Shown here in pieces: positions 1 to 24,000 of a DNA stretch of 24,000 nt. Numbering within the stretch: position 1 is the first letter of the stretch; every line of letters begins with the position of its first letter. The stretch covers positions 14,949 to 38,948 of the forward strand of contig JAEUMP010000012.1 of the NCBI GenBank assembly GCA_016791445.1, given 5' to 3'. A program made the translations under genes and the position numbers. Below the pieces are notes generated by a model. The model was given only the letters and a program-made list of their open reading frames with translations. It had not been told where the DNA came from and ran no database searches. This stretch comes from Hyphomonadaceae bacterium. GTDB taxonomy: Bacteria; Pseudomonadota; Alphaproteobacteria; Caulobacterales; Aquidulcibacteraceae.

Positions 1-27
1 CACCGTGCGACGCCCGCGCCGAACCCG

Positions 28-222
28 ATGGCCAGATCGGACGCCGCCATCCTTGACGCCTTGCGCAACAACGGCGGCGCCCTCGTCGGAAGTCTTGCCG
101 CCATCGCCGCGTCCCTGCCCATGCCGGCGAGCACGCTGAGCGCATCGATCAGACGCCTCACCGAACGCGGGCGCGTGCGCCGGGACGCAAACGGTCTGTC
201 GCTCACGCCGCGCGCGGACTAG
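28..222 (+). CDS. Small winged-helix (MarR/ArsR-like) DNA-binding protein; possibly the C-terminal part of a longer ORF, since the frame is open back to base 1
   Basis: The 64-aa translation 'SLAAIAASLPMPASTLSASIRRLTERGRVRR' looks like an HTH recognition helix plus wing. There is no stop in this frame between base 1 and the ATG at 28. Confidence 0.4.
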   Translation: MARSDAAILDALRNNGGALVGSLAAIAASLPMPASTLSASIRRLTERGRVRRDANGLSLTPRAD

Positions 223-386
223 AGCCCGGGCATTTCGCCGTCATCCGCGCGGACCGCAGCGCGAGGCCCGGGCGTCGCGAAAATAATTCAGTCTCCCGCT
301 GCGGGGTTTTGCCGGCCCGTTTGTCTTTCCCCCTGAACGGCGCGCGCCAAGGCGCCGACAGACACCGCGTTGGGGAGACACACACC

Positions 387-3300
387 ATGAAACATGCCGA
401 CAAGGGCCCGCGTCACGGGCGCGCCTGCGATGCCCGCCGTCAAAAATCGCGCAACGGCGACCGCGACGCCGACGCGCGCGGCGCGCGCCGGCGCCACGCC
501 GCGCTCGCAGCATGTCTCGCCGCCGCCCTGCCGGCTGCGGCCGCGGCCCAGGCCCGCGACGGCGCAACGCCCGATGCCGCGAGCGCTGACCGCGCACGCA
601 CGCTCGTCGCCTTCGACATCGCCCCGCAACCACTCGCTGCAGCGCTGTCGGACTTCGCACGACAGGCCGGCGTGCCCGCCCTCTTCGCCTATGGCGACGT
701 CGCGCAGACCCGCGCCAATGGCGTGCACGGGCGCTTTACCCGCGAAGAGGCGCTTGAACGCCTGACGGCAGGGCTTGGACTTTCCGCGCGCCTGACGTCC
801 GCAGGCCTCGTTGTGGACGCGCCATCAGCGCTGGACCCCGACAGATCCGGAGGCGATGGCGCGGCGCGCACGGATGGCGCACACACGCAAACCTCTCCGC
901 CGAGCGGCGCCCGTGCGGGCGCGCCGCGCGCCGAGGCGCAATCGCCAAACGCCGGATCCGCGTCGGCGACCATGGGCGCGGCCGCGCCCTCAATGGACGA
1001 GGTCGTCGTCACCGGCACCCGCATTCGCGGCGCCCCGCCGACCGGCAGCCATGTGGTGACCATCGACCGCGACGCCATCGAGGCGACCGGCCGCACCTCC
1101 ATCCAGGACGTGCTGCAAACGCTGCCGCAGGCGTTTTCCGGCAGCCAGAACGAACTCACCCAGCTCAACTCCACCGCCGGCGGCCGCAACATCGCCTTCA
1201 GCGCCTCCGTCGACCTGCGCGGCCTCGGCGCCGACGCCACCCTCACGCTCGTCAACGGACGCCGTCTCGCGCCCGCAGGCTTCGGCAATTTCGTCGACAT
1301 CTCCGCTGTGCCGCTCGCCGCCGTCGATCGCGTCGAAGTGCTCGCGGACGGCGCGTCGGCGACCTATGGCAGCGACGCCGTCGGCGGCGTCGTCAACATC
1401 ATCCTGCGCCGCGACTTCAACGGCGCGGAGACGACCGTGCGCTACGGCGCAGCGACGGCGGGCGCGCTGGAGGAGAAAGGCCTTTCCCATGTCTTCGGCG
1501 CCACGCGCGGGCGCAGCGCCTTTCTCGCCGGCTACGAATACCGCGCCCGCGACGCCCTCGCCGCCAGCGACCGCGCCTTCGCCGCCGACACCGACCTGCG
1601 CCGCTTCGGCGGCTCGAACTTCTCGCGCACCAACGCCAATCCCGGCAACATCATCCGCGTCGGCACAACCGTCACCGCCTTCGCCATTCCCGCCGGACAG
1701 AATGGCATAACCCTGCGCCAGAGCGATCTCATTGCGGGGCAGCTGAACTTCCAGAACGGCAACGAAGGCGCATCGCTCCTGCCGGCGCAGGAAAGCCACG
1801 GGCTGTTCATGTCCGCGCGCCTGCCGCTCGGCGACAGGATCGAGCTCTTCGCCGACGCGCTCGGCTCACGACGCAAGGCGAACGCGTCCGACAACCAGCT
1901 CGCCACCACGCTCGTGGTGCCCGCCACCAACGCCTATCGCCAGCTCAACGGACTGTTCCCGGGAACCCAGCCGATTACCGTGGCCTACTTTCTCGGCGAC
2001 GATCTCGGGCCGCTGCGCTACGCCACCACCTCAGACACCCACGCGATCACCGGCGGCCTTGAGATCGACATCGCGCGCGCATGGCGTCTGGAAGCGACGG
2101 CCACCTTCGGCGGACACAGCGACGCCGTACGCTTTTCCAACGCCTTCGATTCCACCGCCATCGCCGGCGCGCTCGCCAGTAGCGATCCCGCCACCGCCTT
2201 CAACCCCTTCGGCGACGGCGCCCATACGCCGGCCGCCGTACTGCGCAATCTGACGCTGACCCAGGCGACGGACTCCGACTCCGACATCCGCGCCTACGCC
2301 ATCAAGGCGGATGGACCGCTCTTTGCGCTGCCCGCCGGCGTCGTGCGCGCCGCGGTCGGCGCTGAACGCCGCGAGGAAGCCTTCGCCATCACACGCGTCG
2401 AACGCCGCGCCTCGGGACTGCTCGTGCCCGCCGCCCTGCAGGCGCCTGGCGAACGCGCAGTGTCCGCAGTCTTCGGCGAACTCTACCTGCCGCTCCTCAG
2501 CGCCGAGGCCGGGCTGCCGCTTGTGGAAAGCCTCGCCGCATCGCTCTCCGTGCGCCATGAATCCTCCGACGATTTCGGCGACGCGACGACGCCGAAGGCC
2601 GGCGTGCGCCTGGATGCCGCCGGCGGCCTCAGTCTGCGCGGCGCATGGGGCAAATCCTTCAAGGCGCCGCAATTCGTGCAACTGCTCGGCGGCACCGGCG
2701 GCACGATCTCCTCGGCGCCGGTCTCCATCGATCCGTTCGCCACCAACGGCTCCACCGGCACGCTCCAGATCACCGGCGCCAACCCGAACCTGCGTCCCGA
2801 AACGGCGGAAACCTGGACGCTCGGTTTCGATCTCTCCCCGCCTGCGCTGAAGGGGCTCACGCTCAGCGCGACCTATTTCGACATCGACTTCGCCAACCGC
2901 ATCTCCACGCCCGGCAGCATTCTCGACGCGCTGCGCAATTCCGCCGCCTATGCGGGATTTCTCATCCGCGATCCGACACCCGAACAGATCGCCGCCTACC
3001 TCGCCATTCCGAGCCGGACCGCCGGAACCATTCCGCCCGACGGCATCGAGGCGATCTGGGACGAACGTCTGACCAATCTGGCGAGTCTGCGCGTGCGCGG
3101 CGTCGACCTGTCGGGCGCATGGCGCGTCGAGACCTCGGCCGGCGCCATCACGCTCGCCGCAAGCGCCAGCAAGCTCATGGAGTTCCGGCGGCAGTCCAAT
3201 CCCGTCGTGCCGGCGATCAATCCGCTCGACACCATCCTCAATCCGGTCGACTGGCGCGGACGGGCAAGCCTTGCCTGGAGCGGCGATCACTGGCGGCTCT

Positions 3301-3578
3301 CCGGCGCGCTCAACTACACCGACGACTATCTCGATACGCTGAGCACGCCCGCACGACGCATCGACGCCTGGCGCACGTGGGATGTCCAGATCGCACGCAC
3401 ATGGCGCGCCGATGCCGACAATGGGCAAAAGCCCGGCGTCGAGGCCACACTCAATGTCCGTAACATCACCGACGCCGATCCGCCCTTCGCCAACAATCCC
3501 GTCGGCATGGCGTTCGATACGCTCAACGCCTCGCCGCTCGGACGCTTTGTGTCTTTCGAGATCCGACGCCGATGGTGA
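387..3578 (+). CDS. TonB-dependent outer-membrane receptor/transducer with an N-terminal STN signalling domain (FecA/FpvA-like)
   Basis: The ORF-track frame 309-3578 begins at a TTG; I prefer the ATG at 387 (MKHADKG...), which has GGGGAG 9 nt upstream. A signal-like AALAACLAAALPAAAAAQA is followed by an STN-like segment (LVAFDIAPQPLAAALSDFARQAGVPALFAYGDV...GRFTREEALERLTAGLGL). Then come an Ala/Gly/Ser/Pro linker, a plug domain (DEVVVTGTRIRG...IEATGRTSIQDVLQTLP, RVEVLADGASATYGSDAVGGVVNIILR) and a long beta-barrel ending in an aromatic residue (...FEIRRRW). Confidence 0.9.
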   Translation: MKHADKGPRHGRACDARRQKSRNGDRDADARGARRRHAALAACLAAALPAAAAAQARDGATPDAASADRARTLVAFDIAPQPLAAALSDFARQAGVPALFAYGDVAQTRANGVHGRFTREEALERLTAGLGLSARLTSAGLVVDAPSALDPDRSGGDGAARTDGAHTQTSPPSGARAGAPRAEAQSPNAGSASATMGAAAPSMDEVVVTGTRIRGAPPTGSHVVTIDRDAIEATGRTSIQDVLQTLPQAFSGSQNELTQLNSTAGGRNIAFSASVDLRGLGADATLTLVNGRRLAPAGFGNFVDISAVPLAAVDRVEVLADGASATYGSDAVGGVVNIILRRDFNGAETTVRYGAATAGALEEKGLSHVFGATRGRSAFLAGYEYRARDALAASDRAFAADTDLRRFGGSNFSRTNANPGNIIRVGTTVTAFAIPAGQNGITLRQSDLIAGQLNFQNGNEGASLLPAQESHGLFMSARLPLGDRIELFADALGSRRKANASDNQLATTLVVPATNAYRQLNGLFPGTQPITVAYFLGDDLGPLRYATTSDTHAITGGLEIDIARAWRLEATATFGGHSDAVRFSNAFDSTAIAGALASSDPATAFNPFGDGAHTPAAVLRNLTLTQATDSDSDIRAYAIKADGPLFALPAGVVRAAVGAERREEAFAITRVERRASGLLVPAALQAPGERAVSAVFGELYLPLLSAEAGLPLVESLAASLSVRHESSDDFGDATTPKAGVRLDAAGGLSLRGAWGKSFKAPQFVQLLGGTGGTISSAPVSIDPFATNGSTGTLQITGANPNLRPETAETWTLGFDLSPPALKGLTLSATYFDIDFANRISTPGSILDALRNSAAYAGFLIRDPTPEQIAAYLAIPSRTAGTIPPDGIEAIWDERLTNLASLRVRGVDLSGAWRVETSAGAITLAASASKLMEFRRQSNPVVPAINPLDTILNPVDWRGRASLAWSGDHWRLSGALNYTDDYLDTLSTPARRIDAWRTWDVQIARTWRADADNGQKPGVEATLNVRNITDADPPFANNPVGMAFDTLNASPLGRFVSFEIRRRW

Positions 3579-5734
3579 GCGACGCGCGCACGCGCTGTCG
3601 CCTCGCGGTCCTTGCAGGCGCGCTCGCCGCACTCGTCGCCTGCGTCATCGGCGCAGGCGGCGCATGGGCGACCCCGCGCGCGCGCGACGCAAGTCTTGAA
3701 CGCGCACACGCCATGCAACACGCGCTCCTTGCCTTGGTCGATCTGGGCGGGCGCCGACACGGCATGACGCTGTCGCCCGATGGACGCACCATTGCTGTCT
3801 TTCGCCGCACCACACGCCTTCTTGAGAACGACTACCGCTACGAACTCCTGCTCGTCCCCCTCGACACACCCCCGCCCCTCGACAAGGCCCAAGTCACCAC
3901 ACGGGACACGACACCGGCCACGACCCCGGACATGGCGGCGGCGCGCATCCTCGCCGACGCCGGGGACGCCAACCTGCATACTGCAGACGGGCGTCCCTCC
4001 GGCGCGCTCGCCGACCGGATCGCACGCTGGTCCCCGGACGGACGCGAACTCGCCTATCTCGCCCACAGGCAAGACGTCATCTCGCTTGAGCGCGTGCGCA
4101 TCGCCGACGGCGGCGTTCGCGTCGTCGCCACGGGGCCAGGCGACATTGCCGACTTCGCCTGGCTTGCCGACGGCGGTCTCGTCTTTCGCCGCAACACTAC
4201 ACGGATCGCCCAGGCGCGCGCGTGGCGCGACGGCGCCGTCGCCGGCTATCGCGTCGACGATGCGTTCGATCCCGCCTTCAGCCTGAGACCGCAGAGCATC
4301 GCTCGCGGCGATGACGCGGTTTTCGTCGCTGCGCCCGACGGGCGCCTGCGCGCCGCCGCCCCGCACGAGGCCGCACGTCTCGCACCGTCGCCTGCACCTG
4401 CAGGGGCCATCGACAACGCCGCCGACGCGAGGGGGCGCCGCGCATGGCTCGCCCCGCGACATCCGGGCGATCGCGCCTATCGGCCGACGCTTGCGGTCTT
4501 CACAGACCACGAGGGACGCGCCCTCATGTGCGCCGATCCAGCCTGCCAGGGGCGACTGACACGCGTGTGGCGGACGCGCGAGGAAGTCATCTTCCAGAAA
4601 GCGGAAGGGTTCGCCGACGTCGAAACCGCGCTCTATGGCTGGCGTCCCGACAGCGGGCGCGTGCGCCTCATCCGGCGCGCCGACGACCTCCTGAACGATT
4701 GCGCGCTTGCCGCCGCGCGGCTCATCTGTCTTCACGAGGCCGCGCTCTCACCGCGCCGCGTCGTCGCCGTCGCGCTGTCCGACGGCCGGCTTGCCGCGAT
4801 CCACGATCCCAACCCCTCCTGGCGGGGGGCGCCCCTGACCGCCGTCGAGCGTCTCGACGGTCACGACCATCTCGGCAACGCCTTCTTCGCCCGCATCGTG
4901 CGGCCCGCAGGTCACCGGCGCACCGAGCGCTACCCGCTCGTCATCGTGCAATACCGCGCGCGCGGCTTTCTGCGGGCAGGCACGGGCGGCGAATATCCGA
5001 TCCACATGTTCGCGGCCCGCGGCTATCTGGTGGCCAGCATGGATCGCCCGGATCCTCGCACCCTCCACGCCGAGCTGAGCGCCGCCGACCTCTCGCGGCG
5101 CACCGAGTTCGATGGGAGCGAACAGTCAATGAAGCAGTCCGCGCTCGAAACGCTGATCGCGCGCCTTGACGCGCGCGGTCTCATCGATACCGGCCGCATC
5201 GCCATCACCGGCATGAGCGACGGCGCCGAGACCGTCTATTGGGCGCTCACGCGACCGACCGCCTTCGCCGCCGCCGTCACAAGTTCCCCGCCCATCGACC
5301 CGAGCGCCTGGACGCTCAGTTCGGAACGATTCCGTCGCCTGCGGCGCGCCGAGGACGCCGCGAGCGGCGACTGGCCGGATGCAAACCCCGACTGGGCCGC
5401 CTGGTGGGCGCGCAACACCACGACACGACGCGCCGAACACATTGTCACGCCGCTGCTCATGAACCTCTCCGAAAGCGAGGCGCTGCGCGGCTTTCCGCTC
5501 GCCTCGCGCCTCAACGATCTCGGCAAACCGGTCGAGACCTATATCTATCCCGGCGCCTTCCACGCCAAATGGCGCCCGCAGCAGATCCTCGCCGCCCAGA
5601 CACGCGCCCTCGACTGGATCGATTTCTGGCTCCTCGACGCGCTCAACCCCGCTCCCGACGATCCAGGGCGCGCCGGACGCTGGCGCGCCATGCGCGACGA
5701 TCATCGCTCCCGCCTGCCGGGCACGCCGCCCTAG
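3572..5734 (+). CDS. Lasso-peptide isopeptidase candidate (S9 prolyl-oligopeptidase fold, AtxE1/AtxE2-like)
   Basis: The 720-aa product has an N-terminal half typical of a beta-propeller (repeated SPDG/ADGG strands) and a C-terminal alpha/beta-hydrolase. The hydrolase carries a GxSxG nucleophile elbow (ITGMSDGAE), an acidic stretch (PLLMNLSESE) and a His (YPGAFHAKW). The start ATG overlaps the receptor stop (ATGGTGA). The gene lies next to lasso B/C genes and a TonB-dependent receptor, the context known for AtxE-type isopeptidases. The N-terminus MVSDARTRCRLAVLAGALAALVACVIGAGGAWA|T resembles a Sec signal peptide. Confidence 0.75.
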   Translation: MVSDARTRCRLAVLAGALAALVACVIGAGGAWATPRARDASLERAHAMQHALLALVDLGGRRHGMTLSPDGRTIAVFRRTTRLLENDYRYELLLVPLDTPPPLDKAQVTTRDTTPATTPDMAAARILADAGDANLHTADGRPSGALADRIARWSPDGRELAYLAHRQDVISLERVRIADGGVRVVATGPGDIADFAWLADGGLVFRRNTTRIAQARAWRDGAVAGYRVDDAFDPAFSLRPQSIARGDDAVFVAAPDGRLRAAAPHEAARLAPSPAPAGAIDNAADARGRRAWLAPRHPGDRAYRPTLAVFTDHEGRALMCADPACQGRLTRVWRTREEVIFQKAEGFADVETALYGWRPDSGRVRLIRRADDLLNDCALAAARLICLHEAALSPRRVVAVALSDGRLAAIHDPNPSWRGAPLTAVERLDGHDHLGNAFFARIVRPAGHRRTERYPLVIVQYRARGFLRAGTGGEYPIHMFAARGYLVASMDRPDPRTLHAELSAADLSRRTEFDGSEQSMKQSALETLIARLDARGLIDTGRIAITGMSDGAETVYWALTRPTAFAAAVTSSPPIDPSAWTLSSERFRRLRRAEDAASGDWPDANPDWAAWWARNTTTRRAEHIVTPLLMNLSESEALRGFPLASRLNDLGKPVETYIYPGAFHAKWRPQQILAAQTRALDWIDFWLLDALNPAPDDPGRAGRWRAMRDDHRSRLPGTPP

Positions 5735-7560
5735 CCCGACAGCGCCGCGCGTGCGGCCTGTGCCTCGGCGCCGCGCCGCAGCCGCCGCAACCAGAGCTCC
5801 GCGGCAAGATGCACCATCAAGGCGCTGGAGACCGCGCCGTCGCTCACCGTATCGGACGCAAGGAGACGCCGGGCGGTCGCATCATCGAGAAGGCCCAGAC
5901 GCCTGAGCTCGCCGTCGTGCAGCACCGCGCGCATGAAGGCGAGATTGCGCGACACGACAGCTGCGAAGAAGCGCGTGGTCTCACCCTTGGTGGTGCGCGC
6001 CGCCACCGACGGCGAGAGCCGTGATGCAAACGCATCGCGCACCAGGCCGCGCTCACGACCGCCATGGGTCATCACATAGGCCGGGATCGACAGACACGTC
6101 TCGATGACCGGCTGGGACAAAAGCACCGGCGCACTGCGCACGCGCGTATTGAGCACGCCCGGCGCCTGATAGCGCACCGCGTCGAGGAGATGGGCCACAC
6201 GCAGCGCCTGCGCGGGCGGCTGGCGCGCGCCGGTCGCCAGCCAGGGATGACGTTCAAGCGCGTCTCCCGCGCTGGCGCGCGATGATCCGGCGCGCGCGCG
6301 CAAGAGCGGCGCCCGCGCCAGTCCATGAAGCGCTGCGACCCACGCCACCGCCCAGATTGACCGCCCCGTCAGACGCGCAACCGCCTCCACGATCGCGCCG
6401 ACCTCACGCGCCGTCTCGCCCAGCCACACCGCGTCCGCCGCGATCAGCGGCGAACGACTGCGGTGAAAGAGATGGTCCCCCGCCTGCCCCGACGCCACGA
6501 AATCCACCCCAAGACGGTGCGCCGTCTCCAGTAGCGTCGTGTTGGCGAAACCGAGCAGCGAGGTCGTCGGAGAGACGAAAAGCGGCGCCTCCAGCACGCG
6601 CGCATAGTCGACCGCCGCAGGCGTCATCTCCACTTCGATGACCTCCCTGCCCCAACGCGCCGCCGCCGCGCGCGCCATCTGTCGCTCGTCGCCTTCCGGC
6701 ACATCGCGCGCATATTCGTTCACGCAAAGGACCTCGCACGTATCCGGCGCGCCCTCTTGCGCCAGACACGCCAGGACGATGCTGGAATCGAGCCCGCCCG
6801 AGAGACGCACCATGGCGCGCCGCGCGGTTGTCCCCCAGGCGCGCACCGCAAGCGTCACACTTGATGAAAGGCGCATCGCCGCGTCCGCCGCGCTCTCACG
6901 CACGCCGCCCGCGCGCCGCCGCGCGGGCGCGAAATCCTGCGGCCGCCAGAGTGTGTCGCGCGACACCGTCTCGCGTGAGAACGTGAAACGCTCGCCGGGC
7001 TGCACCAGGGTGACGCCCTTAAGCCCCGTGCGTGCGGACGCAACGCCCGGGTCTTTGAGGAACGCCGCCAGATAGGCGCAATCCGGCAAAAGCGCCCCGC
7101 CGAGTGCGGCGAAATCCTCCGCATGCGAGAAGACCACATGCACCGCGCCGATCTGTGCGTAGTGTGCATGACGATGTCCGCTCGGATCGCGCAGCACATG
7201 GACGAGGTCATAGCCCCGGTCGATCAGCACCGCGACAAACCCGCCCCAATAGTCCCTGAAGAGCGCCTCCCCGCCACCCGCGCAGATCCGACCGGTCTCG
7301 CGCGTCTCCATGTCGGTCGCGCGTGCGCCCGTGACGGTGAACAACGCACCGAAGATCGCGCCTCGCCCCTGCGAGAGCGTCAACGCCGCCACATCCTCGG
7401 GCGCTGCGCGCACCAGCAGGAGGACCCCGCGCCAGTCCACGATCACCGACCAGGCGCATGTCTCGCCGGTCGGGCCCGTCAGCGCGTCCGCCATGCGCCG
7501 CGCTTCGGCCTCGCGCACGCGGTCCACAGGCGTCCAGCGCAGGAGGACAAACCGCAGCAC
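5731..7560 (-). CDS. Lasso-peptide cyclase (C protein; asparagine synthetase B-like, isopeptide-bond forming)
   Basis: The 609-aa product carries the PP-loop ATP-pyrophosphatase motif (VRLSGGLDSSIVLACLA) inside an AsnB-like C-terminal domain, with a degenerate N-terminal domain. The GTG start at 7560 lies 9 nt after the B gene stop. An alternative ATG at 7494 cannot be excluded. Confidence 0.85.
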   Translation of the reverse strand: MLRFVLLRWTPVDRVREAEARRMADALTGPTGETCAWSVIVDWRGVLLLVRAAPEDVAALTLSQGRGAIFGALFTVTGARATDMETRETGRICAGGGEALFRDYWGGFVAVLIDRGYDLVHVLRDPSGHRHAHYAQIGAVHVVFSHAEDFAALGGALLPDCAYLAAFLKDPGVASARTGLKGVTLVQPGERFTFSRETVSRDTLWRPQDFAPARRRAGGVRESAADAAMRLSSSVTLAVRAWGTTARRAMVRLSGGLDSSIVLACLAQEGAPDTCEVLCVNEYARDVPEGDERQMARAAAARWGREVIEVEMTPAAVDYARVLEAPLFVSPTTSLLGFANTTLLETAHRLGVDFVASGQAGDHLFHRSRSPLIAADAVWLGETAREVGAIVEAVARLTGRSIWAVAWVAALHGLARAPLLRARAGSSRASAGDALERHPWLATGARQPPAQALRVAHLLDAVRYQAPGVLNTRVRSAPVLLSQPVIETCLSIPAYVMTHGGRERGLVRDAFASRLSPSVAARTTKGETTRFFAAVVSRNLAFMRAVLHDGELRRLGLLDDATARRLLASDTVSDGAVSSALMVHLAAELWLRRLRRGAEAQAARAALSG

Positions 7561-7569
7561 CGGCTCCGC

Positions 7570-8202
7570 TCACACCGACGCCAGCGGCGTGAAGGACCGG
7601 CAATGGTCCAGCGCGTCGTTGATCACCACGCCCGCGCATTGCACCCAGCAGTGCGCCGCAAACGGTCGCGCCCGCACGCCGACAACGAGGTCCGGGCGAT
7701 GGCGCCGCGACACCAAAAAGTGCATCAGCGCGAGCGAATCGAAGAGACACACCCGTCGTGCAGGATACCAAAGCCGCGTCCGGTAGAATTGCGCGACGTC
7801 CGCCGACAGGACCGTGCGGGCGTTGCCCGCACGCCGCTTGCGCCGACCGAGCGCGCGAAACGCCCGCTCGAGATTGCCGCTCTGAAGATCCATCGCTGCG
7901 CGTGCGCACGCCCAAAGGACACGCGCCCCTGAAGCCCGCGACGGCGCTCCTTCCAGCGGCGGTTGTGCATCGTGCGGTCGCTCGATCCTGCGCGCCATCG
8001 CGATCGCGGCGCCTCCGGGCGTCAGAAGGCCTTCCTTGAGGAGGCGGTCGATGAGCGCGCCGCGCGCCGGCCCGGCCGTTTCGGCGAGACGCGCAAGGGG
8101 CGCTGCCCAATACCGGTTGCGGCGCAGATCGAGAAAGAGGAGGCAATCCGCATCGACGCACGCGCGAACATGCGCAGGCAGGCCATAACCATCGATCGAC
8201 AT
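7570..8202 (-). CDS. Lasso-peptide B protein (fused B1 PqqD-like leader-recognition element and B2 transglutaminase-like Cys protease)
   Basis: The 210-aa product has an N-terminal segment (VRACVDADCLLFLDLRRNRYWAAPLARL...IDRLLKEGLL) resembling a PqqD/RRE fold. The C-terminal segment (RVCLFDSLALMHFLVSRRHRPDLVVGVRARPFAAHCWVQCAGVVINDAL) matches the McjB-type Cys...His...Asp core. GGGAG lies 6 nt upstream of the ATG. Confidence 0.85.
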   Translation of the reverse strand: MSIDGYGLPAHVRACVDADCLLFLDLRRNRYWAAPLARLAETAGPARGALIDRLLKEGLLTPGGAAIAMARRIERPHDAQPPLEGAPSRASGARVLWACARAAMDLQSGNLERAFRALGRRKRRAGNARTVLSADVAQFYRTRLWYPARRVCLFDSLALMHFLVSRRHRPDLVVGVRARPFAAHCWVQCAGVVINDALDHCRSFTPLASV

Positions 8203-8252
8203 CTGACGCTCCCAAAATGCGCGATGTGCGTGCGAAACGCTTCCAGCGCCAA

Positions 8253-8280
8253 GGAGACGCGCCGTCGCCGGCGCGCCTCC
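8253..8280 (-). promoter_or_regulatory. GC-rich stem-loop in the A-B intergenic spacer (candidate attenuator or mRNA-stabilising hairpin)
   Basis: On the minus-strand RNA, GGAGGCGCGCC-GGCGAC-GGCGCGUCUCC forms an 11-bp stem (one G-U pair) with a 6-nt loop. It starts 15 nt after the precursor stop codon and has no following U-tract. Confidence 0.5.
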
Positions 8281-8294
8281 CCGTGGCGCGCGCC

Positions 8295-8423
8295 CTATTC
8301 GTCGCGCGCTTCCGGCTCGACATAGTTCTCCTTGAGGATGTCGTCCGGCAGCCCCAGCGTGCGCTCGCTCGCGCGTCCGAGATCGATGACGCCGTCTTCG
8401 ATGGGATCGTGTTGGGCTTGCAT
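8295..8423 (-). CDS. Lasso-peptide precursor (A peptide), 42 aa: MQAQHDPIEDGVIDLGRASERTL|GLPDDILKENYVEPEARDE
   Basis: I hand-translated the minus strand. GGAGG lies 5 nt before the ATG (complement of 8421-8423) and the TAG stop is the complement of 8295-8297. The ORF is too short for the ORF track. It sits directly upstream of B-C on the same strand. Thr is at -2 relative to the predicted core Gly1, and Glu is at core position 9 (ring acceptor). An in-frame alternative ATG at 8435 would add MEVN but has no SD. Confidence 0.8.
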   Translation of the reverse strand: MQAQHDPIEDGVIDLGRASERTLGLPDDILKENYVEPEARDE

Positions 8424-8526
8424 GTTCACCTCCATGGTGCGGCCGCCGTTTGCGGCCACGAACACGATCGCGCCGACCTGCAGTGCTTCCCAGTCAACTC
8501 TGGTGAATGTTTCGTGCGATGTCCGC

Positions 8527-9219
8527 TCAGTCGCCGTTTCCGCCGAGCGCGCGCAGGACGGCGCGCTCGCGCAACAGCTTTGCCGCTTTCACGCGTCTGC
8601 CATGATAGCGTCGCAGCGCCGCCCGCAGCGACGAGGCCGCCCCCTGCCGAAGACGCGCGGCGAGGTCGTCGAGTTCGCGATCGACATCGCCAAAGAGCTC
8701 GGCCTCCGCGCGCCTTGCGGCATGAAGACGGTCATCGGCATTGACGCCCGCGCGCCTGAGTTCAGGATTGGCGCGCCCCTCCACCGATTGCAGGATCGCC
8801 GCCACACGCAACGGATAGCCGGAGTTCGCTTCAACGCCCGTAGCAGCGCCGCCTGCAACGAGGGCGCCCGCTGCAGGCACATCCACGACAGCGTCATTCG
8901 CGATAGCGTCCTTCGCAACCGGGACCGCGTCGGCGTGCGTTGCGAGCGCGCCCGCCGCCAGCCAGGCGCGCCACTCATAGAGCGCGCGCAGTTCACTTTC
9001 GCTCCAGAGCGAAACGAAAAAGCCCCTGCTCGGTCGCGCGGTGATCAGACGTTCCGCAGCGAGCCGCACGAGCGCTTCGCGCACAGGCGTGCTGCTTGCG
9101 CCCAGTCCATCGGCCAGCGCGCCGACATCGAGACGCGCATGCAGGCGATAGTCGCCGGCAAGGAGCCGGCGACGTATCTCGTGATAGACACGATCGCTGA
9201 CAGGCGGATCAGCCGCCAT
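8527..9219 (-). CDS. GntR-family transcriptional regulator
   Basis: The N-terminal wHTH (SDRVYHEIRRRLLAGDYRLHARLDVGALADGLGASSTPVREALVRLAAERLITARPSRGFFV) matches the GntR signature and is followed by a helical effector domain. I prefer the ATG at 9219 (MAADPP...) over the track start at 9264. That start overlaps the stop of the upstream dioxygenase gene by 11 nt. Confidence 0.85.
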   Translation of the reverse strand: MAADPPVSDRVYHEIRRRLLAGDYRLHARLDVGALADGLGASSTPVREALVRLAAERLITARPSRGFFVSLWSESELRALYEWRAWLAAGALATHADAVPVAKDAIANDAVVDVPAAGALVAGGAATGVEANSGYPLRVAAILQSVEGRANPELRRAGVNADDRLHAARRAEAELFGDVDRELDDLAARLRQGAASSLRAALRRYHGRRVKAAKLLRERAVLRALGGNGD

Positions 9220-10174
9220 CCACCGGCTGTGTCTGTGCAGACGCGCCGACCCGATAGTGCGCATCGAGTTCGGCCTGGATGTCCGGCGTCAGCGCGTCGA
9301 TATGGGGCGCGCGTGCGCACGTCTCGCCGAGGGCCGCGATCGGGTCCTGCCCTTCCCAGCCGCCGAGATTGGGACGATGCATCCGGTAGCCGATCAGGCG
9401 CTGCAGTTCCTCGGGAAACGACCGCGCCACGGACGGCGGATAGGCAAGGAACTGGTTTTCATACTGTTTCAGCCAGCCGAGACAGTACGAGACGATGACG
9501 CCCGTGCGCGGGTGCGCCGAGCGGTTGGCGCCGGCGCCATGCGTGAGCGCGCCGATGAAGAGAAGCGCCGAACCGCGCGCCATCGCGCCGGCCACGCTGG
9601 TGTGCGGATCGACCTCGCGGTCGAGCGCCCCGCGATGACTGCCGGGCCAAAGGCGCGTGGCGCCGTTCGCTTCAGTAAAGTCGCTGACCGCCCACATCAC
9701 GTTGAGCAGCCATGGCGTCTCGCCCTTGGGACAGGGCCACATTTCCTCGTCCCGGTGCGGCGCCTGGGCGCGCTCGCCTGGATGCACCTGCACGGCCTGG
9801 GTGAGATTGAGCTGGATGCAGTCGCATGCCGGGGCGAGAAGCGCGTCGGCTATTGCGACAATCACCGGGTGGAGCACGAGCGCGTGCGCCGACGGCGCCT
9901 TGTCGAGAAGTCCCCCGACACGGGTCGTGCGCCAGCCGTAGAAATCGCCCACGCAGCGCGGCGTGGCGGCAAGCCACGGCGCGAGTTCATCGTCGAGGCG
10001 CGCGACATCCTGCGGGTCGATGAGCGCGTCAAGAATGACAAAGCCGTCGCGTCCGAGCGCCGCGAGCGCCGTCTCGACGATCGACTGCAGCTGCGGCGCA
10101 CCGGACGACGTTGCATCGTCCGCTCGGCGGCATGGACCGGTCCCGGCTGGGGTGTTTGCAACAAGAGGGTTCAT
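9209..10174 (-). CDS. Phytanoyl-CoA dioxygenase (PhyH) family Fe(II)/2-oxoglutarate-dependent oxygenase
   Basis: A HxD...H facial triad is visible (QAPHRDEEMW ... GALTHGAGAN), with a downstream Arg (HPRTGVIVSY) and typical PhyH blocks (ANGATRLWPGSH). I prefer the ATG at 10174 (MNPLVAN...), which has GGAG 7 nt upstream, over the track start at 10240. Confidence 0.85.
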   Translation of the reverse strand: MNPLVANTPAGTGPCRRADDATSSGAPQLQSIVETALAALGRDGFVILDALIDPQDVARLDDELAPWLAATPRCVGDFYGWRTTRVGGLLDKAPSAHALVLHPVIVAIADALLAPACDCIQLNLTQAVQVHPGERAQAPHRDEEMWPCPKGETPWLLNVMWAVSDFTEANGATRLWPGSHRGALDREVDPHTSVAGAMARGSALLFIGALTHGAGANRSAHPRTGVIVSYCLGWLKQYENQFLAYPPSVARSFPEELQRLIGYRMHRPNLGGWEGQDPIAALGETCARAPHIDALTPDIQAELDAHYRVGASAQTQPVDGG

Positions 10175-10236
10175 GGAAAATCTCCGTGGTGGGTGGCGTC
10201 GGCATGGATGGGCGCGCCTCGACGCGCCCGCACGGC

Positions 10237-10866
10237 TCACGCCGCCGCCGGCAAGACGGCCGCAGCAAAGCGCGTCATGGGACCAGTGAGGCTGTTGCGT
10301 GCGCGCACGGCGTTCAGCCCCTCCGGGGTGATCGCTGCGGTGATCGCGCGCACGCGTTCACGCCCCATGCGCATTGTCGGTCCAAGCGGCGCTGCGTCCC
10401 AGCCGATCGCCATCGCCAGCGGCGCGAGCGCGGCGCCCGCCACGAAGGTCACACGCTCCATGCCGAAGAGAAGTCCCGTCTCCATGATGCCGGCGATCAT
10501 GCGCGCCAGGAGCGCCTGACGCGGCGCGCCCTTGGCGATCTGCGGCGCAGGACAAAAGCGCGACACTTCCCAGATCCGCGCCCCGCGCGGCACGCCCGTC
10601 ACGCACAGATGCGCAAACACCTCGCTCATGAGATGCGCCCGCGCCGTCGGCAGGAGACGCACCGAACCGGTGACGGCGCCGTCGTGCGCCGCCGTCTCCA
10701 CGAGATAGACCGCATCGGCGGCGTCGAACTGGTCGATCTCAAGCCCCTGCGGCGCCTCAAGTCCCCAGCGCATGCGATCGATGAAAACCGACTTGCGATG
10801 GCGGTGCATCTCCATCAGCGCGTGCCGGAAGAGATGGCGATTGTCTTCGGTGATGATGTGGATCAT
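10237..10866 (-). CDS. Acyl-homoserine-lactone synthase (LuxI family)
   Basis: The 209-aa product shows conserved LuxI blocks: FRHALMEMHRHRKSVFIDRMRWGL, EIDQFD, GSVRLLPT and IWEVSRF. GGAG lies 5 nt upstream of the ATG. Confidence 0.9.
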   Translation of the reverse strand: MIHIITEDNRHLFRHALMEMHRHRKSVFIDRMRWGLEAPQGLEIDQFDAADAVYLVETAAHDGAVTGSVRLLPTARAHLMSEVFAHLCVTGVPRGARIWEVSRFCPAPQIAKGAPRQALLARMIAGIMETGLLFGMERVTFVAGAALAPLAMAIGWDAAPLGPTMRMGRERVRAITAAITPEGLNAVRARNSLTGPMTRFAAAVLPAAA

Positions 10867-10922
10867 GGGCGCTCCGTCGAAAGCCGCCGGAGCATGGGCC
10901 GCCCGTCGCGCGCCGCGATATG

Positions 10923-10936
10923 GGTCCCACAGGACC
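10923..10936. promoter_or_regulatory. 14-bp palindrome GGTCC-CACA-GGACC in the luxR-luxI spacer (candidate operator)
   Basis: This is a perfect 5-bp inverted repeat with a 4-bp spacer, centred about 63 nt upstream of the luxI ATG. It lies in a locally AT-richer patch that also contains TTGTCA on the coding strand. Confidence 0.3.
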
Positions 10937-10956
10937 TCTTGACAAATTTTCCGTGT

Positions 10957-11694
10957 CTAATCCGCCAGATCGTCAATGCGGATCTGGCCGTCGAGCACGG
11001 CGCGCACGACTGCCTGCACCCTGAACGCCACGCCGTAGCGCTTCTTGGCGCGCTCGATGGTGTTGTGGACGGTGCGCTCATGAATGCCCAGCATCCGCCC
11101 GATGACCCAGTCGCTCTTGCCTGCGCCCGCAAGCGCCAGACACTCGCGCTCGCGCGCGCTCAGTGCGGGGCGCAATGCGTGCGCGCCGTCGTCGAGCAAG
11201 GCCCGCGCGCGCTCGTGCGCATAGACCGCCATGAGGAAGACGGCCGGCACCTGAAGGGGATCGACGCCGTCGGGCCCGGGCACCAGCGAACACGAGGCAG
11301 GTAAGGCGCCCGGAGAATGGATGGGGATGGTCAGGCCGTTGGCGAGCCCGATCGCGGCCGCGTCCTGGAGAATGTCGCGCTGCAGACGCGTGAGACGGCG
11401 CCCCTTGAGCACGTCGTCCCAGAAGAACGGCACAGCACTCGTTCGCGCCGCCATGAAGACGGGGTCGTGCGCGGCGTAGTTTTCCGCAGAGAACCGCGCC
11501 AGCCACGCCGCCGGATAATTGATCATGTTCACCGCACCGGGCGGGGGGCGCAACGGATCGACGTGCGAACAACACGCCACATAGGCAAAGCCCATCGCCG
11601 CCATGTCGGCGAACAGGACGTCGCGCACCGCGTCTGCGCTCGCCGCGGCGCGGCACTTCTCCATGAACTCGATCGCGACCCGGCTGGACGGCAT
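10957..11694 (-). CDS. LuxR-family acyl-HSL-responsive transcriptional regulator
   Basis: The N-terminal autoinducer-binding-like domain (GFAYVACCSHVD...YPAAWLARFSAENYAAHDPVF...PFFWDD) is followed by a C-terminal LuxR HTH (LSARERECLALAGAGKSDWVIGRMLGIHERTVHNTIERAKKRYGV). I prefer the ATG at 11694 (MPSSRV), which has GGAG 5 nt upstream, over the TTG at 11796. Confidence 0.9.
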   Translation of the reverse strand: MPSSRVAIEFMEKCRAAASADAVRDVLFADMAAMGFAYVACCSHVDPLRPPPGAVNMINYPAAWLARFSAENYAAHDPVFMAARTSAVPFFWDDVLKGRRLTRLQRDILQDAAAIGLANGLTIPIHSPGALPASCSLVPGPDGVDPLQVPAVFLMAVYAHERARALLDDGAHALRPALSARERECLALAGAGKSDWVIGRMLGIHERTVHNTIERAKKRYGVAFRVQAVVRAVLDGQIRIDDLAD

Positions 11695-11795
11695 GCGTGC
11701 TCCACTGCCGCGCCCCGTCTTGCATTCACACAATCGCGACGCCGGGACGCGGATTGACTGCGCCTCAAGTCGCTGCGGGCGCGCAGTGCAGGACA

Positions 11796-11813
11796 ATGGG
11801 CAAAACTGCCCAT
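11796..11813. promoter_or_regulatory. 18-bp tra-box/lux-box-like palindrome ATGGGCA-AAAC-TGCCCAT
   Basis: This is a perfect 7-bp inverted repeat with a 4-bp spacer. It matches the Agrobacterium TraR tra box ATGTGCAGATCTGCACAT (recalled from memory) at 14 of 18 positions. Its centre is about 110 nt upstream of the luxR ATG. Confidence 0.4.
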
Positions 11814-12307
11814 CGATGGCTCACAACTTCGCATAGTCGTTCACCTTGGCGCGATCTCGTCAGGAATTGCGCACGCGTTTCGGCGAAGCGCGTCTCCTGA
11901 CGCGCGACGCGTCCTTCTGCTGCTGCAAGAGTGCATCCATGTTCGATGGAGGCGGTGTCGGAATGAGCGCGCCGAGCGCCTCCTCGCAGCGCAGGGCCAT
12001 CGCCGCCCTCATCGGATGACCAAAGGTCGACTGCCTCTCAGGACTCATGCCGCTGTCACGCGCGCAGCCCCATGCCGGCACGACGCGCCGCCTCGCTGTG
12101 CGACCAGTTCTCGCCGACGCGGCGGCGCCTGATCGCCACGCCCAATGCAGCGAACAATTCCGGCGCAGTCTTCAACATCGGCCATATATGGCGCATTGAA
12201 CGTCGCAAACCACGTCAATACGCCAAAGATGGCCAATTCCAACACCGCCATCGGAGCGTGCGAACTTCGCGCCCGCGCCCAGCGGATCGGCCCGAACTTT
12301 GATCGCT

Positions 12308-13648
12308 TCAACGCGCTTGTGCGTCCTGCGCCGCCACCGCGCGCGCGAAGGCGCCGAGGCCCGACCAAAGCACCAGAGCCGACAACGGCAGCGCGCACGC
12401 CGCAACGATCGCCATCGCGTATCGCAACATCGCGTCGTCGCGGAACAGGAAGTCGTTCAGCGCGGCGACCGCCATCGGCCCCAGTCCGAGACCGATCAGG
12501 TTCGCCATGAAGAAATAGAGCGCCGTCACCTGCCCCCGAAACGCATTGGGCGTGATCAACTGCAGGGCGGCCCCGGCGACGCCGCCGTGCATGGACGACA
12601 ACAGCACCGCCGGCGCCAGGAGCGCAAAGGCGCCCACAGGGCTCGCCATGAGGGGCGCTGCGACAAAGAAAGGCGCCGACGACGCCACCGCTATGATGAC
12701 GGCGATGAGGTGTCCCGATCGCAGGCCCTTGCGGAACAACAGATCTGCCAGCACACCCCCGAGGATCAAGCCAGCAGCCCCGCCCGCCGCCATGATCACG
12801 CCGAAGATCATGCCGGCGTCAGCCGGCGCCATACCATAGGTGCGGGCAAAGAAGGTCGGGTACCACGCGAGCCCGCCATAGATGACGAAGGTCAGCAACG
12901 ACAGGCCGAGAAAGTGTCCGCCATACGCGCGCCAGCGCGCGCCGACATAAGCAAAGACAGCGCCGAATTTTTCCGCACGCACGCCCTCGCCGCCACGACG
13001 CGCCGGCTCGCGCACGCTCAGCATCAACAGCGCCACCAGAAGTCCAGGCAGACCGACCATGAAGAATACAAGCCGCCAGGGCTCCGTCTCGCCGAGCACA
13101 GGCAATACCGGCGCTGGCGACTGCGTGGCGAATTTGACGACTAGGCCGCCGACGATCAAAGCAATGCCCGATCCCAGCGGCACGCCGATCGAATAGACCG
13201 CCATCGCGCGACCGAGACGGTGCTTCGGGAAGTAGTCGCTCAGCATCGAATAGGCGGCCGGCGACAACGCGGCCTCTCCGACGCCGACGCCCAATCGCGC
13301 CAGGAAGAGTGCGGCATAGGTCGGCGCCAGACCGCACAGCGCCGTCATCACGCTCCAGAAGGCGATGCCGATGCTGATGATCCGCTGGCGGTTGGCGCGG
13401 TCGGCCAGATACCCGAGCGGCAATCCCATCAGCGTATAGAAAGCGGCAAACGCCAGACCATGAAGAATGCTGAATTCGAAGTCAGATATCTGCAGATCCG
13501 CGCGTATCGGCGCCACCAGCAGACTGAGGATCATCCGGTCGATGAAAGAAACCGTGTAGGCCACAAGCAGCACCGCCACAGCCCACCAGGCAAGCGTCGG
13601 CGCAGGCCACGGCGCCTCGCCGCGAGCGGGATCGGTGTGCGTGTCCAT
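12308..13648 (-). CDS. Major facilitator superfamily (MFS) transporter
   Basis: The 446-aa product is polytopic and hydrophobic, with about 12 hydrophobic segments. It carries the MFS loop 2-3 motif (GLPLGYLADRANRQR) and ARLGVGVGEAALSPAA. Confidence 0.9.
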   Translation of the reverse strand: MDTHTDPARGEAPWPAPTLAWWAVAVLLVAYTVSFIDRMILSLLVAPIRADLQISDFEFSILHGLAFAAFYTLMGLPLGYLADRANRQRIISIGIAFWSVMTALCGLAPTYAALFLARLGVGVGEAALSPAAYSMLSDYFPKHRLGRAMAVYSIGVPLGSGIALIVGGLVVKFATQSPAPVLPVLGETEPWRLVFFMVGLPGLLVALLMLSVREPARRGGEGVRAEKFGAVFAYVGARWRAYGGHFLGLSLLTFVIYGGLAWYPTFFARTYGMAPADAGMIFGVIMAAGGAAGLILGGVLADLLFRKGLRSGHLIAVIIAVASSAPFFVAAPLMASPVGAFALLAPAVLLSSMHGGVAGAALQLITPNAFRGQVTALYFFMANLIGLGLGPMAVAALNDFLFRDDAMLRYAMAIVAACALPLSALVLWSGLGAFARAVAAQDAQAR

Positions 13649-13659
13649 GGGCAGTCGCC

Positions 13660-14166
13660 TCAGCAGATTTCAAAGATGGTGTAGCGGACGCCGGCGCCGG
13701 TCCTTCGTCCCAATCCGATCGCCACGGTCCGGTTCAGCCACCCATAGCGCGGGTCGGCCGTCTCAAAGACCGGGGTCACGCGAAAATAATAGCGCTGCGG
13801 ATCCAGGCATTCGACTTCGTCTGGATTCCGGAACACGCCGAGCACGTCCTTCGGTATGACCAGTCTCCCCTGATAGGTCACATAGATGTCCGCATCATCA
13901 TGCGTGCGCCACAGCGACCGCACGTCGATCAGCGTCAGCGCGTCGCCTGCCTCGTCCACGCCAAGTTCCGACCAGTCTCCGCCGCCCGCACACACCACGC
14001 CGCGCACCCGGTCGCCGGTCACGGTCCCCCCGCCGATGTAACTCACGCGCCGGTTGCGCCACGGCGATCGGCCCAGCGCGATCGGCGCATCCTTTTCCAG
14101 CGTAATGTCGGCGACACACAGCGGGCGCGTGATCACCGCTCCAAAATCCTCGATTGCTGTCGTCAT
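13660..14166 (-). CDS. DUF3237-like beta-barrel protein of unknown function
   Basis: Using the ATG at 14166 (MTTAIEDFG...; GGAG upstream) gives 168 aa. The pattern SYIGGGTVTGDRVRGVVCAGGGDWSEL...DVRSLWRTHDDADIYVTYQGR...FRVTPVFET resembles the DUF3237 family. The stop is 11 nt from the MFS start, so the two are probably co-transcribed. Confidence 0.55.
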   Translation of the reverse strand: MTTAIEDFGAVITRPLCVADITLEKDAPIALGRSPWRNRRVSYIGGGTVTGDRVRGVVCAGGGDWSELGVDEAGDALTLIDVRSLWRTHDDADIYVTYQGRLVIPKDVLGVFRNPDEVECLDPQRYYFRVTPVFETADPRYGWLNRTVAIGLGRRTGAGVRYTIFEIC

Positions 14167-14450
14167 GCGTCTGGTCTCCAGCCCTTTGTATGTCGCGCCG
14201 CCTACGGCGCGCTCACGCCACGCCTGCATCTTTGACTTCACTTCCTGAGTTGCATCTTGCCCCGATCTGCGTGGCTGATGCCGCCCCGCCCCGGCTGTTC
14301 GCTCCTGCCCTTCACCCCCGCACTCCACCGCACTTCACCCCGGCGCGTCTCTGCCGAGCCTCGCCGCTGACCTGCGCCCCGCGCGCCAGGCCGCTCACGC
14401 CCCGGTCGCGCGCGTACGAGCGCGCCATATCGCCTGCCGGACGCCCCGCA

Positions 14451-14478
14451 TTGCCAGACGTCGAGAAATCCATAATAT
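14451..14478 (+). promoter_or_regulatory. Candidate sigma70-type promoter TTGCCA-N16-TAATAT for the downstream TonB-dependent receptor
   Basis: The hexamers were read directly, in an AT-richer patch within otherwise GC-rich DNA, about 115 nt upstream of the ATG at 14595. Confidence 0.35.
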
Positions 14479-14485
14479 GCGAAGG

Positions 14486-14505
14486 ATGCTTAGGCTCCTA
14501 AGTAT
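14486..14505. promoter_or_regulatory. Palindromic operator candidate ATgCTTAGG-CT-CCTAAGtAT
   Basis: The perfect core CTTAGG-CT-CCTAAG spans 14489-14502. Extended to 20 bp it has one mismatched pair. It lies immediately downstream of the candidate -10, a repressor-type position. Confidence 0.35.
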
Positions 14506-14594
14506 TTTGTGGGCCTGCAGAAAACCGGCGCAAACAGCCGGAGCAAACACAAACGAGCCCGGGGCCCAGCGCCTCCGGCCAGGGAGGTTAAGAC

Positions 14595-16778
14595 ATGTCG
14601 CGATCCCTTCTGAAACAAGGCGGCTCGCTCGCCGCCCTGTCTTGTGTCCTCGCCTTCGGACTGGCCGGGCCAGCCCACGCACAGCAGGAAGGCACAGCCA
14701 TCGACCCCATCGTGGTGACAGCACAAAAGGTCGAACAGGACCTGCAGGATGTCCCGATCGCCATTACCGCGTTCTCCGCAGAACAACTGCGCGTGAACCG
14801 CGCCGACAGCGTGCTCGACGTCGCACAACGCACGCCCGGATTCACCTCGACTGAAGTCAACCCTGCCGAACCCAACTACGTCATTCGCGGCATCGGCACC
14901 GAAGGCATCAACTCCAACGCAGGCGGTGACGCCTCGGTCGTCATGTTCATCGACGGCGTCTACATCGGCCGCGGCGGCGGCTCGAACCTTGAACTCTTCG
15001 ATCTGGCGCGCGTGGAAGTCCTGCGCGGACCGCAAGGCACGCTCTTCGGCAAGAATGTCGTCGGCGGCGCGATTTCGCTGGTCTCGCGACGCCCCGATGC
15101 AGAACCGTTCGTCGAACTCTCCGCCGGCGCAGGCAACTACGACCGTCGTGAGTTCCGGGCACGCTTCAATCAACCGCTCTCCGACAACGTCTTCGCATCA
15201 GGCGCCTTCTCCATGCGCCAGCGCAGCGGCTATTCCTTCAACCAGACGACCGGCAATGACGTCGACGATGAAGACACCTACGGCTTCCGGGGATCGCTCC
15301 GCTACAAGCCGAGCGACAAGTTCGATGTCGTGGTGACTGCCGACTATTCCAAGCAGGACCAGAACGGCCAGGTCCGCGACAATGTCTGCGACGCCACCTT
15401 CAATGGCGGCGTGCACTGCGTCGGCGTCAACCCGGACCCGCGCATCACGAACGCCATCGTCGACGGCTTTTTGCGGCGCGAAGTGAGCGGCATCCTCGCC
15501 GACGTGACCTGGAATACGAATTTTGGCGTCGTCAGCTCGCTGACCGCCTATCGCAAGGCCGACTTCGATTTCCAGGACCCCTTCTTCTCCAACCCGGTCA
15601 ATCCGCCGACACAGATCGAGTCCATCAACCGCAATATCGAATCCTCCAGCCAGTTCAGCCAGGAGCTGCGCCTTGCGTGGAGCGCGCTGAATGAACGCCT
15701 CACCGGCGTCGTGGGCGGCTACTTCCTGCACGAGGACATTGAGCGCGACGAACAACTCGACCAGCGGTTCCCGGCGCCCGCGCAGACCGGATACGGCTCG
15801 TTTCCCCAAGACGTTGAGGCGCGATCGACGGCTCTCTTCGGGCAAGCGACGCTCGCTGTGACCGACCGGCTCGATGTGACGCTCGGCGCGCGTATGACGT
15901 GGGAAGAAAAGGACGCGCACCTGCAGGCGATCAGGCGCGCGGGTCCAGGCTGGCCCCCGCCGATGGCCGAGGAATACAATGTCCGTGCAAGCAAGAGCTG
16001 GGATGCATTCACGCCCCGCGCCGCGGTGACCTATAAGGCCTCCGATGACGTGCTGCTCTATGTCAGCGCCGCGCGCGGCTTCAAGAGCGGCGGCTTCCAG
16101 GGCACCGCAGGCACGGCCGCCAGCGCCGCCGTCGCCTACAATCCCGAATTCGCGTGGACCTACGAGCTGGGCATCAAATCGCAGTGGCTCGACAACTCCC
16201 TTCGGCTCAACGTCGCGGCCTTCCAGACCAACCACACCGATCTGCAGATCTCCCAGCTTGTCCCCTTGTGCTGCGTCGTCATCGGCAATGCGGCGGAGGC
16301 CGAGATCCGCGGCGTGGAAGCCGAACTTCTCTGGCGCCCTGTGCGCGGCCTCGACTTCAACGGATCCTACACCTACCTCGACGCGACATTCGTGGACTTC
16401 GCCACCGGCGCCACAGCGAATTTCACCGGCAACACGCTGCCACGATCGCCGGAACACAAATTCAACGCCGGCGCCCAGTATCGCTGGTCGCTCGGCGAGA
16501 GCGGCGGCGCATTCATCCGGGCGGACTACACCTACCAGACCGACTATTTCCTCGAAGCGTCCAACACGCCGCTGGAAGTCCAGGACGGCTATGGGATCGT
16601 CGATGCACGCGCGGCCTATGAAAGCCCCTCAGGCGCCTGGGAGGTCGCGCTCTGGGGCAAGAACCTCACCGACGAACTCGTCGCCACGCACATGACTGCG
16701 TTCGCGCCCTTCCGCCAACAGCTCAACATCTATCAGCCGCCGCGCACCTTCGGCGTGAGCCTCACCTTCCGGAACTGA
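14595..16778 (+). CDS. TonB-dependent outer-membrane receptor (no STN domain)
   Basis: GGGAGG lies upstream of the ATG. A signal peptide (LAALSCVLAFGLAGPAHA|QQ) is followed by a TonB-box/plug region (DPIVVTAQKVEQDLQDVPIAITAF, RVEVLRGPQGTLFGKNVVGGAISLVSRRP) and a barrel with a typical C-terminal strand (PRTFGVSLTFRN). Confidence 0.9.
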   Translation: MSRSLLKQGGSLAALSCVLAFGLAGPAHAQQEGTAIDPIVVTAQKVEQDLQDVPIAITAFSAEQLRVNRADSVLDVAQRTPGFTSTEVNPAEPNYVIRGIGTEGINSNAGGDASVVMFIDGVYIGRGGGSNLELFDLARVEVLRGPQGTLFGKNVVGGAISLVSRRPDAEPFVELSAGAGNYDRREFRARFNQPLSDNVFASGAFSMRQRSGYSFNQTTGNDVDDEDTYGFRGSLRYKPSDKFDVVVTADYSKQDQNGQVRDNVCDATFNGGVHCVGVNPDPRITNAIVDGFLRREVSGILADVTWNTNFGVVSSLTAYRKADFDFQDPFFSNPVNPPTQIESINRNIESSSQFSQELRLAWSALNERLTGVVGGYFLHEDIERDEQLDQRFPAPAQTGYGSFPQDVEARSTALFGQATLAVTDRLDVTLGARMTWEEKDAHLQAIRRAGPGWPPPMAEEYNVRASKSWDAFTPRAAVTYKASDDVLLYVSAARGFKSGGFQGTAGTAASAAVAYNPEFAWTYELGIKSQWLDNSLRLNVAAFQTNHTDLQISQLVPLCCVVIGNAAEAEIRGVEAELLWRPVRGLDFNGSYTYLDATFVDFATGATANFTGNTLPRSPEHKFNAGAQYRWSLGESGGAFIRADYTYQTDYFLEASNTPLEVQDGYGIVDARAAYESPSGAWEVALWGKNLTDELVATHMTAFAPFRQQLNIYQPPRTFGVSLTFRN

Positions 16779-16793
16779 CCTCCACCTCAAACT

Positions 16794-16830
16794 GGGACCG
16801 GCCCCTCCGGGGACCGGTCCCAACCTTTTC
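16794..16830 (+). terminator. Rho-independent terminator candidate after the receptor gene
   Basis: GGGACCGGCCCC-TCC-GGGGACCGGTCCC forms about a 12-bp GC stem with one bulge, followed by AACCTTTTC. It starts 16 nt after the stop codon. Confidence 0.6.
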
Positions 16831-17332
16831 GGCGAAGAAGACGAGGCTTCACGACGCGACGCGCGCGTCGCCCAAGGATACCATTTCGGTCGCCCTATGC
16901 CGGAAGCCGAGGCCTCGAAACACCTCGTGCAGGGGATGCGGCGTCGAGCCCCAAAGACGCTACCCGCCGATCGGCCAGCCGCAGCCGATCCTGACGGAGC
17001 GCGCAAATCTGGCCTGACTTTCGCCCCGCAGACTCTCGCCCTCCGAGGCTTCTGCCCCGGCTATTGGGACCCCAGGAGCCGACCACGCGGGGCGACAAGA
17101 CCATCGCCGCGCACGCCGCCTGAGCGCGCTCATCCCGATCCAACCTGACCATTCCGAACGAAAACCGGTGGATGCGCCATGGTTTGCGGCGGGTCGCAAG
17201 CCGTCGCTGCGCCGCCGGGCTGCGTCAACAAACGCCGCCAGCCATTCTCGTTCGAACCTCGATCAGTGAACCCACGGCTATCCGTCTCGACCGAGCGCAA
17301 ACTGGTCAGGAAATGGACCGTGCCCAACCCGG

Positions 17333-17361
17333 TTGCATGTCAATGTATTGTCAAATATGGT
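17333..17361 (+). promoter_or_regulatory. Candidate hipBA promoter TTGCAT-N17-TATGGT
   Basis: The hexamers and spacing were read directly. They lie in the only AT-rich patch upstream of hipB. Confidence 0.35.
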
Positions 17362-17390
17362 CAGTTATAGGCCTTTCAGGCCCATATTTG
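17352..17390. promoter_or_regulatory. Candidate HipB operator: 9-bp inverted repeat CAAATATGG-N21-CCATATTTG with TAT(G/A)GG half-sites
   Basis: The perfect 9-bp inverted repeat ends 1 nt before the hipB ATG. A nested imperfect 21-bp palindrome TATAGGCCTTTCAGGCCCATA spans 17366-17386. There are three TATRGG half-sites at 17356, 17366 and (inverted) 17381. Confidence 0.4.
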
Positions 17391-17391
17391 G

Positions 17392-17769
17392 ATGATTACT
17401 ATGAGTTCGCCGAAATCGAGATCAGCCCTTGCCCAGATGGGGAAGGATTTGCGCGCCGCACGGCTACGCCGCCAGATAACGGCGGTAGATCTCGCCGCAC
17501 GCGCTGGAACCTCTCCGAACACAGTTGCGAGGCTGGAAAAGGGGGATTCAGGGGTCGCAATTGGGACCCTGGCCGACGTGCTGGTCGCGCTCGGGCTCAT
17601 CGCGCGGCTGGGCGACCTTGTGGACATTCGCAAGGACGAGCTTGGTCTTGCCCTCACCGTTGAGCGCATGCCGCGACGCGCGCGCGCGCCCAGAACGCGC
17701 GGCAAAGCAAAAGAGGGAGCGACCCGGACGACGCCGGGCGCCTCGGACCCTGACGGCGCGGCATTCTGA
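17392..17769 (+). CDS. hipB: XRE-family HTH antitoxin (HipB-like)
   Basis: The HTH ITAVDLAARAGTSPNTVARLEKGDSGVAIGTLADVLVALGL is followed by a basic disordered tail. The stop overlaps the hipA start (TGATG). An alternative ATG at 17401 is possible. Confidence 0.8.
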   Translation: MITMSSPKSRSALAQMGKDLRAARLRRQITAVDLAARAGTSPNTVARLEKGDSGVAIGTLADVLVALGLIARLGDLVDIRKDELGLALTVERMPRRARAPRTRGKAKEGATRTTPGASDPDGAAF

Positions 17770-19001
17770 TGTCTGACAGGAGCGCTCGCGTCGCGCTTGG
17801 CCAAAGCCTCACACCCGTCGGCCACCTGCGCTTCACGAAGACCGGCCCTCGCCAATTCTCTTCGTTCAGCTACGACGCCGCGTGGCGGGAATATCCGCGC
17901 GGTTTCGCCATTCAGCCAGACCTCGCGTTGGACGGCGGCCCCTACCACGCCTCGAGCGCCGGCGGCGACACGCGCGATGCACTCGCGGGCGTGTTCATGG
18001 ACGCCGCACCCGAGAGTTGGGGCCGTCGGCTGCTTGAGCGCGCCTACGGCGCCGGGCTTTGCGAGTTCGATTTTCTCACGCTCTCGGACGACCACGCCCG
18101 GCAAGGCGCGCTTCGCTTTCTGGACGCTGACGGAAAGATCATTCGCGGTGGAACGCCCGACTCCGTGCCACGCCTCATCGATCTTGAAGCGCTCACCGCG
18201 ATCGCGCGCGCCTACGAGCAAGCCAAGGACATCTCGCTTGAAGATCTGCGCGCCCTCGCGGGCGCAGGCGGCTCGGGCGGCGCACGCCCCAAAGCAAACG
18301 TGCAGGACGGCGACGCGCTGTGGCTGGCGAAGTTTACATCCGTCTTCGACCAGCAACCGGTCGAGCGCGTGGAAGTGGCGACCCTGACGCTTGCCAGAGC
18401 GTGCGGCATCCGTGCGCCAGATGTGCGGCTTGAACTCGCCGCGACCCCCTTTCCCGTCGCTCTCATCCGCCGCTTCGACAGGCGCGACGGCGCGCGCATT
18501 CCCTACATTTCGGCGCGCACGGCTCTCGGCAAAAGCGCCAGCGAACTCGGCGCCTATACCGAGATCGTCGATTTCATGCGCGCCTTTGCAGCCGATCCCG
18601 AAGCGGACTTCCGCGAACTCTATCGTCGCCTGATCTTCACCATCCTGGTTTCCAACAAGGATGACCATCTCAAGAACCACGGTTTTCTCTATGTCGGCAT
18701 GGGTCGATGGCGCTTGTCGCCCGTGTTCGACGTCAACCCCGCCACCGACCGCACCGCGCACCTTGAGACCGCGATCGTGGAAGGCGGACCACATGACCGA
18801 TCGATCAGGCTGGCGTTCGAGGCATGCGGATTTTTCGAGATCACCAAGACGGAAGCACGCGAGATCATACGGCAGGTCGCCACCTTGATCCGCGGCGCGT
18901 GGCGCGATGCGCTGCTGAGCGTCGGCGTCAGTGGAAGCCTGGCGCGCGACTATGAGCCGGCCTTCGCGCATGAGGAACTCGATGCCGCCTTGACCATCTA
19001 G
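17769..19001 (+). CDS. hipA: HipA-family serine/threonine kinase toxin (type II TA)
   Basis: The 410-aa product has a P-loop-like GGSGGARPKANV, the catalytic loop SNKDDHLKNHGF, and SPVFDVNP. An N-terminal HipA coupling domain is present. Confidence 0.9.
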   Translation: MSDRSARVALGQSLTPVGHLRFTKTGPRQFSSFSYDAAWREYPRGFAIQPDLALDGGPYHASSAGGDTRDALAGVFMDAAPESWGRRLLERAYGAGLCEFDFLTLSDDHARQGALRFLDADGKIIRGGTPDSVPRLIDLEALTAIARAYEQAKDISLEDLRALAGAGGSGGARPKANVQDGDALWLAKFTSVFDQQPVERVEVATLTLARACGIRAPDVRLELAATPFPVALIRRFDRRDGARIPYISARTALGKSASELGAYTEIVDFMRAFAADPEADFRELYRRLIFTILVSNKDDHLKNHGFLYVGMGRWRLSPVFDVNPATDRTAHLETAIVEGGPHDRSIRLAFEACGFFEITKTEAREIIRQVATLIRGAWRDALLSVGVSGSLARDYEPAFAHEELDAALTI

Positions 19002-19708
19002 GGGGCATTGATCGTTTCGAGCCTACTACAATCTCGACTCCGCCGGTCTTCGATCTCACCTGCCTTCGTACTCGAGCCGACAACGACCGCCGGCGCCTCC
19101 TGCGTTCTTCTCGATGGCGCCATTGACGCACGCCGGGGCAGGCGTGCAGCCCACGACTTCGTCGAACTCAGGTGCAGCCGGCGCCGGTCCTTTCACGCCT
19201 CCTGATGAAACGCAGACATCCGGCGAACCGATACGAGCGCATCCAATCAGGGCCTCCATTCTGAGACGTCGCCCGAACGCGCCATCCCTCCCCTGTCGAT
19301 GCAAAGTCCCGGAAGCGTCGGACGCGCGCCTGCGAGGACATTCACCTGCCGACGAGAGAATTTCGAGAAGCACAGGCTCCGCGCCGGCCACGAAAACAAC
19401 CGCGCGCCGCCACTGCAGCGCGCGGTCGCCCACCCAGCCCCCCGGCGGATCGGAGGGGTTTCGAGCCAGTTGCACATGACGCCGGCGCGGGGAACGGATC
19501 CGGCGTCAGGCGTTCTCGCGCTCTTGATCCTCCAGGACATGAGGACCTTCACGCACGTCCGCCACCCGCACGCACCCTAGAACGCGCATCGCGAAAGGTA
19601 TTGTGCGCTAAGATACAGACCCGAAAATTTCTTGGGCGCGCGCCCGTGACAAAGCCTTCCGGCGGCGCCTAGGCTCACCTCGGGAGACGGTCATGACGGG
19701 GGCTGGAT

Positions 19709-20455
19709 GTGAGCCGCATCTCAACGGGCAACGAGCCGACGCTGCGACAGCTCCGCAGCGTCGCGGTCCTCGCCGATCTCTTCGAAGAAGATCTCGAGGA
19801 AGTCGCCCGCACGGTGTCCTATCTGCGCGCGTTCGCCGGCCAGAACGTCGTCTCCCATCTCGAGCGCTCCTCCAGCTTCTTCCTGGTGCTTGAAGGCCAG
19901 GTGCGGGTCCGCATGGCGTCTGCGGCCGGGCGCAATGTCGCCTTCCGACTGATCGGCGCAGGCGGGCACTTCGGTGAAATCGCCGCGCTGACCGGTGCGC
20001 CGCGCATCGCAAGCGTCGTCGCCGATACGCCGTGCCTGCTTGCCGAGATGACCGCGCCGCAGTTTCTGGACTTCATCGCGCGCCGCCCGACCGCGAGCCT
20101 CAGACTTCTGCAGTCGATGGCGCGCAACATCGTCGTCCTGACCGATCGCGTCTTTGAGCTGTCTACCTATGAACTGCGCGCGCGGCTTTGCGCGGAGCTC
20201 CTGCGCCTCGCGCGCGACGCCCCGTTGACAGACGGCGTCATCGCGATCGATCCCGCCCCTTCCCATGCCGAACTCGCCGACATGCTCGGCGCGCTGCGCG
20301 AAGGCGTGTCGCGCGAATTTCGCGTGCTCGCGCGCATGGGGCTTGTGCGCACCGGCCGACGCCACATCGCCGTGCTCGACATCGCGCGCATGCGCACCAT
20401 CGTGGAAAACGAAGGCGGGATCACCGCCACACAGCTTGTCGACTGGAATGTCTGA
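19709..20455 (+). CDS. Crp/Fnr-family transcriptional regulator (cNMP-binding domain plus HTH)
   Basis: The cNMP-binding beta-roll (FFLVLEGQVRVRMASAAGRNVAFRLIGAGGHFGEIAALTGAPRIASVVA) is followed by a C-terminal HTH (SHAELADMLGALREGVSREFRVLARMGLV). The start is a GTG at 19709. Confidence 0.85.
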   Translation: MSRISTGNEPTLRQLRSVAVLADLFEEDLEEVARTVSYLRAFAGQNVVSHLERSSSFFLVLEGQVRVRMASAAGRNVAFRLIGAGGHFGEIAALTGAPRIASVVADTPCLLAEMTAPQFLDFIARRPTASLRLLQSMARNIVVLTDRVFELSTYELRARLCAELLRLARDAPLTDGVIAIDPAPSHAELADMLGALREGVSREFRVLARMGLVRTGRRHIAVLDIARMRTIVENEGGITATQLVDWNV

Positions 20456-20464
20456 GGCGCGCAC

Positions 20465-22486
20465 ATGACGAAACGCCGGATCGCCATCATCGGCGGCGGG
20501 CCAGGCGCACTGGCCGCCGCCTACGAACTGAGCGCAACGCCCGACCTGCGCGCAAAATACGCCGTCTCCATCTACACAGCCGGCTGGCGGCTCGGCGGCA
20601 AGTGCGCCTCGGGACGCAACCGTGACGCGCGCTGGCGCAACGAGGAACACGGCCTGCACGTGCTGGGCGGCTTCTACCACAACACGTTTGCGATCCTGAA
20701 CGAACTCTACGACGCCTGGGCCACGACCTCGAGACACGCGCTCGCCTTCGACGAGGCCTTTCTTCCGCACACCGCTTTCACCGTGATGGAAAACCGTCGC
20801 GGCGCGTGGCGATCGGTGCGTGTCACCTTCCCCCGGACCGACGGAAGTCCCGGCGTCAATCCCAAGCCGCTCTCCTTGCCGCTCGTCTTCCAACGCCTGC
20901 TTTCATGGACCGCCGGTCTGTGGGGCGCCAGATCCGACAGCGCGGGAAAGCACTTCGCTTCAGGCGCCGGCGCGGTCGCTTTCGAAGCGCTTGCGCGGCG
21001 ATTTTCCGCCGCGCCGCTTGAAGAAATGGCGCTCAAGGCCGACGTGCTGATGGTCGCAGAGCCGCCGGTCGCGATGGCGCAGGCTGCCGAAGCTGAACTT
21101 GGCCTCTACATCGCCGACATCGAGGCGCTGCTCCACGCGGCTCGAGATGGCGTCGCCCTCGCCGATGTCGAAGCGATGACCGCCGGGAGAGACGATCACA
21201 GGCCGGGCGTGCACGGCGCGGACTGGCTCGCGCTTGCGGGCCTTGCCCTCACCGTCGCCCGCGGCCTCCTCGCAGACCGCGTCGCCCGACGCGGCTTCGA
21301 CAGCCTCAACCACCTCGATGCGCGGGCCTGGCTCGTGCGTCACGGCGCCGGTCCGCGCATCGCCGACAGCTGCATCGTCGCCTCGGGCTATCACTACGCC
21401 TTTGCCTTCGTCGACGGCGATCCACGACGCCCCGATTTCGCCGCCGGCGTCGCGCTGCGCGGTCTCCTGCGCATGTTCTTCACCTACGAGGACGCCGTCT
21501 TCATCCACATGAACGGCGGCATGGGCGAGATTTTCGCCACGCCCTTCTACGAAGTGCTGCGCGCGCGCGGCGTCGACTTCCACTTCTTTCACAAGCTCAC
21601 GAATGTAACAGCAAAGGCCGGGCGCGTTACCGCGCTCATCGGGCGACGACAGGCGATCGTTACGCGCGGACCAGGCGCCTACGATCCCCTCGTGGCGCAC
21701 AGCGGGCGCCTGTGCTGGCCGAGCGCGCCGGATCTCGACCAGATCGAACCGCCCGATCCATCAGACCAGACCGAAGACGACTGGAGCTATGGCGGCGAAG
21801 GCGCCGATGATTTCACCCTGCTGGCGGACCGCGACTTCGATGACGTCATCCTCGCCGCGCCACCCGCTGCGCTCGCGCCCGCCGCGAAGGCGCTCGCGCG
21901 GCAATCGAACGCCTGGCGGCTCATGCTCGCCGCAAGCGCCACAACACCGACCCTCGCCGCCCAGATCTGGCACGATCGCGCACCGCAGGTTCTCGGCGCC
22001 GCCTATGGCGGCATCGCCACCGCCTATGAAGCGCCGCTCAGCACCTGGGCGGACATGTCCATGCTAATGGACCTTGAACTTCCCCGCGCCGATGGACGCC
22101 CGCTCGCAGCGCTCAGCTATTTCTGCGGTCCCGCAAGCGTGCGCCACGGCGACGGCGCCCAACAGCTCCAGCACTGGCTTGCACGCCATGCACGACGCCT
22201 CCTGCCGGGCTTGCCTGAGCCCGACAATGCACCCGAGGAAGTCGAGCGGCATGTGCGCTTCAACACCAATCCAAGCGACCTCTACGTGCTCTCGCGCGCG
22301 GGAACGATAAGCGCGCGCATGGCCTGCGACCAGACAGGCTTTTCCAACCTCTTCGTGGCCGGCGACTGGACCAAGAACGGCGCCGACGTCGGCGCGGTCG
22401 AGGCCGCAGTCATGAGCGGACGCCAGGCGGCGCGCGCCATCTGCGGTTCACCCCGGGCGATCTACGGGGAGCGCGACTTTGACTGA
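20465..22486 (+). CDS. FAD/NAD(P)-binding oxidoreductase (amine-oxidase/phytoene-desaturase fold), 673 aa
   Basis: It has an N-terminal Rossmann GxGxxG (RIAIIGGGPGALAAAYEL), GWRLGGKCAS, and a C-terminal FAD-anchoring motif (FVAGDWTKNGADVGAVEAAVMSGRQAA). GAGG lies upstream of the ATG, 9 nt after the crp stop. Confidence 0.8.
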   Translation: MTKRRIAIIGGGPGALAAAYELSATPDLRAKYAVSIYTAGWRLGGKCASGRNRDARWRNEEHGLHVLGGFYHNTFAILNELYDAWATTSRHALAFDEAFLPHTAFTVMENRRGAWRSVRVTFPRTDGSPGVNPKPLSLPLVFQRLLSWTAGLWGARSDSAGKHFASGAGAVAFEALARRFSAAPLEEMALKADVLMVAEPPVAMAQAAEAELGLYIADIEALLHAARDGVALADVEAMTAGRDDHRPGVHGADWLALAGLALTVARGLLADRVARRGFDSLNHLDARAWLVRHGAGPRIADSCIVASGYHYAFAFVDGDPRRPDFAAGVALRGLLRMFFTYEDAVFIHMNGGMGEIFATPFYEVLRARGVDFHFFHKLTNVTAKAGRVTALIGRRQAIVTRGPGAYDPLVAHSGRLCWPSAPDLDQIEPPDPSDQTEDDWSYGGEGADDFTLLADRDFDDVILAAPPAALAPAAKALARQSNAWRLMLAASATTPTLAAQIWHDRAPQVLGAAYGGIATAYEAPLSTWADMSMLMDLELPRADGRPLAALSYFCGPASVRHGDGAQQLQHWLARHARRLLPGLPEPDNAPEEVERHVRFNTNPSDLYVLSRAGTISARMACDQTGFSNLFVAGDWTKNGADVGAVEAAVMSGRQAARAICGSPRAIYGERDFD

Positions 22487-24000
22487 AACGCGCGTCGATC
22501 TCGTGGGATTTGATCTTTCGGGGTTTTCGCGCGCGTTCGAACGCCTTGTCGCCGAAAGCGGCGCAGCGGCGGCCGAGCGCATCGCCGACGCGCTCACCAG
22601 CGGCGAGGCGGCCGTTGCGGCGCTTCTTGCCCCGTTCGGGTTCACCTTCGCCGACACAACGGGCGATGGCGGCTTCTTTGTGCGCCCCTCCGCCACATCG
22701 CCCGATCGCGAGGCCCGCAATGAGGGCGACGATCCCCAGGCGGCGATCGCCGACGCCGCACGCGCGCTTGGCGATGCAACCGGACTGCATGTCCGCTCAG
22801 CGCGCGTTCTTGGACACGCTGCGCGCCTTGCCCTTGCGGCGGGCACGCGCGCCCAGACGCATGTGTGGATCGGCGAAGGCGTCGTGGCGCTGCATCGCGC
22901 GCTCGCCCGCGCGCCGCGGGGGCAAGACGGCGAAACACCCTTTCCCATCCTTCGTCGCGACGTGCAGGGCGCATTTCTGGGCGAGAAAGCCGCCACCGGG
23001 GAAATCGCCGATGCAGCGGTCGCCTATTGCCGCCTCTGGTCGCCCGACGCCGCCCTGACGCGCACGAGCGAAGCCCTCATCGACGCGATCCAGCACGTGG
23101 GCGAGGCGGCCCTCCTCACCGACGCGCGCCTCGCCCGGGTATCGCTCGACGACAAGGGTCTTCTGGCGCGGCTTGAATTCGACGGCGCGGACCTTGAGGC
23201 GCGGCGGTTCGCGCGCGCGGCCGCAGAGGAGATTTCAGCCGCGCTCCTCGCACGCGGACACATGCCGGCTTTCGGTCTTGCGGCCGGTCCGGTCTATCGC
23301 GGCCCGCTTGGCTTGGGGGGACGCAACACCCACGGCGCATGCGTCAACCTCGCCGCCAAACGCGCCGCCGCCGCCGCAGACGGCGACATTCTGGCGGACC
23401 CATCCTTTCTTCAGTCAACGCCAGGCGTCGCCCGCACGCGCACGCGCGAGCCGCACGCCGTCGAGCGGTCGGAGCTTCTCCTGACGCGCACGCGGCTCGC
23501 GGAAGGCCAGCGGCTCATCATGCTGGAAGGTGAAGCCGGCATCGGCAAGAGCGAGACGCTGCGCGCGCTCGCCAAAGTCTTTGCGGAAGTGCGTCACCCC
23601 CACGTCCTGCTCGCCTGCCGCCAGGAACGCAGGCTTGCCCCCCTTGACGGCCTCATCTCCATCGCGCGCAAGCGCAGAGCCCTCGTCGGCGCCGAGGGGG
23701 CCCGCGCCGTTGCACATCCCATGTTTCCAGACGCGGTGAAGGACCAGGAAAGCGAGGCCGCTGAGCGCGTTGTCGCGCTCTGCATCGATGAAGATCTCGA
23801 CTTCGACGCCGCGCGCAAGCGTCTTCGCGTGGCGACGCCGCGGCTTGAACCGCTGCGCGCGGCGGTGCTTGAGCGCATTGTCGGCGCAGGCTCCCTGACG
23901 CTTCTCATCGACGATATCGCTTTTCTCGACACCCCTTCGCGCATCGGCCTTGAGCATGTCGCGCGGTCGGACGCGGGCGTCGCTGTGGTCGCGACACGTC
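22479..24000 (+). CDS. Large multidomain protein, 5' partial in this window: class III nucleotidyl-cyclase-homology region followed by a P-loop AAA (AAA_16-like) ATPase
   Basis: This frame-3 reading frame is open from 22416 to the window end and is not in the ORF track because it has no stop. The TTG at 22479 has GGGGAG 7 nt upstream and overlaps the upstream stop; a GTG at 22503 is an alternative. Cyclase-like blocks are VDLVGFDLSGFSRAF, FADTTGDGGFFV and GLAAGPVYRGPLGLGGRNTHGACVNLAAKRAAAAADGDILAD. A Walker A motif follows (IMLEGEAGIGKSETL). Confidence 0.6.
   Translation, partial: MTETRVDLVGFDLSGFSRAFERLVAESGAAAAERIADALTSGEAAVAALLAPFGFTFADTTGDGGFFVRPSATSPDREARNEGDDPQAAIADAARALGDATGLHVRSARVLGHAARLALAAGTRAQTHVWIGEGVVALHRALARAPRGQDGETPFPILRRDVQGAFLGEKAATGEIADAAVAYCRLWSPDAALTRTSEALIDAIQHVGEAALLTDARLARVSLDDKGLLARLEFDGADLEARRFARAAAEEISAALLARGHMPAFGLAAGPVYRGPLGLGGRNTHGACVNLAAKRAAAAADGDILADPSFLQSTPGVARTRTREPHAVERSELLLTRTRLAEGQRLIMLEGEAGIGKSETLRALAKVFAEVRHPHVLLACRQERRLAPLDGLISIARKRRALVGAEGARAVAHPMFPDAVKDQESEAAERVVALCIDEDLDFDAARKRLRVATPRLEPLRAAVLERIVGAGSLTLLIDDIAFLDTPSRIGLEHVARSDAGVAVVATR

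Follow-up and report, generated by a model that had tools for sequence, protein, structure and literature searches.

The locus considered here raises the question of whether a lasso peptide gene cluster whose TonB-dependent receptor carries an N-terminal signalling (STN) domain, and beside which no FecI/FecR sigma/anti-sigma pair is found, represents something new or a variant of a known system. It lies in a stretch of 24,000 nucleotides (the window, whose numbering is used for all positions below) from an uncultured Hyphomonadaceae bacterium (GCA_016791445.1, contig JAEUMP010000012.1, 14,949-38,948 of the forward strand). Judged from its genes, the locus is a genuine but ordinary lasso peptide cluster of the astexin/AtxE2 type (isopeptidase clade). 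The best explanation of the whole, which we hold with considerable confidence, is a canonical isopeptidase-clade system from which fecI-fecR have been secondarily lost and in which quorum sensing probably controls production.

A sequence-only reading of this DNA had described five genes, all of which are found at the positions and in the orientations that it gave: A, B and C on the minus strand converge with the receptor gene and an S9 hydrolase gene on the plus strand. Its assignment to the astexin/AtxE type is borne out by matches to NF033523 and AtxE2 and by a B protein in which an RRE is fused to a protease. The extent proposed for the locus (387-8423) was too short, because a GntR gene (8527-9264, minus strand) and a phyH-luxI-luxR block reaching about 11.8 kb also belong to it. 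The order in which receptor and isopeptidase (E) face C, B, A and GntR on the opposite strand is kept in the great majority of 80 genome loci spanning Hyphomonadaceae, Caulobacteraceae and Sphingomonadaceae. In the review that treats the isopeptidase biochemistry, a receptor beside the isopeptidase, a GntR gene before the precursor and the absence of an ABC exporter are canonical, a sigma/anti-sigma pair is also included, and the layout is called 'almost constant' (PMC9266682). The first three features are found here, and the pair beside the receptor is not. Gene set and layout match this published architecture, and the cluster is of an already known kind. The lack of an ABC exporter, claimed earlier, holds: no ABC transporter is detected by Pfam in the large ORFs across the window, and a motif scan finds no Walker A anywhere in it. 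The sole LSGGQ of the window was rejected, since it is read in a spurious frame within the gene of the isopeptidase.

The S9 protein (720 aa, 3572-5734, plus strand; PDB 5TXC as solved relative), whose gene overlaps the receptor stop by 7 nt, begins with a signal-peptide-like segment (aa 10-33) followed by a beta-propeller and an alpha/beta-hydrolase. It could be asked whether it is an ordinary prolyl-oligopeptidase or dipeptidyl-peptidase and its neighbour a siderophore receptor, both lying beside A-B-C by chance, as Pfam alone returns only a generic Peptidase_S9 match (7e-10) and all matches of the receptor to NCBIfam receptor models are far under their cutoffs. However, the protein passes the equivalog model NF033523, 'Atxe2 family lasso peptide isopeptidase' (NCBIfam; 534.6 bits vs a curated cutoff of 400), its top solved relative is AtxE2 (PDB 5TXC, E=6e-87, residues 138-716 aligned), and the receptor-isopeptidase pair adjoins C-B-A-GntR in the great majority of the 80 loci. 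Chance neighbourhood is refuted by these three observations and is regarded as extremely improbable. The earlier assignment to the isopeptidase family stands: the protein does not fall in an unrelated clade, and about 70 related loci have lasso genes beside such an S9 gene. Ser549 (nt 5216-5218), Glu636 and His664 are invariant in alignment A1, so that the Ser-His-Glu set is intact; Ser549 aligns with the AtxE2 position that differs between deposits (Ser in 5TXC, Ala in 5TXE).

The biosynthetic genes begin with the precursor A (42 aa, 8295-8423, minus strand), which is preceded by a GGAGG Shine-Dalgarno sequence and has an alternative ATG at 8435. It consists of the leader MQAQHDPIEDGVIDLGRASERTL, ending in ...VIDLGRASERTL, and the core GLPDDILKENYVEPEARDE; around the junction it reads ...SERTL|GLPDDILKE..., where Thr is the -2 residue of the leader and Gly1 and Glu9 belong to the core, a pattern that the orthologues keep. 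The core has 19 residues, is strongly acidic and is predicted to form a Gly1-Glu9 isopeptide ring; of the acceptor positions 7 to 9, the first two hold Leu and Lys instead of Asp or Glu, so only a 9-residue ring is possible. The predicted monoisotopic mass of the lasso is 2183.04 Da, and that of the hydrolysed form would be 2201.05 Da (+18 Da). The match to the benenodin family is sub-threshold (25.4 vs 33 bits). Leader and core are both conserved among the precursors of the nearest relatives, and the orthologues in L008, L007 and L032 share G-x3-x3-K-E-[NS]-[FY]-V-x-P-E-A-R-D. Between A and B there is a GC-rich hairpin (8253-8280, minus strand; an inverted repeat with a 12-bp stem and a 4-nt loop), with arms GGAGACGCGCCG and CGGCGCGCCTCC that are 92% complementary, which may adjust how much precursor transcript there is relative to enzyme transcript.

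The B protein (210 aa, 7570-8202, minus strand) matches Transglut_core3 (2.9e-17) and lasso_biosyn_B2 (4.4e-22; 78.8 bits vs a cutoff of 33), and no match to Pfam PqqD is found in it. That it is a fused RRE and protease, as had been read from the sequence, is confirmed in both halves: the profile of its N-terminal RRE (aa ~4-75, motif LFLDLRRNRYW) matches over positions 4-75 the RRE protein TfuB1 (6JX3_B, E=0.005), and in the transglutaminase-like cysteine protease that follows Cys152 and His184 are invariant across 42 orthologues. The C protein (609 aa, 5731-7560, minus strand), whose gene overlaps the 3' end of the isopeptidase gene by 4 nt at its own 3' end, is Asn-synthase-like (Pfam Asn_synthase 5.1e-23; 82.7 bits vs a cutoff of 21) and has the PP-loop SGGLDSS at aa 254-260. 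NCBIfam lasso/macrolactam cyclase models are matched below their cutoffs (77 vs 300 and 30.5 vs 525), and a sequence search returned no PDB relative. Its probable role as lasso cyclase is assigned by domain and by conserved synteny next to B.

Directly upstream of A lies the gene of the GntR-family regulator (8527-9264, minus strand; Pfam GntR 1.1e-16), which occupies the same position in most relatives and is part of the canonical cluster, although it had been overlooked before. Its start is overlapped by the 3' end of phyH, coding for a PhyH-family Fe(II)/2OG dioxygenase (9209-10240, minus strand; Pfam PhyH 2.6e-28), and this is preceded by luxI, coding for an acyl-homoserine-lactone synthase (10237-10866, minus strand; Pfam Autoind_synth 2e-20), and by luxR (10957-11796, minus strand; Autoind_bind 1.9e-31, GerE 7.4e-10). 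The luxR ORF reaches 11796, and the gene is called as 245 aa with its start at 11694. Among 70 related loci, phyH orthologues adjoin gntR in 32, luxI is syntenic in 36 and luxR in 32. Upstream of luxI, immediately after a TGTCAA motif, there is a lux-box-like palindrome, AGAGGTCCTGTGGGACCCAT (10920-10939, minus strand), which is unique in the window; 17 relatives have a palindrome at the same position, and its half-sites covary (GGTCC/GGACC, GGCAC/GTGCC, GGCCT/AGGTC, AGGGG/CCCCT).

The synthase, the autoinducer-binding LuxR, phyH after luxI and the palindromic lux box, all of them found here, are the parts of a LuxR/LuxI circuit with linked phyH. In Sphingomonadaceae, where phyH is directly downstream of luxI in the novR/novI system, it has been proposed to lie in a quorum-sensing-regulated operon (PMC3704786, PMC4288048); neither of these papers makes a link to lasso peptides or mentions GntR, TonB, asparagine synthase or transglutaminase. 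The gene order and overlap described above suggest that quorum sensing probably controls A-B-C and so lasso production, and this link is the most interesting lead of the locus. The conserved luxR-luxI-phyH module, directly upstream of the biosynthetic genes, had not been noticed in the sequence-only reading.

The receptor is a TonB-dependent transducer of 1063 aa (387-3578, plus strand; Pfam Plug 1.2e-18, barrel 5.7e-34 and a weak STN match). Its sequence contains a signal-peptide-like segment (aa 37-56), followed by the STN domain (aa 72-143, nt 600-815), a low-complexity linker of about 60 residues, the TonB-box-like DEVVVTG (nt 996-1016), the Plug and a barrel ending in ...RRRW. The STN domain had been reported from this one sequence, whose own match (20.4-21.6 bits) is below the Pfam gathering score of 28.4; the domain is nevertheless real, and it is accepted on family evidence instead. 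STN is matched by 62 of 67 orthologous receptor N-termini (best Pfam E=1.6e-13), the receptor-family profile matches the signalling domains of FpvA, FoxA, PupA, HasR and FecA (E=7e-24 to 5e-12) and likewise that of PupB, and the NCBIfam FecA N-terminus is matched with receptor aa 65-139 on FecA 21-95. An STN-bearing receptor is the norm of the family to which these clusters belong, and not special here. The same applies to the proposal that the lasso peptide is a cell-surface signalling ligand: it is not particular to this locus and belongs to the whole family, since FecR is encoded directly upstream in 49 of the 70 related loci with an STN receptor that form the comparison set.

In this set, 45 loci have FecI and FecR immediately before the receptor and 4 have FecR only; in 9 the pair is non-adjacent but within 10 kb, including the far side of the cluster, 10 lack it, and in 2 the available upstream sequence is too short. 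Because of these ten relatives, the pair is to be seen as usual rather than universal in isopeptidase-clade clusters. HMMs for FecR and FecI, built from Pfam-verified seeds, gave no match at E<=10 from 15 kb upstream to 23 kb downstream of the receptor (about 39 kb). The observation that no FecI/FecR is near the receptor is upheld, none being found in the window, whereas the suggestion that the pair lies outside it fails in its simplest form: the upstream search that had been recommended, run over 15 kb at this threshold, found none, so that the pair is not just beyond the edge. The absence is derived, since the nearest relatives (L008, L032, L041, L015 and L018) carry the pair. Loss of the sigma pair is what is particular to this locus, and it recurs in the 10 of 70 relatives.

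That the loss is secondary follows from the 5' region of the receptor gene (250-386, plus strand), promoter-like and a presumed promoter in function, which can still be aligned, as far as the RBS and the ATG, to the spacer between fecR and receptor in two relatives only (L028 and L041). It contains the AT-rich 11-mer GAAAATAATTC (279-289, plus strand), which has a single occurrence in the window, against 0.05 expected when 1 mismatch is tolerated; among 90 loci the exact 11-mer is found only at this position, in contigs of the organism's own genome, L028 and L041. Further upstream, the 'small wHTH gene' formerly placed at 28-222 is no separate gene but the C-terminal part of a HipA-like ORF of 221 aa, whose 3' end, with a HipA_C fragment and a winged helix, occupies 1-222 (plus strand) and is cut by the window edge; the full ORF (L001:5986-6651) matches Pfam HipA_C (1.6e-14, profile positions 128-207 of 213) and HTH_IclR (1.1e-5). 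The wHTH as a regulator replacing the sigma pair was rejected, as it is the tail of this HipA-like remnant. The ORF is the edge of an upstream recombinase/SIR2 island outside the lasso system, which continues with a 296-aa protein of unknown function, a 1581-aa SIR2_2 protein, two small ORFs and an 845-aa serine recombinase and is found in none of L008, L032, L007 and L041. Beyond it there are sugar-biosynthesis genes and not fecIR, so insertion of the island is not what separated the receptor from the pair.

It is possible, if rather doubtful, that the receptor still signals through an anti-sigma/ECF sigma pair encoded elsewhere in the genome, with the lasso as inducing ligand. The STN domain is undegraded, with 59.4 bits on a family HMM whose training set includes this sequence (family range 40-79), a score that matches those of relatives with FecIR; the ancestral 5' region has been kept, and the 9 relatives with a non-adjacent pair indicate that adjacency is not obligatory. 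On the other hand, the search over 15 kb upstream and 23 kb downstream found neither partner, and the domain may have been kept only because the loss is recent, as strains 98-99% identical share the FecIR-less state. A better candidate, although it falls a little short of being probable, is that the signalling domain is vestigial, the operon being constitutive or under GntR/LuxR and the receptor only an importer. Ten of the 70 relatives have lost fecIR as well, the genes found upstream in them being unrelated (subtilase, OmpA-like, epimerase, ImuB-like, phage integrase), which shows that the system tolerates the loss, and the receptors of L076 and L084 are without a typical signalling domain. 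However, all ten FecIR-less relatives keep the domain at full score (56-79 bits), which is unexpected if it had long been useless, and a sigma-70 promoter scan upstream of the receptor found nothing, with no alternative promoter or operator identified there.

Under the preferred explanation of a canonical system with a lost sigma pair, B, the fused RRE-protease, and C, the ATP-dependent cyclase, would turn precursor A into a lasso of 19 residues with a Gly1-Glu9 ring. The peptide would leave the cell by a route not encoded in the locus, which has no exporter gene, and the transducer would take it back across the outer membrane. The isopeptidase, probably periplasmic because of its signal-peptide-like N-terminus, would cut the isopeptide bond (+18 Da) and so linearise the lasso. 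Export, re-import and hydrolysis are all three proposed from homology. In the ancestral state, represented by about 70% of relatives, ligand binding would act from the signalling domain on FecR, and a FecI-type ECF sigma would be freed and switch on the receptor-isopeptidase operon. The fecI-fecR genes would have been lost at the junction that now holds the recombinase/SIR2/HipA-remnant island, leaving signalling domain and ancestral 5' region intact. The luxI-phyH-gntR unit with its covarying lux box, presumably LuxR-regulated, runs in the same direction as A-B-C and directly upstream of them.

Compared with known systems, the locus has the same gene set and layout as the astexin-2/-3 cluster of Asticcacaulis excentricus with AtxE2 (5TXC/5TXE), likewise without an ABC exporter: in both, the genes of GntR, A, fused B and C run towards an isopeptidase gene that follows that of a TonB-dependent receptor, the core is acidic and has a ring of 9 residues, and the catalytic Ser is conserved. 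It differs in having no FecI/FecR beside the receptor, a different core with Glu instead of Asp as acceptor, a single precursor gene and luxR-luxI-phyH attached. The rubrinodin cluster also combines isopeptidase, TonB-dependent receptor and lasso A-B-C, but has an ABC transporter and a FecI/FecR pair, neither of which is found here (PMC9266682). With the transducers FecA, FpvA, PupA and HasR the receptor shares the order of N-terminal signalling domain, plug and barrel; unlike them, it has no linked FecR/FecI pair (theirs being adjacent or known), its presumed ligand is a lasso peptide and not a siderophore or haemophore, and a low-complexity linker of about 60 residues separates signalling domain and plug. 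The Sphingomonadaceae novR/novI module has the same luxR-luxI-phyH genes in the same order, whereas here phyH overlaps gntR and A-B-C follow. The nearest relatives are unstudied Terricaulis/Hyphomonadaceae MAG loci (L008, L032, L007 and L041), with isopeptidases 43-47% identical. L008, L032 and L041 differ in having fecI-fecR directly upstream of the receptor, and most of the four in carrying two precursor genes; all of them share with this locus the precursor family (e.g. GTYDILLKESFVIPEARD and GIYEPLAKENFVEPEARD), the order luxR-luxI-phyH-gntR-A-B-C and the lux box.

The region from 387 to 8423 holds five genes exactly as the sequence-only reading had described them, with the same orientations, and the identification of an isopeptidase-type lasso locus is confirmed by the family model NF033523, by a match to 5TXC and by conserved gene order. 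On the forward strand, a TonB-dependent receptor of 1063 aa (387-3578), composed of Plug and TonB-dependent barrel domains, is followed by an AtxE2-family isopeptidase of 720 aa (3572-5734), whose ORF overlaps the receptor gene, stop codon included, by 7 nt. The product of 3572-5734 scores 534.6 bits against NF033523 (the NCBIfam equivalog "Atxe2 family lasso peptide isopeptidase", cutoff 400) and its top match among solved proteins is AtxE2 (5TXC, E=6e-87). Ser549, Glu636 and His664 are invariant in the relatives, and Ser549 aligns with the position that is Ser in 5TXC and Ala in 5TXE, the two deposited AtxE2 sequences. Residues 10-33 of the N-terminus are signal-peptide-like.

The biosynthetic genes are located on the reverse strand: the Asn-synthase-like lasso C (5731-7560), with an SGGLDSS PP-loop, lasso B (7570-8202) and precursor A (8295-8423). 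Lasso B contains the lasso B2 protease domain, in which Cys152 and His184 are both invariant, and a 42-sequence profile of its N-terminal 75 residues matches the solved RRE protein TfuB1 (6JX3_B, E=0.005); its description as a fused RRE plus protease was therefore right. PDB searches with the single sequences of B and C returned nothing relevant. Precursor A consists of MQAQHDPIEDGVIDLGRASERTL followed by GLPDDILKENYVEPEARDE, with Thr at position -2, Gly1 and Glu9. Gly1-Glu9 is the only ring possible for this core, and the predicted mass of the lasso is 2183.04 Da. Judged by sequence, the precursors of the nearest relatives (GTYDILLKESFVIPEARD, GIYDPIRKENFVDPEARDLQ and GIYEPLAKENFVEPEARD) and the window core clearly make up one family. 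Most close relatives (loci L007 to L032) have two tandem precursor genes with differing cores; the interval 8202-8527 of the window has room for one and encodes one. The 92-nt gap between A and B contains a GC-rich hairpin (8253-8280; 12-bp stem, 4-nt loop), which may tune the ratio of precursor to enzymes. The limits proposed for the locus hold for the five genes inside them, but the locus continues past 8423, with a GntR regulator (8527-9264, reverse strand) directly upstream of A, which is the published canonical architecture (PMC9266682).

A protein encoded nearby in the same genome is identical to NCBI MBL8558729.1, which comes from the MAG of an uncultured Hyphomonadaceae bacterium. An isopeptidase search of 185,579 species genomes found 386 loci, the best 80 of which were fetched. 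The nearest isopeptidases in those genomes are 43-49% identical and come from Terricaulis and other Hyphomonadaceae MAGs, and among the best 80 of the 386 loci the order receptor-isopeptidase, followed on the opposite strand by C-B-A-GntR, is nearly universal. As the sequence-only reading had stated for the exporter, the 24-kb window encodes no ABC transporter. Beyond luxR, an MFS transporter (12308-13648) and a DUF3237 protein (13660-14328) are encoded on the reverse strand, and a second TonB-dependent receptor, which has no signalling domain, on the forward strand (14595-16778). Since just one of the related loci encodes a homologue of the MFS protein, this transporter is an unlikely candidate for the absent lasso exporter.

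The receptor carries an N-terminal STN signalling domain, which is confirmed through its family, its own match falling below the Pfam gathering score (20.4 vs 28.4 bits). STN is matched by 62 of 67 orthologous receptor N-termini (best E=1.6e-13), and a profile of these N-termini matches the solved signalling domains of FpvA, FoxA, PupA, HasR, FemA, FecA and PupB (E=7e-24 to 5e-12). With a family HMM, the domain of the window scores 59 bits, the family range being 40-79. The signal-peptide-like segment of the receptor is preceded by an unusually long and highly charged stretch of about 35 residues (window 387-500); translation may therefore begin at a codon downstream of 387. Between the signalling domain and a TonB-box-like DEVVVTG there is a linker of about 60 residues rich in Ala, Gly, Pro and Ser (window 816-995). 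In length, the receptors of Hyphomonadaceae exceed those of sphingomonads by about 150 residues.

The partners of such a domain were counted, using FecR and FecI HMMs built from Pfam-verified seeds, in the 70 loci with an STN receptor adjoining the isopeptidase among the best 80 of 386. A fecI-fecR pair lies directly upstream of the receptor in 45 loci, fecR only in 4, and a pair elsewhere within 10 kb in 9; 10 have neither gene in the locus, and in 2 the upstream sequence is too short to classify. According to this census, an STN receptor with a sigma/anti-sigma pair is the family norm, which agrees with the pairs reported for isopeptidase-type lasso clusters (PMC9266682). The proposal that the lasso peptide is a signalling ligand thus applies to the family as a whole and is not particular to the window locus. 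Two isopeptidase-linked receptors (L076:7386-9806 and L084:7425-9845) are devoid of a typical signalling domain (13-17 bits); immediately upstream of both there is a FecI-like gene, with no FecR detected. Eight loci (L024, L026, L031, L034, L042, L048, L049 and L058), including Steroidobacter, other Gammaproteobacteria and some sphingomonads, present fecI-fecR-receptor-isopeptidase, sometimes as two tandem sets, and in none of them was a homologue of C or B detected within 10 kb. They may be uptake or degradation modules for lasso peptides of other cells.

The absence of FecI and FecR beside the receptor was borne out: at a threshold as loose as E<=10, the HMMs matched nothing in the window, in the 15 kb that precede the receptor or in two strains 98-99% identical. 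The suggestion that the pair lies outside the window fails within those 15 kb at the same threshold. The "small wHTH gene" at 28-222 is a window-edge artefact, as longer contigs of the same organism reveal a 221-aa ORF, in which a HipA_C fragment is followed by a winged helix, and 28-222 is its C-terminal end. The 5' region of the receptor gene (window ~250-386) aligns, down to the ribosome-binding site, with the fecR-receptor spacer of L028 and L041, two relatives that both have fecIR. The alignment includes an exact 11-mer, GAAAATAATTC, which occurs once in the window and, among 90 loci, only at this receptor 5' position in contigs of the same genome, L028 and L041. From this alignment we conclude that fecIR was, in all likelihood, secondarily lost and that the break fell at roughly the 3' end of fecR; the putative ancestral promoter region was retained, and the signalling domain is not degraded. 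A sigma-70 promoter scan of 1-12200 yielded no sites, and terminator-like matches in the same interval were at the level of shuffled controls.

Such loss is recurrent and sporadic, and it occurs without decay of the signalling domain, since in the ten FecIR-less relatives the genes at the receptor junction are unrelated (e.g. a phage integrase in L040) and the domains keep their full score. L067, from Asticcacaulis benevestitus, is one FecIR-less relative; it was considered as the benenodin-1 locus and rejected, the benenodin-1 core not being encoded there. The window locus is of the isopeptidase type, with a recurrent, derived loss of the sigma pair, and the window strain offers a natural fecIR-null comparison. 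The ancestral ECF-sigma feedback on the receptor-isopeptidase operon would be broken or re-wired in it: the signalling domain may talk to an unlinked sigma pair or may be idle.

Two contigs that reach upstream of the window (L087:1-9836 and L171:1689-13250) contain, in order from the receptor, the HipA remnant, a 296-aa unknown protein, a 1581-aa SIR2_2 protein, two small ORFs, an 845-aa large serine recombinase and an AP2-like ORF, and this stretch looks like a mobile or defence island. Past the AP2-like ORF there are housekeeping sugar-biosynthesis genes (a DegT aminotransferase and an epimerase) up to the contig end. As fecIR is not on this far side, the loss is not accounted for by a simple insertion of the island between fecR and the receptor. 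Matches to the recombinase in metagenome contigs are only 36-48% identical. The window has a full-length HipA kinase gene (17769-19001, forward strand) 6 kb past luxR; in the sister strains, luxR is adjoined by another HipA, which is 29% identical. An origin of the fragment at the window start by recombination with a full-length hipA was rejected after comparison with 17769-19001 and with the copy next to luxR in the 99% strain, identities being ~32-42% over 36-66 residues; the copies are too divergent for a recent duplication. The sister strains (L089 and L090) share 98.2% nucleotide identity with the window over 1-11881; the relationship ends there, a little beyond luxR, and hipA and a GGDEF/EAL gene stand where the window has the MFS, DUF3237 and second receptor genes. 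The lasso and quorum-sensing block therefore ends at a strain-variable junction.

This quorum-sensing module, absent from the sequence-only reading, comprises luxR (10957-11796), luxI (10237-10866) and a PhyH-family dioxygenase gene (9209-10240), whose 3' end overlaps the start of gntR. The three genes are tightly packed on the A-B-C strand, head-to-tail with gntR-A-B-C. Syntenic orthologues of PhyH, LuxI and LuxR were found in 32, 36 and 32, respectively, of 70 related loci, including all close Hyphomonadaceae relatives and many sphingomonads. Upstream of luxI, just after TGTCAA, there is a lux-box-like palindrome, AGAGGTCCTGTGGGACCCAT (10920-10939, reverse strand), unique in the window. In 17 relatives a palindrome occupies the same site and its half-sites covary (GGTCC/GGACC, GGCAC/GTGCC, GGCCT/AGGTC, AGGGG/CCCCT); covarying half-sites are the signature of the operator of a dimeric regulator. 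PhyH could also be a lasso-tailoring enzyme. This role was provisionally set aside and PhyH assigned to the quorum-sensing module, because no core residue separates relatives with and without phyH and because phyH-luxI linkage is described in sphingomonads without mention of lasso genes (PMC3704786, PMC4288048).

Enzyme family membership and catalytic residues, precursor processing signals, conserved gene order and the operator-like palindrome are direct results, and the mechanism is drawn from characterised homologues, namely the astexins with AtxE2 and the sphingopyxin I isopeptidase (PMC9266682). By analogy, B and C would make a threaded Gly1-Glu9 lasso, which would get outside the cell; the receptor would re-import it and the isopeptidase would probably open its ring in the periplasm. 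How much lasso is made is probably set by quorum sensing via the luxI-phyH-gntR unit. This unit, putatively LuxR-regulated, lies head-to-tail with A-B-C in about half of the 70 loci (Hyphomonadaceae and Sphingomonadaceae), and the other flank carries fecI-fecR, the STN receptor and the isopeptidase. It is conceivable, if rather doubtful, that lasso peptides of the isopeptidase clade are extracellular factors made under quorum-sensing control and that cells sense their return at the surface. If so, the lasso would be placed between an AHL system governing its production and an ECF-sigma system governing its uptake and degradation, and the window would be a natural 'sensor-less' variant.

Lasso peptides linked to an isopeptidase generally lack antibiotic activity, and what they do, and why a cell makes a lasso only to untie it, has been a standing question ever since the description of AtxE2. 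Two leads emerge: the STN receptor with FecI/FecR as a rule with sporadic loss, and the quorum-sensing module with its covarying lux box, which about half of the relatives have joined to the biosynthetic operon. With both in hand, it becomes testable whether the lasso is a regulated, sensed extracellular factor, and of the two the quorum-sensing module holds the most promise for explaining the purpose of these peptides. Overall, the observation made by the sequence-only reading is confirmed and its interpretation partly supported. No description of a link between quorum sensing and lasso clusters was found in the openly searchable literature, and the novelty of the link is unproven. As regards known systems, the locus adds a new peptide sequence and no new principle, and it extends the known family of isopeptidase-type lasso loci by one member. 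Its luxR-luxI-phyH trio is the same as that of the known sphingomonad module (PMC3704786, PMC4288048), whereas in the window the trio is additionally joined to gntR-A-B-C.

Follow-up and report, generated by a model that had tools for sequence, protein, structure and literature searches.

The question raised by this locus is whether a very short open reading frame, absent from the list of open reading frames supplied for the window (the whole 24,000-nucleotide stretch of DNA analysed here, with a G+C content of 67.7%), encodes the precursor of a lasso peptide, and to which larger genetic unit such a precursor would belong. Lasso precursors can be predicted from genomes by the thousand. The function of those lasso peptides that are associated with an isopeptidase has reportedly been an open question since the isopeptidase was described in 2013. 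An earlier note, made by reading the letters of the window, had proposed an unlisted minus-strand frame of 42 aa as such a precursor. We found that the frame reads as claimed and that its longest version (56 aa) is shorter than a 60-aa listing threshold would admit, which fits its absence from the list. The frame and its parts are the following:

8295-8423, minus strand: predicted lasso precursor gene A, 42 aa plus stop (based on sequence reading, a family HMM and syntenic homologues)
8355-8423, minus strand: predicted leader of gene A, 23 aa, with the C-terminal end ...DLGRASERTL
8298-8354, minus strand: predicted core of gene A, GLPDDILKENYVEPEARDE, 19 codons
8295-8297, minus strand: stop codon of gene A, TAG
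8429-8433, minus strand: Shine-Dalgarno sequence GGAGG, 5 nt 5' of the gene A start codon ATG 8423

The full translation from ATG 8423 on the minus strand is MQAQHDPIEDGVIDLGRASERTLGLPDDILKENYVEPEARDE, which divides into the leader MQAQHDPIEDGVIDLGRASERTL and the core GLPDDILKENYVEPEARDE, and GGAGGTGAAC (8433-8424, minus strand) stands directly 5' of this ATG. The peptide has a single Thr, located at leader position -2 (...ERTL before Gly1), where the earlier note had placed the recognition residue. Its count of 7 acidic and 2 basic residues in a predicted 19-residue core agreed with ours, Glu9 being the sole acidic residue among positions 7-9, and its hand-calculated masses of 2201.05 and 2183.04 Da were reproduced by computation (monoisotopic, 2201.049 Da for the linear core and 2183.038 Da after loss of water).

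Gene A sits on the same strand as, and directly upstream of, the putative maturation genes B and C, in the order GntR (8527-9264), A, B (7570-8202) and C (5731-7560). Its proposed location between a GntR gene and the B and C genes was thus borne out by minus-strand domain matches to PF00392, PF13471 and PF00733. These genes and the two that converge on them are listed below:

8527-9264, minus strand: GntR-family regulator (PF00392, 60.7 bits), immediately upstream of A; likely start ATG 9219
7570-8202, minus strand: fused lasso B (210 aa), with a putative N-terminal leader-binding (RRE-like) domain and a C-terminal B2 cysteine protease
5731-7560, minus strand: lasso cyclase C (609 aa), asparagine-synthetase-like (PF00733, 82.7 bits), with the PP-loop SGGLDS at residue 254
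3572-5734, plus strand: AtxE2-family isopeptidase E (720 aa; NF033523, 534.6 bits, cut-off 400), with the nucleophile motif GMSDG at 547
387-3578, plus strand: TonB-dependent receptor (1063 aa), with plug and barrel domains and a weak STN match

Both maturation genes read as intact. The B protein matched PF13471 with 63.1 bits and NF033537 with 78.8 bits (cut-off 33), and its Cys-His-Asp triad (Cys152, His184 and Asp196) was invariant in 22 homologues. In the AlphaFold2 model of B (pLDDT 84.6, pTM 0.82), the N-terminal domain consisted of a small sheet and helices. Foldseek placed the lasso B1 leader-binding proteins TbiB1 (5v1v) and 6jx3 at the top for this domain, with non-significant E-values (0.08-0.3), and the C-terminal half resembled transglutaminase-like cysteine proteases, also at non-significant E-values. 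The isopeptidase matched the AtxE2 structure 5txc with an E-value of 6.4e-87, and its N-terminus (...ALVACVIGAGGAWA) appeared to carry a Sec-like signal; its gene is convergent with C, with a 4-nt overlap.

The receptor open reading frame begins at 309, with a likely start at ATG 387 (as in the 1063-aa gene call of L001, an identical longer contig), and its 3' end overlaps the isopeptidase start by 7 nt. A search for an ABC exporter found no ABC-transporter domain among the window ORFs scanned. No FecI/FecR-type sigma/anti-sigma pair was found next to the receptor, the upstream sequence being read in L001, where it encodes one unknown protein and a fragment of HipA that has an HTH domain. Such a pair has been described as near-constant beside the receptor in isopeptidase-type clusters (PMC9266682), and FecI/FecR pairs were present beside such receptors in three related loci (L094, L096 and L097).

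For scoring with lasso-precursor HMMs, which the earlier note had proposed as a check, we used a family profile HMM built from 92 unique precursor ORFs that lie before B in related loci; the window was left out of it. This model matched gene A with 39.8 bits (E = 1.5e-11), whereas the second-best match in the window, among 851 small-ORF/start-codon combinations, had only 1.8 bits; gene A is therefore far beyond chance. Two curated models, NF033522 (benenodin family lasso peptide; 25.4 bits, E = 9.6e-6, residues 1-32 only, cut-off 33) and PF24178 (Subterisin; 23.9 bits, E = 4.1e-5, residues 2-32, gathering threshold 27), gave matches that were specific though sub-threshold and that spanned the leader and the first core residues. 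Since the scores are under both curated cut-offs, the gene A peptide should not be labelled a benenodin or a subterisin.

A phmmer search of 1.84 billion representative proteins returned the gene A peptide itself and two relatives only, P0097 (leader MLHERDLPDDDVIDLGAATEKTL, core GLPDDILKENFVVPEARDE) and P0098 (leader MREDLITEDIVDLGAASERTL, core GTYDILLKESFVIPEARD). Both are located in syntenic loci, directly upstream of B genes that are 41-49% identical to that of the window. On the basis of B-protein similarity, we gathered 80 related loci in species-representative genomes, among which the best match to the window B had 43% identity, and in nearly all of these loci B was preceded by 1-3 short ORFs whose leaders follow the pattern of gene A. 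This set of genomes does not include the organism of the window, which by its best hits is probably an uncultured relative of the Terricaulis/Hyphomonadaceae group. Loss of the ORF or of its frame in syntenic relatives, which the earlier note had named as evidence that would count against it, was looked for, and the frame was found to be kept together with Thr(-2), Gly1 and Glu9.

Codon comparison with a locus whose B is 49% identical (L089) revealed 6 synonymous-only and 2 non-synonymous changes in the 19 codons of the core, and 4 synonymous-only and 11 non-synonymous changes in the 23 codons of the leader. These counts indicate that the gene A frame is under coding (purifying) selection and that the core is more constrained than the leader. 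It should be noted that a strain with 2-4% divergence in the neighbouring genes had one synonymous change in gene A, and that within-species variation of this gene says little, as every copy was obtained by metagenome assembly and the strains are near-identical. Codon selection, conserved homologues and the intact B, C and isopeptidase neighbours support the lasso-precursor reading. We hold with considerable confidence that 8295-8423 on the minus strand encodes, as gene A, the precursor of a lasso peptide of class II that has no disulfide and belongs to the isopeptidase-carrying alphaproteobacterial clade. Its core sequence is very probably new, within a lasso peptide class that is itself well known.

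In an alignment of 12 family members, L15, G16, A18, Thr(-2), Gly1, Lys8, Glu9 and Pro14 were invariant and Asp4 was nearly invariant. This pattern of invariant residues supports cleavage after Leu(-1) and a nine-residue Gly1-Glu9 ring, with Gly1 as donor and Glu9 as acceptor, as previously predicted. Known lasso rings span 7-9 residues, and a ring closed through Asp4 or Asp5 was ruled out since it would fall outside this span. Cleavage at Gly16 was also ruled out, there being neither a Thr at the corresponding position -2 nor an acidic residue 7-9 positions further on. With regard to the plug, for which both Tyr11 and Arg17 had been put forward, the second candidate is the likelier. Position 17 was Arg or Phe throughout the family, and position 11 was Phe, Leu, Tyr or His. 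Because Tyr11 is only two residues past the ring, it is unlikely to act as a plug, and the conservation of Arg or Phe at position 17 makes Arg17 the better candidate. We infer a loop of about seven residues (Asn10-Ala16) and a two-residue tail.

Two stem-loops flank gene A:

8250-8286, minus strand: strong stem-loop, GC-rich and with no U-run, between A and B, 3' of the gene A stop
8439-8459, minus strand: short GC-rich stem-loop (8 bp) in the 5' UTR, just 5' of the gene A ribosome-binding site

Folding of 8195-8300 gave -54.4 kcal/mol (z = -2.6), and a hairpin of 10-18 bp, different in sequence, followed the last precursor stop in all 17 of the 17 related loci. Hairpins between A and B are also known from other lasso clusters, where they may favour expression of the precursor over that of the enzymes. 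The one at 8250-8286 probably sets the stoichiometry of A to B and C or stabilises the A transcript. The 5' hairpin preceded the ribosome-binding site in each of the eight loci folded, with weak statistics. A scan of 8150-8600 for consensus promoters and terminators found none, and the A-B hairpin lacked a terminator-like T-run. Rfam and tRNA scans of the whole window gave no matches, and the sequences upstream of A and upstream of the receptor gene had no motif in common.

Upstream of the GntR gene, the window contains genes and a site of the type used in quorum sensing by means of acyl-homoserine lactones (AHL):

9209-10174, minus strand: PhyH-family Fe(II)/2-oxoglutarate dioxygenase (321 aa; PF05721, 100 bits), with an HRD motif; start ATG 10174, ORF to 10240
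10237-10866, minus strand: LuxI-family acyl-homoserine-lactone synthase (209 aa; PF00765, 73.5 bits)
10923-10936, no strand assigned: GGTCC-N4-GGACC, a palindrome resembling a lux box, 57-70 nt upstream of the luxI ATG
10957-11796, minus strand: LuxR-family AHL receptor/regulator (PF03472, 109 bits, plus GerE); ORF of 279 aa, 245 aa according to gene callers (L001)

Between the PhyH stop and the likely GntR start there is an overlap of 11 nt in the window and in L091, and of 4 nt in L096 (Sphingomonas paeninsulae YZ-8). LuxI identity was 51-66% in the syntenic loci of Terricaulis/Hyphomonadaceae type and went down to about 32% in sphingomonad loci. The palindrome at 10923-10936 is the only exact site of its kind in the window, and palindromes of different sequence were found at the same position in 13 related loci, mostly after a conserved GTCAAT (TGTCAAT in the majority). 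Conservation of position with variation of sequence is how a lux box would be expected to behave, and we consider this palindrome a candidate lux box. Another lux-box-like site with one mismatch, at 14729-14742, was discarded, as it lies inside a coding region and within chance expectation.

The gene order luxR-luxI-phyH-gntR-A-B-C, with the isopeptidase and receptor genes convergent, was conserved across related loci. Among those with at least 3.5 kb of sequence upstream of B, luxI and phyH were present upstream of B on the same strand in 39 of 47 isopeptidase-containing loci and in 1 of 24 loci without an isopeptidase match. Genomes of Sphingomonas, Sphingopyxis, Allosphingosinicella and Vitreimonas are represented among the conserved loci, and the same arrangement was seen in a cultured isolate, S. 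paeninsulae YZ-8, under independent PGAP annotation. Median identities in the related loci were 59.5% for PhyH and 53.1% for LuxI, and 33.3-36.6% for B, C and the isopeptidase. Judged from gene order, luxR, the candidate lux box, luxI, phyH, gntR and the genes of the lasso cluster together make up a single conserved unit.

Part of this unit has been seen before. A luxR-luxI-phyH arrangement has been reported in Sphingomonadaceae (PMC3704786, PMC4288048), and the order and orientation of the three genes in that topology (Gan et al. 2013, 2015) match those of the window. The same papers make no mention of the GntR and lasso genes, which follow phyH here and in the 39 isopeptidase-type loci counted above. 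In lasso reviews (PMC9266682, PMC13352647), on the other hand, GntR, the receptor and sigma/anti-sigma pairs are treated, whereas quorum sensing is not. In the searchable literature, which leaves most subscription papers outside, we found no paper that ties luxI, phyH, AHL or quorum sensing to lasso peptides, and an earlier report is possible.

The gene A core is one of about 30 related uncharacterised cores, here called the KEN family, which follow the pattern G-x-(Y/W/P)-(D/E)-x-x-x-K-E-(N/S/T)-(F/L/Y/H)-x-x-P-x-x-(R/F)-(D/P) (for example, GIYDPVKKENLVTPQARDF and GIYEPLAKENFVEPEARD) and were found in metagenome-assembled genomes that bear the labels Terricaulis, Hyphomonadaceae, Vitreimonas and Caulobacteraceae. 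The KEN precursors of Terricaulis, Hyphomonadaceae and Vitreimonas have in common with the window not only the core skeleton but the full luxR-luxI-phyH-gntR-A-B-C synteny with its isopeptidase and receptor genes. They also differ from it: the cores of the window and P0097 begin with GLPDD, whereas other KEN precursors begin with G(I/V)(Y/W)DP; two precursors in tandem are usual in the KEN relatives, against a single one in the window; and the enzymes of KEN loci are only 37-49% identical to those of the window. Cores of the GLPDDILKEN subtype turned up in a single JGI sample and in Logan assemblies, whose strains are near-identical, and nowhere else. In the metagenome scan, a degenerate DNA pattern for this stretch of the core had 0 matches; with a two-sequence alignment the scan gave 428 pattern matches, none of them confirmed by tblastn, which is uninformative at a query length of 42 aa. 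Neither the gene A core nor any of six cores related to it was found in the searchable literature, and a search there for Terricaulis together with lasso found nothing either.

Several other readings of these data deserve consideration. Being a short ORF that scores under the curated model thresholds, gene A might be a chance or decayed frame from which no peptide is made. We find this hardly credible in view of the specificity of the family HMM (39.8 versus 1.8 bits), the conservation of the frame and its key residues in loci with 40-50% identical enzymes, the synonymous excess in the core and the intact B, C and isopeptidase genes. The choice of start codon is a separate matter, as the open frame of gene A runs 5' to GTG 8465. 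With translation from this GTG, the precursor would be 56 aa long and its leader 37 residues, while the core and the product would be unchanged; this start would use the longest ORF and is the one adopted in the public gene call P0001 (56 aa). However, no Shine-Dalgarno sequence precedes the GTG, and the extra 14 codons would overlap the conserved 5' hairpin. ATG 8423 is better supported because of the spacing of GGAGG before it, the equivalent GGAG element 5-8 nt 5' of the precursor ATG in 17 related loci, the length of the precursor relatives (37-43 aa) and the lack of any gain in family HMM score from the 14-codon extension, and a GTG start appears very improbable.

A further reading concerns the product itself, namely that the lasso peptide is also hydroxylated by the adjacent PhyH, likely at a conserved Asp or Asn. 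The product would then be heavier by 15.995 Da, with a mass of 2199.03 Da, and a beta-hydroxy-Asp might bind metal. Several observations point in this direction: phyH directly precedes gntR with an overlapping stop and start and is found in 39 of the 47 isopeptidase-type loci, Asp4 is nearly invariant, the very acidic core is encoded beside a TonB-dependent receptor, and there is a precedent for an Fe/2OG lasso hydroxylase in CanE, which acts on canucin A (PMC9266682). However, PhyH tracks LuxI rather than the lasso genes. It co-occurs with LuxI in all related loci except five (one in which the expected place of luxI is past the end of the contig, and four with only a distant or differently placed LuxI-like match), and at least 10 loci with B and C (with or without GntR) have neither PhyH nor LuxI. 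Conversely, luxR-luxI-phyH also occurs without lasso genes (PMC3704786, PMC4288048), and about 14 kb separates PhyH from the lasso genes on pCHQ1. In addition, the nearest solved structures to PhyH are small-molecule dioxygenases. PhyH does not come apart from LuxI but does so from the lasso genes, which makes it most likely a component of the AHL module, and we regard hydroxylation of the peptide as improbable.

For the lasso peptide translated from ATG 8423, the following course of events may be proposed. The N-terminal domain of B would bind the leader motif (V/I)-x-(D/E)-L-G-x-A-(S/T)-x-x-T-x, and its protease domain would cut between Leu(-1) and Gly1. The cyclase C would adenylate the Glu9 side chain and join it to the Gly1 amine, giving a 9-residue macrolactam with a threaded tail and a mass of 2183.04 Da, in which Arg17 would be the likely lower plug; the hairpin after A would keep the precursor in excess over the enzymes. 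The peptide would probably be released from the cell and then taken back via the adjacent TonB-dependent receptor, and the isopeptidase, which bears a signal peptide, would probably linearise it in the periplasm (2201.05 Da). Gene order and the palindrome suggest that expression is probably tied to cell density, with LuxR at the lux box driving luxI-phyH-gntR, and gene order suggests that GntR probably gates the A-B-C operon.

Many of these features are found in known isopeptidase-associated lasso peptides. The clusters of astexins, benenodins, sphingonodins, sphingopyxins and subterisin match the window in gene set and order (GntR, A, fused B and C, a convergent receptor and AtxE2-type isopeptidase, and no ABC exporter among the ORFs scanned), an architecture that has been summarised for isopeptidase-type lasso clusters (PMC9266682). 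The annotated precursor of Sphingobium pCHQ1 (...IIDLGTASAVTQ before the core GMGSGSTDQ...) has the same leader pattern as gene A, ...(I/V)DLGxA(S/T)xxTx followed by G, and Gly1 together with an acidic residue at position 8 or 9 is common to gene A and isopeptidase-associated class II lasso peptides. To our knowledge, the gene A core is unrelated to that of any characterised member of this class. The window further differs from isopeptidase-associated clusters in that its receptor lacks an adjacent FecI/FecR pair, its precursor scores under the NF033522 and PF24178 cut-offs and its B is at most 43% identical to those of species-representative genomes. In the gene A family, moreover, the core is more conserved than the leader, unlike in isopeptidase-associated class II lasso peptides.

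Gene A thus adds an apparently unreported and strongly acidic core family to the lasso peptides, one that the curated precursor models used for genome annotation miss. What lifts the locus above routine is this miss, together with the unusually conserved core and the quorum-sensing link. The association of lasso genes with LuxR and LuxI appears to be undescribed and would carry more weight than the peptide itself. Most isopeptidase-associated lasso peptides show no antimicrobial activity (PMC9266682). We tentatively suggest, as a possibility that falls somewhat short of an even prospect, that isopeptidase-type lasso clusters might be the output arm of an AHL quorum-sensing unit. The peptide would then be a density-controlled extracellular factor that is re-imported and destroyed by the population, a second-tier signal or a cargo shuttle and not an antibiotic, and the conserved acidic KEN core might reflect co-evolution with the receptor and the isopeptidase. 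An operon-level link to quorum sensing in about 40 species provides a concrete and testable regulatory hypothesis for isopeptidase-associated lasso peptides, and it may also offer a way to switch on normally silent clusters by means of the cognate AHL or LuxR expression.

The lasso genes of the window belong to a larger unit in which luxR, luxI, phyH, gntR, the precursor gene (A), the fused leader-binding/protease gene (B) and the cyclase gene (C) follow one another, together with a convergent isopeptidase and TonB receptor. This complete order was kept in 39 of the 47 isopeptidase-type lasso loci (that is, those carrying an AtxE2-family isopeptidase), representing about 40 species: L010-L023, L025, L031-L034, L042-L043, L046, L053, L055-L059, L062-L063, L071-L074, L076, L078-L079, L081, L083-L084 and L096. 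Across related loci, the lasso enzymes were less conserved than LuxI and PhyH. Our literature search found no paper describing a link between the luxR-luxI-phyH module and isopeptidase-type lasso clusters.

Features of the lasso/quorum-sensing region and its neighbours
309-11796: luxR-luxI-phyH-gntR-A-B-C plus isopeptidase and TonB receptor
3572-3670 (+): isopeptidase N-terminus, MVSDARTRCRLAVLAGALAALVACVIGAGGAWA, resembling a Sec signal peptide
8250-8286 (-): 3' GC-rich hairpin of the precursor ORF
8439-8459 (-): 5' GC-rich hairpin of the precursor ORF
9209-10174 (-): PhyH protein with HRD iron-binding motif
10923-10936: lux-box-like palindrome GGTCCCACAGGACC, 57-70 nt upstream of luxI
about 11860-12000 (-): 46-aa gene upstream of luxR, no family match (6466-6606 in L001, the identical longer contig)
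12308-14328 (-): MFS transporter and DUF3237 protein
14595-16778 (+): second TonB-dependent receptor
17172-19001 (+): HipA-type toxin module

The lux-box-like palindrome was the sole exact site within the window. At the equivalent place in 13 related loci, we identified palindromes of differing sequence, mostly following conserved GTCAAT, which in most cases is extended to TGTCAAT. Among solved structures, PhyH is closest to small-molecule dioxygenases from fungi and bacteria (SwnH2, PrhA and DhiD), and the protein may modify the acyl substrate or the AHL that LuxI makes. The 46-aa gene was called in several assemblies of this locus. The neighbouring MFS transporter might serve as an exporter.

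In lasso precursors the core is usually less conserved than the leader and the enzymes, whereas the reverse was observed here: identity to the nearest relative (window 8298-8354 versus L089 299-355) was 89% for the core, 52% for the leader and 49% for B. Such conservation suggests that the core would have a constrained partner, for example a receptor, the isopeptidase or a target. The 3' hairpin was present in 17 of 17 related loci, its sequence being unrelated between them, and the 5' hairpin in 8 of 8 loci, pairing with the ribosome-binding site in some. The window has a single precursor gene; relatives (L009-L023 and L090-L093) carry two in tandem, the A1 type ending in ...PEARD/PQARDF and the A2 type reading GVWDP...KEN....

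According to reviews, a FecI/FecR pair is near-constant in the isopeptidase-type clade (PMC9266682). In contrast, no such sigma/anti-sigma pair was found beside the TonB receptor (window 1-386; L001 18244-20087), and upstream there is instead an HTH-bearing HipA fragment. At its N-terminus the receptor retains a long extension that matches STN weakly. Because the isopeptidase N-terminus looks like a Sec signal peptide, lasso linearisation would be periplasmic, adjoining the outer-membrane receptor.

In Sphingomonas BPH, disrupting a lasso B2 gene with a transposon abolished phenanthrene use (PMC11006600), and a separate Croceicoccus study reports PAH degradation to be regulated by LuxI/LuxR quorum sensing (PMC7432010). 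Given the linkage of lasso and luxI-luxR genes observed here, these phenotypes are possibly connected.

Follow-up and report, generated by a model that had tools for sequence, protein, structure and literature searches.

A LuxR–LuxI–PhyH module recurrently linked to an isopeptidase-type lasso peptide cluster, with a possible relay through GntR

Genes and layout of the locus

The window (the whole 24,000 nt stretch of DNA that was analysed) is best read, with fair but limited confidence, as carrying a composite locus in which a LuxR/LuxI AHL circuit and a companion PhyH protein are joined to an isopeptidase-type lasso cluster via its GntR regulator, an arrangement that would allow a density-dependent relay. 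The adjacency of LuxRI and lasso genes recurs across species and, judged from these genome comparisons, is therefore far beyond chance. Genes were identified by Pfam and NCBIfam profile matches, as follows:

10957–11694, minus strand: luxR, AHL-responsive transcription factor (start ATG at 11694, 245 aa; Pfam Autoind_bind 1.9e-31 and GerE 7.4e-10)
10237–10866, minus strand: luxI, acyl-homoserine-lactone synthase (209 aa; Pfam Autoind_synth 2e-20)
9209–10174, minus strand: phyH, Fe(II)/2-oxoglutarate dioxygenase of the PhyH family (321 aa; Pfam PhyH 2.6e-28)
8527–9219, minus strand: gntR, FadR/FCD-like GntR regulator (Pfam GntR 1.1e-16; PDB matches 3fms and 3sxy)
8295–8423, minus strand: lasso precursor A (42 aa; Subterisin/benenodin-type leader)
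7570–8202, minus strand: lasso B, leader peptidase with a fused recognition part (Pfam Transglut_core3 2.9e-17; NCBIfam lasso_biosyn_B2 78.8 bits, cut-off 33)
5731–7560, minus strand: lasso C, macrolactam cyclase (Pfam Asn_synthase 5.1e-23)
3572–5734, plus strand: AtxE2-family lasso isopeptidase, convergent with C (NCBIfam NF033523 534.6 bits, cut-off 400)
309–3578, plus strand: TonB-dependent receptor (TBDR), matching Pfam Plug and TonB_dep_Rec_b-barrel, with a weak match below cut-off to the STN signalling domain at its N-terminus

The open frame of luxR reaches a TTG at 11796, and the LuxR proteins of relatives are 242–247 aa long. LuxI has all three of the residues R24, F28 and W34, and two of its four closest solved structures are deposited as a 4-coumaroyl-HSL synthase (6wn0) and an AHL synthase (3p2f), the latter of which we take to be TofI. 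RpaI and BjaI, synthases that use acyl-CoA, are presumably among these structures. Precursor A matches Pfam Subterisin (5.6e-5) and NCBIfam benenodin (9.6e-6), neither of which reaches its curated cut-off, and alignment shows it to be homologous to the precursors of relatives. Its leader ends in IDLGRASERTL and is followed by the core GLPDDILKENYVEPEARDE, which contains many Asp and Glu residues and in which G1 and E9 are the likely ring residues. Lasso C is 100% identical to NCBI JNM47_08455, from a Hyphomonadaceae MAG. The true start of the TBDR is probably downstream of position 309. Relatives carry FecR and ECF sigma genes upstream of the TBDR, a position that in the window would lie beyond the left end.

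The seven genes from luxR to C all lie on the minus strand, and the gaps given for them in the original prediction (90, 62, −11, 103, 92 and 9 nt) were reproduced exactly. No canonical terminator was found between luxR and C in the window, also as proposed; three terminator-like matches in the window are not above chance and are located inside C or on the opposite strand. The start of gntR overlaps the stop of phyH by 11 nt, and the median for this junction is −11 nt across 59 loci. The luxI-phyH gap, 62 nt in the window, has a median of 12.5 nt in relatives. On this spacing luxI-phyH-gntR is a tightly coupled predicted operon.

Regulatory elements

The candidate control elements are:

10920–10939, minus strand: lux box, a 20 bp dyad (AGAGGTCCTGTGGGACCCAT) that follows a GTCA and is centred 64 nt before the luxI ATG
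10890–10897, minus strand: putative −10 element of the luxI promoter (CCATGCTC), placed by conservation
10210–10229, minus strand: GC hairpin after the luxI stop, which folds, with z = −0.63 against shuffled sequences
8483–8512, minus strand: conserved promoter/operator-like block upstream of A (AAACATTCACCAGAGTTGACTGGGAAGCAC), an aligned block in all loci
8439–8459, minus strand: leader hairpin (from folding) directly 5′ of the A ribosome-binding site, GGAGG at 8429–8433
8246–8289, minus strand: strong GC hairpin without a U-tract, between A and B (−40.4 kcal/mol, z = −4.35)

The lux box is unique in the window (up to 3 mismatches allowed), and an equivalent GTCA-anchored dyad is found 60–75 nt upstream of luxI in 56 loci, with one box per locus; the half-sites vary by LuxR clade while dyad symmetry is retained. 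Most loci have a CAWnCTC-like element 20–24 nt past the box, and the placement of the putative −10 element would put the lux box centre near −42 to −45. A search of the window and of 56 loci found no lux box in front of A, and so direct control of the lasso promoter by LuxR is not indicated here.

The gap between gntR and A holds the promoter-like block, whose repeat sequence changes with the clade of GntR, not with that of LuxR. The promoter and operator assignments are predictions, based on conservation and a loose resemblance to alphaproteobacterial promoters. At the position of the leader hairpin, 46 distinct leaders also fold into one, built from stems unrelated in sequence (mean z = −2.57). 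The hairpin at 10210–10229 had been described as the only one present, which does not hold given those at 8246–8289 (much stronger) and 8439–8459. It is no more stable than shuffled sequence, and is not conserved, since the luxI-phyH gap of relatives is only about 12 nt. None of 200 shuffles was as stable as the hairpin at 8246–8289, which is likely an attenuator or a transcript-stabilising element; in the region of about 130 nt upstream of B, the best 45 nt segment folds at −20 kcal/mol or below in 84% of 50 related loci, and some of these A-B hairpins have T-tails.

A possible relay through GntR

In the relay we propose, LuxI would synthesise an AHL, possibly tailored by PhyH, and LuxR-AHL would bind the single lux box at 10920–10939, switching on the luxI promoter and giving autoinduction. 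With luxI-phyH-gntR on the transcript from that box, the level of GntR would follow cell density, and GntR would act on the locus-specific repeat block overlapping a separate A promoter. The leader hairpin and the strong hairpin past A may shape the A-B-C transcript, to which read-through from gntR may add in the window. The finished peptide would be sensed or imported by the TBDR and then linearised by the AtxE2 isopeptidase. What the sequences show directly are the gene identities, the box, the junctions, the conservation and the co-variation of motifs with regulator clades; every binding event, every transcript and whether GntR activates or represses are to be read as predictions, as are density-dependent lasso control and its sign. 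Quorum sensing could reduce lasso production instead of raising it, should GntR act as a repressor.

A simpler scheme, implicit in the original prediction, is a single quorum-sensing-driven polycistron, luxI-phyH-gntR-A-B-C, transcribed from the lux-box promoter, in which read-through alone gives density dependence. The co-directional genes, the short gaps without a canonical terminator in the window, the conserved gene order and the lack of a second lux box are all consistent with it, but in every locus the gntR-A gap holds the promoter-like block and a leader hairpin, and these, together with the conserved hairpin past A, make it doubtful. Rearranged loci argue further against it. In Novosphingobium sp. 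PP1Y, A-B-C is inverted and 10 kb away while gntR is still fused to luxI-phyH, so that a trans-acting relay would be needed there, and in Sphingosinicella luxR-luxI-phyH-gntR lies beside an inverted lasso block. Since A-B-C is on the opposite strand, 7–10 kb from gntR, in these two and in Sphingopyxis indica and Blastomonas, read-through cannot be the conserved mechanism. Synteny strongly supports the functional link between LuxRI and the lasso genes that had been deduced from contiguity, but control through one terminator-free transcript is not supported, in view of the promoter-like block of A, the hairpins and the PP1Y inversion.

Conservation of the linkage across species

Synteny in relatives, proposed at the outset as a check, showed the order luxR-luxI-phyH-gntR-A-B-C recurring across species. 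Among loci anchored on PhyH (the top 80 closest relatives, from species-representative genomes that are mostly MAGs of one family and not phylogenetically independent), 64 were from other species and had enough flank; gene order was identical in 45 of these, B and C were within 10 kb in 50, and lasso genes were absent beside luxR-luxI-phyH in 14. When loci were sampled by lasso cyclase, luxR and luxI were within 10 kb in 7 of 10 and LuxRI was absent in the other 3. The same order is seen in loci L001 (cyclase 41% identical), L005 (36%) and L088, and it is kept, including the convergent isopeptidase and TBDR, in relatives with a cyclase only 30–50% identical. The cultured Sphingomonas paeninsulae YZ-8 has a layout identical to that of the window. 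Two other lasso loci have LuxRI without PhyH: in L089 a second luxR takes the place of gntR and a box of GTCAA plus a palindrome precedes A, while in L090 luxI and luxR are divergent and are followed by two gntR genes.

Adjacency need not carry regulatory meaning. The modules might hitch-hike on shared mobile islands or plasmids, with LuxRI controlling another process, for instance conjugation or the chemistry of PhyH. The luxR-luxI-phyH triad is present without lasso genes on many sphingomonad plasmids, it occurs on conjugative plasmids beside trb and virB genes (also PMC4288048), lasso clusters without LuxRI occur as well, and the module phylogenies are partly independent. We nevertheless regard this as improbable: at least 45 species-level genomes retain the exact order and the phyH/gntR overlap, with proteins 30–50% identical, some genomes hold several paralogous copies of the locus, each with its pairing kept, and conservation does not extend to the flanking genes beyond luxR and the TBDR. 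The linkage has, moreover, been re-created in at least three architectures, in one of which A is directly preceded by a LuxR homologue and a box of lux type.

Co-variation of the modules and the role of PhyH

LuxR, LuxI and PhyH co-vary (r = 0.88–0.91), as do B, C and E (r = 0.94–0.96), with GntR intermediate (r = 0.59–0.68 with both sets). Between the signalling and lasso modules r is 0.32–0.40; their histories are partly independent, and so the two recombine. PhyH, with a mean identity of 69%, is better conserved than any other protein of the locus, and is probably part of the signalling module and not a lasso tailoring enzyme.

The converse, that PhyH hydroxylates Asp or other side chains of the peptide as CanE does and that luxI-phyH-gntR-A-B-C is primarily biosynthetic, appears very remote: in most loci PhyH directly precedes the lasso genes, the core is Asp- and Glu-rich, and the Fe/2OG hydroxylase CanE acts on a Streptomyces canus lasso precursor (PMC9266682), but PhyH has evolved together with LuxR and LuxI (r about 0.9) rather than with B, C or E (r about 0.37), is conserved where the precursors are hypervariable, is widespread in the triad without lasso genes (also PMC3704786), is missing from L089 and L090, and has as nearest solved relatives enzymes acting on small molecules such as meroterpenoids, not peptides.

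Relation to known systems

The lasso part resembles the astexin/AtxE2, benenodin and subterisin clusters of Alphaproteobacteria in its layout, where gntR-A-B-C converges on genes for an AtxE2-family isopeptidase and a TBDR (with FecR and ECF sigma in relatives), and in having leader Thr at −2, Gly first in the core, Glu at position 9, and an A-B hairpin. A GntR gene before A is canonical for isopeptidase-type clusters (PMC9266682); that description includes GntR, TBDR and sigma/anti-sigma only, and LuxRI falls outside it, as had been suspected. Unlike in those clusters, the gntR start here overlaps the end of a lux-box-headed luxI-phyH operon, which would place the cluster regulator under the AHL circuit.

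The order luxR-luxI-phyH is a known sphingomonad topology (PMC3704786, PMC5012321), and the novR-novI-phyH loci (Gan et al. 2013, 2015, 2016) share its orientation and short luxI-phyH gap. At novINsub3 of Novosphingobium subterraneum a GntR gene directly follows phyH (PMC5012321), as here. Lasso genes receive no mention in those papers, which assign neither a function to PhyH nor a regulon; here the triad runs into a lasso cluster in dozens of genomes and the lux box is defined. Both parts are thus known, and no description of their conserved fusion was found in the searchable literature. The hybrid 'hserlactone/lassopeptide' regions that antiSMASH labels in Qipengyuania pacifica NZ-96 and Citromicrobium sp. 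JL477 (PMC9318849) likewise bring together an AHL synthase, lasso core genes, isopeptidase and TBDR, as automatic annotations with no conservation, operon, lux box or regulatory analysis. The presence of the arrangement in dozens of other species offers a testable clue to the purpose of these puzzling lasso peptides.

A dedicated AHL circuit in or beside a secondary-metabolite cluster, presumably gating its expression, is also seen in btaR2-btaI2 of the bactobolin cluster of Burkholderia thailandensis (PMC6963729). Here the product is instead a lasso peptide made on ribosomes, for which the locus has its own arm for uptake and degradation, and control appears to be relayed via GntR and not by a lux box at the biosynthetic promoter. 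Capistruin, a Burkholderia lasso peptide, responds indirectly to AHL signalling via ScmR (PMC6963729), but from an ABC-exporter cluster without linked LuxRI, GntR or isopeptidase, where regulation is global and not cluster-embedded.

Gene content and organisation

The window has a G+C content of 64-73%. A run of minus-strand genes leads from luxR to the lasso cyclase gene (C), and two plus-strand genes converge on C from the other side:

10957-11694, minus strand: luxR; Pfam Autoind_bind (1.9e-31, residues 54-196) and GerE (7.4e-10, residues 211-266)
10237-10866, minus strand: luxI, acyl-homoserine lactone (AHL) synthase; Pfam Autoind_synth (2e-20); R24, F28 and W34 present
9209-10174, minus strand: phyH; assigned by Pfam and NCBIfam
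8527-9219, minus strand: gntR; assigned by Pfam and NCBIfam
8295-8423, minus strand: A, lasso precursor of 42 aa
7570-8202, minus strand: B, transglutaminase-like leader peptidase; lasso_biosyn_B2, 78.8 bits (cut-off 33)
5731-7560, minus strand: C, asparagine synthetase-like macrolactam cyclase; Asn_synthase (5.1e-23)
3572-5734, plus strand: AtxE2-family isopeptidase, converging on C; NF033523, 534.6 bits (cut-off 400)
309-3578, plus strand: TonB-dependent receptor (TBDR), converging on C

The gaps of 90, 62, -11, 103, 92 and 9 nt on which the original prediction based density-dependent control of the lasso genes are exact in the window, and no canonical terminator lies between these genes there. 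The three LuxI residues listed are those named as absolutely conserved in this family (PMC3704786), and the protein matches AHL synthase structures in the PDB (9e-26 to 3e-12). The cyclase is 100% identical to JNM47_08455, a protein of a Hyphomonadaceae MAG. The precursor reads ...ERT-L-GLPDDILKE..., with Thr at leader position -2 and a core beginning with G1 and carrying E9, and scores under the family HMM cut-offs (23.5 against 27, and 25.4 against 33).

The AtxE2-family isopeptidase, the TBDR and the position of GntR before A are features of isopeptidase-type lasso clusters, in which GntR before A is canonical, and the architecture of the window agrees with that description (PMC9266682). 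The sigma/anti-sigma pair is outside the window but present in relatives, where FecR and ECF-sigma genes precede the TBDR and would, by the same layout, fall past the left end. The TBDR reading frame opens at a TTG, probably a spurious start, which gives it a long N-terminal extension rich in Arg and Ala.

Conservation of the arrangement in related genomes

A megablast search of the region DNA against plasmids gave no match, and a scan of genome contigs with the cyclase alone returned no loci because its nearest relatives are only about 40% identical (36-42%). Cyclase-homologue look-ups and a PhyH alignment were used in place of that scan. The same luxR-luxI-phyH-gntR-A-B-C order with a convergent S9 peptidase and TBDR was found in Vitreimonas and Terricaulis MAGs and in a further metagenome contig, and LuxR and LuxI lie within 10 kb in seven of the ten cyclase-sampled loci, the window being counted among the ten. 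One Terricaulis lasso locus has an XRE-type regulator and is without LuxRI. The PhyH-anchored sample comprised the closest 80 loci, one genome per species, with at least 4.5 kb of downstream sequence available in 64. Among these 64, gntR, B and C occur in the same order and orientation in 45, and B and C are within 10 kb in 50.

The best 120 matches listed by the PhyH protein search were all Hyphomonadaceae-like; sphingomonad homologues were reached by tblastn against plasmids. Plasmid NZ_CP032828 of the cultured Sphingomonas paeninsulae YZ-8 carries the identical architecture, as genes D3Y57_RS01850-01890, in its RefSeq annotation, which includes the labels 'benenodin family lasso peptide', 'Atxe2 family lasso peptide isopeptidase', FecR and sigma factor. 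Plasmid Lpl of Novosphingobium sp. PP1Y keeps luxR-luxI-phyH-gntR, adjoined by a sigma-FecR-TBDR-isopeptidase block and an inverted C-B-A block. In Sphingosinicella, phyH and gntR adjoin the sigma-FecR-TBDR-isopeptidase block and A-B-C runs on the other strand; in Sphingopyxis indica and Blastomonas the phyH and C matches, the only two known there, are about 7.5 kb apart on opposite strands. Two variant loci are ordered differently: L089 reads luxR-luxI-x-luxR2-A-B-C-D, and L090 has divergent luxI and luxR genes, then two gntR genes, then A-B-C-D.

LuxRI is thus kept beside related lasso clusters, the opposite of the absence that the original prediction had named as its refutation, and these genome comparisons strongly support a functional link between LuxRI and the lasso cluster. 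Genes beyond luxR and beyond the TBDR/sigma arm vary between loci, so that the conserved unit spans luxR to the receptor arm. The composite locus is plasmid-borne in the cultured S. paeninsulae and Novosphingobium sp. PP1Y, and in PP1Y it lies between the traG and trb conjugation genes, suggesting that the whole signalling-plus-lasso unit is probably mobile.

Several genomes in the PhyH-anchored sample carry two or three complete luxR-luxI-phyH-gntR-lasso loci (CAZZFE01, with L027, L036 and L061; CAYUOC01, with L020, L040 and L046; JAIELJ01, with L014 and L043). The co-resident loci of one genome differ in lux-box sequence and in precursor peptides, and look like parallel, possibly orthogonal, signalling channels. 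A second, divergent luxR lies directly upstream of luxR-luxI in 17 loci (L006-L022, L026) and is about 37% identical to the proximal luxR, recalling the 'double luxR' topology T of Sphingobium (PMC4288048). No trace of a vestigial second luxR was found upstream of the window luxR.

The lux box and the luxI promoter

A GTCA-anchored dyad of 18-20 bp occurs in the luxR-luxI gap of 56 loci, its centre preceding the luxI start by 60-75 nt. The window copy is the 20-bp dyad AGAGGTCCTGTGGGACCCAT (10920-10939), which lies 64 nt upstream of the luxI ATG and has no second occurrence in the 24 kb when up to 3 mismatches are allowed. The half-sites vary by locus family (GGCACG/CGTGCC, GGCCTG/CAGGCC, GGGCCG/CGGCCC or GGTCCC/GGGACC) while the dyad symmetry is constant, and the type of lux box tracks the LuxR clade. 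A -10-like CAWnCTC element follows 20-24 nt downstream of the box. For LuxR-type activators the lux box, about 20 bp long, is usually centred near -42.5 of the promoter under control, and the spacing seen here would place the box near that position.

Each of the 56 loci has exactly one lux box, at luxI. A search allowing up to 5 mismatches found no second box upstream of A in these loci, and none was found upstream of phyH or the isopeptidase/TBDR genes in either the window or the 56 loci. Direct control of A by LuxR in the window-type architecture was rejected because neither the window nor the 56 loci carry a second box. Directly upstream of the precursor, GntR is replaced by a second LuxR homologue in two variant loci (L089, 8155-9137; L075, 10716-11863). 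Upstream of A, L089 carries GTCAA and the perfect 16-bp palindrome GCGTACGGCCGTACGC, which is lux-type and distinct from the luxI box. Since LuxR2 takes the place of GntR and the palindrome lies upstream of A, L089 gives independent support to the proposal that LuxR-family proteins control these lasso promoters.

Gene junctions and the putative A promoter

The luxI-phyH gap is 62 nt in the window, with a family median of 12.5 nt, and the phyH-gntR junction has a median of -11 nt (-11 in 22 loci, -17 in 11). These short or overlapping junctions argue that luxI-phyH-gntR forms one operon.

The gntR-A gap contains a block that is positionally conserved in all loci, in which three short repeats, spaced about 12 nt apart, are arranged around a TTCA...ATC frame that does not vary. 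The repeats change with the GntR clade, not with the LuxR clade: GntR cluster 7 pairs with four different LuxR clusters yet keeps a single block. We infer that the block is a promoter overlapped by a putative GntR operator.

Hairpins around A

The GC hairpin at 10210-10229, described in the original prediction as the only one present, does exist, but two others had been missed: a stronger one at 8246-8289 and a leader hairpin at 8439-8459; apart from these, that observation is essentially right. The 10210-10229 hairpin folds no better than shuffled sequence (z = -0.63) and is not conserved, and was rejected as a meaningful terminator. The hairpin between A and B (8246-8289) has a folding energy of -40.4 kcal/mol (z = -4.35). 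Most loci have a strong hairpin after the last precursor gene (84% at -20 kcal/mol or better; mean z -3.5), some copies carrying T-tails, and this GC hairpin probably sets the ratio of A to B-C transcript.

The leader hairpin, 5' of A and downstream of the conserved block, recurs 4-9 nt before the A ribosome-binding site in 46 distinct leaders whose stems are unrelated in sequence (mean z = -2.57). RNAalifold gave no pairs in a consensus of the A leaders, since stems that share no sequence cannot be aligned by MAFFT, and each leader was instead folded singly and compared with its shuffles. In 89% of the minimum-free-energy folds the Shine-Dalgarno sequence is base-paired, often through pairing of GGAG with an upstream CTCTC-like stretch, and the hairpin could control translation or mRNA stability. 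The hairpin in the luxI leader is weaker (mean z = -1.48).

Co-evolving modules and the role of PhyH

Co-evolution was assessed from pairwise-identity matrices over 39 complete loci. LuxR, LuxI and PhyH correlate with one another at r = 0.88-0.91, as do B, C and the isopeptidase at r = 0.94-0.96, whereas correlation between the two sets is low (r = 0.32-0.40), indicating that the signalling and lasso modules recombine yet stay linked. GntR correlates with either set at r = 0.59-0.68 and is, by this measure, the hinge between the two modules.

With a mean identity of 69%, PhyH is better conserved than any other protein of the locus, and it co-evolves with the signalling proteins LuxR and LuxI rather than with the lasso enzymes. 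Its closest solved relatives are small-molecule Fe/2OG dioxygenases. Those of LuxI include a 4-coumaroyl-HSL synthase, which we take to be RpaI, and another that is presumably BjaI, both presumably acyl-CoA-dependent; what we take to be the acyl-ACP enzyme TofI scores about equally. Together with the co-evolution data, these relatives make tailoring of the signal a better guess for PhyH than tailoring of the peptide. These observations hint at an action of PhyH on the AHL or on the acyl-CoA precursor of the AHL, which would be an undescribed signal chemistry.

Proposed regulation of the lasso genes

The best-supported route is a relay from LuxR-AHL through luxI-phyH-gntR to the A promoter. LuxR-AHL would activate the luxI promoter, and the level of GntR, carried on the luxI-phyH-gntR transcript, would become density dependent. 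GntR would then act on the A promoter, by activation or repression, and the two hairpins around A would shape the A-B-C transcript. The original prediction implied a single long transcript. Co-directional loci such as the window may receive some read-through from gntR, but A-B-C is inverted in some loci, so that read-through cannot be the conserved mechanism; with a separate putative promoter at A, it is probably not the main route. In the proposed relay, the operon of a conserved AHL circuit has the lasso cluster's own regulator as its last gene, which would tell when the cell is likely to decide on production.

After synthesis and export, isopeptidase-type lasso peptides are taken back into the cell and deliberately linearised, and their biological role is puzzling; we know of no activity for most of them. 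A tentative extension of the relay, which we consider rather unlikely, is that each isopeptidase-type cluster has a private AHL channel, with clade-specific LuxR/lux-box pairs, up to three per genome, and a signal that PhyH may tailor. The lasso peptide would form a density-gated second tier, acting outside the cell as a signal or public good, and a two-signal circuit would be completed once the peptide is taken up again (TBDR to FecR/sigma) and destroyed (isopeptidase). If true, this would explain the making and destroying of lasso peptides without known antibiotic activity.

Relation to known systems

Biosynthetic clusters with a LuxRI pair inside them are familiar, and all components of the present locus are of known kinds. 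The co-directional luxR-luxI-phyH genes of the window, with their short luxI-phyH junction, have the recognised sphingomonad topology (PMC3704786, PMC5012321), for which no output has been assigned (PMC3704786, PMC4288048, PMC5012321), and GntR after phyH has been noted at novINsub3 of N. subterraneum (PMC5012321). Quorum sensing affects capistruin only indirectly (PMC6963729). A full-text literature search outside subscription journals found no functional link between LuxRI and a lasso cluster; the only printed mention of their co-location found was the antiSMASH label 'hserlactone/lassopeptide' for Qipengyuania pacifica and Citromicrobium sp. JL477 (PMC9318849). What appears new is the conserved fusion of the luxR-luxI-phyH triad to a GntR-headed isopeptidase-type lasso cluster.

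The long-noted, unexplained luxI-phyH(-gntR) synteny of sphingomonads gains a candidate regulon, and cultured carriers (S. paeninsulae YZ-8, Novosphingobium sp. PP1Y and probably N. subterraneum) make the question of why these lasso peptides are made and then destroyed approachable. Silent lasso clusters of this type might be activated by the cognate AHL or by over-expression of LuxR, and the clade-specific lux boxes and putative GntR operator blocks are candidate orthogonal parts.

Genes upstream of luxR in the window

Upstream of luxR, 12308-16778 encodes an MFS transporter (minus strand), a DUF3237 protein (minus strand) and a second TonB-dependent receptor (plus strand). These were rejected as members of the unit; they are not conserved beside the module in relatives and are probably not part of it. 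Further upstream are the following genes:

17392-17769, plus strand: HipB-like gene, its helix-turn-helix assigned by eye, overlapping the hipA start
17769-19001, plus strand: HipA kinase gene (HipA_C, 2.6e-44)

Together (17392-19001, plus strand) they form a HipBA-type toxin-antitoxin pair, unrelated to the LuxRI-lasso finding.

Follow-up and report, generated by a model that had tools for sequence, protein, structure and literature searches.

The quorum-sensing and lasso genes of the window

The window analysed here, a stretch of 24,000 nucleotides from a bacterium of the Hyphomonadaceae, carries a luxR-luxI-phyH cassette followed, on the same minus strand, by genes of a lasso peptide cluster. 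The first gene of the cassette, luxR (10957..11694, minus strand), encodes an AHL-responsive regulator of 245 aa (Pfam Autoind_bind, E = 1.9e-31, and GerE); its ATG is read at 11694, and gene calls on public contigs also give 245 aa. luxI (10237..10866, minus strand) encodes an acyl-homoserine-lactone (AHL) synthase of 209 aa (Pfam Autoind_synth, E = 2e-20), which among solved structures is closest to 6wns, RpaI (6wn0), BjaI (5w8a) and TofI, with a slight tilt to RpaI and BjaI and an about equal score for TofI. RpaI and BjaI are acyl-CoA-using enzymes. A lux-box-like imperfect palindrome of 20 bp, AGAGGTCCTGTGGGACCCAT (10920..10939, minus strand), lies ~55-75 nt 5' of the luxI ATG and is found as a single copy in the window, where 0.08 would be expected by chance. 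Most related loci have an equivalent palindrome at -70 to -80 of luxI, with arms that co-vary. A search of the window for a second lux box returned only a site with 3 mismatches at 14728, which falls within the coding region of a second TonB receptor and is taken to be due to chance.

The third gene of the cassette, phyH (9209..10174, minus strand), encodes a PhyH-family Fe(II)/2-oxoglutarate (2OG) oxygenase (Pfam PF05721) of 321 aa. It starts with an ATG at 10174, which has GGAGA 6 nt on its 5' side, and lies downstream of luxI with a gap of 62 nt. Gene calls made independently on three public contigs likewise give the 321-aa form, and an identical protein is found in an NCBI Hyphomonadaceae MAG; an alternative GTG start at 10240 would yield 343 aa and overlap the luxI stop as GTGA. 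A preliminary description of this DNA, made from the letters alone, had placed phyH in one co-directional gene string with the lasso genes A, B and C and had noted an overlap of 11 nt between the phyH stop and the GntR start, and both statements are borne out, as all of these genes lie on the minus strand and the TGA of phyH (9211-9209) closely follows the ATG of GntR (9219-9217). The start favoured by the gene caller for GntR is the ATG at 9264, with which the overlap would be 56 nt. When starts are assigned heuristically, 21 related loci have the same spacing of -11, and the junction of phyH and gntR falls between -26 and +2 nt in 50 of 60 cases. Scans of 7400-12400 for intrinsic terminators and sigma-70 promoters yielded a single terminator-like site, on the strand opposite to the genes, and nothing promoter-like, so that the operon is not delimited by these predictions and we infer the extent of its transcript.

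The lasso module begins with gntR (8527..9219, minus strand; Pfam GntR, E = 1.1e-16), the regulator that precedes the precursor gene in isopeptidase-type lasso clusters. Precursor A of 46 aa (8295..8435, minus strand) reads MEVNMQAQHDPIEDGVIDLGRASERTL followed by the predicted core GLPDDILKENYVEPEARDE, in which D4, D5, N10 and D18 are present as first described. Related loci encode homologous leaders (..DLGAASExT) and cores that begin with G1; the motif ..DLGAASExT.G is conserved, and many of the cores have an Asp near the C-terminus. A stable hairpin occupies the interval between A and B (8203..8294, minus strand; the RNA fold of 8195-8300 has -54.4 kcal/mol, z = -2.6). It is followed by lasso B (7570..8202, minus strand), a transglutaminase-like leader peptidase (Pfam Transglut_core3, E = 2.9e-17), and lasso C (5731..7560, minus strand), an Asn-synthetase-like cyclase (Pfam Asn_synthase, E = 5.1e-23). 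On the plus strand, an S9-family peptidase (3572..5734; Pfam Peptidase_S9) stands where the lasso isopeptidase would be expected, a position kept in related loci, together with the TonB-dependent receptor of the module (309..3578; Pfam Plug and TonB_dep_Rec_b-barrel), the start codon of which is uncertain and which has 1063 aa in the gene call on a public contig. By Pfam and gene order, the window has the isopeptidase-type lasso architecture that has been reviewed (PMC9266682): GntR comes before the precursor, B and C follow, and an S9 isopeptidase and a TonB-dependent receptor are encoded divergently.

The PhyH protein

The assignment of PhyH to the Fe(II)/2OG oxygenases, already proposed in the preliminary description, is confirmed by a match to PF05721 with E = 2.6e-28 and 100.2 bits (cut-off 22) over profile positions 3-212 of 213, and by an intact HxD...H iron triad (H140, D142 and H212). 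A homologue search returned 2836 proteins at E <= 1e-10. Neither the triad nor R223 varies among 16 aligned sequences, and across 63 these positions are conserved to 90% or more; R223 is probably the basic residue for the C5 carboxylate of 2OG. The AF2 model (mean pLDDT 75, core >90) has the double-stranded beta-helix fold, and with this model Foldseek retrieved AndA, TlxJ, SptF and FtmOx1 with E ~1e-19 to 1e-20 and TM-scores up to 0.77. The nearest solved structures are all of small-molecule oxygenases, namely SwnH1/2, TlxJ, DhiD, PrhA, AndA, SptF, FtmOx1 and AsqJ, and the triad of PhyH aligns with HRD...HGAG of PrhA and SwnH2.

Linkage of phyH to luxI and to lasso genes

The preliminary description had seen in PhyH a candidate tailoring hydroxylase of the lasso peptide, an idea that it held to be refuted should phyH prove to travel with luxI and luxR regardless of lasso genes. 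The related loci show just such a pattern. In all 80 related genome loci (80/80), luxI lies directly 5' of phyH in the same orientation, with luxR upstream of luxI. Lasso genes are adjacent to phyH in 50 of the 67 informative loci and nearby in 7 more, and none were detected in the remaining ten, all of which extend for 4 kb or more downstream; the GC3-based gene caller used on related loci is crude, having missed genes in L034 and L079 and left L069 uncalled. In the seven loci with lasso genes at 3-9 kb, phyH still adjoins luxI. Locus L058 has its lasso operon behind an ABC exporter, with a perfect lux box copy of its own before the lasso precursor, while phyH remains with luxI; a second lux box was found in no other locus with distant lasso genes.

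The same linkage extends to plasmids, on which tblastn identified PhyH homologues in 70 records from Sphingomonadales, Variovorax, Hydrogenophaga and others (44-50% identity, 82-95% of the protein covered, annotated as phytanoyl-CoA dioxygenase), many of them adjoining an annotated AHL synthase. Four plasmids, conjugative or other, were inspected (from Sphingomonas, Sphingobium, Variovorax and Methylocystis), and no lasso genes were found near phyH on any of them. The arrangement luxR(-luxR)-luxI-phyH is present in three of the four regions, and on both sphingomonad plasmids it runs on into virB type IV secretion genes. The gap between luxI and phyH is a few tens of nucleotides in alpha-, beta- and gammaproteobacteria alike. 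The co-occurrence with lasso clusters that the preliminary description had suggested examining thus holds for 57 of 67 loci, and fails in ten loci and on four plasmids. With more than 80 loci and ~70 plasmid records, the PhyH encoded beside luxI proves to be a constant companion of the AHL synthase in the three proteobacterial classes, and its reaction is therefore a well-defined target.

Sequence comparison across the 50 lasso-linked loci, by correlation of pairwise identities, separates two modules. The identities of PhyH correlate with those of LuxR (r = 0.92) and LuxI (r = 0.88), and the cassette genes have r = 0.88-0.92 among themselves; LasB, LasC, the isopeptidase and the TonB receptor likewise have r = 0.91-0.96 among themselves. 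Between these lasso genes and the cassette genes r is 0.33-0.43 (0.36-0.40 for PhyH, with LasB and LasC at 0.36-0.37), and GntR, at the junction of the quorum-sensing and lasso modules, is intermediate in its co-evolution with both. In the pair L012 and L013, LuxR, LuxI and PhyH are 96, 92 and 94% identical, and GntR, LasB and LasC only 40, 31 and 34%, so that a PhyH identity of 94% goes together with a LasC identity of 34% and unrelated cores; L015 and L018 show the opposite pattern. Among locus pairs with PhyH at least 85% identical, LasC is below 50% in 68 of 98, and there are zero pairs in which LuxI is below 70%. luxR, luxI and phyH are hence inherited and recombine as one unit, and the physical fusion of this unit with isopeptidase-type lasso clusters is recurrent. 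In a tree of PhyH, plasmid and gammaproteobacterial lineages without lasso genes branch at the base and the lasso-linked clade is derived, with two cases in which lasso genes were lost and phyH retained. Lasso-linked and lasso-free PhyH have 72 conserved columns in common and 0 discordant ones, i.e., no fixed residue differences.

These data bear on the proposal that PhyH beta-hydroxylates Asp or Asn of the precursor. The frequent proximity of lasso genes (57 of 67 loci), the tight coupling to gntR and the orientation shared with A, B and C speak for it, the first two also against the AHL-related role favoured below. The proposal could further draw on the Asp near the C-terminus of many cores, on the conserved leader motif, since a tailoring enzyme that recognises the leader could tolerate diverse cores, and on CanE as a precedent for Fe/2OG hydroxylation of a lasso precursor (canucin A; PMC9266682). 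However, astexin-type peptides from PhyH-free clusters also end in Asp. Loci that lack lasso genes, or have them at a distance, still keep phyH beside luxI, and phyH evolves in step with LuxR and LuxI and not with the lasso genes, shows no fixed difference between lasso-linked and lasso-free forms, has lasso-free lineages at the base of its tree and has its closest solved relatives among enzymes acting on small molecules. The membership of phyH in a portable quorum-sensing cassette makes a lasso tailoring role unlikely, to the point that we give it very little credence, and phyH is a poor lead as a lasso hydroxylase that should be deprioritised.

Proposed role of PhyH and comparison with known systems

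As shown above, phyH belongs, in third place, to a portable luxR-luxI-phyH quorum-sensing cassette docked on the lasso cluster, and we consider it probable that PhyH oxidises the AHL or an acyl precursor of it. LuxR would bind the palindrome 5' of luxI, and transcription from the luxI promoter would cover luxI and phyH, then gntR through translational coupling, and possibly the lasso genes by read-through. Quorum-sensing-dependent co-transcription of luxI and phyH is putative and indirectly supported by the palindrome kept 5' of luxI and by a gene strand without terminator-like sites in the scanned region. PhyH itself would be an active Fe(II)/2-oxoglutarate oxygenase of a small lipophilic substrate, and not of the lasso peptide, this substrate most likely being the acyl-homoserine lactone made by LuxI, or the acyl precursor, which would be hydroxylated or otherwise oxidised. 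The preliminary description had offered action on the acyl-HSL of LuxI as a fallback; on the present data it is the favoured reading, with the substrate itself inferred. In this lineage, the phyH/gntR junction is probably where repeated recombination has joined the cassette to isopeptidase-type lasso clusters, which would place lasso production under the influence of quorum sensing. The docking on lasso clusters suggests that these lasso peptides are quorum-sensing-controlled, and such control, if true, would be a concrete and testable clue to the natural role and regulation of isopeptidase-type lasso peptides. As a more tentative extension, which we hold to be possible but rather doubtful, the cassette could make a PhyH-oxidised, non-canonical AHL and control the lasso peptides through the gntR codon overlap or, as in L058, a second lux box, with the peptides, TonB receptor and isopeptidase serving as density-dependent public goods or secondary signals, and with several orthogonal channels that have different lux boxes in one genome.

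Two other roles are conceivable. PhyH could oxidise the AHL of its own cassette to inactivate it, as negative feedback or a reset of the circuit, without producing a new signal. The luxI linkage speaks for such turnover as much as for the oxidised-signal reading, LuxI homologues give active AHLs without PhyH, and PhyH is much more conserved than LuxI with respect to plasmid homologues (44-50% versus 30-36% identity), which fits a common chemistry on different AHLs; the LuxI values are alike for PhyH-linked and PhyH-free synthases (tblastn), so that a PhyH-specific LuxI clade is not definable. A quencher directly after the synthase in one operon would be unusual, however, and we regard turnover as improbable. 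Alternatively, phyH could simply be the first quorum-sensing target in the luxI operon, with a product that acts on another small metabolite, neither AHL nor lasso peptide. Hao et al. (2010), as cited by Gan et al. (2013; PMC3704786), proposed for phyH only that it is regulated by quorum sensing, and the closest homologues of PhyH use varied secondary metabolites. NovI alone yields C8, 3-OH-C8 and 3-OH-C10 AHLs; PhyH is thus unnecessary for AHL synthesis, and its substrate could be some other quorum-sensing-controlled compound. Against this, the genes downstream vary (type IV secretion, lasso and others) and phyH invariably follows luxI, which ties PhyH to the synthase and not to any one pathway, and the chance of such an unconnected function appears similarly small. 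Oxidation of the AHL or its acyl precursor by PhyH remains the reading we prefer.

Among solved enzymes, SwnH1/H2, TlxJ, DhiD, PrhA, AndA, AusE, SptF, FtmOx1 and AsqJ have the fold of PhyH as well as its HxD...H triad and its NGATRLxPGSH motif (profile E down to 1e-28, TM-scores 0.6-0.77). In contrast, identity to this group is only 22-28%, and most of these enzymes are fungal and act on unrelated substrates (meroterpenoids and alkaloids), and the solved enzymes tell nothing specific about the substrate here. The human peroxisomal PHYH belongs to the same Pfam family, but the profile match, to 2a1x, is borderline (E = 5e-3) and confined to 36 residues, which rules out PhyH as an orthologue of the phytanoyl-CoA 2-hydroxylase proper and makes the family name uninformative on the substrate. 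CanE of Streptomyces canus, the Asp beta-hydroxylase of canucin A, is likewise an Fe(II)/2OG enzyme encoded beside lasso genes (PMC9266682). Compared by description, CanE is part of its lasso cluster and aided by the B1 protein, whereas PhyH goes with luxI, is also present where there are no lasso genes, and shows no co-evolution with these.

Astexin-type clusters have the same downstream parts as the window (GntR, precursor, B, C, and divergent isopeptidase and TonB-dependent receptor), and their published architecture is without the luxR-luxI-phyH genes present here. An ECF sigma/anti-sigma pair by the receptor was found neither in the window nor in the source contig, while a Steroidobacter relative has one. 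Our literature search on the function of luxI-linked PhyH yielded synteny papers only and no biochemical data, the reaction being described as 'yet-to-be described' (Gan et al., 2016; PMC5012321), and it yielded no report of a connection between lasso peptides and quorum sensing. We found no earlier report of a conserved fusion of the cassette to isopeptidase-type lasso clusters; the luxR-luxI-phyH synteny itself is already known from Sphingomonadaceae as 'topology T' (Hao et al., 2010; Gan et al., 2013, 2015, 2016; PMC3704786, PMC4288048, PMC5012321). For one locus of Novosphingobium subterraneum DSM 12447 (NJ75_4146, novI3-phyH-gntR), a GntR gene has been reported to follow phyH; this species is also the native source of subterisin, the structure of which has been published from NMR and MS. 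The cassette described here resembles the sphingomonad ones in gene order, orientation, short luxI-phyH spacing, the double luxR of some loci and a PhyH identity of 44-50%, and it differs from them in belonging to the Hyphomonadaceae and in leading, through overlapping codons, into the gntR of a lasso cluster instead of type IV secretion genes.

The phyH gene and its surroundings in the window

The gene under study is part of a co-directional string on the reverse strand, in which luxR (11694-10957), luxI (10866-10237) and phyH (10174-9209) are followed by gntR, a 46-aa lasso precursor (8435-8295, predicted core GLPDDILKENYVEPEARDE), lasso B (8202-7570) and lasso C (7560-5731), and an S9 peptidase (3572-5734) and a TonB-dependent receptor (309-3578) are encoded on the forward strand, divergent from the end of lasso C. 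At a G+C content of ~68%, open reading frames are plentiful in the window. phyH is a real gene, with an ATG start preceded by GGAGA at 6 nt, a TGA stop at 9211-9209 and a product that matches Pfam PhyH (PF05721; E = 2.6e-28, score 100 bits, cut-off 22). On three public contigs, gene calling done independently arrives at the same 321-aa protein, an identical protein is contained in an NCBI Hyphomonadaceae MAG, and homologs number in the thousands. The longest reading frame opens with a GTG that shares bases with the luxI stop in the sequence GTGA (10237-10240), and a -4 luxI/phyH junction occurs in several related loci (heuristic start assignment); in the window, the GGAGA-preceded ATG at 10174 is the better start.

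The gntR frame, read from the ATG at 9219-9217, overlaps the phyH stop by 11 nt, and from the ATG at 9264, favored by the gene caller, by 56 nt, so that the overlap holds either way. By heuristic start assignment, 21 related loci repeat the -11 spacing, and of 60 phyH-gntR junctions, 50 fall between -26 and +2 nt. The preliminary description of this gene (reading frame, PhyH family, 11-nt gntR overlap, co-directional lasso genes) is confirmed in every detail.

The window holds a single precursor gene (8295-8435), but in the gntR-B intergenic regions of L001-L068 a tandem pair of precursors with differing cores is the usual case. Just past luxR lie an MFS transporter and a DUF3237 protein (12308-14328, reverse strand), then a second TonB-dependent receptor (14595-16778, forward), and public contigs show these genes beside the cassette as well. 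Further along the forward strand, a HipA-type toxin kinase (17401-19001), preceded by a 122-aa HTH (HipB-like) gene that comes from a gene call on a public contig and lies outside the Pfam-scanned reading frames, is followed by a Crp-family regulator and an amine-oxidase-like flavoprotein (19709-22486).

Neighbors of phyH in related genomes and on plasmids

A scan of one genome per species yielded 80 loci with PhyH homologs of 54-73% identity, from Hyphomonadaceae, Terricaulis and Vitreimonas MAGs, Steroidobacteraceae and Sphingomonadales, onto which the window's proteins were placed by tblastn. In all 80, luxI lies directly 5' of phyH on the same strand, with one or two luxR genes ahead of it. 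The full window-like layout (GntR-precursor-B-C plus isopeptidase-receptor) is found downstream of phyH in 50 loci and lasso genes lie 3-9 kb away in seven; ten loci whose downstream DNA extends to 4 kb or more yielded none, two of these retaining GntR, and the remaining 13 are truncated. phyH adjoins luxI in every rearranged locus. Two of the loci with distant lasso genes were looked at in detail. In one of them (L058), an ABC exporter (L058:11143-12906) sits between luxI-phyH and a lasso operon that has no GntR gene. In the other, from Steroidobacter gossypii (L077:11899-19986), luxR-luxI-phyH-gntR is followed by two ECF sigma and three FecR genes, after which come a TonB receptor and, in reversed orientation, lasso C. 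The combined cluster thus occurs in rearranged form in a gammaproteobacterium that is in culture and might be used for experiments.

Two loci inside the lasso-linked PhyH clade (L034, L079) keep luxR-luxI-phyH-gntR, with no lasso genes detected within 10 kb, and on a Sphingomonadales chromosome (L069:10917-14530) a second LuxR-like gene takes the place of GntR between phyH and lasso B/C. Thirteen MAGs hold two or three separate luxR-luxI-phyH loci, with lasso modules at most of them, for example CAZZFE01 (L022, L031, L056) and CAYUOC01 (L015, L035, L041); because lux-box variants and precursor families differ between these loci, several parallel quorum-sensing channels in one genome are suggested.

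PhyH homologs of 44-50% identity are also carried by 70 plasmid records, many of conjugative plasmids, in Sphingobium, Sphingomonas, Novosphingobium, Variovorax and Hydrogenophaga. Lasso genes are absent from all four plasmid regions inspected: in those of Sphingomonas and Sphingobium, virB type IV secretion genes come after luxR-luxR-luxI-phyH, that of Variovorax has luxR-luxI-phyH with a 4-nt luxI/phyH overlap, and that of Methylocystis has phyH, with luxI not annotated.

Exchange and regulation of cassette and lasso module

Pairwise identities of eight proteins were compared over 50 lasso-linked loci (741 locus pairs). PhyH correlates with LuxR (Pearson r 0.92) and LuxI (0.88), less with GntR (0.64) and least with LasB, LasC, isopeptidase or receptor (0.36-0.40), which correlate among themselves at 0.91-0.96. 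Loci L012 and L013 share 96, 92 and 94% identity in LuxR, LuxI and PhyH, against 40, 31, 34 and 39% in GntR, LasB, LasC and isopeptidase; L015 and L018 show the reverse (63, 65 and 73% against 96, 94, 91 and 90%). PhyH identity reaches 85% or more in 98 pairs, of which 68 have a LasC below 50% and none a LuxI below 70%, and near-identical PhyH proteins adjoin precursor cores from unrelated families, such as GIYDPVKKENLVTPQARDF and GERLEQSIEALTVPDKYDVG. GntR forms the junction, tracking the cassette in some pairs (L001 and L004: GntR 87%, LasC 36%) and in others, like L012 and L013, the lasso module. Shuffling between the cassette and the lasso module (B, C, isopeptidase, TonB receptor) has happened many times, with breakpoints on either side of gntR. 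No report of a conserved fusion of the cassette to isopeptidase-type lasso clusters was found in the searchable literature; this fusion shows repeated module swaps at the phyH/gntR junction.

In a neighbor-joining tree of PhyH, lasso-free plasmid sequences are basal, followed by a mixed-state grade of gammaproteobacteria and sphingomonads, a lasso-free Hyphomonadaceae subclade and a large lasso-linked clade. Lasso-linked and lasso-free PhyH share 72 conserved alignment columns, and nowhere in the alignment do the two groups have different fixed residues. phyH moves with luxI, apart from the lasso genes, with which it neither segregates nor co-evolves, a pattern that the preliminary description itself had named as speaking against its proposal. 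That description had put PhyH forward as a candidate hydroxylase of the lasso peptide; diverse cores might be accepted by an enzyme that recognizes the leader, and the majority of loci in its clade have lasso genes, but the 10 loci and four plasmid regions without detected lasso genes, the luxI found 5' of phyH in all 80 loci and the co-variation with LuxR and LuxI make such a role very improbable, and as a lead to a lasso hydroxylase phyH is of low value.

In most loci, a 20-bp palindrome lies 70-80 nt 5' of the luxI ATG, with arms that co-vary across systems (ATAGGCACGTCCGTGCCTAT, ATAGGCCTGATCAGGCCTAT, ATGGGCCGATCGGCCCAT, ATAGGTCCCGTGGGACCAAT); the window has one copy, AGAGGTCCTGTGGGACCCAT, at 10920-10939. 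A terminator scan found no terminator-like site on the gene strand from luxI to the lasso genes. A strong GC-rich hairpin between precursor A and lasso B (8203-8294, reverse strand; -54 kcal/mol, z = -2.6) may be an attenuator that determines how much A is made relative to B/C. L058 has a second, perfect copy of its 20-bp lux box (ATACCCCTGATCAGGGGTAT, L058:13053-13072) ~110 nt 5' of the lasso precursor (L058:13162-13263), which, as an inference from sequence, supports LuxR control of lasso genes wherever phyH is placed.

The PhyH enzyme, its possible role and known systems

Residues H140, D142, H212 and R223 are invariant in close homologs and at least 90% conserved over 63 sequences, distant plasmid copies among them, and the HxD...H motif and NGATRLWPGSH stretch align to counterpart residues in PrhA and SwnH2. 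The product is apparently an active Fe/2OG oxygenase. Its AlphaFold model (mean pLDDT 75, core >90) resembles AndA, TlxJ, DhiD, SptF, FtmOx1, AsqJ and PrhA, all oxygenases of small lipophilic natural products, and a sequence-profile search recovers the same set. Human phytanoyl-CoA hydroxylase, in contrast, is only a marginal match (E = 5e-3), hence the family name tells nothing of the substrate.

phyH very probably belongs, as third gene, to a portable quorum-sensing cassette. As the synthase is its only constant neighbor across alpha-, beta- and gammaproteobacteria, whether genes for type IV secretion, for a lasso peptide or for something else follow, the substrate could be the AHL or its acyl precursor, a reading for and against which we see the chances evenly balanced; PhyH may then either diversify or inactivate the signal. 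Sphingomonad LuxI homologs produce C8, 3-OH-C8 and 3-OH-C10 AHLs without PhyH. The finding is of moderate interest as a hint that quorum sensing controls these lasso peptides, and because it draws attention to an orphan enzyme amenable to study.

The luxR-luxI-phyH synteny described in Sphingomonadaceae, where the PhyH reaction is expressly called unknown and a GntR gene follows phyH in one N. subterraneum locus, is the same arrangement as found here (PMC3704786, PMC4288048, PMC5012321). As a pairing, luxI-phyH was already known; the case described here adds an instance from Hyphomonadaceae.
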